Below, in pieces: positions 1 through 46,079 of a stretch of 46,079 nt of DNA. Origin of the DNA: an uncultured bacterium (GTDB lineage Bacteria > Patescibacteriota > Minisyncoccia > Phycocordibacterales > UBA6065); contig CAIMLU010000010.1 of NCBI GenBank assembly GCA_903842365.1, positions 1 to 46,079 on the forward strand, read 5' to 3'. The stretch's first letter is position 1. Each line of letters starts with the position of its first letter. The notes under the pieces are model-generated. The model was not told where the DNA came from. It did not search any database and was given only the letters and a program-made list of their open reading frames with translations. The position numbers and the translations under genes are program-made.

Positions 1-30
1 ATATTTCTATACTATCAAAAGTAGCATACT

Positions 31-228
31 ATGTCAACAATATCACAAAATATAAAACGAGTGCGAACAAAGCAAGGATTGACGCAAGACGACTTGGCAA
101 AGAAAGCGGACATCAAATATTCTACCCTTACAAAAATTGAGGGCGGTGTCGTTACCAAACCAAGCGTTCAAACAATTCAAAAAATCGCCAAGTCGTTAGG
201 CGTTCCTATTGAGGAATTATTAAAATAA
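31..228 (+). CDS. XRE/Cro-C1 family helix-turn-helix transcriptional regulator (65 aa)
   Basis: Short ORF with the typical HTH_3 pattern (LTQDDLAKKADIKYSTLTKIEGG ... IQKIAKSLGVPIEELL). It is the first gene of a tightly spaced four-gene + strand cassette. Confidence 0.85.
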   Translation: MSTISQNIKRVRTKQGLTQDDLAKKADIKYSTLTKIEGGVVTKPSVQTIQKIAKSLGVPIEELLK

Positions 229-239
229 TTTTTAAAACT

Positions 240-854
240 ATGTTCAACACTAAAAAAGATAGATTAGTTGTCGAGGTAACAATAGAATTTAATATCACTG
301 CAATTGGGGAATGGCTAAAGGCTGGTGGTAAATTTGAAGATATTGATAAAATCAAACGAGAAGAGTTTGGGGCTTGGAAAGACGCGATAACTCAAAAATA
401 TGTGATTGACATGTTGCCTATTGGTCAAACCAGCGATGCGTATTTTCACAGGAACAAAGGCGTCATCTCTCAAAATATTGGTGGAATTGATTTTTTAGAG
501 AACGCCAAAGACGATGTTAAATATATCGCCGAGAAAGAAGCAAAAATCAGTGTACTTCAGTGGGAAATGTGGCGTGGTTGTTTGGGGCTTAAAGCCAATA
601 AGAAGAATTTGATTTTACTCACTCCGCCTCTTACCGAAGTGGTGGAGCTTGAAACAACCGGCAAATTATCAAACCCGGGAAGTGTAAGAGATGAGGATAC
701 AAAAGTTAAAGTGCCAGTTTCTTTTGACGACAACAACAAACCAAAAGAATTTATGGAGATTTGGCGAGGAAGTGCCAGCGATAGATCGTTAGGATATGGA
801 AATGGTTTAGCGCATGTCTCGTTCTCAACCTTGAATTTTGAAGTGGAATATTAA
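240..854 (+). CDS. hypothetical protein (204 aa), no recognisable motif
   Basis: Long ORF starting 12 nt after the XRE gene stop and ending 6 nt before the next ORF. Coding-like composition. No family recognised by eye. Confidence 0.6.
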   Translation: MFNTKKDRLVVEVTIEFNITAIGEWLKAGGKFEDIDKIKREEFGAWKDAITQKYVIDMLPIGQTSDAYFHRNKGVISQNIGGIDFLENAKDDVKYIAEKEAKISVLQWEMWRGCLGLKANKKNLILLTPPLTEVVELETTGKLSNPGSVRDEDTKVKVPVSFDDNNKPKEFMEIWRGSASDRSLGYGNGLAHVSFSTLNFEVEY

Positions 855-859
855 ATTTT

Positions 860-1243
860 ATGGAAATAGATATCGAAAAATTTGCCGAGGGCGAGGGAAA
901 GAAAATCGCTGACGCGATTGCCTCAAAATATGGGGAAGACCCTGTAGTGAAGCACAAATCGTTTCTCGGCTCATTTTTCGATGGATTTCTTAGTGGTGGG
1001 CTTTCTCGCCTCAAAGTAGAGAAAGAAATTTATAATAGGTCGCTCCACGAAGCAACGGCGTTTTTCCTGAAAAACGGAGACGCGAAATTTGATGAAAAAA
1101 TAAACGGGGTGTTGAAATATCGCGTCTCAATTCGTGTCACAGAGCCAAAGAAGTTAGAGAAAGCCACACCAGAAGAATTACTTGCAAATGTCATAAAAAT
1201 TTACGCGTTAGATTTTTTACTGGAGAATAATATCGTTATTTAG
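860..1243 (+). CDS. hypothetical protein (127 aa)
   Basis: ORF in an operon-like arrangement (5-nt and 9-nt gaps to its neighbours). No recognisable motif. Confidence 0.55.
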   Translation: MEIDIEKFAEGEGKKIADAIASKYGEDPVVKHKSFLGSFFDGFLSGGLSRLKVEKEIYNRSLHEATAFFLKNGDAKFDEKINGVLKYRVSIRVTEPKKLEKATPEELLANVIKIYALDFLLENNIVI

Positions 1244-1252
1244 GAAAATCAA

Positions 1253-1690
1253 ATGACTGATTCAATCCAAACAATTATCTCTGCTCTAACACTTCTCGGC
1301 TTGGGTGGAATACTCGGCGGATATATCACATATCTTTTAGACAAGAAAAAAGAACGAGAGTTCAAGGCGTTAGAGCAGAAAGAGAAAAGGTACAAATCCT
1401 GCCTTTTGTATATGGACGCTTTTTTTGAACCGAAAAATATAAAGTATCTTTCGAGCAGACAACCAGATATTGATGATGTAAAAGATATTATTGAGTATCT
1501 GAAAATGGAATATCACGAGATGATACTTTATGCTTCGAAAGATGTAATTTTTTCGGTCAAAAAGTTTATAGAAAATCCTGTTCGCGATAATTTTCTAAAA
1601 ACCATTTTGACAATGAGGCAGGATTTATCTGCAAAGAAGAATGATTTGGATTTGAATGATATAATTTTAGAGGTTAAATCCAAATCATAG
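1253..1690 (+). CDS. hypothetical protein with one N-terminal transmembrane helix (145 aa)
   Basis: N-terminal hydrophobic segment IISALTLLGLGGILGGYITYLL followed by a charged helical domain. Last gene of the XRE cassette. Confidence 0.55.
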   Translation: MTDSIQTIISALTLLGLGGILGGYITYLLDKKKEREFKALEQKEKRYKSCLLYMDAFFEPKNIKYLSSRQPDIDDVKDIIEYLKMEYHEMILYASKDVIFSVKKFIENPVRDNFLKTILTMRQDLSAKKNDLDLNDIILEVKSKS

Positions 1691-2320
1691 TCGCCGAATT
1701 TCCGAAAACCCCCAGTCCGAAACCCGCCCGCATTCCTCCCCAGACCCCTCCTGCGGGCGGGAAAACAGCCGAGGCAAGGCGAATCCATTCCCCCAGACAA
1801 ATAGTTTCGCCTTGCCTCGTCCGCATTAGTATTTTTAATCATTTGGATTTTGCTCGAAATAGTTTCGAACTTTGTCCAACAAACACCGCATAAAATAAAT
1901 GAAGTGGATGCGAAAGCATTCACTGATTTTATTTTACGGAAGAGAGGGAGATTTGAAAGCCGGAGCCCGGGCCCCATCGAACACGATGGGTGGCGAGGCG
2001 GGGTCGCGGAAATTTACGAGTGACGACGAGTAAATTATCTGTGACCAAATCTTGACCATACCCCCTCCCTCTCTCCGCCCATTAAAATCCCGCTTTTTAT
2101 AAGCGGTGATTTTTATTGGGTGGAGAGAAGTGACTGAACCACTTCAGTCACGTGGGAGATTTGAAAGGAGTTTTGATGTTTTACTAGCAGGTAAAACCAA
2201 AATTCCCGGGTCGGCGAAACATAGAGCGAGGCGACATTTTAAGGTGACCAAATTCCATCCCTCTCCGCATAAAATAAATGAAGTGGATGCAAAAGCATTC
2301 ACTTCATTTATTTTATAAAA
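1691..2320. repeat. orphan array of about three tRNA-3'-end-derived mosaic repeat units separated by terminator-like palindromes
   Basis: Unit boundaries are approximately 1691-1890, 1937-2079 and 2118-2269. Inverted 3'-end-like heads are ggaagagagggagatttgaaag (1938-) and gtggagaga[hairpin 2131-2150]gtgggagatttgaaagg. Direct tails are ctccctctctccgcc (2065-2079) and ccctctccgca (2259-2269). A duplicated terminator palindrome ccgcataaaataaatgaagtggatgc(g/a)aaagcattcac occurs at 1886- and 2265-. Conserved hairpin module at 2002-2046. Confidence 0.6.
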
Positions 2321-2329
2321 ATTGAAATA

Positions 2330-3022
2330 TTATTTTGCCACACTATCTTGGCCTTCAGTAGTAGTAACCGCATCGCCACCCTCTCCTATATTGGATATAT
2401 TGCCATGCGCCGAGGTAGCTACCTTATCACTATCCGACACATTAGATGTATCAATGTGCATTGCTGTGTATTTAACCTCATTTGAATCAACATCACGAAC
2501 CTCAACAAGTTGCGCCACCTCACCTTTTTCGTCGACCAATACTTTATTTTTAACATTAATACCATAACCATTAAAAAGCCTTTCCTCAAAATGTAGTTTA
2601 CCTTGAGGCTTTTCTTTTAGGGCAACCAACCCAGATTTTTGAAAAGCCTTTTCAAGCTCAATAGCTTCTTTAACCTGAGGTATTGACATAGGGTCTTGGA
2701 ACAAGGATTTACCAAAATCCTTCACCCCTTTTCCAGAATCCGCACTATCATAAAACCCTATAGATCTACCGGTTTCTTTATCAGTAATAACGTATTGATT
2801 TTCACCCTTATCTTCAAGATTGTAACGAGAATCGTCACCCACAGACTCAGATGCATGAACAGAGCCGCTCAGTGCTAATCCCGCAAGGATAACCTTACCT
2901 AAATTCATTATTCTTTTCGACGTCCCAACTAAAACACCTTCGCCCTCATTATTAACTGGTTCAAGCTTAGGGTCCATAAACCCGTCCTCGCCTAATTCAT
3001 TTTGCAATTTAAAAGATTCCAT
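2330..3022 (-). CDS. hypothetical secreted or membrane-anchored protein (230 aa; start may be the internal Met at 2908)
   Basis: Signal-peptide-like MNLGKVILAGLALSGSVHA after a 38-aa N-terminal extension. No recognisable domain. Confidence 0.55.
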   Translation of the reverse strand: MESFKLQNELGEDGFMDPKLEPVNNEGEGVLVGTSKRIMNLGKVILAGLALSGSVHASESVGDDSRYNLEDKGENQYVITDKETGRSIGFYDSADSGKGVKDFGKSLFQDPMSIPQVKEAIELEKAFQKSGLVALKEKPQGKLHFEERLFNGYGINVKNKVLVDEKGEVAQLVEVRDVDSNEVKYTAMHIDTSNVSDSDKVATSAHGNISNIGEGGDAVTTTEGQDSVAK

Positions 3023-3095
3023 AAGTGATATTCATTTTATCATAAATAAGCCTTGGATACCCTGTGTTATAATTTAAGTACATAATTTAAAGTAT

Positions 3096-3410
3096 ATGAA
3101 GGAACAATTTCAAGGTTTCGTGCATTTCGTTCGCACACAAGGTGTTGTAGGGCTTGCGGTTGGTTTAATTCTCGGTGGTGCTGTTACTAACCTTGTTGGA
3201 TCAATTATTAAAAACCTTATTAATCCCCTTTTAGGACTCGTACTTGGTCAAGCAAAAGACCTCGCAGATGCATCATTCCATATTCTGAACGCAAATATTT
3301 CATACGGGCAATTTATTCTCGATTTTATAAACTTTGTTGTTATTGCCATTGTTGTCTATTTTGGAGTAAAGCAGCTTGGTCTCGATAAGCTTGATAAACC
3401 AAAACAGTAG
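3096..3410 (+). CDS. mscL: large-conductance mechanosensitive channel MscL
   Basis: 104 aa. N-terminal FVRTQGVVGLAVGLILGGAVTNLVGSIIKNLINPLLG is the characteristic MscL TM1 region, and a second TM helix is present. Confidence 0.85.
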   Translation: MKEQFQGFVHFVRTQGVVGLAVGLILGGAVTNLVGSIIKNLINPLLGLVLGQAKDLADASFHILNANISYGQFILDFINFVVIAIVVYFGVKQLGLDKLDKPKQ

Positions 3411-3472
3411 AGCTTGAAAATATCGCCAGATAAGGTAATCTATTCTCCGTGCATCGCTTGCGATGCACACGT

Positions 3473-3545
3473 GGGCGGTTAGCTCAGTTGGTAGAGCATC
3501 TCATTGACGTTGAGAGGGTCAGAGGTTCAAGTCCTCTACCGCCCA
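3473..3545 (+). tRNA. tRNA-Val (anticodon GAC), CCA not encoded
   Basis: Cloverleaf read by eye: acceptor gggcggt/accgccc, D-arm agctcagttggtagagc, anticodon loop ttgacgt, T-arm agagg-ttcaagt-cctct. Confidence 0.9.
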
Positions 3546-3593
3546 CAAACAAAGGAGTCCAATGCGAAAGCATTGGACGACTTTTTGTTTGCA

Positions 3594-4030
3594 GGCGGTA
3601 GAGGACTTGAAAGCGAGTGCGGGGTTACCTGTTCAATAGAACGGGTCGCACGAGCAGGGCCGAGAAATTTTATGAGCGGCTGGCGAAATAAAATGTTCTT
3701 GGCCAAGTCCTCCTCTTAAATCCTTAAATCCAACCGTGGGTACTGCTCCCGTAGGGAGAAAGTCCTCATCCAGCGACTTTTTGTTTTCGAGGCGGTAGAG
3801 GATTTGAAAGACGGAGGCCGCGAAGCCGTTTTATTGTACTCAATAAAACGTGGCCGAGTCGGGTGAGATGCGACAACAGGAAGCGTTGCAAGACTCATTG
3901 AGATTTTTTCTGAAAAATCCAATGAGTGGACAGATTCTGTAGGAATCGCGAGCACTTAGTCCACGCAGGGTGTATTCACCCGAGTAGACTTAGTGACTTG
4001 TGACCAAGTCATCCTTGCCTGCGTGAGGGC
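3594..4030 (+). repeat. two tandem tRNA-Val-3'-end-derived mosaic repeat units
   Basis: 3594-3611 (ggcggtagaggacttgaa) is the exact reverse complement of tRNA-Val 3526-3543. A second head at 3791-3808 has one mismatch. Both are preceded by cgactttttgttt. Unit 1 closes with caagtcctc (3705-3713). Conserved hairpin module at 3659-3703. Further hairpins at 3828-3850 and 3893-3927. Confidence 0.55.
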
Positions 4031-4074
4031 TTGAAACCGTGCCTCTTTCCCCTCTTTCTGCTACCATTCACCCT

Positions 4075-5253
4075 ATGAAAATCCTCGGCATCGAAACCTC
4101 CTGCGATGAAACAGCAATAAGCTATATCAACACTGACGGTAAAACCGTTTTTGTCCTTGGTAACTGTGTTAATTCACAAGCTGACCTCCATACACCATAC
4201 GGTGGAGTCTTCCCCACACTCGCAAAACGCGAACATTCAAAAAACATCGTCGCAACATTCATGTCCGCAATGAAACCTTTTGTGACGAAAAACGAAGTGT
4301 CACTTGTAACTGAGGAACAAGTAGAAACAATTAAAGCGTTACTTGGTCGGGAACAAGAATTGCTCGATGGACTCCTCGCAGAAATAATTTATTTACAAAA
4401 ACCAAACATAGACGCCATTGCTGTAACCGAAGGGCCTGGACTTGAACCAGCGCTCTGGGTTGGCATTAACTTTGCAAAAGCGCTAAACATTCTGTGGAAC
4501 ATACCAATTATTCCAATGAACCACATGGAAGGTCACATACTTGTTTCACTCCTAAAGAAACCAACGACGAATACAAGAACACAAGAACAAGACGAATATG
4601 AAATAATTCAACCAATCCTACCCGCACTATCACTCCTTATTTCTGGTGGCCACACCGAACTCGTCCTCATTCCAAAAATCGGAGAATACACAATCGTTGG
4701 CCAGACCCGCGACGACGCCGTTGGTGAATGTTTTGATAAAACAGCACGTATACTTGGCCTACCATATCCAGGTGGTCCAAAAATATCAGCGCTCGCCAAG
4801 GAAGCGCGGGAACAAAACATTGAATCACCAGAAAGGCTCCCTCGCCCAATGATTCATTCAAAGGATCTTGATTTTTCATTTTCTGGACTCAAAACAGCGG
4901 TGCTTTATCTTGTACAGAGATTCGGAACACTTGATGAACGGACCAAAAAAGGTATCGCCCGTGAAATAGAAGATTCGATCGTGGAAACGGTGACAAAAAA
5001 AACAACCAGTGCAATTGATGCCTACAACGCACAGTCACTCATCATTGGTGGTGGTGTCATTGCAAATACCCGCATGCGTGAAATGCTTGCACACGTTGCA
5101 GATGAACGTGGTATACCGCTCTTCCTTCCAGAAATAAGCCACGCAACCGATAATGCACTTATGATTGCTGTTGCCGCCTGGTTTTCAAAAGACAAAACAC
5201 TGTTCGAAGGACCCAAAGCACAGGGAGGTCTTTCCCTTCAAAAAACTCCGTAA
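4075..5253 (+). CDS. tsaD: tRNA N6-adenosine threonylcarbamoyltransferase TsaD (Kae1/Gcp family)
   Basis: MKILGIETSCDETA N-terminus, HMEGH metal-binding motif, and SGGHTEL and GGGVIAN motifs. The ORF track starts at 4039, but the Met at 4075 matches the family N-terminus. Confidence 0.9.
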   Translation: MKILGIETSCDETAISYINTDGKTVFVLGNCVNSQADLHTPYGGVFPTLAKREHSKNIVATFMSAMKPFVTKNEVSLVTEEQVETIKALLGREQELLDGLLAEIIYLQKPNIDAIAVTEGPGLEPALWVGINFAKALNILWNIPIIPMNHMEGHILVSLLKKPTTNTRTQEQDEYEIIQPILPALSLLISGGHTELVLIPKIGEYTIVGQTRDDAVGECFDKTARILGLPYPGGPKISALAKEAREQNIESPERLPRPMIHSKDLDFSFSGLKTAVLYLVQRFGTLDERTKKGIAREIEDSIVETVTKKTTSAIDAYNAQSLIIGGGVIANTRMREMLAHVADERGIPLFLPEISHATDNALMIAVAAWFSKDKTLFEGPKAQGGLSLQKTP

Positions 5254-5338
5254 AAATTGACCAAAAACCGTTCGTGGCATTCGATTTTGTATCAAAACCT
5301 AGAAAAAAGGCTTGTTTTTTGCTAGACTTGGCGCATCT

Positions 5339-7582
5339 ATGGAGCATAAAGAACCCAACATACCGGCTAAATTCCTCTCACCATATAACCCAGAAGAGGT
5401 TGAACAAAAACTGTACGAAACCTGGTTTAAAGAAGGATATTTCAACCCTGATGAATGTATAAGAAAAGGTGCGACCAAAGCAGATGCTCCGGTCTTTTCG
5501 ATGGTGCTTCCACCACCAAATGTGACAGGAACACTCCATATGGGACATGCATTAATGCTCACCATTGAAGACATTATGACTCGTTACAAGCGCATGTGTG
5601 GATTCAGAACACTTTGGATCCCCGGAACCGATCACGCAGCGATTGCCACCCAGTCAAAAGTCGAAGGTATTATTTATAAAGAGGAAGGCAAACGCAGGCA
5701 CGATATTGGTCGTGAAGAACTCCTTCGCCGCGTGAATGAATTTGCACAGGCAAGCCACGACTCTATTGTGAACCAAACCAAACGTATAGGTGCATCCCTC
5801 GACTGGTCACGTGAAGCATACACCCTCGATGAAAAGCGCCATGAGGCAGTTTTTGAGGCGTTCAAGCGTATGTATGACGATGGACTCATCTATCGCAAAT
5901 ATCGTATCGTAAACTGGGACCCAAAGGGTCAAACCACCATTTCCGATGATGAATTGATTTACACCGAAGGCACTGGCAAGTTCTATACGTTCAAGTATTC
6001 AAAAGACTTCCCTATCTCAATCGCGACAACACGACCTGAAACAAAAGTTGGCGATGTTGCCGTTGCAGTTCATCCAAACGATGAAAGGTATCAGAAGTAC
6101 ATAAACACAGAATACGACATTGATTTTGCTGGTGAAAAAATTCATATCAAAATTGTTGGTGACGAAGCAGTTGATCCAGCTTTTGGAACTGGTGCCGTTG
6201 GTGTTACCCCAGCACATAGTACAGTTGATTGGGAAATCGCAGAACGCCACAACCTCCCCATTGTTCCAGTTATAAACGAGTACGCAAAAATGAGCGTAAA
6301 ATCAGAACTTTTGAATGGTAAAAAGGTTTCTGAGGCTCGTGAACTTGTTGTCACATGGCTCAAAGAACAAAACCTCCTCGAAAAAGAAGAAACAATTCCG
6401 CAAAACCTAGCGACCGCAGAGCGTACAGGAGGTGTTGTTGAACCTCTCCCAAAACTACAATGGTGGGTAGCGGTTAATAAGCCATTTGTTATTAAAGAAT
6501 CAACCATTACAGGTGTAAAGAGTGGATCGACTGTCACTTTGAAAGACCTTATGCGCGCAGCCGTTGCTAGCGGTGATACCGAAATACTCCCCGACCGATT
6601 CGAGAAAGTATATGAACATTGGATTGGTAATTTACGTGACTGGTGTATCTCTCGCCAAATTTGGTTTGGACATCAAATTCCAGCATGGTACAAATTGGAG
6701 CCAACAACTGACAACCCACAACAAACAACAGGAGAGATACGGATCTCAAAAACATCACCAGGTGAGGGATGGATTCAAGACGAAGACACCCTCGACACAT
6801 GGTTTTCGTCTGGTCTCTGGACTTTCTCAACACTCGGCTGGCCACATGCAACTGATGATTTGAGGACATACCACCCCACCTCAGTCCTTGAAACAGGATA
6901 TGACATCATCTTCTTTTGGGTTGCTCGTATGATTCTTATGTCGACATACCTCCTTGGCACAACTCCATTTGAAACGGTCTACTTCCATGGCATTGTTCGA
7001 AGTGCAGATGGATCAAAAATGTCGAAGTCAAAAGGTAATGTTATTGATCCACTTGATATGTGCAACAAATACGGCACCGATGCTGTCCGTATGTCACTCA
7101 TTGTTGGAACTGGACCAGGAAATGACATCCGCACCTCCGAAGACAAAATCCGCGCCTATAAAAATTTTGCAAACAAACTCTGGAACATTACCCGATTCGT
7201 ACTGTCATCGACCGAGAACGAAACCCTTGAATCAACCTTTGATGCATATTCGACAAAAGACACCGAGCTCATCGCACGACGCGATGCCTTCCTCAAAGAG
7301 ATAACAGGAGAAATGGAAGAATTCAAATATTATCTCGTATCCGAGAAAATCTACCACTATGCCTGGACCGAATTCGCGGACGTAATCCTTGAGGAATCAA
7401 AAACTATTTTTGCCTCAGGAACCGACGCCGAGAAAAAATCACGCAAGCAGTTCCTCCTCTCTACCCTCGCAGTCATCCTCAAGACACTCCATCCGTTTAC
7501 ACCATTCGTTACTGAGGAAATCTGGACATCAATGCCGATTGAAAATAAAAAGATGCTCATTGTTGAAAAGTGGCCTGTATAA
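5339..7582 (+). CDS. valS: valine--tRNA ligase
   Basis: Class I signatures PPPNVTGTLHMGHAL (HIGH) and KMSKSKGN (KMSKS), plus an editing-domain TRPET motif. About 747 aa, so shorter than typical bacterial ValS. Confidence 0.92.
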   Translation: MEHKEPNIPAKFLSPYNPEEVEQKLYETWFKEGYFNPDECIRKGATKADAPVFSMVLPPPNVTGTLHMGHALMLTIEDIMTRYKRMCGFRTLWIPGTDHAAIATQSKVEGIIYKEEGKRRHDIGREELLRRVNEFAQASHDSIVNQTKRIGASLDWSREAYTLDEKRHEAVFEAFKRMYDDGLIYRKYRIVNWDPKGQTTISDDELIYTEGTGKFYTFKYSKDFPISIATTRPETKVGDVAVAVHPNDERYQKYINTEYDIDFAGEKIHIKIVGDEAVDPAFGTGAVGVTPAHSTVDWEIAERHNLPIVPVINEYAKMSVKSELLNGKKVSEARELVVTWLKEQNLLEKEETIPQNLATAERTGGVVEPLPKLQWWVAVNKPFVIKESTITGVKSGSTVTLKDLMRAAVASGDTEILPDRFEKVYEHWIGNLRDWCISRQIWFGHQIPAWYKLEPTTDNPQQTTGEIRISKTSPGEGWIQDEDTLDTWFSSGLWTFSTLGWPHATDDLRTYHPTSVLETGYDIIFFWVARMILMSTYLLGTTPFETVYFHGIVRSADGSKMSKSKGNVIDPLDMCNKYGTDAVRMSLIVGTGPGNDIRTSEDKIRAYKNFANKLWNITRFVLSSTENETLESTFDAYSTKDTELIARRDAFLKEITGEMEEFKYYLVSEKIYHYAWTEFADVILEESKTIFASGTDAEKKSRKQFLLSTLAVILKTLHPFTPFVTEEIWTSMPIENKKMLIVEKWPV

Positions 7583-7593
7583 AATCTTAAACC

Positions 7594-8388
7594 ATGGAAG
7601 AACTTCTCACGCTTACCTACTCGCTCGTTGCAGGTATTCTCCCTGCCCTCTTTTGGCTTTGGTTTTGGAACAAAGAAGATAGGCTCCACCCTGAACCCAA
7701 AGGAAGGCTCATGGCGTGCTTCCTCGCCGGCATGGCTGGTGCAATAGTCGCAATACCGCTCCAGCGCTTTGCAACAACCTTTCTAGGGCTCGATAGATCA
7801 GTTATGCAAGTAGGTTTATTCATAGCGCTCGCAATTCCATCGACGCAAATTATCATTGTCTTTGCTTGGGCTGCTATTGAAGAACTTGTAAAGTACGCCG
7901 GCGCAGCTTTTTTTGGAATACACTCAAAAGACAATGATGAACCGATTGATGCCATGATCTATATGATCTCGACAGCACTCGGATTTGCAGCACTTGAAAA
8001 TACCCTCTTTATCCTAAACCCGATGATAGATGGAAAGATGCTTGATGGTCTCGCTACAGGAAACATGCGTTTTTTGGGGGCAAGTGTTGTACATGTTGTA
8101 TCGTCAGCAATCATTGGCTACGCAATCGCACATGAATTTTATGATAAGGTCTGGAAAAAAGTATTATGGAGAATAGCAGGTGTCATTATTGCAATCGGTA
8201 TACACAGCGCATTTAATTACGCGATACTCTTTATAGCAAACCCGGCAACGCAGCCAGCCTTTTCAATATACGGAACAGATATCACTATCCTCCACATCGT
8301 CTTTGGTTGTGCCTGGATAGTTGCTATACTAGTAATGGCATTATTCGAAAACGTAAAGCACCTCAGCGTGCAAACAACGAATCCATAA
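7594..8388 (+). CDS. PrsW-family intramembrane protease (polytopic membrane protein)
   Basis: Multi-TM ORF with AAIEELVKY (EExxK), FAALENT and HxxxN-like (HSAFN) motifs typical of the PrsW/CPBP-type glutamic intramembrane proteases. Confidence 0.65.
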   Translation: MEELLTLTYSLVAGILPALFWLWFWNKEDRLHPEPKGRLMACFLAGMAGAIVAIPLQRFATTFLGLDRSVMQVGLFIALAIPSTQIIIVFAWAAIEELVKYAGAAFFGIHSKDNDEPIDAMIYMISTALGFAALENTLFILNPMIDGKMLDGLATGNMRFLGASVVHVVSSAIIGYAIAHEFYDKVWKKVLWRIAGVIIAIGIHSAFNYAILFIANPATQPAFSIYGTDITILHIVFGCAWIVAILVMALFENVKHLSVQTTNP

Positions 8389-8390
8389 CC

Positions 8391-8846
8391 ATGTCACGAA
8401 AACCATCTTTCTTTGAGCGCCTCACGGGAAATGTACGTGCCGACGACGAAGAAAATATAGACGAGGAAGAAGAAAACGATGAGGATGAAACCAATCAGGA
8501 CACACCAGAAACTGATGGCCAATTATCTGTTGATATGTATCAAACAGATAAAACCATTGTCATAAAAGCAATGATTGCAGGCGTACGGATAGACGATCTT
8601 GATATTGATATCTCTCGCGAAATGGTAGTCATTAAGGGTCGTCGCGAAGAAGCTGAAGGAATTGCGCATGGTGACTACTTCTTTCAGGAACTCTACTGGG
8701 GATCATTTATTCGAACCCTTTCCCTCCCCGAAGAAATCGAAGTTGAGGAGGCTGAAGCATCAGAAAAACATGGACTCCTTACTATCACCCTTCCAAAGAT
8801 AGACAAGACAAAGAAGAGCAAGCTTAAAGTGAAGTCAGTTTCATAA
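8391..8846 (+). CDS. Hsp20/alpha-crystallin small heat-shock protein with a poly-acidic N-terminal region
   Basis: Alpha-crystallin domain pattern (LSVDMYQTDKTIVIKAMIAGV...FIRTLSLPEEIEVEEAEASEKHGLLTITLPK). The Met at 8391 is chosen because the upstream part of the ORF overlaps the previous gene. Confidence 0.85.
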   Translation: MSRKPSFFERLTGNVRADDEENIDEEEENDEDETNQDTPETDGQLSVDMYQTDKTIVIKAMIAGVRIDDLDIDISREMVVIKGRREEAEGIAHGDYFFQELYWGSFIRTLSLPEEIEVEEAEASEKHGLLTITLPKIDKTKKSKLKVKSVS

Positions 8847-8848
8847 AT

Positions 8849-8886
8849 AGTAAGTAAAAACACCCTTATGGGTGTTTTTACTTACT
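8849..8886. terminator. bidirectional intrinsic terminator between convergent genes
   Basis: 17-bp perfect stem agtaagtaaaaacaccc / gggtgtttttacttact with loop ttat. Confidence 0.6.
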
Positions 8887-9481
8887 ATGAACGCTTTCGA
8901 AAGAGTGAGAGGAACACAGTAAGAGCTGCACCAGACACATCCATAAACATATCTTTTTGTGCATCCCAGATGTCCCCTTGTGAACCAAGGAATGCTGCAC
9001 CAGCATCGCCACCATAAAGATCTGCGTACCACCACTCAATCCACTCATAAAACACCGCAATAAATGCAATAGCAAAGAGCGCGTATGTCATCGAAACAGC
9101 GCGGCTCGTGACAAGCCTCCTCGATTCAAGATACTCCATAATGGGTAGCGCGTAAAAACCGACAGTAAAGTGACCAACCCTATCATACATATTACGCTCG
9201 AAGCCAAAGAGGTTATTAAACCAATCAAACGGAACACGTTCAAATGTGTAATACCCACCAATAGTGTGTATGATTGGCAAAATCGCCATCAGCACATAAG
9301 CGGTATTCGAGAACCGAACACCCCTACAGTATAAAACAACAATCGTTGCAACGAGCGCAACTATGGGACCATTCTCCACAAACCACACCGCACGAGAATA
9401 TGGATTAAAGGCAGTGATAATAAATATTAATACATATACGCCGAGGAGTATATGAGGGACATATGTTTTTATTTTTTGCAT
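8885..9481 (-). CDS. DUF2238 (YjdF-like) inner membrane protein
   Basis: 198-aa polytopic protein. The pattern GGYYTFERVPFDWFNNLFGFERNMYDRVGHF resembles the YjdF/DUF2238 family as I remember it. Confidence 0.6.
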   Translation of the reverse strand: MQKIKTYVPHILLGVYVLIFIITAFNPYSRAVWFVENGPIVALVATIVVLYCRGVRFSNTAYVLMAILPIIHTIGGYYTFERVPFDWFNNLFGFERNMYDRVGHFTVGFYALPIMEYLESRRLVTSRAVSMTYALFAIAFIAVFYEWIEWWYADLYGGDAGAAFLGSQGDIWDAQKDMFMDVSGAALTVFLSLFRKRS

Positions 9482-9582
9482 ATGGCTATAGTATACCAGA
9501 GCTCTTTTTAGCTTTTACCCAATATCAAGGGAGAAGGTTGAACCCTTTATTTTTAAAGAAGTTCTGCTATACTATCCCCCGT

Positions 9583-9921
9583 ATGACTCCTGAAGAAAAG
9601 AAGAAACTTGATGAGGTCTATGAACTCGTTGCTGAAAACAACGAACTACTCAAAGGCATTAGCAAGGTGACCACAAAAATGAACCGCAAGATGATTCTTG
9701 ATGGGGTCATGAAAGTGGTCTACTACGGAGTCATTATTGGTGGTTCCATTGGCGCATTTTACCTTGTACAGCCGTACATTGATTCATTGAGGAGCAGCCT
9801 TGATAGCATCAATGGAACAATGAGTGAGGTCAACAAGGCAACAGGATCACTTAAAAACGGTGTTTCTGTATTTAGCACTATGGAAGAAAATTTGAGAGCA
9901 CTTACAGGAGGATCAAAATAG
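9583..9921 (+). CDS. hypothetical small membrane protein (112 aa from Met 9583)
   Basis: ORF with one central TM segment (VVYYGVIIGGSIGAFYLV). The upstream part of the tracked ORF overlaps the divergent gene start. Confidence 0.45.
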   Translation: MTPEEKKKLDEVYELVAENNELLKGISKVTTKMNRKMILDGVMKVVYYGVIIGGSIGAFYLVQPYIDSLRSSLDSINGTMSEVNKATGSLKNGVSVFSTMEENLRALTGGSK

Positions 9922-9933
9922 AATCAAGTACAT

Positions 9934-10006
9934 GCCGAGGTAGCTCAGTTGGTAGAGCGTTCCCCTGAAGAGGGAAGGGTCACCAGTTCAAGTCTGGTCC
10001 TCGGCA
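9934..10006 (+). tRNA. tRNA-Phe (anticodon GAA), CCA not encoded
   Basis: Acceptor gccgagg/cctcggc, anticodon loop ctgaaga, T-arm accag-ttcaagt-ctggt. Confidence 0.9.
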
Positions 10007-10011
10007 CTCGA

Positions 10012-10040
10012 AATAAAACCACCGTACGGTGGTTTTATTA
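10012..10040 (+). terminator. intrinsic terminator after tRNA-Phe
   Basis: Hairpin aaaaccaccg-tac-ggtggtttt followed by a T-rich tract. Confidence 0.65.
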
Positions 10041-10321
10041 TTTAAATTTTGTAACCACGAGTCACTAGGTCTGCTCAGGTAAGTACACCTTGCGCAGAAC
10101 CAAGCACTCACGACCTCGCCTCGCGATTTTTCGAAACGAAAAATATCGCTGTGGCAGGCAGGAATATCGGTCGTTACACGACCAGTACCCACGATTGGGG
10201 CTTTTCATCGTTTGATTACAAACTCAAAAATCCGCTCAATCGAGCTTCGATTCCTGCACGAAATGTGCCCCGCACATTTCTCGGGGGCACAAGAAAAAAG
10301 CGCCTTACGGCGTTTTTCTTG
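10041..10321 (-). repeat. tRNA-Arg-3'-end-derived mosaic repeat unit(s)
   Basis: The + strand carries the sense 3' end of the minus-strand tRNA-Arg: ttcgattcctgc (10246-10257), then a 24-nt hairpin (10258-10281), then cgggggcacaag (10282-10293). A near-perfect palindrome of about 48 nt runs 10282-10329 into the real tRNA. Partial copy ggcaggaat at 10157-10165. Hairpin module at 10123-10149. Shared aaggtgtac module (minus strand) at 10085-10093. Confidence 0.55.
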
Positions 10322-10393
10322 TGCCCCCGGCAGGAATCGAACCTACATCGACTCGTTAGGAGTGAGCCATTCTATCCATTGAACTACGAGGGC
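10322..10393 (-). tRNA. tRNA-Arg (anticodon CCU), CCA not encoded
   Basis: The reverse complement folds as acceptor gccctcg/cgggggc (one G-U pair), anticodon loop ctcctaa, T-arm taggt-tcgattc-ctgcc region. Confidence 0.8.
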
Positions 10394-10463
10394 AAGTAGG
10401 GGTCACTCTATCATTTTTAATACCAAAAACAAAGCCCTCCGATGAAGGAGGGTTTATTTTTAC

Positions 10464-10700
10464 CTATTTAATACCAACAAGTGAAGCGAGTGTCTCTTTG
10501 TCAAAACCAATCATGACCTGACCATCGACATCGATGACAGGAACACCCATCTGGCCAGTCTTTTCGATCATCTCCTTGCGCTTCTCAAGATCAGAGGCAA
10601 CGTTGTACTCAGTATATGCAACACCTCCCTTTTTGAGGAAGTCTTTTGCGTGGTTACAGTACGTGCATGTTGGTGTCGAATAGATTGTGATGTTTTTCAT
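10464..10700 (-). CDS. glutaredoxin-like protein (NrdH/YruB type)
   Basis: ITIYSTPTCTYCNHAKDFL (CxxC redox motif) and GVPVIDVDGQVMIGFD thioredoxin-fold pattern. The Met at 10700 gives a typical 78-aa protein. Confidence 0.8.
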   Translation of the reverse strand: MKNITIYSTPTCTYCNHAKDFLKKGGVAYTEYNVASDLEKRKEMIEKTGQMGVPVIDVDGQVMIGFDKETLASLVGIK

Positions 10701-10779
10701 ATCATTTCTGATTAAGAAGTAAGTACCGTACAATTATACCCCTCACGATGGTTGGCTTCAAATCAAAAATGTGGTGCGA

Positions 10780-11556
10780 TTATTGATCATCATCAGCGAA
10801 ATATTCATACCCACCAATAAGCGCTGGTGTCGAAAGGAAATACCAAATGACGACATCATCAATCGGGAACACCTTACCGAAAATATGAGTTGGTAAAAGA
10901 TACTCCCCTGGCCACCACCAACTCCCTATTTTAAGTGATACTATTTCATACACAAAAAAGACAATGGCAAAAAAGACTGTTGGTAAAATACTCTTTCTGA
11001 GTAAATGTGGATTCTGCCAAAAGATGAGGAGTGCTGGGATAATGAGTATAATGACTGACATCCCCATGTAACTCGTCTTGAGTAAATCTGGAGTAAAAGC
11101 AAACAGACCAAACACAATAACGGCAAAAACGATAAAGAGATCAACCAGGTACTTAAATCTTGGCGATACGCCACGTTTTGTGTCTCGGTCAACAAAATAT
11201 TCGTAAAATGCTAGTGCCCAAAAGAAGTTAAGGAATGCAAAGAGCATATTTTCGAGCGGTATAAGTCCAAAGGGGCGATAGAAAATACTTTGGACGTCCC
11301 ATGCATCAACCATCCTAAGCGCTAATTCAACCGGTGGAGCAAAAATGAGAGTTGCTGCCAAGGAAAAAATCATAATCTTCCACTTTGACCTTTTGAGCCA
11401 AACAAAGTTAACAATACTTGGTGGGACGAGAACAATAAGGATTGAAAAGAAATAGTACGGTTTTATAAAAAGCACCACAAGGCACGCGATAAAGACATAG
11501 GAGAGAAGGCCAAACAACTTGATTCGCTTTTCTTTGTTCAATGTTTTAAGAAGCAT
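10780..11556 (-). CDS. polytopic membrane protein, possibly a lycopene-cyclase-domain (CrtYc/d-like) protein
   Basis: Two internal repeats each carry a P-x-(E/D)(E/D/N) motif followed by YEYF (IPLENMLFAF...AFYEYF and FPIDDVVIWYF...GGYEYF). The family call is tentative. Confidence 0.4.
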   Translation of the reverse strand: MLLKTLNKEKRIKLFGLLSYVFIACLVVLFIKPYYFFSILIVLVPPSIVNFVWLKRSKWKIMIFSLAATLIFAPPVELALRMVDAWDVQSIFYRPFGLIPLENMLFAFLNFFWALAFYEYFVDRDTKRGVSPRFKYLVDLFIVFAVIVFGLFAFTPDLLKTSYMGMSVIILIIPALLIFWQNPHLLRKSILPTVFFAIVFFVYEIVSLKIGSWWWPGEYLLPTHIFGKVFPIDDVVIWYFLSTPALIGGYEYFADDDQ

Positions 11557-11634
11557 TGTTATGATTTAAAAAATGAAGTTCATACAGTATAGCAAACAAA
11601 AATCACCTCAAGGGGTGATTTTACTGTACAAAAA

Positions 11635-12099
11635 ATGGGGGGGGTTATAATTTCGGTATTATATATATTTACACCTAAACACACATACAAAATGCCAAAA
11701 GATTATTGGGATATCGCAAAAAATAACTTTCGTATACTAGCAATCGTCTCAACCGTTCTAACGGTTTTGTATATCCTTAATTTTCTCCAATTTAGGCAAC
11801 CGATACTCCTTATTGGTGCAGCTATGTGTTTAATTGATACTGTAGTGCGATTTGTACTAACATCCCTCTTTAAGAAAAAGTCTCGCAAAGCAATCACCGT
11901 TGGTTATACATATCTTGCATTAGCTTTTACGCTCAACCTCGTAAACTATCTCATATTGAATTCGCCTGCAGATTTTTTTAAACAAGGAATATTGTTTAAA
12001 ATTCTCGGTCTTCTTATTCTTGTCTATCTCTTTAATAACGTATATAAAGCATCTAAACAAGAAATCACTCAACCACAAACAAATCCATCCGCACAGTAA
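11635..12099 (+). CDS. hypothetical membrane protein (alternative start 11692)
   Basis: ORF with about four TM segments, followed by a G-U-containing terminator hairpin at about 12130-12160. Confidence 0.45.
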   Translation: MGGVIISVLYIFTPKHTYKMPKDYWDIAKNNFRILAIVSTVLTVLYILNFLQFRQPILLIGAAMCLIDTVVRFVLTSLFKKKSRKAITVGYTYLALAFTLNLVNYLILNSPADFFKQGILFKILGLLILVYLFNNVYKASKQEITQPQTNPSAQ

Positions 12100-12151
12100 A
12101 CTGTGTACCAACTGAAACAAAACGCCTTCCAATATATGGAGGGTGTTTTTA

Positions 12152-12332
12152 TTTTGTGCGGGATGGGAGTCGGTCACGTGTCTTTTTTCACCGCCGTTCA
12201 AAAAGCACTCGACCCCAGCTCGCGATTTCACGAAACGTGAAATAACGCTCCGCTTTTCGATTCTCCACGCAAGCAAAGCAGTTTGCTTGCTCATCCCGCA
12301 CAAAACAAAAAAGCCTTTCGGCTTTTGTTTTG
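12152..12332 (-). repeat. tRNA-Gly-3'-end-derived mosaic repeat unit (downstream of tRNA-Gly)
   Basis: 18/18-nt direct repeat of the tRNA 3' end plus trailer (12152-12169 = 12328-12345). Inverted copy ttcgattctcc (12257-12267), then a 24-nt hairpin (12268-12291), then catcccgca (12292-12300). Near-perfect palindrome of about 50 nt at 12292-12341. Hairpin module at 12222-12248. Confidence 0.6.
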
Positions 12333-12403
12333 TGCGGGATGGGAGAATCGAACTCCCGCCCTATGCTTGGGAAGCACATGTTCTACCACTAAACCAATCC
12401 CGC
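12333..12403 (-). tRNA. tRNA-Gly (anticodon CCC), CCA not encoded
   Basis: The reverse complement is gcgggat-tg-gttt-agtggta-gaac-a-tgtgc-ttcccaa-gcata-gggc-gggag-ttcgatt-ctccc-atcccgc-a. Confidence 0.9.
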
Positions 12404-12640
12404 AATATTTTATTTTCTAAATTAATTCCGCATGCTTGGGAAGGTCACAGATAATTTTCTGGTGAAAATTTCCGCGACCATTACATGGTCAGTACACCTT
12501 TTGGACGGAGTACCGTCTCAAGAAGGTTTTACGTTCGGGTCCCTTATCCCGAACTCACCCGCCTCGGCCCGTCGGCCTCCGGCCTTGCGCTTGGGGCCCC
12601 TACCCCAAGCTCACATGTTCTACCACTAAACCAATCCCGC
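12404..12640 (-). pseudogene. partial second copy of tRNA-Gly (positions 1-41) interrupted by a 168-nt structured insertion and lacking the 3' half
   Basis: 12612-12640 is identical (29/29) to 12375-12403 (tRNA positions 1-29). 12432-12443 is identical (12/12) to 12363-12374 (anticodon stem and loop). The intervening 12444-12611 is GC-rich with several hairpins, including the module at 12443-12479. Confidence 0.65.
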
Positions 12641-12648
12641 AAGACCTT

Positions 12649-12966
12649 TTATTCCTTAAATTCGTCCGCCGGAAGTATTATAAGCTTCTCATCCCCTTTT
12701 ACAAAACCAAATCGCTCACGAATTTCCCTATCCTTTCCATCAACAAGAGAGAAGCGTGCATTTTCTGCCTCGAGAAAAGCTTGGCGTTTTTCGAGGTTAG
12801 ATAATTTGCCCATCGATATGTCACGCAATTCACGTGCTCGTTCGTATTTACCATAGGCACCATACGTCCCACGAACAACCAAGATAGACACAATAAAAAG
12901 TAAAACGATTACATATCGTGAGTAAAGGGCTTTTTTTGCTTTTCTTTTGCGTTCAAATTCGCGCAT
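12649..12966 (-). CDS. septum formation initiator (FtsB/DivIC-like) protein
   Basis: 105 aa: short basic N-terminus, one TM helix (VIVLLFIVSILVV), a coiled-coil segment and a C-terminal IRERFGFVKGDEKLIIL motif typical of DivIC/FtsB. Confidence 0.65.
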   Translation of the reverse strand: MREFERKRKAKKALYSRYVIVLLFIVSILVVRGTYGAYGKYERARELRDISMGKLSNLEKRQAFLEAENARFSLVDGKDREIRERFGFVKGDEKLIILPADEFKE

Positions 12967-12987
12967 ACTTGTTTATAAATGGGTACG

Positions 12988-13016
12988 TTGCACTAACCAC
13001 ACCTAAAATGTATCAT
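12988..13016 (+). promoter_or_regulatory. candidate sigma-70-type promoter
   Basis: TTGCAC (12988-12993), a 17-nt spacer, then TATCAT (13011-13016), upstream of a small ORF. This is pattern evidence only. Confidence 0.3.
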
Positions 13017-13040
13017 AGATGTATTAACTATTGTACCACC

Positions 13041-13151
13041 ATGTTACTCAATCCAAACCATCGCAAAAAGCTTTCTGTCACCGCCGCCATATTGTCGACG
13101 CTCATAATCATCTCGATGATCCTCCTTTACTTCCCAGCAGCTCAGCAATAA
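13041..13151 (+). CDS. possible small membrane peptide (36 aa)
   Basis: MLLNPNHRKKLSVTAAILSTLIIISMILLYFPAAQQ has a basic N-terminus and one TM helix. It lies between a candidate promoter and a strong terminator. Confidence 0.3.
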   Translation: MLLNPNHRKKLSVTAAILSTLIIISMILLYFPAAQQ

Positions 13152-13164
13152 TAGAAATATACAA

Positions 13165-13207
13165 AAAAATAACCCTGTCGTTTAAAAACGACAGGGTTAT
13201 TTTTTTA
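13165..13207. terminator. bidirectional intrinsic terminator
   Basis: aaaaaaataaccctgtcgtt-taaa-aacgacagggttattttttt: a perfect stem of about 13 bp flanked by A and T runs. Confidence 0.7.
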
Positions 13208-13210
13208 AAC

Positions 13211-15016
13211 CTACTCCCCTTTCCTCATCATCTTAACAAACACGTCTTGAGGAATATTTACATTTCCAACACCACGTTCCAAGAGACGTTTCTTTCCTTC
13301 CTTTTGTGCCTCCCACAACTTTTTCTTGCGACTAATGTCTCCACCAGACAAATGCGCTGTAACTGCTTTTTTGAGTGCCTGAAGCGTTCGAGAAGCCATA
13401 ATCCTACCGTTTGCTTTACCTTGTATCTTTGTGTTGAACATCTGTTTTGGAAGGATGTTATGGAGCTTTTCAACCGCCTCCTCTGCTTCAGCATAAGCTT
13501 TCTCCCGTGACACAACGCGCGTAAATGCTGGAATAATCTCTTCTGCGATAATGATATCCAATCGAGTCACATCAGCCTTCCTCATACCAATCGGTTCGTA
13601 TGATATCGATGCATATCCTGATGTAGCACTCTTTACCTCATCAAAGAAGTTTCTCATGAGTTCACGTAGTGGCATATCAACATACGTCGCCGTTCTACCC
13701 TCACCAAACGTATCAGCACGTTTTATAACAGCTTCATGATCAAAGAAAATTTGATTGAGGCTACCCGAGTAACTATTTGGCGTAATGACACGCATTTCAA
13801 TCCAAGGCTCAAAAACACTCGTCACAGCATGGTCGTCTGGAAAAAGTGGTGGTGAGTAAATAATCTCTTTCTTCCCATTCAAGTAGGTAACCTCGTATGT
13901 AATCGACGGTGTTGTAACAACAAGGTTCAGAGCAAACTCACGTCTCAATCGTTCAGTAATAATTTCAAGGTGAAGCATTCCAAGGAAACCACATCGAAAC
14001 CCTCGACCAAGTGTTCCTGACGCCTCTTCTTCATATGTAAAAGATGAATCGGAAAGAGAAAGTCTACCCAATGCTTGACGTAAGAGCATTAAATCATCTT
14101 GGCTTTCAGGATAAATAGACGCCCATACAACCGGTGCGGGCTTCATATAACCATGCAAAGCCTCAACTGGTGATCGTTCAAAAACAATCGTGTCACCAAC
14201 CGATGCGACGCCTGGTTCTTTAATACCTGTCACAATATAACCAATCTCACCTGCAGAAAGATGATCAACAGGAATTTCAGCAGGAGAAAATATTCCAACC
14301 TCATTAGAGACAAAACGAGCACCAGCGACTTTGAATTCTAGGTAGTCACCTTTTTTTACACTTCCATCCATTACACGCATATACACAATAACCCCCTCAT
14401 GGTTTGAGTACTGAAAATCAAAGATGATTGCTCGCAAATCACGGTCAGTTAATTCTGTTTTTGGGTGTGGTACACGTTTTATAATTTCTTCGAGAAGTTC
14501 TGAAACACCCTCACCTGTTTTTCCTGATACACCAAGAATGGAATCAACAGGGACATCGAGCAATTCGCTAATCTCGAGCTTCGTTTCATCAACACGAGCA
14601 AGCGGTGAATCAATTTTTGAGACAACAGGAATAATAGTGAGACCGGCACTACGCGCCATCTCGAGCGTTGTGAGTGTCTGCGCTTGAACACCCTGCGTTG
14701 CGTCAACAAGGAGAATCGATCCTTCAACCGCTTTAAGCGCACGAGATACTTCGTACGAAAAATCGATGTGCCCTGGGGTATCAATAAGATTCAAAATATA
14801 ATCCTCACCGTTGGATTTATATTTCATTCGCACTGGTTGCATCTTGATAGTAATGCCACGTTCACGCTCGAGTTCCATCGAATCGAGAACCTGTTCTTGC
14901 ATCTTGCGTTTCTCAATAGTCCCTGTTATTTCAAGCAAACGATCAGCAAGTGTAGACTTGCCGTGGTCGATGTGAGCAATGATGCTGAAGTTTCGAATGT
15001 GAGATATCTCTTTCAT
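13211..15016 (-). CDS. lepA: translation elongation factor 4 (LepA)
   Basis: IRNFSIIAHIDHGKSTLADRL G1 motif, DTPGHIDF and the LepA-specific C-terminal domain. The Met at 15016 matches the family N-terminus. Confidence 0.95.
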   Translation of the reverse strand: MKEISHIRNFSIIAHIDHGKSTLADRLLEITGTIEKRKMQEQVLDSMELERERGITIKMQPVRMKYKSNGEDYILNLIDTPGHIDFSYEVSRALKAVEGSILLVDATQGVQAQTLTTLEMARSAGLTIIPVVSKIDSPLARVDETKLEISELLDVPVDSILGVSGKTGEGVSELLEEIIKRVPHPKTELTDRDLRAIIFDFQYSNHEGVIVYMRVMDGSVKKGDYLEFKVAGARFVSNEVGIFSPAEIPVDHLSAGEIGYIVTGIKEPGVASVGDTIVFERSPVEALHGYMKPAPVVWASIYPESQDDLMLLRQALGRLSLSDSSFTYEEEASGTLGRGFRCGFLGMLHLEIITERLRREFALNLVVTTPSITYEVTYLNGKKEIIYSPPLFPDDHAVTSVFEPWIEMRVITPNSYSGSLNQIFFDHEAVIKRADTFGEGRTATYVDMPLRELMRNFFDEVKSATSGYASISYEPIGMRKADVTRLDIIIAEEIIPAFTRVVSREKAYAEAEEAVEKLHNILPKQMFNTKIQGKANGRIMASRTLQALKKAVTAHLSGGDISRKKKLWEAQKEGKKRLLERGVGNVNIPQDVFVKMMRKGE

Positions 15017-15076
15017 AAGGAAAAGACCCATAAGGGCCAATACCGCCATAGTAACAGAAATTGTTAAAATTCAAAG

Positions 15077-16759
15077 CTATACAGGGGTTTTATCGATTTG
15101 AGCTGAATCAACCTTCCAAACCTTCCTCTTGAGTGTTTCAACAACATCCTCAAACTCGGTATTCCCCATAACCTTAAGAAGAAAAGCAATCGCAACTATT
15201 CCCAATAGGCCAGCAAGAAAACCTTGCATAAAGACACCAAAAACCGTGGAGAGATTAAAGAAATCATCGAAGAAGCGTAGTCCCTGGTAGGCGACATATC
15301 CTCCAATTATTGATGAGCCAAATGATTGGAGGCAGCCCTGGAAGACACGTTTATTGAATTGAGGAAAATCACGTGAAAATGATCTCCAATGAAGATACAC
15401 ATTTAGAAAAATTCCTATTGAAAAACCAAGTGGGAGCATGAGGACTGACGCATTAGCAACTCCATCAACTTTAAGCAAGTCTTTAACAAACTCTGCAAAG
15501 AGTGGATATGCATTGAACGTCTTAATGAGAATAAAGCCAATGCCAATCGATACAATCGAGGAAACAACGTTCATCATAAGAGGCTTCGCTGTTTTACCTT
15601 CAGCATAAAATGACCGAACGAAAAGCAAAATAAGGCTTTGACCCACAGCTGATACCACAAAGAGCGCAAGTGCCGCTGCGGTAAGTCTTGTGTCAGACCA
15701 ATCGAATTTACCTGAACCTAAAATAGTACGAACAATTTGGGCACGAAGCACGATAAAAAGAACCGTAACGGGTAAGGACCAAAAGGCAATATGACGAGTC
15801 GCTGATGCCATTTTTTCGACAAAAAGGTTCCAATCCCCTTTTGCACGCAATCGTGCGAGAAGTGGAAAAATGGCAGAAGAGTAACTTGTGCCGATGATGG
15901 TAAGAGGAACCGATTGTAAATTGAGGGCAAAATTAAATACCGAAATTGATCCTGCGCCCAAAAATGACGCAAATGATACGAGACAGAGTGTCGTTATTTG
16001 CTGTGACGATAATGTCACCGTACGTGGAATAGAAAGTTTTGCAACCCGCTTGATTGACTCAAAATCAATCGAACGGATTCGAAGTCTTGGAAAGGTGCCC
16101 TCTTTGATTGCAGGAGTTGCCTGGACGAGCATGTGCAGAAAGGCGCCCAAGATGACACCAAAGACAAGTCCCATGGTGCCAAAATGTGGTAAAAAGAAGA
16201 TGATGCCAATAATGATACCAATGTTATAGAATATCGGACTCAGTGCATAAGCAAAAAATCTATTCTGCGCCTGTGTCACGCTCGCAAAGAAACCAGAAAG
16301 ACCGAGGAGAATTGGGGAGATAAGAAGAAGTCGTGACGCAAGAACCAAATCAACCCCTTGCCCTGCCGCAAAAAGCCCTGGAAAAATGATTGATGATATC
16401 TTTGGTATAAAAAGAAAAGTGATGAGCACAATAAAGAGAACCAGGAAGAGAAAACCAGAAAATATTGAATCCTCAATTTTTTTCAACACAACAGAACCTT
16501 TATCACGGGCCTCAATCATTAAAGGCACAAGAATTGATGCTGATGCGATTGATGCAACCGTCACAAAAATGAAATCAGGGATACGAAACGCCGCATAGTA
16601 GACATCAAGGGATGTTGATGCACCGAGTGAGTGTGCAAGCATCCTATCTCGAACAAGTGCGAGAATCTGTGAGCCAAAGGATGATATTGCCAAAAGATAC
16701 GCAGCTTCATGAAGGCCGGTTATTTCTTTCGTAATAAATCGCAAGACTCGTTTTACCAT
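15077..16759 (-). CDS. murJ: lipid II flippase MurJ (MviN family)
   Basis: 560-aa polytopic protein. The N-terminal pattern ...SRILGLVRD-like (SQILALVRDRMLAHSLGAS...DVYYAAFRIPD) is typical of MurJ. Confidence 0.85.
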   Translation of the reverse strand: MVKRVLRFITKEITGLHEAAYLLAISSFGSQILALVRDRMLAHSLGASTSLDVYYAAFRIPDFIFVTVASIASASILVPLMIEARDKGSVVLKKIEDSIFSGFLFLVLFIVLITFLFIPKISSIIFPGLFAAGQGVDLVLASRLLLISPILLGLSGFFASVTQAQNRFFAYALSPIFYNIGIIIGIIFFLPHFGTMGLVFGVILGAFLHMLVQATPAIKEGTFPRLRIRSIDFESIKRVAKLSIPRTVTLSSQQITTLCLVSFASFLGAGSISVFNFALNLQSVPLTIIGTSYSSAIFPLLARLRAKGDWNLFVEKMASATRHIAFWSLPVTVLFIVLRAQIVRTILGSGKFDWSDTRLTAAALALFVVSAVGQSLILLFVRSFYAEGKTAKPLMMNVVSSIVSIGIGFILIKTFNAYPLFAEFVKDLLKVDGVANASVLMLPLGFSIGIFLNVYLHWRSFSRDFPQFNKRVFQGCLQSFGSSIIGGYVAYQGLRFFDDFFNLSTVFGVFMQGFLAGLLGIVAIAFLLKVMGNTEFEDVVETLKRKVWKVDSAQIDKTPV

Positions 16760-16814
16760 TCAAGTAGAATAAACTTGAAACCATTATATAGTCAGCACTA
16801 AAACACCACAAGAA

Positions 16815-16850
16815 AAATCACCCTTTACAGAGTGATTTTTCATACGCGGA
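16815..16850 (-). terminator. intrinsic terminator after the RNase P RNA
   Basis: Hairpin aaaatcaccct-ttac-agagtgatttt. Confidence 0.5.
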
Positions 16851-17200
16851 CCTATAAGCCGAATTCTGTGACGATGCTTTTACGCATCCGACAGTCATTG
16901 ATCTAGGATAAACGTCGCCGTTTACCTCAAGCGGCACTCCTTCAAAACTTTCATCTTGAAGGCACGGCCTTGCACTTCGAGTAAGGATTTTGCCGTTGCA
17001 CCCCTATGCATGACACATAGGACTACGCTCCTTGCGGGGCGCCTCCTCCCTTTTCAAAGAGAAGCGTCTCTGTTCGCACCTCTAGGGTTTCCCCTTGGCA
17101 GGCGTTACCTGCTACTCTTCTACTCCTTGCGAAGTAGCACGTGTTCGGACTTTCCTCACCATGGAAAACCATGGCGTAACTGTCTGGTCCGTACGCACAC
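16851..17200 (-). ncRNA. rnpB: RNase P RNA, bacterial type (ends approximate)
   Basis: The reverse complement contains the universal CR-I motif GAGGAAAGUCCGAAC (about 17140-17160), a 5' GGACCAGACAGU P1/P2 region (17180-17196) and a 3' ACAGAAUUCGGCUUAUAGGUCCGCG (16851-16878) pairing back to the 5' end. This matches the E. coli M1 RNA landmarks. Confidence 0.85.
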
Positions 17201-17222
17201 TATCGCCCGCAAAAGATAAAAA

Positions 17223-17253
17223 GTAAAGAGCTCCATTTGAGAGAGCTCTTTAC
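17223..17253 (-). terminator. intrinsic terminator after nrdJ
   Basis: Stem gtaaagagctc / gagctctttac followed (minus strand) by tttttatctttt. Confidence 0.6.
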
Positions 17254-17260
17254 GATATCT

Positions 17261-19603
17261 TTATTTTTTTGTTTCTGTTGGAATGATATCAACTTCACAC
17301 GCACCACCCGCACAAGCGAGTTCACGTTTCAAGTCGCCTTCATCTGTCTTTTCATACGTCATGATTTTTGAAAAGTCGATGTTACCCATCCTCTTTGAAA
17401 GTTCAGTGTAACGAGCTTCATCAATCGATTCATATGGAGCCAATTGGTATACATGATCCTCACGTGGAAGGAATGAAAGCCCTCCAACGATATCCCAATT
17501 CTTGTAGACCCAATTTGCAACCTCGAGCCACTCATCATCACCCACCGAGACTGTTACTGATGGATTATGTTCGGTGTACGCAATTTTGACCATCTTCCAG
17601 TGCTCAAGCTGCTCGAGCGCAGTCAAATCATTCTTGTAAATCGAACCTTTTGGTGAACGAACCGGGAATTCAAGAACAAACGTTGTTGCTGATTCCAATG
17701 TCTGACCCACCTCAGGTTGGTATGGAATGCCTTGATCTTTCATCATTTTGAAGAGTGAATCCGTTGCAGCAATGCGGACACGTCTGATGTAAAACTCTGA
17801 ATGACGTGGGTGCATACCTGACGAACAATCAACAGTTTGCGATACAGTACCCGATGGCTTAACACACGTAATCGAAGTTGACTGACTCACACCAAAACGC
17901 TTTGCAAATTCCTTATTCATCTTTACTGATTCCTTGCGGAGCTTTTCAAGCACTTCGGGCTTCCTGACTTCTGGACAGTCCCACTGACCGGTAAGCGACA
18001 CACCGAGAAGTCGTTCTTCTTCACAATGAGTCTTCCATTCCTTTGAAAGATATGGGAAGTAAGTGAGCGTTGATTGGAAAGTACCGATAATGGTTGCGAG
18101 ACGAATTTTCTTGAGAAGTGTTTTCTCGGTATCTTCGTTTCGAGCAACAATTTCAGAAAGATTACAAAACTGTTTTGATTGGAGGATGATTTCACCACAT
18201 GGGTTTGTCCCAATGAAACCAACCATACGAGTACCCGTCGAATCGAAATAATCCTTATGCTTTTCTTTCAAGAGTTCAATGCGACGAATAGGCATTGTCT
18301 TTGCAAGAGAACCACGGTTAAAGATTCCACGTTCGCCACTCTTTCCTTTAACAAGTGATGTCCACTCGTCCAAGAATTCTTCTGCTGTTGGTTTTGTTAT
18401 GTAAACAGCCGAGTTGTTAGCTAGAGCACGGTGTGGATTCGTAAGGTAGAACTGCCCATCCTTCGCGTGACGAATTTGCTCATCATCAAGGTCGGAAAGA
18501 GAGATGGTTGCACTACGGCGAACACCGCCAGAGACGACACAGTCTGCAATCATACAAATAATGTCGTACACATCAAGGTTTGAAAGACGCTTACCTTGCT
18601 TTTTAAGCATGGTATCGCGAGTAAAATTCAAAAGCTTACGAAGTGGTGCTGGACCTGATGATTTTCCACCCATAGTCTTTAATCGAGCACCGGCAGGACG
18701 AAGCTGTGAATAATCAAATTCGACATCCTTACCAGCCGCCCACGCCTTCATACCAACCACAAGAGAATCAGCCCAACCTTCTTTATTGTCTGGAATAACG
18801 TGTACTGAAAGCTTTTCACCCATTTGATGCTCTATTTGAGGAAACTTTTGAACGTTAGCACTCTCAACACTGTACCCTGCTCCGGTACCACACATTGAGA
18901 TATACATTATTTCTGCAAGGTCTTGGAACGATGAAGGTGCGATATACGAACAATTGTAGGCACAAACGTTTGTTGCATGTGCTGCTTTGCCTGCAAACTG
19001 AAGAAGTCGCATTGATGGCATAACTTCTTGTTTCAAAATTGCTTCACGAACATCTTTGTATTCCGTATCCTTGAGTTTATTACCCAAGTTTTCCTTCATA
19101 AATCCAATGTAACGATCGACAGTTTCAATCCATGTCTCACGCCTTCCCTCTCCTTCAATCCACTTTGCGTATGTACGATAGTAAATAAATTCACCAAGTG
19201 CTGTACGGAAATATTTTTTACTCTCTTCGGTAAGTGCCCTGACGTTTTCAGGTACCTCAATACCACGTATATCACGAAGCCGAGCACGTTCTTCACGGTA
19301 AAGAATGAAAGCCTTTGCTGTTTTAACATATTCAGAAAGAATGAGTTCTTTCTCAACACTGTCTTGTATACCTTCAACATGAGGTATGAAGTTTTTGTGC
19401 TTCCTTGAAATACGAACTAAGTCGGCAACAACTTTGTTCGCCACCATTTCTGCCTCTCCTTCGGAACCCTCGTTAGATGCAATCATTGCCTTACTAATCG
19501 CACTTACAACTCGATCAAAATCAAACGGTACTATAAGACCATTTCGTTTCTGAATCTTCTTTATCATTTCGTACGCTTCGTTTTTCTTTGAAGGCTTTAC
19601 CAT
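17261..19603 (-). CDS. nrdJ: adenosylcobalamin-dependent (class II) ribonucleotide reductase with an N-terminal ATP-cone
   Basis: 780 aa. ATP-cone-like N-terminus (IQKRNGLIVPFDFDRVVSAISKAM). Catalytic-core motifs NPCGEI and the family TGTNPCGEIxL region. C-terminal Cys pair (ACAGGACEV). No separate beta subunit is adjacent. Confidence 0.88.
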   Translation of the reverse strand: MVKPSKKNEAYEMIKKIQKRNGLIVPFDFDRVVSAISKAMIASNEGSEGEAEMVANKVVADLVRISRKHKNFIPHVEGIQDSVEKELILSEYVKTAKAFILYREERARLRDIRGIEVPENVRALTEESKKYFRTALGEFIYYRTYAKWIEGEGRRETWIETVDRYIGFMKENLGNKLKDTEYKDVREAILKQEVMPSMRLLQFAGKAAHATNVCAYNCSYIAPSSFQDLAEIMYISMCGTGAGYSVESANVQKFPQIEHQMGEKLSVHVIPDNKEGWADSLVVGMKAWAAGKDVEFDYSQLRPAGARLKTMGGKSSGPAPLRKLLNFTRDTMLKKQGKRLSNLDVYDIICMIADCVVSGGVRRSATISLSDLDDEQIRHAKDGQFYLTNPHRALANNSAVYITKPTAEEFLDEWTSLVKGKSGERGIFNRGSLAKTMPIRRIELLKEKHKDYFDSTGTRMVGFIGTNPCGEIILQSKQFCNLSEIVARNEDTEKTLLKKIRLATIIGTFQSTLTYFPYLSKEWKTHCEEERLLGVSLTGQWDCPEVRKPEVLEKLRKESVKMNKEFAKRFGVSQSTSITCVKPSGTVSQTVDCSSGMHPRHSEFYIRRVRIAATDSLFKMMKDQGIPYQPEVGQTLESATTFVLEFPVRSPKGSIYKNDLTALEQLEHWKMVKIAYTEHNPSVTVSVGDDEWLEVANWVYKNWDIVGGLSFLPREDHVYQLAPYESIDEARYTELSKRMGNIDFSKIMTYEKTDEGDLKRELACAGGACEVDIIPTETKK

Positions 19604-19769
19604 CGTTTCTGTTTAGTTATGTCCGTAGCACTTATAAATGACTCTTACAGAGATAATTTTAGTACGAAGTAAGTATGATGCAACACGAAAAAATGGTTTT
19701 TCCCACCCGTGATACATTTTCACAATAATGTAAATCACACTTTCCCACTTCGCCCATTTTTACAAGAGA

Positions 19770-19794
19770 AAACAGGTGCCTATTTGCACCTGTT
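19770..19794 (-). terminator. intrinsic terminator after the DUF192 gene, upstream of nrdJ
   Basis: aaacaggtgc-ctattt-gcacctgttt hairpin, followed on the minus strand by a T-rich run. Confidence 0.55.
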
Positions 19795-19828
19795 TGACGC
19801 TCTGTGATTCTTTTTTTCTAAAATAACA

Positions 19829-20401
19829 CTACTCGATGATGATTCGCTGACCAGTCTTGAGCTTAGTCTTCTCAATAGTTCCAACTGGAAACTCAATTAC
19901 ATATCTTGAGGGTAATGCTTTTTGGTACAGAACAACAAGATCGGCAATGTCCTCTCTTATGACACCAGGAAAGAACATCTTACAATTAAGCTCTGACCGG
20001 CATGATGTGGTGGACATATTTTCTTTCATATCGACGACAGATCCTCTGTTGTCTAACCAAACAACATCTATTGGATATTGCATATCCTTCATCCAAATAC
20101 CCCACTTATCATCTGCTGGAAAAACAAAGAGCATTGCAGATGTTGATGCGAGAGGCACTGTCCCGGACAATCCACGAATCCTCTCTTCTTCGGTCACAGC
20201 CTTGTATGCCAAAAAATGATTACCATTTGCTGTTACGGTTGTTGTCGCCATAAACGTGAGCGCTGTATTTTCTGGAATATTTTCCACAGGAGTCAGAGAA
20301 CGCTCATGAAAAATAACATAAGAAACCATGAGTCCCACGATAAACATGGCAATGACGAGTCCGAGAACAACCTTCCACACAGATTTTTCAGAAAGTGCCA
20401 T
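19829..20401 (-). CDS. DUF192 (COG1430) domain protein with an N-terminal membrane anchor
   Basis: TM helix VVLGLVIAMFIVGLMV. Core pattern EERIRGLSG...MLFVF...WMKDMQYPIDVVWLD typical of DUF192. Confidence 0.65.
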   Translation of the reverse strand: MALSEKSVWKVVLGLVIAMFIVGLMVSYVIFHERSLTPVENIPENTALTFMATTTVTANGNHFLAYKAVTEEERIRGLSGTVPLASTSAMLFVFPADDKWGIWMKDMQYPIDVVWLDNRGSVVDMKENMSTTSCRSELNCKMFFPGVIREDIADLVVLYQKALPSRYVIEFPVGTIEKTKLKTGQRIIIE

Positions 20402-20419
20402 AGAGATGTAATAGAGAAA

Positions 20420-21883
20420 TTAACCAATAATCTTTTTTATTGTATCACGAAGAACGCCAGGGTTGGCGGATCCCTTTGAGACTTTCATTCCCTGACCAAC
20501 CAAAAACTGGAGTGATGCCTCTTTACCCGCCTTGTATTCCGCGACAACATTGGGGTGAGACTCAATAACCTCTTTTGCTATTTTCTCCATAGAACCAGTA
20601 TCGCTCACCTGTTTCAACCCCTTCTCAGTTGCTATTGTTTCTGGATTTCCACCTAAAGAAACCATGATAACAAGAATGTCTTTTGCACCACGAGATGAGA
20701 CTACGTTTGTGGCTACCATACGGATGAGCCCTGCAAAATCTTTTGCTGAAAAAGCGAGTCGTGCAATCGCTTCATCGAGCGGTAAATCGCTTTTCTTAAT
20801 ATGCGACATGAAATCAGAAAGTATGTAGTTTGCTGCGAGCGCGATCATGTCTTTTTTATCCTCAAGCACAAGGGCAACATGTTCAAAAAACTGTGCAAGA
20901 ACAGGCTCAGAAACAAGAACCTCTATATCAGCATCTTTAATACCATACTCGGTTTTGAGACGATTACGCTTTGCTTGTGGCAACTCAGGAAGCGATGACA
21001 TGATATCGTCAATCGCAAAACCAGGAACTTCCTTTAAAACAAGTTTTGGTAAATCAGGATCTGGAAAATATCGATAGTCATGAGAGTTCTCTTTTTTACG
21101 CTGACTAAATGTCTTTTGTCCAACTTCGTCCCAACCTCGTGTTTCTTGGATTATTTTTTCCCCACGCTCAATGAGCCCAGTATGACGTTCGACTTCATAT
21201 GCAATAGCACGTTCGACTGCCTTAAAGGAATTAAGGTTTTTAACCTCAACCTTGGTACCAAACACCTTTGGATAGCCGCGTTCATCAGTACCCAAATCTT
21301 CCGCAACTGAAATATTAGCCTCAACACGCATCTCGCCTTTTTCCATATTTGCATCCGACACGCCAAGGTAGCGGAGGAGAAGCTGCAACTCCTTTCCGAA
21401 CGCACTCGCCTGCTCTGGAGTAGTAATGAGGGGCTCTGTCACAAGTTCCATAAGTGGCACACCCGCACGATTGAAATCAACGAGCGAATAGTTTCCCTCA
21501 TCATGTCCTGACGCAGCAGTATCTTCTTCGAGGTGAATACGCGTAAGTGGCACACCGCAAACAGAACCACCAACAACGAGTGGATATTTGTACTGACTCA
21601 ATTGATATCCCTTTGGAATATCTGGGTAGAAATAATTTTTGCGATCAAATTCAGTAAAATTAAATTCAAGGGCACCACCAACAGCGGCACCCACACGAAG
21701 GACGTGACGCACTGCTGCTTTGTTTATCACAGGGAGTGTTCCTGGATGACCCATACAAACAGGGCAAATATTGTGATTGGGACGAGTTTCATGGGCATCA
21801 TTCACACAAGCACAAAACATCTTCGAGCGTGTTTTAAGCTCTGCGTGTATTTCAAGCCCAACCGTTGTTCTGTATTTTTTCAT
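20420..21883 (-). CDS. gatB: Asp/Glu-tRNA(Asn/Gln) amidotransferase subunit B
   Basis: VGLEIHAELKTRSKMFC, the NxxxCPVCxGxPGxLP zinc-type motif, and a C-terminal YqeY/GatB domain. The Met at 21883 matches the family start. Confidence 0.95.
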   Translation of the reverse strand: MKKYRTTVGLEIHAELKTRSKMFCACVNDAHETRPNHNICPVCMGHPGTLPVINKAAVRHVLRVGAAVGGALEFNFTEFDRKNYFYPDIPKGYQLSQYKYPLVVGGSVCGVPLTRIHLEEDTAASGHDEGNYSLVDFNRAGVPLMELVTEPLITTPEQASAFGKELQLLLRYLGVSDANMEKGEMRVEANISVAEDLGTDERGYPKVFGTKVEVKNLNSFKAVERAIAYEVERHTGLIERGEKIIQETRGWDEVGQKTFSQRKKENSHDYRYFPDPDLPKLVLKEVPGFAIDDIMSSLPELPQAKRNRLKTEYGIKDADIEVLVSEPVLAQFFEHVALVLEDKKDMIALAANYILSDFMSHIKKSDLPLDEAIARLAFSAKDFAGLIRMVATNVVSSRGAKDILVIMVSLGGNPETIATEKGLKQVSDTGSMEKIAKEVIESHPNVVAEYKAGKEASLQFLVGQGMKVSKGSANPGVLRDTIKKIIG

Positions 21884-21902
21884 AATGAGATCAAGACCAG
21901 AT

Positions 21903-22466
21903 TTAGATGTAGTAATACTCTTCAAAGACTTTCTTATACAAACCAATCACCCTCTTTGCATCACGCTCCGATAATTGATAATTCGAACCTTGGTGCGCAA
22001 CGAGATTACGAACCTTGTGTGCCTCCCATGCAGCGTCAAGATTTTGCATATCACCAACATCAACAGACTTTAAACGTTCACCAAGTGAATCACCCTGATA
22101 CCCAGCACTCTTGAGTATTTCGTCGAGCATAATATCCGCCTCAACAATCGCCATTCTCCAATCATTTGGATTAGGAGAGTTAACATGCGAGACAACGCGT
22201 TGCCACTTTTCATTGAGTTTAGTGTTTGGTTTTACCTCTGCATCCCCATGCGGTAGGACGAGTTTATCTTTTTCAACAATCTTTCCAAGCTCTTTCTTTG
22301 AGTGATATATAACCCAACCAAGAAAGCCGGCAATAATAAGGGCAGGTATATGAAACCATCGTACAACAACGAAAAATATATTGAGTACATGAATCCAATC
22401 AGTTGATCGAACAAAATCAACAATGGCTGTAATGATGTATTCAAGATTAAGAAAGTGGACGTTCAT
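21903..22466 (-). CDS. hypothetical membrane-anchored protein (187 aa) inserted between gatA and gatB
   Basis: Two N-terminal TM helices, then a soluble helical domain (NPNDWRMAIVEADIMLDEIL...AWEAHKVRNLVAHQGS...). Gaps of 8 nt and 19 nt to the neighbouring gat genes. Confidence 0.55.
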   Translation of the reverse strand: MNVHFLNLEYIITAIVDFVRSTDWIHVLNIFFVVVRWFHIPALIIAGFLGWVIYHSKKELGKIVEKDKLVLPHGDAEVKPNTKLNEKWQRVVSHVNSPNPNDWRMAIVEADIMLDEILKSAGYQGDSLGERLKSVDVGDMQNLDAAWEAHKVRNLVAHQGSNYQLSERDAKRVIGLYKKVFEEYYYI

Positions 22467-22474
22467 ACACTCTT

Positions 22475-23902
22475 CTATTTAATTTCACCCAAAAAAACTT
22501 CGGTCACTCCAAGAAGAAGATCCTCAGCACCCTGTTTCGCTGAAAACTGCACGCCAATAGGGAGATTCTTCCCATCAATTTCAACACTCCCCGCTGGCAC
22601 TGAGAGTGCAGGAATACCAACAAGATTCGCAGGTACAGTAAAGATATCTTCGAGGTACATTGCCACAGGATCAGAAACCTTTTCACCAACCCTAAACGCA
22701 GGTGATGGAGCTGTAGGGGTGACAATAACATCGACCAGTTCAAATGCTTTTACAAAATCATTTTTAATGAGTTCACGAACACTATTCGCTTTGTTGTAAT
22801 ACGCATCATAGTAACCAGATGATAGTACATATGTACCAAGCATTATACGGCGACGCGCTTCCCTACCAAACCCCGACGCACGGGTGAGTAAATAATCCTC
22901 AAGGAGATCTTTACCTTCAACCTTTGCACCAAACTTTACGCCATCAAAGCGTGAAAGGTTCGTTGAAACCTCTGCAGGCATAATCACATAGTAAACCGCC
23001 AAGCTGTATTTAATATTTGGAAGTTCTATGTCTTTTATTTCATACCCAAGACCCGCGAGGCGTTTGAGTGATTCATCAAAACTTTTGATAACCGCAGGAT
23101 CTATACCATCACCGGTAAGGAAGGAGCGAGGTACGCCAATAATTGGTTTCTTTTGAGAATTAACAGCAGGTATGTCGATTGACGTACTATCAAAACTATC
23201 TTTACCCTTCATTGCATCAAAGAGAATGCGTGAATCTCGAACTGTTTTTGTAATAGTACCAATAACATCAAGAGATGAACCCATAGCCATCAATCCGTGA
23301 CGTGAAATAGAACCATAGGTTGGTTTAAATCCGACAACACCACAGTAACTTGCTGGTTGACGAACCGAGCCACCAGTATCTGATCCCAAAGCAGCAAGAG
23401 CTCCATTCATAGAAACAGCTGCGGCTGAACCACCAGACGAACCACCAGCAACACGAGATACATCGTGAGGATTACGAGTTACTCCGTACGCCGAATTTTC
23501 AGTAGATCCCCCCATCGCGAACTCATCCATGTTTACTCGGCCCAAAAAAACAACACCGGCATCACGCAATTTTTTGATAGCAGTCGCATCATATGGCGCA
23601 ACGTACCCTTCAAGGATCTTTGAAGCAGAACCAACGCGACGTCCTTTGATAAGGATATTATCCTTAATTGCAATAGGAATTCCAGCAAGCATATTTTCAG
23701 GCTTAACCAAACTTTGGGCTTTTGTCGCCTGTTCTAAAACATCATCAAAAACTTCCAAATACGCATTAATATCCTTGTTCTTCTCGGCAATTTCATCGAG
23801 GTACGCCTGTGCCAGTTCAGCTGCGGTAAAATCACCACGGACAAGTGCGGCGTGTGCTAATTCTATAGTGAGTGCCTTTAAATCTATTATACTTTTTGCC
23901 AT
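22475..23902 (-). CDS. gatA: Glu-tRNA(Gln) amidotransferase subunit A
   Basis: Amidase signature GGSSGGSAAAV and a Ser-cisSer-Lys catalytic context. 475 aa. Confidence 0.95.
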   Translation of the reverse strand: MAKSIIDLKALTIELAHAALVRGDFTAAELAQAYLDEIAEKNKDINAYLEVFDDVLEQATKAQSLVKPENMLAGIPIAIKDNILIKGRRVGSASKILEGYVAPYDATAIKKLRDAGVVFLGRVNMDEFAMGGSTENSAYGVTRNPHDVSRVAGGSSGGSAAAVSMNGALAALGSDTGGSVRQPASYCGVVGFKPTYGSISRHGLMAMGSSLDVIGTITKTVRDSRILFDAMKGKDSFDSTSIDIPAVNSQKKPIIGVPRSFLTGDGIDPAVIKSFDESLKRLAGLGYEIKDIELPNIKYSLAVYYVIMPAEVSTNLSRFDGVKFGAKVEGKDLLEDYLLTRASGFGREARRRIMLGTYVLSSGYYDAYYNKANSVRELIKNDFVKAFELVDVIVTPTAPSPAFRVGEKVSDPVAMYLEDIFTVPANLVGIPALSVPAGSVEIDGKNLPIGVQFSAKQGAEDLLLGVTEVFLGEIK

Positions 23903-23909
23903 AGACTGT

Positions 23910-24191
23910 TTAGAGAATCTTTTTAACTTTTACAAAATCACCGTCATGAGCTGGCGCAGAATCAACAAGCGCACGGGTATATGACCCACCAGCGTTTTGT
24001 GGAATATCTTCACGCATTACATTCCTATTGCTACCCACAATAGTAGTTGCGGTCGTTTCATGCACCTCTTTCAATTGATCAACGTACAGCAAAATTGAAC
24101 CAATATCGGTTTGCATCTTTTCCGCCTCGGCTTCTGTTAATTTAAGACGGGCGAGTTCGGCCAATTTCTCTATATCCTGCTTAGTTATCAT
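23910..24191 (-). CDS. gatC: Asp/Glu-tRNA amidotransferase subunit C
   Basis: ITKQDIEKLAELARLKLTEAEAEKM...REDIP pattern. The Met at 24191 gives the usual size of about 94 aa. Confidence 0.85.
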   Translation of the reverse strand: MITKQDIEKLAELARLKLTEAEAEKMQTDIGSILLYVDQLKEVHETTATTIVGSNRNVMREDIPQNAGGSYTRALVDSAPAHDGDFVKVKKIL

Positions 24192-24252
24192 ACAAACAGT
24201 ACTATACCAAAAAAACCCTTCCTTTTGTAGGGCTCTTTTTATACAGCATGTT

Positions 24253-26806
<2,554 letters not shown>

Positions 26807-26811
26807 AACGA

Positions 26812-27396
26812 TTAGAAGTTAAAAATACGTTCTGTTTCAGTAATCTTTCTCACAGCACTAAAGGTATTTGGCTTCCAACTAACAGCAACCGAAATATCCG
26901 CCTCCCTACCTAGAACAGGTTGAGTTATGATAATTTGACGAGAAAACTGCGTCGCAATTGAACCAGATACGTTTTGGTGACTATAAATAGAGGTTACTGG
27001 ATCAAAATAGAGCCGATCGTTCCCTGGCACAAACGACCGTATCGCGTCTGACTCATTCGCAGCAAGATTCGTATTTATCACGCAGGGTGATCCAAGTATA
27101 CATTCAGATAATGTTAAACCATTTGCCCCACCAGTCAACCAATCAGTTGCTGGATTTCCGTTGTTTCGGTGGAGCCTATTACTATCACGAACATTGCGAA
27201 CATATTCAATAGCGTCTTGTGCCAAATAGTACGCGGTTATTTGGTCACGAGCATACATTGCAGACGAAAGACTTTTTTGAGCAATGGTCATAGGGCCTGT
27301 CACCGCCAAAGAAAGCACCGCAATAGCAATGAGTGTTTCAATAAGGGTAAAGCCTTTATGAACCGGTGACTGTTTTAAAAAAGAAAGAGTAGTCAT
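26812..27396 (-). CDS. type IV minor pilin / pseudopilin
   Basis: Class III signal HKG|FTLIETLIAIAVLSLAV (the G-FTLIE N-methylation motif). Confidence 0.75.
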   Translation of the reverse strand: MTTLSFLKQSPVHKGFTLIETLIAIAVLSLAVTGPMTIAQKSLSSAMYARDQITAYYLAQDAIEYVRNVRDSNRLHRNNGNPATDWLTGGANGLTLSECILGSPCVINTNLAANESDAIRSFVPGNDRLYFDPVTSIYSHQNVSGSIATQFSRQIIITQPVLGREADISVAVSWKPNTFSAVRKITETERIFNF

Positions 27397-27401
27397 GGTT
27401 T

Positions 27402-27950
27402 TTATGAGTCTATTGATCTCTGTGAGATAGTTGTCTGGATGTTAAAACTCGACTTTGAATTACCCAAACCAATTGTGCCATTAATAACAAGTATGATACG
27501 TGGTTGAATATCATCAGTGCCAATTCCAAGAGGATAAAAACGCATTGATTCAATCGAAACTTCCGAAGCGGTCATGTCAGCAGTTGAATCAACGCAAGCA
27601 TTTGATCCCATCAAACGTATAATTTTTTTATTAGCAGAATCATACTTGTATTCTATGTGAGGCAATACAGAACTACCGCAGATAGCATGATTAGGAGTGA
27701 AAATAAAATCAGTACAATAAGGAGCACTGCAGTTGTAATTTGAACCCATACGAATTTCGCGCGTCATACTTTCAAGCGCAAAATTAAGATTCGTCATGAC
27801 TGATTTAAGGGAATGCGCTTTTTTATTTGCATCAATAATAGTCGCAAGTGAACCAATTGCGACGAGCATAACTATTGAAAATATCGCCACTGAAACGAGC
27901 ACTTCGACAACAGTGAATCCTCTATTTTGTTTTGGTGTGTAGATGGGCAT
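27402..27950 (-). CDS. type IV minor pilin / pseudopilin
   Basis: NRG|FTVVEVLVSVAIFSIVML prepilin motif. Confidence 0.75.
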   Translation of the reverse strand: MPIYTPKQNRGFTVVEVLVSVAIFSIVMLVAIGSLATIIDANKKAHSLKSVMTNLNFALESMTREIRMGSNYNCSAPYCTDFIFTPNHAICGSSVLPHIEYKYDSANKKIIRLMGSNACVDSTADMTASEVSIESMRFYPLGIGTDDIQPRIILVINGTIGLGNSKSSFNIQTTISQRSIDS

Positions 27951-27955
27951 ATGCG

Positions 27956-28612
27956 TTAGTTACAATCACTTGCATTTCCAGAAATAACTGATATTTGTCC
28001 AGTTGTATTCACGAAAATTTTCCTCTGTGATCCGTCGGGTGCTTTAACGCAAATATGAGCAGATGGATATGTTCCCGGTTGACCACTCTTGCGAATTTCT
28101 GCATCAGGATTTGGTCTCAAGAAAGTAATATCAAGATAATCACTAGGAGAAAACATTTCTGCTGGATCAACACAATTATCTACACAGATTTTCGAAATGG
28201 TCGCCCCACGACGAAGCGAAAAAACCTCGACCTTTCTATCAGAAGAATTGTAGACATGATCAGGATTTGGCGGATCATTATCAGGTGGAGAACTCACGTC
28301 TTCAAATAAAAAGAATGAGCCTGAATTGGGAACAAAATGAATACCGTATCCGGACTGAAATTGTAAACCAGTACCGGCAACCGTGCCAGCAGTTTTTTTA
28401 ATATTAACACCATAGGATTGTGCCTCACGAATCGCGAGGGCAACTTCATACGCGGTGTTTGTAAGGAGGATTGAGGAATTAAATCTACTGTTATTGAATA
28501 CCGCCACTGTTGTGATGACGGAAAAGATTGCCACCGACGTCAAAAGCTCGATCAGGGTGAACCCCCTATCTGCCCTACTCGCTGTTTTTTTGTGTGGTGA
28601 GAGCAATTTCAT
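27956..28612 (-). CDS. type IV minor pilin / pseudopilin
   Basis: DRG|FTLIELLTSVAIFSVITTV prepilin motif. Confidence 0.75.
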   Translation of the reverse strand: MKLLSPHKKTASRADRGFTLIELLTSVAIFSVITTVAVFNNSRFNSSILLTNTAYEVALAIREAQSYGVNIKKTAGTVAGTGLQFQSGYGIHFVPNSGSFFLFEDVSSPPDNDPPNPDHVYNSSDRKVEVFSLRRGATISKICVDNCVDPAEMFSPSDYLDITFLRPNPDAEIRKSGQPGTYPSAHICVKAPDGSQRKIFVNTTGQISVISGNASDCN

Positions 28613-28623
28613 ACTAGAAACAA

Positions 28624-29433
28624 TTATAAACCAAACGAGACATAGTGTGCTATGGCTGCCATGTCCACAGAGAAAAAGAAGGCGATGGCAGTTCCAACCG
28701 CAAGAAATGGACCAAACGGAACTTCAGATTTAAGTGATAGTCCTTTTTTCTTTAGAAAAACTTTTTGCACCGCAATGATTCCTAGGGTGCAAATAGTTCC
28801 AACCCAAAAGGCAAGCATCATCGCAGCAACACCTTGAGAAAGCCCGAGGAAAAAAGCGAGTCCGACGGAAAGTTTTGCATCACCGAGGCCAATTCCTTTT
28901 CCGCGCGTGATAATCCAAACGATAAGAAAAAAGAATGGGATATAGATAGCGGCCAAAAGATCGTTAGGATTTGGTACAACGAATGCGCCTGTTCGAACAA
29001 ATGAAAACGCACACCCTAACATCGCGAGGATGAGTGAGTGAAAATCAAAAATGAGTTTGTGCCGTATATCGTATGCAGATACAACAATGAGGAGAAGAAA
29101 AAACGCAGCGGCAAGAATCCATGAGACGAAACCAATCACCGAAAGTGGTTGTATAACAACGTAGGATCCGACAACAATAACAGTCGAAATTATTTCAACG
29201 ACTGGATACTGCCATGATATACGTGACTTACACCCACGGCATTTACCCTTCTGTACAAAAAAACTAAATACCGGAACAAGCTCCTTCCATGTAAGCGTTT
29301 TACCACATGAGAAACACTGTGACCTCCCCTTTGCTGGAGACAAACCTGATCCAATGCGAAGGATAACAACATTGAGGAAACTACCCACAATGAGCCCCAT
29401 ACCTGTAATGAATATGTAGAAAATGAAATCCAT
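28624..29433 (-). CDS. pilD: prepilin peptidase (A24 family)
   Basis: N-terminal CFSCGKTL...CRGCKSRISWQYP zinc-binding cysteines and a polytopic body with GLGDAKL, the catalytic Asp motif. Confidence 0.88.
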   Translation of the reverse strand: MDFIFYIFITGMGLIVGSFLNVVILRIGSGLSPAKGRSQCFSCGKTLTWKELVPVFSFFVQKGKCRGCKSRISWQYPVVEIISTVIVVGSYVVIQPLSVIGFVSWILAAAFFLLLIVVSAYDIRHKLIFDFHSLILAMLGCAFSFVRTGAFVVPNPNDLLAAIYIPFFFLIVWIITRGKGIGLGDAKLSVGLAFFLGLSQGVAAMMLAFWVGTICTLGIIAVQKVFLKKKGLSLKSEVPFGPFLAVGTAIAFFFSVDMAAIAHYVSFGL

Positions 29434-29436
29434 ACG

Positions 29437-29880
29437 TTATTTGTAAACTTTAAAAACAGTCGATGGTGAAAATGTTACCGATGTACATTTGGTTGAATCA
29501 AACGCTTCCATGCTTGATGGTGCGCTCTCTACAACAATACCAAGACAGTAATGTTTGTTTGATGAAGCAATCCGTTCGTACCGATAATTTTCTCCAATAG
29601 GTGGAACTGGTGGTACAACTGTTTGTGATAAAAACCCACCAGTCTTAAGAGGGTCTTGCCAAGTGGTACCACCAGTGGTTCCATCCACTGTTGGTGGGTA
29701 CTCACGATTAACGTCTTTGTATAATTCAAGAGCAAGTTGTAATTCACGAATGTCAGCCTGACGACGAAGGTCACGCGACTTTGCGCGTGATGCACTTGTC
29801 GAAGCGATAACAACCGTTGTGAGTATTGTCGCAATAGCAACAACAACCATAAGCTCGATCAGTGTAAATCCCCTTTTCAT
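29437..29880 (-). CDS. type IV pilin
   Basis: MKRG|FTLIELMVVVAIATIL prepilin motif. 147 aa. Confidence 0.8.
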   Translation of the reverse strand: MKRGFTLIELMVVVAIATILTTVVIASTSASRAKSRDLRRQADIRELQLALELYKDVNREYPPTVDGTTGGTTWQDPLKTGGFLSQTVVPPVPPIGENYRYERIASSNKHYCLGIVVESAPSSMEAFDSTKCTSVTFSPSTVFKVYK

Positions 29881-29961
29881 ATATCGTGAATTATACCGCG
29901 CAAACTCTTTTTAAGGAAACAAAAAAACCGCCATAAGGCGGTTTTTTGTTTTAAAGAAAAC

Positions 29962-30387
29962 TTAACAAGATGTCGAAGCTGCTGTAAGAGTTGATGTAGT
30001 AGTTGATTTCGAAGCACCTGATGAGTCAACACACCACCATGAACCACCCTTGAGGGTTGCTGCTGCTACCCATGACTCACTACCAGTTGGAATGTTACAG
30101 TTGATGGCAGTCGCATTGCTTGTGATGTTTGCAATGATGCCAGTTGAACTTGCAAAGAAGCTAGCTGCTGTGTTACATGCCAAACCAACTGCGCCATATG
30201 AGCCACCATTTGCATCAAAGAACATTTCTGCCTGTGAGCGGAGCTGACCCATGGCTGCCTTTGCTGCTGCATCAGCACCCTTTGAACGTGCAGTGTTAAG
30301 TGATGCGAGAACGATCGAAGCCAAGATGCCGATGATGGCGATGACGACGAGGAGCTCGATCAAGGTGAAACCTTTTGAATTCTTCAT
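29962..30387 (-). CDS. pilA: type IV pilin (candidate major pilin) with a C-terminal Cys-bounded Ser/Thr-rich loop
   Basis: MKNSKG|[31 protein letters not shown]. It has its own upstream non-coding region of about 320 nt and a strong terminator (29923-29950). It ends ...[25 protein letters not shown]. Confidence 0.8.
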
Positions 30388-30707
30388 AGTGAAGTGATTG
30401 ATATATTACGTACTTAATAAAGATTCACAGATTCCCGCCGAAGCACTCGAACGTCTTTTGCAAGCGATTCGGTGGGCTCTGGAATCTGTATCTCGCGAAA
30501 TCCTTGCGCGGGATGCGCATATTGTACCATAAAGTGATGAATGGGTGTTATGGAAAGATATCCACACAACAACCCACATCTCTTGAACAAAGCGATTAGA
30601 AATTGGAAGTGCCCTCGTAGCATGACATGTTTTCATTCACGAAAACAAAAATACTCTTGTGGTGCAAAAAAACCACCCGAGGGTGGTTTTTTTGTTTTAA
30701 AGAAAAC

Positions 30708-30944
30708 TTAACAAGATGTCGAAGCTGCTGTGAGAGTTACGGTTGATGTTGATTTCGAAGCACCGGTTGAGTCTACGCACCAATAAGTGCCAGTGTCTTG
30801 AGAGGGTGTGATAACTGCCCATGCTATTGGAATAACGCTGTAGGTTATACCCTCAACTACATCAGTAATACCCTTGGTAATAGCTGTTGAACTTGCGAGG
30901 AAACTCATGTTGCAACCAGCATCAATTCCATTTCCATCGGACCA
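30708..30944 (-). pseudogene. leader-less, promoter-less pilin C-terminal cassette (homologous to the variable and C-terminal part of the 29962-30387 pilin)
   Basis: The frame is open from 30944, immediately after an in-frame TAA at 30945-30947. It has no prepilin leader or alpha-1 helix. It reads ...DAGCNMSFLASSTAITKG...[25 protein letters not shown]. Its 3' end plus 3' UTR (30687-30785) duplicates 29942-30040, with the first 44 nt identical. Confidence 0.65.
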
Positions 30945-30956
30945 TTAATAAGCGTA

Positions 30957-31364
30957 TTAGTTACAGGTAGTTCCCGACCGTGTCGTAGACGCAGAAAGAC
31001 CTTTTGAATCAACACACCAAATTGGCCCACCCTGGAGCGTTGCTGAAACCGCCCATGCGTTACCGTTTGCCTCACAAGCAAGTGTGCCTGGTTTAATACG
31101 GGTATTTATGTTTGCAAAAATATGTGCAAGCGAATTAAACATATCATTCCCCGCACAGTCGATCGTAAATACTCCATAATCATGGTACGTATCAAAATAT
31201 ATTTCTGCCTGTGCGCGGAGCTGACCCATGGCTGACTTTGCAGCACCATCAACACCTTTTGTACGCACAACATTAAGAGACGACATTACAATCGCTGCAA
31301 GTATTCCAATAATAGAAATAACAACGAGGAGTTCCATAAGTGTAAAACCTGATGATGGTCGCAT
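30957..31364 (-). CDS. type IV pilin
   Basis: MRPSSG|FTLMELLVVISIIGILAAIVMSSLNVVRTKG. The Met at 31364 was chosen. The C-terminal region WCVDSKGLSASTTRSGTTCN is related to the other pilins. Confidence 0.8.
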   Translation of the reverse strand: MRPSSGFTLMELLVVISIIGILAAIVMSSLNVVRTKGVDGAAKSAMGQLRAQAEIYFDTYHDYGVFTIDCAGNDMFNSLAHIFANINTRIKPGTLACEANGNAWAVSATLQGGPIWCVDSKGLSASTTRSGTTCN

Positions 31365-31488
31365 TGTATATACAATAAAAAGTAATTGGTTGAGATCATT
31401 AGGGTATAAGTCCGGCAATATCCATGGAGCATCGAAACGGTATCGCTAATGAAGATCATTCTGAGTATACCTTTGATTCAGTCAAATA

Positions 31489-31520
31489 AAAAGAAGCGTG
31501 TTGTACTACGCTTCTTTTTA
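31489..31520 (-). terminator. intrinsic terminator after pilC
   Basis: aaaagaagcgt-gttgtact-acgcttctttt hairpin. Confidence 0.55.
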
Positions 31521-31541
31521 CACATATACTGTAGAAACAGT

Positions 31542-32750
31542 CTATGAAATATTTGAGGATAGGTTGTAGATAGGAACAAGAACCGCAGTAAGGAGAAAAC
31601 CAACACCCAAACCAAGAGCGACGATCATTATTGGTTCAATAAGGTCAACCATAGTGTCAACGGCGCTCGTCACCTCACGACGATAAAAGTTTGAGAGGGT
31701 CTTTAATATGCTGCCTAATTCTCCAGACTCTTCACCAACCTTGATCATCTGAATCATAATCGATGGAATCTCTTTTTTATTCGAAAGCGCATCAGACACC
31801 GTCCTACCTGCCTTCACTGAATCCATCGCCTCGGCTATGATGTCTCTATAAATAACATTTCCAACAACTCCGGAGGTAAGTTCGAGAGCACGTACCATAG
31901 GAATTCCAGACACAAGCATTGTATTCATGTTGTCTGAGATACGTGAAAGGTACAATTTTTGGTAGAGATTCTTTACCACAGGAATAACTATTTTTGCTTC
32001 ATCAAGCGATCTCTTGCCCCCTTCTGTTTTAAAGAATTGGTACAAGAAGAATCCCCCGACAGCCGCAATGATAAGAATAAAGTACCCGTAGTGAACAAAA
32101 AATTGACTGATTCCAATAACAACCTGTGTGTAGAGCGGAATTGCTTGCCCCGATTCAGTGATAATTGCACTGATTTTTGGAATAACGAGTGTAAGCATGA
32201 GAACCATAACGGATATGAAGGTAAAGACAACGAACGCAGGATACACAAGGGCGTTCTTTGCTTTCGAGTTTACTTCGTACGTACGATCAAGGTGATCAGC
32301 AAGATAATTGAAAATCTCATCCAATCGACCTGACTCTTCACCAGACTTTACCATGTTTACATAGAAATCAGAGAAGACCTTTGGGTGCTTTGAAAGCGCT
32401 TTTGAAATAGAACTACCACCCTGCAAATCATCAGACACTTCATTCAACACGCGCGAGAGAACGTACGACGATGATTCACCTCCAAGAAGTCTAAATATAC
32501 GGAGAGCAGAAACTTGGGCGGTAAAGAGTGTTGCCATCTGTCTTGAGAGAACGACGACGTCTTTTTGTTTCACTCCACCAAAGAACGTAAAATCTTTTTT
32601 AAAGAAAGAGACGTTTTCAGCAGGTGTAACAGCACTCACAATAAGCCCACGCCTTTGAAGGGATGAGATGGCAACATCCATACTAACCGCATCAATCGAA
32701 CCGTGTGATTCGGCCCCTTTTTGATCAAGAGCCTTATAATTAAAAAGCAT
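31542..32750 (-). CDS. pilC: type IV pilus platform protein PilC (GspF/T2SS-F family)
   Basis: 402 aa with two T2SSF repeats (...LSKALSKHPKVFSDFYVNMVKSGEESGRLD... and ...VSDALSNKKEIPSIMIQMIKVGEESGELG...). Confidence 0.9.
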   Translation of the reverse strand: MLFNYKALDQKGAESHGSIDAVSMDVAISSLQRRGLIVSAVTPAENVSFFKKDFTFFGGVKQKDVVVLSRQMATLFTAQVSALRIFRLLGGESSSYVLSRVLNEVSDDLQGGSSISKALSKHPKVFSDFYVNMVKSGEESGRLDEIFNYLADHLDRTYEVNSKAKNALVYPAFVVFTFISVMVLMLTLVIPKISAIITESGQAIPLYTQVVIGISQFFVHYGYFILIIAAVGGFFLYQFFKTEGGKRSLDEAKIVIPVVKNLYQKLYLSRISDNMNTMLVSGIPMVRALELTSGVVGNVIYRDIIAEAMDSVKAGRTVSDALSNKKEIPSIMIQMIKVGEESGELGSILKTLSNFYRREVTSAVDTMVDLIEPIMIVALGLGVGFLLTAVLVPIYNLSSNIS

Positions 32751-32769
32751 ATGTATACACTATATATGA

Positions 32770-33831
32770 TTATATAAGCCGTTCGAGAATTTGTGGGTTT
32801 GGGGAATATTGAATCGCATTCTCGACAGTTATTTCACCTTTTCGCACAAGTTCTGACAAACAACGATTCATATCGATCATGTCATTTTCCATGCCGGTCT
32901 CAATGAGGGTATTGATTTCATGAATTCGTTTTTCACGAATAAGGTTTGCAACTGCTGGGTTTACCACAAGCAATTCATATGCAGGGACAAGACCTCCTGA
33001 AATACGAGGAATGAGGCGCTGTGAAAAGATTCCGGTAAGCGTCGATGCAAGTTGAATACGGATCTGATCCTGCTGAGCCGCTGGAAACGAGTCGATAATG
33101 CGGTTGATAGTCTGTGCGGCGGTGTTGGTGTGGAGAGTTGAAAAAACCAAGTGACCTGTCTCCGCTGCGGTTACTGCGGTTGCCATTGTTTCAGTTCCAC
33201 GCATTTCACCGATAAGAATAACATCGACATCCTGACGAAAAACGCTTCTGAGTGCAGTTGAAAAGTCATACGTATCTACACGCACTTCACGTTGATCGAC
33301 AACAGATTTTTTTTGTTTGTACGTATATTCAATGGGGTCTTCGATTGTAACAATATGCTCCGCACTGTTTTCATTAATTCTATCGACCATCGCAGCAAGC
33401 GTTGTTGATTTACCATGTCCAACAGGACCCACGACGAGAAAGAATCCTTGTTGCTTTTCAGTAAAACGTTCGAGGATTGATGGTAGGTTTAGTTCTTCAA
33501 AAGAACGAATTCTGTTTGGGATGAGGCGGAACGCAAACGACACAGCACCCTGTTGAAAGAACCCGTTGCCACGGAAACGGGCAGTATCGCCATGCGCATA
33601 CGAAAAGTCTATTTCTTTATTTTTTATAAAAAGCGCCTTGTCGTCTGGATTCAAAACAACACCCATAAACTTGAGCGTATCTTCTTTGGTAAGAATTTTC
33701 TTACTCATTATAGGAACAAGAAAACCCGACACACGAATGGTTGGGTAACGTCCATCAGAGATATGCAAGTCCGAAGCGGACTCCTTCATAACGATATCTA
33801 TTAAATCCTGAAATTCTTGTTTGTAATCCAT
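32770..33831 (-). CDS. pilT: twitching-motility retraction ATPase PilT
   Basis: 353 aa. Walker A GPVGHGKST, Asp box, Walker B ILIGEMRG, His box TGHLVFSTLHT. Confidence 0.9.
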   Translation of the reverse strand: MDYKQEFQDLIDIVMKESASDLHISDGRYPTIRVSGFLVPIMSKKILTKEDTLKFMGVVLNPDDKALFIKNKEIDFSYAHGDTARFRGNGFFQQGAVSFAFRLIPNRIRSFEELNLPSILERFTEKQQGFFLVVGPVGHGKSTTLAAMVDRINENSAEHIVTIEDPIEYTYKQKKSVVDQREVRVDTYDFSTALRSVFRQDVDVILIGEMRGTETMATAVTAAETGHLVFSTLHTNTAAQTINRIIDSFPAAQQDQIRIQLASTLTGIFSQRLIPRISGGLVPAYELLVVNPAVANLIREKRIHEINTLIETGMENDMIDMNRCLSELVRKGEITVENAIQYSPNPQILERLI

Positions 33832-33865
33832 GGACTAAGGAACTATAAAAGTGAGATGTGTAAAA

Positions 33866-34285
33866 CTAAACTGCTTTTGCCACCTTTGAACCGCGATGTT
33901 CGTCATATATCTTTCGAACCTCAACCAAAACTTCCGAAGGAATAGTGCTTGCTTTAACGATGTACCCTTCAACCCCTAACGCCTGTGCTGCATTAATATC
34001 AGACGACTGACCTTGATTTGTAAGCATTACAACAACCGACTGTTCGGCAAGCTTTTCTGTTTTGATTATCTTTAAGAGTTCAAGACCCGTCATGTACGGC
34101 ATGATGATGTCGAGCACCAAGATATCTGGCTTTGCTGCGCCTGAACGAAGCCTTACGAGGGCGTCTGGAGAACCGTTAATAGCTTCTACGTCGTAGCCAT
34201 TATTCTGGAATTTAAGAGCATACATCCCCAGGAGGAATTTATCGTCGTCAACAATCATTATGCTTAATTTCTTTTCGTCTGCCAT
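33866..34285 (-). CDS. single-domain response regulator (CheY-like receiver only)
   Basis: IMIVDDD acidic pocket, phospho-acceptor context ILVLDIIMP, conserved T (MLTN) and K (YIVKA). No output domain. Confidence 0.85.
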   Translation of the reverse strand: MADEKKLSIMIVDDDKFLLGMYALKFQNNGYDVEAINGSPDALVRLRSGAAKPDILVLDIIMPYMTGLELLKIIKTEKLAEQSVVVMLTNQGQSSDINAAQALGVEGYIVKASTIPSEVLVEVRKIYDEHRGSKVAKAV

Positions 34286-34328
34286 AAATATAGATGGAAT
34301 TAATGTAATGTGTTTCTAAAGTATACCA

Positions 34329-36047
34329 TTAAAGCTCATTAACGGCGCTCCATGGAATCTTTTTATCGAATGCCTTCATCATTGCGTCTTCTTTCATTGT
34401 TGTAAAGCCCTTCAATCGAGCAATCTTGAAGAGATCCTCTTCTGACTTATTTGCAAGAATCGCACGTTCAAATTCATGATCAAATTCAACAACTTCAGCA
34501 ACTGCAACACGACCCTTAATACCTGTCGGGTAAATATTAGATGGCTCTGCGCTATACACGTTCTCACCAATCTTAATCCCCGCTCGATATTCGGCTGGTA
34601 AATCTTCGAATTCCTTTTCAAGCATAATTTTTATGCTGTCCTGCACAGGAATGGCTTTCTCACATCCTGGCGCGATTTTACCAACAAGACGTTGTGCGAG
34701 CGTCATGATAAGTGTTGGTGCAATAAGATACGGATCAACCCCCATATCAACAAGACGGGCAACGACTCCAATGGCTGTGTTGGTGTGGATGGTTGAAATA
34801 ACCAAGTGACCTGTAAGTGCCGCCTGAATTGCAAGCTGGGCTGTCTCACGGTCACGAATTTCACCCACCATAATAATATCTGGATCTTGACGAAGCGCTG
34901 TTCGTAATCCATTTGCGAACGAATACCCAATATCTGCACGAACTTGAGATTGGTTAACACCTTCAATGTTGTACTCAACAGGATCTTCAAGTGTTAGGAT
35001 ATTTACCTTTTCATCATTGAGCTCACTCATCATCGCTGACACGGTTGTTGATTTACCGGAACCAGTAGGACCAGAAATAAGAATCATTCCGTACGGTCGA
35101 CCCATTGCACGGCGTATAGCGTCTATGATTCTTTGATCAAAACCAATGTCCTCAATTTTTTTAACGCCCGCATCTTGGTCCAAAATACGCATAACCACTT
35201 TTTCACCATGGTATGCGGGAAATGTTGAAACACGGAAGTCTATTTTTTTTCCTTCGATTCGAGCCGAGAAGCGACCGTCTTGCGGCTTACGCTTCTCGTC
35301 GAGTTTCATGTTTGAAAGTATTTTGATACGTGCGACAACAGCCTCATGCACTTTCATAGGCAGAACGAGTGAAGTGAAAAGGTCACCGTCAACACGAAAC
35401 CTCACACGCAACCTATCAACCATACGTTCAATGTGAACGTCTGACGCTGAACCTTCAACCGCGTAACGCAAAATTGTCGCTACGATTTTAGTAACAGGGG
35501 CGTCTTCTATGATAGTTGCCTTTGAATCCCCCGCCCCAGGTTCTGGTTTTTTGGGAGCCGCATCGGCATCAATATCAGCAATATCAGTCTCAAGTTCAGA
35601 AAGAGCCTTGGTAACCTCACCGGAAAGACCACGGTATAATTGTACCGATTGGACGAAATCAGCCTCAGAAACAAGAAAGGCTTTGAATGGCATTTTCGCA
35701 CGCGCAGAAATAAAGTTAAGCGCATCACGTGCCTCTATATCATCTGGATCAACGATACCAACTTCGAGCACCCCCTGGCGCACAGCAATAGGTATGAATT
35801 TATAATGATTAGCTGATTCTTCGGGAATAAACTGTAGGACATCAAAAGGAATTTCAACGCCACTTAAACTCATCGCAGAAATACCATAATATTCACTCTT
35901 TGCAAGGAGGATATCGTTCTCTGAAACACCGTGCTTCTGGAGGACATGTTCGGTTGTTTCGCCAGTCATCCGCGTATCTTCCTGAATGGCAATTAACGCC
36001 TTTTTATCGATTTTTTTTTGCTCGAGGAGAATATCAAGTATTGTCAT
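34329..36047 (-). CDS. pilB: type IV pilus assembly ATPase PilB (GspE family)
   Basis: 572 aa. N-terminal T2SSE_N-like domain, Walker A GPTGSGKST, Walker B IMVGEIRD, His box TGHLVISTIHT. The usual tetracysteine motif is not evident. Confidence 0.9.
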   Translation of the reverse strand: MTILDILLEQKKIDKKALIAIQEDTRMTGETTEHVLQKHGVSENDILLAKSEYYGISAMSLSGVEIPFDVLQFIPEESANHYKFIPIAVRQGVLEVGIVDPDDIEARDALNFISARAKMPFKAFLVSEADFVQSVQLYRGLSGEVTKALSELETDIADIDADAAPKKPEPGAGDSKATIIEDAPVTKIVATILRYAVEGSASDVHIERMVDRLRVRFRVDGDLFTSLVLPMKVHEAVVARIKILSNMKLDEKRKPQDGRFSARIEGKKIDFRVSTFPAYHGEKVVMRILDQDAGVKKIEDIGFDQRIIDAIRRAMGRPYGMILISGPTGSGKSTTVSAMMSELNDEKVNILTLEDPVEYNIEGVNQSQVRADIGYSFANGLRTALRQDPDIIMVGEIRDRETAQLAIQAALTGHLVISTIHTNTAIGVVARLVDMGVDPYLIAPTLIMTLAQRLVGKIAPGCEKAIPVQDSIKIMLEKEFEDLPAEYRAGIKIGENVYSAEPSNIYPTGIKGRVAVAEVVEFDHEFERAILANKSEEDLFKIARLKGFTTMKEDAMMKAFDKKIPWSAVNEL

Positions 36048-36067
36048 TATAAATGAAAGCTAAAAAA

Positions 36068-36451
36068 CTATCGCTTAACTTGAGTTACAGGAGCAACTGC
36101 ACGAATCGCACTATCACCCACCGAAGAACTTGTTGCAGTAATAGGAAGAGGTGAAAATGGATTTGGCCTTCCTTCTGGTTGAACCTGGACTGGTTGTGCA
36201 AAATCAGAAAGACTTACAAAGAGAGGGTCAGTAAAGATTGATTCATCAAAAGTAACTTTCGAGACTCGTTCAAGTGATTCAATAATTGGATCCTTAACAC
36301 GAGTATCAACGGATTGAGAAGTGAGTCCGCTTTCTTCATTTATAGCAGGAGAACGATCCCTTCCGATATAGGCATACATACCGCCTATAACACCACCCGC
36401 AACACAGATAGCGATAATCGTATTCACAAGACTGTTTGTTGATCCATTCAT
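36068..36451 (-). CDS. hypothetical single-pass membrane protein in the PilP position
   Basis: TM helix TIIAICVAGGVIGGMYAYI, then a Pro-rich tail. Located between pilO and pilB. Confidence 0.5.
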   Translation of the reverse strand: MNGSTNSLVNTIIAICVAGGVIGGMYAYIGRDRSPAINEESGLTSQSVDTRVKDPIIESLERVSKVTFDESIFTDPLFVSLSDFAQPVQVQPEGRPNPFSPLPITATSSSVGDSAIRAVAPVTQVKR

Positions 36452-36461
36452 GGTGGTTGTT

Positions 36462-36998
36462 TTACTTAAGCCAATAAGTTCGAGCTGTTACAGAGAAGTC
36501 GTACAGACCCGCATCGTTTGCTGCAAACTGAATGCCCGTGACATCTATGAGACGAAGGGATTTTTCAAGCGAACCAAGGAATGCAATGAACGCTACGTAC
36601 GACCCTGTTGTTGAAAATGACATCGAAAGCGTTCCGTATGCTTTCCTATCAACACCAATCGAATTACGAGCCGCGGTTGTTTCAGCTTTAAAATTCCTCA
36701 CGCGCATATGGTAATTTTTCCATGCAACACCTTCATCAAGATCGATAATAAGCCGAATGTTATCGATTGAAGATGGAAGCATTTTTTCAATCTTTTCTTT
36801 GTATTCGTCACTTATTGCATCAAATGCAGTTATTTTTTCCTGATATTGCGAATCAAGGTTAACGGCGTTTTTGAGTGTTAGATTTAAAGACTCCTGGTTC
36901 TTTTTTGTCTCGAGTATTGTCGCATACTGCGGATCAATAAACCCAAAAAAGATTCCAACCGAAACGAGTATGAGTACAATCGATGTAATGTTCGTCAT
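36462..36998 (-). CDS. pilO: PilO-like pilus assembly protein
   Basis: N-terminal TM helix, a coiled coil and a C-terminal ferredoxin-like region. The call rests on position after pilN. Confidence 0.6.
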   Translation of the reverse strand: MTNITSIVLILVSVGIFFGFIDPQYATILETKKNQESLNLTLKNAVNLDSQYQEKITAFDAISDEYKEKIEKMLPSSIDNIRLIIDLDEGVAWKNYHMRVRNFKAETTAARNSIGVDRKAYGTLSMSFSTTGSYVAFIAFLGSLEKSLRLIDVTGIQFAANDAGLYDFSVTARTYWLK

Positions 36999-37003
36999 AG
37001 GTT

Positions 37004-37660
37004 TTATTGGTTAGAGGTAGAGGTACCAGTAGTAGAGACGGAAGTAGAGGTACTAACAGTAGTAGGTTTTGGTACTGAGATCAAGTTTGAATACGCTATC
37101 GTCTTTGGGTTAATTGTCCCCACAACACTAAAACCAACCGTGCTATCAGACTGAAGGGCTAAATCACCAATCACAAATTCACGAAAGGTTCCCTGCCTCG
37201 TAAAAAAATCAGATTGATAAGCAATGGCAGAAAAGCTGATGGCTTCGCCTTTGAGTGTCACTGTTATTTTATCATCCGAGAGGTATTGGTATGAAAAATC
37301 ACGGAATCGAACAGTCCCAACGGTTGAGGTTGATAGTATTTTAAAAAACTGAGAGAAAGCGAGATGACCCCTAAGAAGACCTTTTGCCGATTCAATACGT
37401 GCATCGAACGGAATAGCTTTATTGTTGATCCAATTTAGATCAATTCTATTTTGATATTTTTTAATCTCCTCTCCAGTGGTAATAATATCCTTGTTTACCA
37501 TGTTTTTATACAAAAATACGCCACCCGTACTAGCAAGAGTCATGACGAATATCATAATAGAAACAACTGAAAAGAGATTTATCGTGCTCTTTTGTGTCTG
37601 GACAGATTGAGTGACAGACGCCTTCTTTGGTATGAACGAAGTTTGAAATCGAGGTTCCAT
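37004..37660 (-). CDS. pilN: PilN-like pilus assembly protein with a Ser/Thr-rich C-terminus
   Basis: Short cytoplasmic N-terminus (FQTSFIPKK), one TM helix and a periplasmic-type domain. Immediately downstream of pilM. Tail is PKPTTVSTSTSVSTTGTSTSNQ. Confidence 0.6.
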   Translation of the reverse strand: MEPRFQTSFIPKKASVTQSVQTQKSTINLFSVVSIMIFVMTLASTGGVFLYKNMVNKDIITTGEEIKKYQNRIDLNWINNKAIPFDARIESAKGLLRGHLAFSQFFKILSTSTVGTVRFRDFSYQYLSDDKITVTLKGEAISFSAIAYQSDFFTRQGTFREFVIGDLALQSDSTVGFSVVGTINPKTIAYSNLISVPKPTTVSTSTSVSTTGTSTSNQ

Positions 37661-37784
37661 GTTGTATATGGTTACGAGTGCACAGAGCACCCGAAAGCTA
37701 TGCCGACTATTCTATCACCCGACACCGCTTGTGGCTATCCACACTTTTTTAAAAAACATCCGCCGTTCACAACGTGGATGTTTT

Positions 37785-38909
37785 TTAATCTTGGAGCTGT
37801 TTTAACGCAAGACCAATAGCAACTGCAAACCCGGGACCTGCTGCTTTCAAAACTGGTTCAAGGAAAGCAGGAGTTTCTGTTTTTGCGAATGGATCGCCGA
37901 GGACAACTTCAATCTGGAACTTGGCACGTGCAAGTTCCAAAAACCCTTTGAGAAGAGATCCACCGCCAGTGAGAATAACGCGTGAGACATTTTTTCCTGT
38001 TTTTTTCTGATAGTTCAAAATAACACGATTTGTTTCAGTAAAAACATAATCAAGGTTGAGTGAAATAACTTCCCTCACCTGTCTCTTTTCAGGTTCATTT
38101 GAAATACCAACTGTTCGTTTAATGTGTTCAGCGTCGCCAACTGACATTGAAAGTGATCGTGAGAGAGCGAGAGTGATTTCTTGTGAACCACGGTTAACCG
38201 TATGTGCTGCGTGCAACACATTCCTGTCTATAATATAAAGCTTTGTTGAACCTGCCCCCATATCAAAAACAAGTTCAGCATCAAGTGATTGTTCGATGAT
38301 GGCGCGCATACTACTAAAAATTTCTATCTCGAGGGCGTTCGTTTGTAGATTCGCGTCACGTAATATTTGATTGTACTTTGAAAGAACATCGTTGTGAATA
38401 ACAGCAAGAAGGACTTCGGACGACTGTGGCCCATCAGTTTTCCTCGCTTCTTCGTGCGCCTCGAATTCATTAGTAAATTCGTGAACGTTCTCTGGAATGA
38501 CCGACCAGTTCAATGAAACTTCGGTAATAGGGACAGGAATATACTTGCGCGCCTCAAGAGGAACCGCCGTCTCAAGTTGACGTGGATCAGACGTTGGCAT
38601 TTTAATAAATGAAATAAGACTCGCAGATGCGGGGATGGACATTCCACAAACAGTGGTGCTTACATTTGCTTCCTTAATCAGATCCTTGAGGGCTTCAACA
38701 ATTTTTTCCTGCGGAAGATTTGTCGCTCGACCAATTTCAGTTCCAGCGTAAGGTCCGAGGGATAACTCTCCGTATGTTTCAAGAATCGCTTTACCATTTT
38801 TCTTTCGTAATTGAACAACTTTTATGGCAGAAGATCCGATATCAACACCAAGAACACTTTCTGGCGTTTTCTTGAAGAAGGTATTAAAGAGTGAGCTTAA
38901 ATTGAACAT
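37785..38909 (-). CDS. pilM: type IV pilus assembly protein PilM (actin-like ATPase fold)
   Basis: 374 aa. VLGVDIGSSAIKVVQL phosphate-1 motif, DMGAGSTKLYII, LTGGGSLLKG. Confidence 0.85.
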   Translation of the reverse strand: MFNLSSLFNTFFKKTPESVLGVDIGSSAIKVVQLRKKNGKAILETYGELSLGPYAGTEIGRATNLPQEKIVEALKDLIKEANVSTTVCGMSIPASASLISFIKMPTSDPRQLETAVPLEARKYIPVPITEVSLNWSVIPENVHEFTNEFEAHEEARKTDGPQSSEVLLAVIHNDVLSKYNQILRDANLQTNALEIEIFSSMRAIIEQSLDAELVFDMGAGSTKLYIIDRNVLHAAHTVNRGSQEITLALSRSLSMSVGDAEHIKRTVGISNEPEKRQVREVISLNLDYVFTETNRVILNYQKKTGKNVSRVILTGGGSLLKGFLELARAKFQIEVVLGDPFAKTETPAFLEPVLKAAGPGFAVAIGLALKQLQD

Positions 38910-38942
38910 AGCAATAGAACCAATTTAGTATATCATAAAGAA

Positions 38943-46079: not shown

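Follow-up and report, generated by a model that had tools for sequence, protein, structure and literature searches.

Why a tRNA gene should be flanked on both sides by pieces of itself was the question raised by the tRNA-Gly(CCC) locus of an uncultured Patescibacteria member. An earlier note on the window, the whole 46,079-nt stretch of DNA analysed here, had described units at this locus that were built from copies of the tRNA ends, and offered two readings: an RNA mimicking the top half of a tRNA, or a REP/MITE-like DNA element. Both were compatible with our data, and the interpretation given in the note was supported in part. Genomes of Patescibacteria are about 1 Mb, with very little non-coding space; the window spent about 2.5 kb on such units, and related cores were found beside tRNA and tmRNA genes across Patescibacteria.

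Composition of the tRNA-Gly locus and its sister units

All repeats, hairpins and coordinates described previously at positions 12152-12640 were reproduced, and the locus (12119-12704) resolved into the following parts:

12677-12704, minus: promoter-like site upstream of the tRNA-Gly 5' fragment (consensus match only)
12612-12640, minus: displaced tRNA-Gly 5' fragment, positions 1-29, also present in the relative L123
12558-12611, minus: 5' part of the upstream element, with hairpin GCTTGGGG..CCCCAAGC, J1/2 GCAAGGCCGGAG, a short P2 and J2/3 CGAGGCGGG
12480-12557, minus: nested 78-nt module of a second family (core-2 type), ending in GGTGTACTG and a small hairpin
12443-12479, minus: P3 hairpin of the element inside the tRNA-Gly 5' fragment, fitting the consensus GGTCGCGGAAAT..ATTATCTGTGACC
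12404-12443, minus: duplicated leader (12404-12431) and a fragment with tRNA-Gly positions 30-42 (12431-12443)
12332/12333-12403, minus: intact tRNA-Gly(CCC) (ARAGORN; Rfam tRNA, 68.3 bits)
12302-12331, minus: tRNA-Gly trailer and a small, terminator-like GC hairpin with a T run (12309-12326), the centre of the palindrome 12292-12341
12292-12301, minus: left arm, acceptor part, an inverted copy of the tRNA-Gly acceptor 3' strand and discriminator
12268-12291, minus: conserved hairpin module of 24 nt, AGCAAGC-AAACTGCTTT-GCTTGCG (from the fold)
12256-12266, minus: left arm, T part, an inverted copy of the T-stem 3' strand and T-loop (GGAGAATCGAA)
12172-12260, minus: core-1, a three-way junction (covariance model R1, 66.2 bits, E = 6e-15) with helices P1.1 (12250-12252 with 12216-12218), P2 (hairpin 12221-12247) and P3 (hairpin 12172-12214)
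12152-12171, minus: right arm, a direct copy (12147-12169 = 12323-12345, 22/23)
12119-12149, no strand given: terminator-like hairpin after the unit, common to the convergent ORF 11635-12099

The intact tRNA-Gly gene, placed earlier at 12333-12403 on the minus strand, was recovered by both programs. Downstream of it, the palindrome of approximately 50 nt consisted of two arms (12292-12310 and 12323-12341, inverted repeat I18) that matched at 19/19 positions around a 12-nt spacer. The 24-nt hairpin split the left arm exactly at the acceptor/T-stem junction, as had been claimed, separating the acceptor part from the T-stem part, and the same module occupied an identical position in loci L047, L056, L091, L086, L106, L138 and L199. 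The conserved hairpin noted earlier at 12222-12248, within a core of about 90 nt, corresponded to P2, and the helices P1.1, P2 and P3 were all reproduced by fold prediction. The right arm held the T-loop 3' half, the T-stem 3' strand, the acceptor 3' strand, the discriminator and 5 nt of trailer; the 18/18 second direct copy of the tRNA 3' end at 12152-12169 lay within the longer 22/23 repeat.

On the upstream side, the leader and tRNA-Gly positions 1-42 had been duplicated in tandem, with an element inside the duplicated 5' fragment, an arrangement common to one relative (L123). The reported duplication of tRNA positions 1-29 belonged to a perfect repeat (12612-12642 = 12375-12405, 31/31), the next 12 nt matched at 12/12 positions (12432-12443 = 12363-12374), and the leader similarity formed repeat family D11. 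The 168-nt structured insertion at 12444-12611 was present as described, and was resolved here as one core-1 element with the 78-nt second-family module nested in it; this module was missing from the otherwise collinear L123 and recurred in L058 and L105. The P3 hairpin of the upstream element was identical to 41210-41246 at 36/37 positions (inverted repeat I2), and the covariance model matched 12443-12500. If the promoter-like site at 12677-12704, a candidate by consensus, were used, the upstream element would sit in the tRNA-Gly leader transcript. Repeats at the locus reached blastn-short E values of 1e-5 to 1e-13 within a 3-kb intergenic comparison set. The locus sequence was identical in independent assemblies, ruling out an assembly artefact.

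The proposal that the flanks were built from pieces of the tRNA held for the arms and failed for the rest: tRNA-derived sequence was limited to approximately 20-25 nt at each unit end, whereas the cores and the 24-nt hairpin were conserved non-tRNA modules. A full unit, about 140-250 nt in size, ran from an inverted tRNA 3' end, often split by the hairpin at the acceptor/T junction, through a core to a direct tRNA 3' end. The right arm repeated, in direct orientation, the part of the adjacent tRNA between T-loop position 57 and the discriminator, plus a few trailer bases, and the left arm was an inverted copy of that same T-loop-to-discriminator segment. With an inverted arm, a core and a direct arm, the unit on paper equals an acceptor/T-arm minihelix with the core in the T-loop. 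The length of the direct repeat varied from approximately 3-5 nt (the 'ACA' type) to approximately 20-25 nt (the T-loop type). Arms tracked the local tRNA, differing between the Gly, Val, Arg and Ser units and across 17 isoacceptor types; at locus L009, the left arm was truly an inverted copy, carrying that tRNA's atypical T-loop. Derivation of the right arm from mature tRNA was unsupported, as CCA was not consistently present and gene trailer was often included. Kissing of the hairpin loop (CUGC) with AGCA loops failed in a by-eye comparison of a few units.

The same grammar recurred at tRNA-Val, tRNA-Arg and tRNA-Ser, as the earlier note had proposed, and the orphan array that it described was found to be one of two (1937-2269 and 43117-43420). 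Shared core modules were likewise borne out: a covariance model built from other genomes only found 8 copies in the window at E below 1e-4, with core-1 scores ranging from 92 down to 26 bits, and the modules covaried. The other units in the window, with covariance-model scores in bits, were:

3584-3723, plus: tRNA-Val unit 1, with a contiguous left arm (3584-3611; inverted repeat I3, 28 nt, 93%), core-1 (3607-3704; 42.2 bits) and a degenerate right arm (3705-3723)
3738-4023, plus: tRNA-Val outer units, with a core-2 3' module (3738-3758), a right arm (3759-3777), a second left arm (3789-3810), a degenerate core and then a right arm (4006-4023); repeats I4 and D17
10150-10291, minus: tRNA-Arg unit 1, with left-arm acceptor part (10282-10291), hairpin (10259-10281), T part (10245-10258), core-2 (10169-10244) and right arm (10150-10168); repeat I16, 20 nt, 95%
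10053-10161, minus: tRNA-Arg unit 2, a degenerate core-1 (31.2 bits)
40986-41123, plus: tRNA-Ser unit 1, with left arm and hairpin (40986-41032), core-2 (41033-41101) and right arm (41102-41123)
41123-41265, plus: tRNA-Ser unit 2, with left arm and hairpin (41131-41160), core-1 (41177-41246; 55.2 bits) and right arm (41247-41265)
1937-2269, plus: orphan array of two units without a tRNA, with core-1 at 1953-2046 (92.0 bits, the best window copy) and 2161-2249 (33.2 bits); its arms resemble a tRNA-Ser-type 3' end
43117-43420, plus: orphan array with a 55-nt left arm (98% identical to 41119-41173; repeats D7 and D3), core-1 (43174-43267; 26.4 bits), a right arm (43268-43284) and then a Ser unit-1-type copy

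A covarying core beside tRNA and tmRNA genes

Scanning genome contigs with an exact pattern (GGTCGCGGAAAT..ATCTGTGACC) gave more than 119 core matches, and among the matches listed nearly all were in MAGs labelled Patescibacteria/CPR. Same-strand tRNA or tmRNA ends lay no more than 400 nt upstream in 85 of the 106 evaluable core matches listed, compared with 8.4% of random positions, and at least 17 isoacceptor families as well as tmRNA were represented beside core-1 matches. The 3' flanks of core copies repeated the 3' end of the adjacent tRNA, with longest common stretches of up to 20 nt. The model built from the pattern matches recovered 137 core copies in 100 loci.

Core-1 was a three-way junction of approximately 90 nt (P1.1, P2 and P3) with non-tRNA sequence, and core-2 was a second conserved core, unrelated to core-1, set in an identical unit grammar. 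Compensatory changes were found in 17/31 core pairs; the middle pair of P1.1 was AU in 18 copies, GC in 15, CG in 14 and UA in 4, and was never broken. Core cells were paired in 96.5% of cases, compared with 79.9% in shuffles (the observed value was reached in 0/500) and 30-46% when the partners were slid. Among core mismatch types, G.U exceeded A.C by approximately 33 to 9, the G.U pairs lying on the tRNA-sense strand. P3 carried two invariant G.U pairs, at positions fixed by the search pattern, and a bulged A whose position 9 nt before the 3' end was conserved. Even between Saccharibacteria and Paceibacteria, two distant CPR groups, copies kept the junction nucleotides and the P3 base, part of P3 being fixed by the search pattern.

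Rfam 15, searched at gathering score over the window and 34 loci, returned only tRNA, tmRNA, RNase P and LOOT, with zero overlap with the units, and a search at E <= 10 over the Gly region and one canonical unit gave noise only. No description of these tRNA-linked elements was found in the literature searched. The earlier note had recognised no known class, and the lack of an Rfam match agreed with it; the element family beside tRNA and tmRNA genes is apparently undescribed so far. Integrase-bearing relatives, cores that were neither shared nor covarying and an Rfam identity were the outcomes named by that note as speaking against it, and none of them was found.

The strong covariation of the core, with its sense-strand G.U pairs, would fit the main rival reading, less probable than the one favored below, in which the units encode, or serve as cis-elements for, functional RNAs that resemble the top half of the tRNA beside them. 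The arm helix would then stand for the acceptor and T stems, the hairpin would take the place where the D and anticodon arms emerge, and the core would replace the T-loop. RNase P is proposed to act at the left-arm 5' end, and RNase Z or exonucleases with the CCA-adding enzyme at the right-arm discriminator; the role of such an RNA would be mediated by the core, for example through protein binding, through decoy or regulatory activity in tRNA 3' processing, or even as a chargeable minihelix. Units were always in the orientation of the tRNA and directly downstream of it, and paralogous copies within one genome differed by compensatory changes while their junctions were unchanged. The hairpin lay exactly at the acceptor/T junction in both core families. 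In larger variants the core-2 module lay within the P2 region of core-1, as peripheral domains do in large structured RNAs. By minimum free energy, 12150-12301 on the minus strand folded into the predicted architecture, closing by a 10-bp acceptor-like and a 4-bp T-like helix (z = -6.3), with 12292-12301 paired to 12156-12165. The expectation that the unit ends would form an acceptor/T-stem-like helix was upheld by this fold, and found no support as selection at the RNA level. Of the counts made on the arm helix, the first was too noisy and one based on predicted folds was biased towards G.U; an unbiased count, used instead, gave 3 G.T, 9 A.C and 20 other mismatches. This showed no excess of G.U over A.C and gave no evidence either way for arm-helix selection. 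Further points weighed against a functional RNA: the unit was missing at most orthologous tRNA loci, many copies were decayed (including the tRNA-Val and tRNA-Arg ones), a terminator-like hairpin usually lay between tRNA and unit with no unit promoter evident, and the reading does not explain why the adjacent tRNA is copied instead of one fixed acceptor stem being used.

A core that splices or cleaves itself, as an intron or small ribozyme lodged in tRNA sequences would, was considered very improbable. One copy did break into the anticodon arm of the tRNA-Gly 5' fragment, pairing of the left arm with the end of the upstream tRNA is akin to that of an internal guide sequence, and the bulged A of P3 was conserved at its distance from the 3' end. 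However, no Rfam intron or ribozyme family matched even at E <= 10, including Intron_gpI and Intron_gpII over the Gly region and the canonical unit, and the core of approximately 90 nt is far below the size of group I or group II introns. The adjoining tRNA genes were intact, making splicing unneeded, and the interrupted tRNA-Gly fragment had no T arm and therefore cannot give a tRNA. By-eye inspection found no hammerhead, HDV or hairpin-ribozyme core motifs and no kink-turn motifs in the junctions. A group II intron in particular was suggested by a GUGCG-like 5' start and the bulged A, resembling domains V/VI. It was rejected because GUGCG varied with the tRNA end (the unit beside tRNA-Glu started with GUGUGAC), the P2 bulge was on the wrong strand and Rfam gave no match.

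Presence, absence and possible mobilisation

In LepA-anchored relatives, which were chosen independently of the element, a direct copy of the tRNA's own end lay 125-155 nt downstream for 9 of 93 tRNAs and upstream for 0/93. Presence/absence variation was seen at orthologous tRNA-Gly and tRNA-Arg loci; the tRNA-Gly site was empty in L147 and L136 and filled in L153 and the window, and most orthologous tRNA loci were without a unit. Arrays reached 4-5 units, and nesting and decayed copies were also seen, the tRNA-Val and tRNA-Arg copies of the window being among the latter. The record of L202, another assembly of the region, started approximately 1.35 kb upstream of the MscL gene, an end that by an unaligned offset would fall near window position 1749, inside an orphan array.

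The downstream copies, the empty and filled sites, the polymorphism of the 78-nt module, the arrays, the decay from 92 to 26 bits and the L202 end all pointed to mobile or selfish behaviour. We favored, with a probability of about one half, the reading that the elements are non-autonomous structured mobile elements that target the 3' ends of tRNA genes, are mobilised in trans and form a modular, Patescibacteria-wide family. Such an element would be, or would once have been, mobile, and would colonise the 3' side of tRNA and tmRNA genes that stay active. Three parts of the tRNA would serve as sites of insertion or copying, namely the T-loop, the acceptor end and, in at least one case, the anticodon arm, and the arms would be derived from the target at insertion or afterwards. 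A factor whose gene lies at another place in the genome would recognise the core in single-stranded form, as ssDNA or RNA. Through the direct repeat on either side, the element would be open to precise loss and, in these competent bacteria, could also reach unoccupied alleles of that tRNA through homologous recombination.

The search for a mobilising enzyme covered the window, 119 core loci and viral contigs. Neither an integrase, a transposase nor a reverse transcriptase was present in the 46-kb window, as the earlier note had stated, and no RAYT was found there. In the 119 loci, the recurrent neighbours of cores were housekeeping genes; a tyrosine-recombinase motif was found in just 3-4 of 942 ORFs, with no enrichment of integrases, and a weak HUH motif in 1 of 942. 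Viral contigs, scanned twice by exact pattern, gave zero matches. An analogy with retron ncRNA or TnpB/IscB omega-RNA was rejected: the loci examined had no adjoining RT or TnpB gene, and the left flank was an inverted arm instead of the tRNA 5' part expected from a real T-loop insertion. TIGR-Tas arrays have 36-nt units with two roughly 9-nt spacers, box C/D-like repeats and an adjacent Nop-domain Tas gene (PMC12045711); they were rejected for the 140-250-nt size of our units and a misfit of the associated protein, and no Nop-domain protein was found among the window ORFs.

It was also unlikely that the units are attL/attR scars or CIME-like remnants left behind in tRNA genes by islands or prophages with an integrase. 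The element is flanked by a direct repeat of the tRNA 3' end, and tyrosine integrases reportedly use three tRNA sublocations (attributed to Williams, 2002), the same as those seen here. A cargo of 2 kb beside tRNA-Ser lay between 55-nt repeats that were 98% identical (D7), as would suit an island, and integration of mobile elements is a known source of tRNA gene fragments (PMC9897764). However, only about 140-250 nt lay between the repeats, holding a conserved, covarying core and not random remnants, and integrases were lacking in the window, unenriched in the 119 loci and unaccompanied by viral matches in the two exact-pattern scans. Inverted copies of tRNA ends are not produced by integration, and one core family beside 17 tRNA types does not fit sequence-specific att sites.

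Mobilisation of non-autonomous elements, the favored reading, was itself weakened in several respects. Neither an enzyme nor an intermediate of mobilisation was identified, and the analysis found no recent insertion that could be matched to a near-identical empty site: across 80 LepA-anchored loci, no filled/empty pair was closer than approximately 80% nucleotide identity apart from identical contigs, and exact-protein look-ups returned only the same strain. Classical MITE features also failed, the termini being copy-specific and the direct repeat ranging from approximately 3 to 25 nt. Conservation among distant CPR and the compensatory changes within genomes mean that a functional RNA fits at least as well as a selfish repeat. 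The placement of the hairpin, precisely where the acceptor and T parts meet, has the look of designed tRNA mimicry, which simple fold-back copying of the target would not yield. The patchy distribution could instead reflect repeated loss of an old RNA gene through the flanking direct repeats.

We tentatively consider, as a bolder proposal, that the units may be a new class of tRNA-shaped elements, each a structured core in a minihelix whose strands are re-templated from the adjoining tRNA or tmRNA gene. One possible version is a programmable, RNA- or ssDNA-guided insertion system homing to tRNA 3' ends, in which the left arm might serve as a guide of approximately 20 nt and the right arm as the regenerated target. 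Another possible version is a set of tRNA-top-half RNAs specific to Patescibacteria, processed by RNase P/Z and possibly chargeable.

If the elements are mobile, their targeting principle would be one undescribed for bacterial repeats, with ends that copy the target and leave essential RNA genes unharmed. Should they instead be functional RNAs, Rfam lacks a class that is widespread and covaries strongly, and its mimic of the tRNA top half would be relevant to the biology of minihelices and to how reduced genomes process tRNA. On either reading, the units account for breaks in assemblies, for fragments of tRNA genes and for local rearrangements in CPR MAGs, and the covariance model of the core is ready for use in annotation.

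Comparison with known systems

REP, BIME and REPIN sequences, mobilised by RAYT transposases of the IS200/IS605-like type, resembled the present elements in being extragenic, hairpin-forming, non-autonomous and arranged in mosaic arrays, and in folding as single strands that tolerate G.T pairs and bulges, with an enzyme encoded elsewhere if at all. A REP unit, however, is a 20-40-nt palindrome with one family-wide sequence and no tie to tRNA, whereas the elements here have a three-way junction of approximately 90 nt and ends that vary with the tRNA, and 80% follow a tRNA or tmRNA gene. Islands in tRNA genes and CIMEs likewise target the T-loop, 3' end and anticodon loop of tRNA and tmRNA genes and keep the tRNA intact, and a displaced direct copy of the tRNA 3' end at the far junction, with the tRNA regenerated, was found here too. 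The present elements differ in their size of about 140-250 nt, in being integrase-free, and in their inverted target copy, covarying core and association with at least 17 tRNA types.

Bacterial MITEs (Correia/NEMIS, RUP and ERIC among others) are similarly small, non-coding and multi-copy with inverted termini, are sometimes nested or arrayed, and are patchy among relatives. Their terminal repeats are constant within a family and their target duplication is short and fixed; neither applied to the elements described here, whose termini copy the local target and whose duplication ranges from approximately 3 to 25 nt. A related autonomous element with a transposase, as expected in the genome of a MITE host, was absent from the 46 kb. 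Mitochondrial tRNA genes of fungi and sponges are flanked by GC-rich palindromes and double-hairpin elements (for example PMC2800124). Like our units, these are repetitive hairpins that invade intergenic DNA, often by tRNA genes, and have no enzyme of their own; they occur in other hosts with other sequences, and have neither copies of the tRNA's own end nor a conserved multi-helix core.

The predicted helix mimicking the acceptor and T stems is shared with t-elements of plant mitochondria, mascRNA, viral tRNA-like structures and the tRNA-like domain of tmRNA, and by analogy with these it could recruit RNase P, RNase Z and the CCA-adding enzyme. Each of those mimics has a fixed sequence per gene and retains the T-loop, whereas the units beside Patescibacteria tRNA genes copy the adjoining tRNA and carry a 90-nt junction in place of the T-loop.

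The tRNA-Gly locus and the predicted fold of its unit

The window was a Patescibacteria-type metagenomic scaffold, base-for-base identical with two other assemblies (overlaps of 22 kb and 7 kb), and the same MscL protein was found in a third (L202; L numbers denote comparison loci from other MAGs). All of the repeats described in the earlier note around the intact tRNA-Gly(CCC) were reproduced: the 50-nt palindrome (inverted repeat 12292-12310 vs 12323-12341, 19/19), the second direct copy of the tRNA 3' end (12147-12169 = 12323-12345, 22/23), the upstream duplicate of its 5' part (12612-12642, 31/31) and the 12-nt continuation (12432-12443, 12/12). The "168-nt insertion" was also present; its identity was a core-1 element, the ~90-nt three-way junction (P1.1, P2, P3) described below, with P3 split off by a 78-nt module of core-2 type (12480-12557). 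L123, whose LepA was 94% identical, shared both the tRNA-Gly 5' fragment and the element but not that module. In the fragment, tRNA positions 1-42 were duplicated in tandem together with ~28 nt of leader, and the sole promoter-like site lay upstream of it.

Parts of the Gly unit in tRNA sense, from the tRNA to the second terminator-like hairpin
12332/12333-12403, minus strand: intact tRNA-Gly(CCC) (ARAGORN, Rfam)
12309-12326: small terminator-like hairpin, in the trailer after tRNA-Gly
12292-12301: left arm, acceptor part
12268-12291: HP, the 24-nt hairpin
12256-12266: left arm, T part
12172-12260, minus strand: core
12152-12171: right arm
12119-12149: second terminator-like hairpin, after the unit

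As a lone RNA, 12150-12301 (minus strand) was predicted to fold into this architecture (-68.6 kcal/mol, z = -6.3), in which 10 acceptor-like and 4 T-like pairs make up the closing helix, followed by the HP branch and the three core helices. As TTCGAA is itself palindromic, an inverted and a direct arm together form an acceptor/T-arm minihelix; in the predicted minihelix, the core occupies the T-loop and HP stands at the point from which the D and anticodon arms of a genuine tRNA emerge. When the tRNA was included, the best fold re-paired both arms, the left with the tRNA's own 3' part and the right with its 5' acceptor strand, indicating that the arms could compete with the tRNA fold.

A covarying core and its modules

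The hairpin GGTCGCGGAAAT..ATCTGTGACC occurred three times in the window, and scanning one genome per species for the exact pattern gave more than 119 matches. Nearly all of the matches listed were in MAGs labelled Patescibacteria or CPR (Paceibacteria, Saccharibacteria, Kaiser-, Zambryski-, Lloyd-, Moranibacteria and others), and the rest of those listed came from bins left unclassified as "uncultured bacterium" and from three TPA bins with the label Bdellovibrionales. Canonical copies in "uncultured Bdellovibrionales" MAGs (L047, L050, L055) adjoined tRNA-Arg or tRNA-Lys; either these are mislabelled CPR bins, or the family reaches beyond CPR. The matches had further sequence in common 5' of the hairpin, and an alignment of 51 non-identical copies gave the core-1 consensus, in which junction GNCGGAG is followed by P1.1 (3 bp), an internal loop and hairpin P2; junction GAGN'CGG then precedes hairpin P3, which carries a bulged A.

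Covariation in the core was strong. Compensatory changes occurred in 17 of 31 pairs, and 96.5% of cells were paired, against 79.9% in column shuffles (0/500 reached the observed value) and 30-46% when partners were slid by 1-3 columns. The middle pair of P1.1 was AU in 18 copies, GC in 15, CG in 14 and UA in 4, and was never broken. G.U exceeded A.C (~33 to 9), and two G.U pairs in P3 were invariant, at positions set by the search pattern; the folding strand is therefore the tRNA-sense strand, RNA and ssDNA fitting alike. Rfam 15 contained no family matching core-1, and the units as the earlier note had drawn them were likewise without a match there. With a covariance model of core-1 (R1), eight copies were found in the window and 137 across 100 of the loci retrieved for comparison.

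HP (AGCAAGC..AACTGCTT..GCTTGCG) lay between the left-arm halves in several unrelated MAGs and was identical in three. The same arms and HP also enclosed a second, unrelated core (core-2), consisting of the stem CCCGATTG/CAATCGGG, then GGGTACTG, a small CCTGTAAGG hairpin and the right arm. Outside the window, core-2 was found at eight other loci, and in L058 a core-2 module was nested within the P2 region of core-1. The motif GAACGAAGTG(A/G), repeated directly after tRNA 3' ends or P3 in unrelated MAGs (L047, L108, L052, L014, L025), may be an additional module of the system.

Core copies in the window (core-1 with R1 score)
1953-2046, plus strand: core-1, 92 bits
12172-12260, minus strand: core-1, 66 bits
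41177-41246, plus strand: core-1, 55 bits
3607-3704, plus strand: core-1, 42 bits
12443-12500, minus strand: core-1, 34 bits
2161-2249, plus strand: core-1, 33 bits
10053-10161, minus strand: core-1, 31 bits
43174-43267, plus strand: core-1, 26 bits
10169-10244, minus strand: core-2
41033-41101, plus strand: core-2
3738-3758, plus strand: core-2 3' module

The main rival to the mobile-element reading favoured below, and the less probable of the two, is a functional RNA that mimics the top half of a tRNA and would undergo maturation by RNase P and RNase Z. The conservation of junction nucleotides across distant CPR groups, the compensatory changes that distinguish paralogues and the placement of HP fit it at least as well as they fit mobility. 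The arm helix gave no sign of RNA-level selection, as an unbiased count of its mismatches yielded 3 G.T, 9 A.C and 20 other.

Association with tRNA genes and signs of turnover

The recurrence of the unit grammar, claimed earlier, was borne out at tRNA-Val, tRNA-Arg, tRNA-Ser and two arrays without a tRNA. Among 106 core matches with enough upstream sequence, 85 had the end of a tRNA or tmRNA on the same strand in the 400 nt upstream and only 5 an opposite-strand tRNA in that interval; random positions in the same loci scored 8.4% for the same-strand case. The genes comprised seventeen isoacceptor families and tmRNA. ARAGORN also called tRNAs with anticodon TTA ("tRNA-Stop") in L015 and L066, with an element directly downstream in L015. 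There were two main junction types. In the T-loop type, P3 was followed directly by a tRNA copy from position 57 to the discriminator plus a few trailer bases; in the acceptor-end type, "ACA.." followed P3 and the left arm was complementary to the tRNA's last 4-9 nt and trailer. In L009, the left arm ACTTGCA beside an unusual T-loop TGCAAGT indicated that the arm genuinely repeats the 3' part in inverted form rather than copying the 5' strand of the tRNA. Right arms did not consistently carry CCA and often included gene trailer, which speaks against mature tRNA as their source and points to the gene or precursor.

In 80 LepA-anchored loci, chosen regardless of the element, the order LepA, tRNA-Gly(CCC), glutaredoxin, tRNA-Arg(CCT), tRNA-Phe was repeated in many, and only 9 had a core-1 match. 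A direct copy of the tRNA's last 14 nt lay 125-155 nt downstream of 9 of the 93 evaluable tRNAs and upstream of none. The tRNA-Gly site was empty in L147 and L136 and filled in L153 and the window. In those two empty loci the glutaredoxin gene closely followed tRNA-Gly with no gene between; in the window two ORFs without a family match (10780-11556, minus; 11635-12099, plus) lay between the Gly unit and that gene. Tandem arrays reached four or five units (L020, L086), and window copies ranged from near-consensus to badly decayed. Assembly L202 began at record position 1, which by gene offsets would lie inside the orphan array 1937-2269. The other array ended in a homopolymer of ~17 C (43419-43436), just before the stop of a minus-strand 431-aa ORF.

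Within 40951-43440, a ~2-kb segment with the tRNA-Ser units on one side and an orphan array on the other was flanked by a 55-nt direct repeat of unit sequence (41119-41173 = 43117-43171, 98% identical) and contained two features:
41682-42104: Rce1-like CAAX protease fragment
42220-42891: DUF4386 membrane protein
The segment looks like cargo captured or inserted via recombination between units. tRNA-Phe(GAA) was inverted in the window (9934-10393) relative to most relatives (compared: L147, L132, L124, L134, L160), converging on tRNA-Arg with the Arg units between both genes, and in L158 tRNA-Arg was inverted instead. The inverted arms may drive such local inversions.

Proposed mobility and comparison with known systems

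The window ORFs were housekeeping, type IV pilus or without an assigned family; none matched an integrase, transposase, reverse transcriptase or Nop-domain protein, so the absence of the first three asserted in the earlier note held. The pilus cluster (26288-38909) encoded PilM, PilO, two T2SSE ATPases, T2SSF, a prepilin peptidase and at least six N-methyl-motif pilins; some pilin genes in it were tandem duplicates that had diverged (repeat families D1, D2, D6; 29921-31418). A class A bacterial RNase P RNA (16839-17195, minus) scored 108 bits, near the gathering score of 100, and is thus divergent. In the Lloydbacteria contig L067, a LOOT RNA (RF03000) match at 5621-5752 lay ~3.5 kb from the element on the other strand, with no evident link. 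Recurrent neighbours in 119 element-bearing loci were, by eye, what we take to be MurD-like, LepA, RuvA, HolA, MiaA, ParB, FtsH and SmpB. A motif screen of these loci found tyrosine-recombinase-like ORFs in only 3-4 of 942, and in viral contigs two exact-pattern scans gave no match. Integrase scars fit poorly and are improbable; introns or ribozymes, also a poor fit, are more improbable still.

It is established that the core folds as a single strand, that the arms copy the neighbouring tRNA in strict orientation and position, and that copies are patchy, nested, arrayed and decaying, with no linked enzyme. We favour, at a probability of about 0.5, the reading that the units are mobile or selfish elements, non-autonomous and belonging to the 3' ends of tRNA genes. 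The direct repeat would keep the tRNA intact and permit precise loss of the unit, and homologous recombination through it would let the unit spread to alleles of that tRNA that are still empty; we take the host bacteria to be competent from the pilus and ComF-like genes in the window. A move to a new tRNA species would require both arms to be templated from the target; one candidate is fold-back synthesis from a hairpin, the other a left arm that serves as a guide. The conservation of HP inside the left arm disfavours plain fold-back copying.

In the literature searched, we found no published description of such units. In behaviour they are similar to REP/BIME mosaics, MITEs and tRNA-integrated islands, and in predicted shape to t-elements, but they lack at least one defining feature of each family tested: constant termini, a fixed target duplication, a short palindromic unit, an integrase or an Rfam match. 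The chance that they are something categorically new is considerable, though less than even; we place them among the small non-autonomous repeat elements, as a hitherto undescribed variant.
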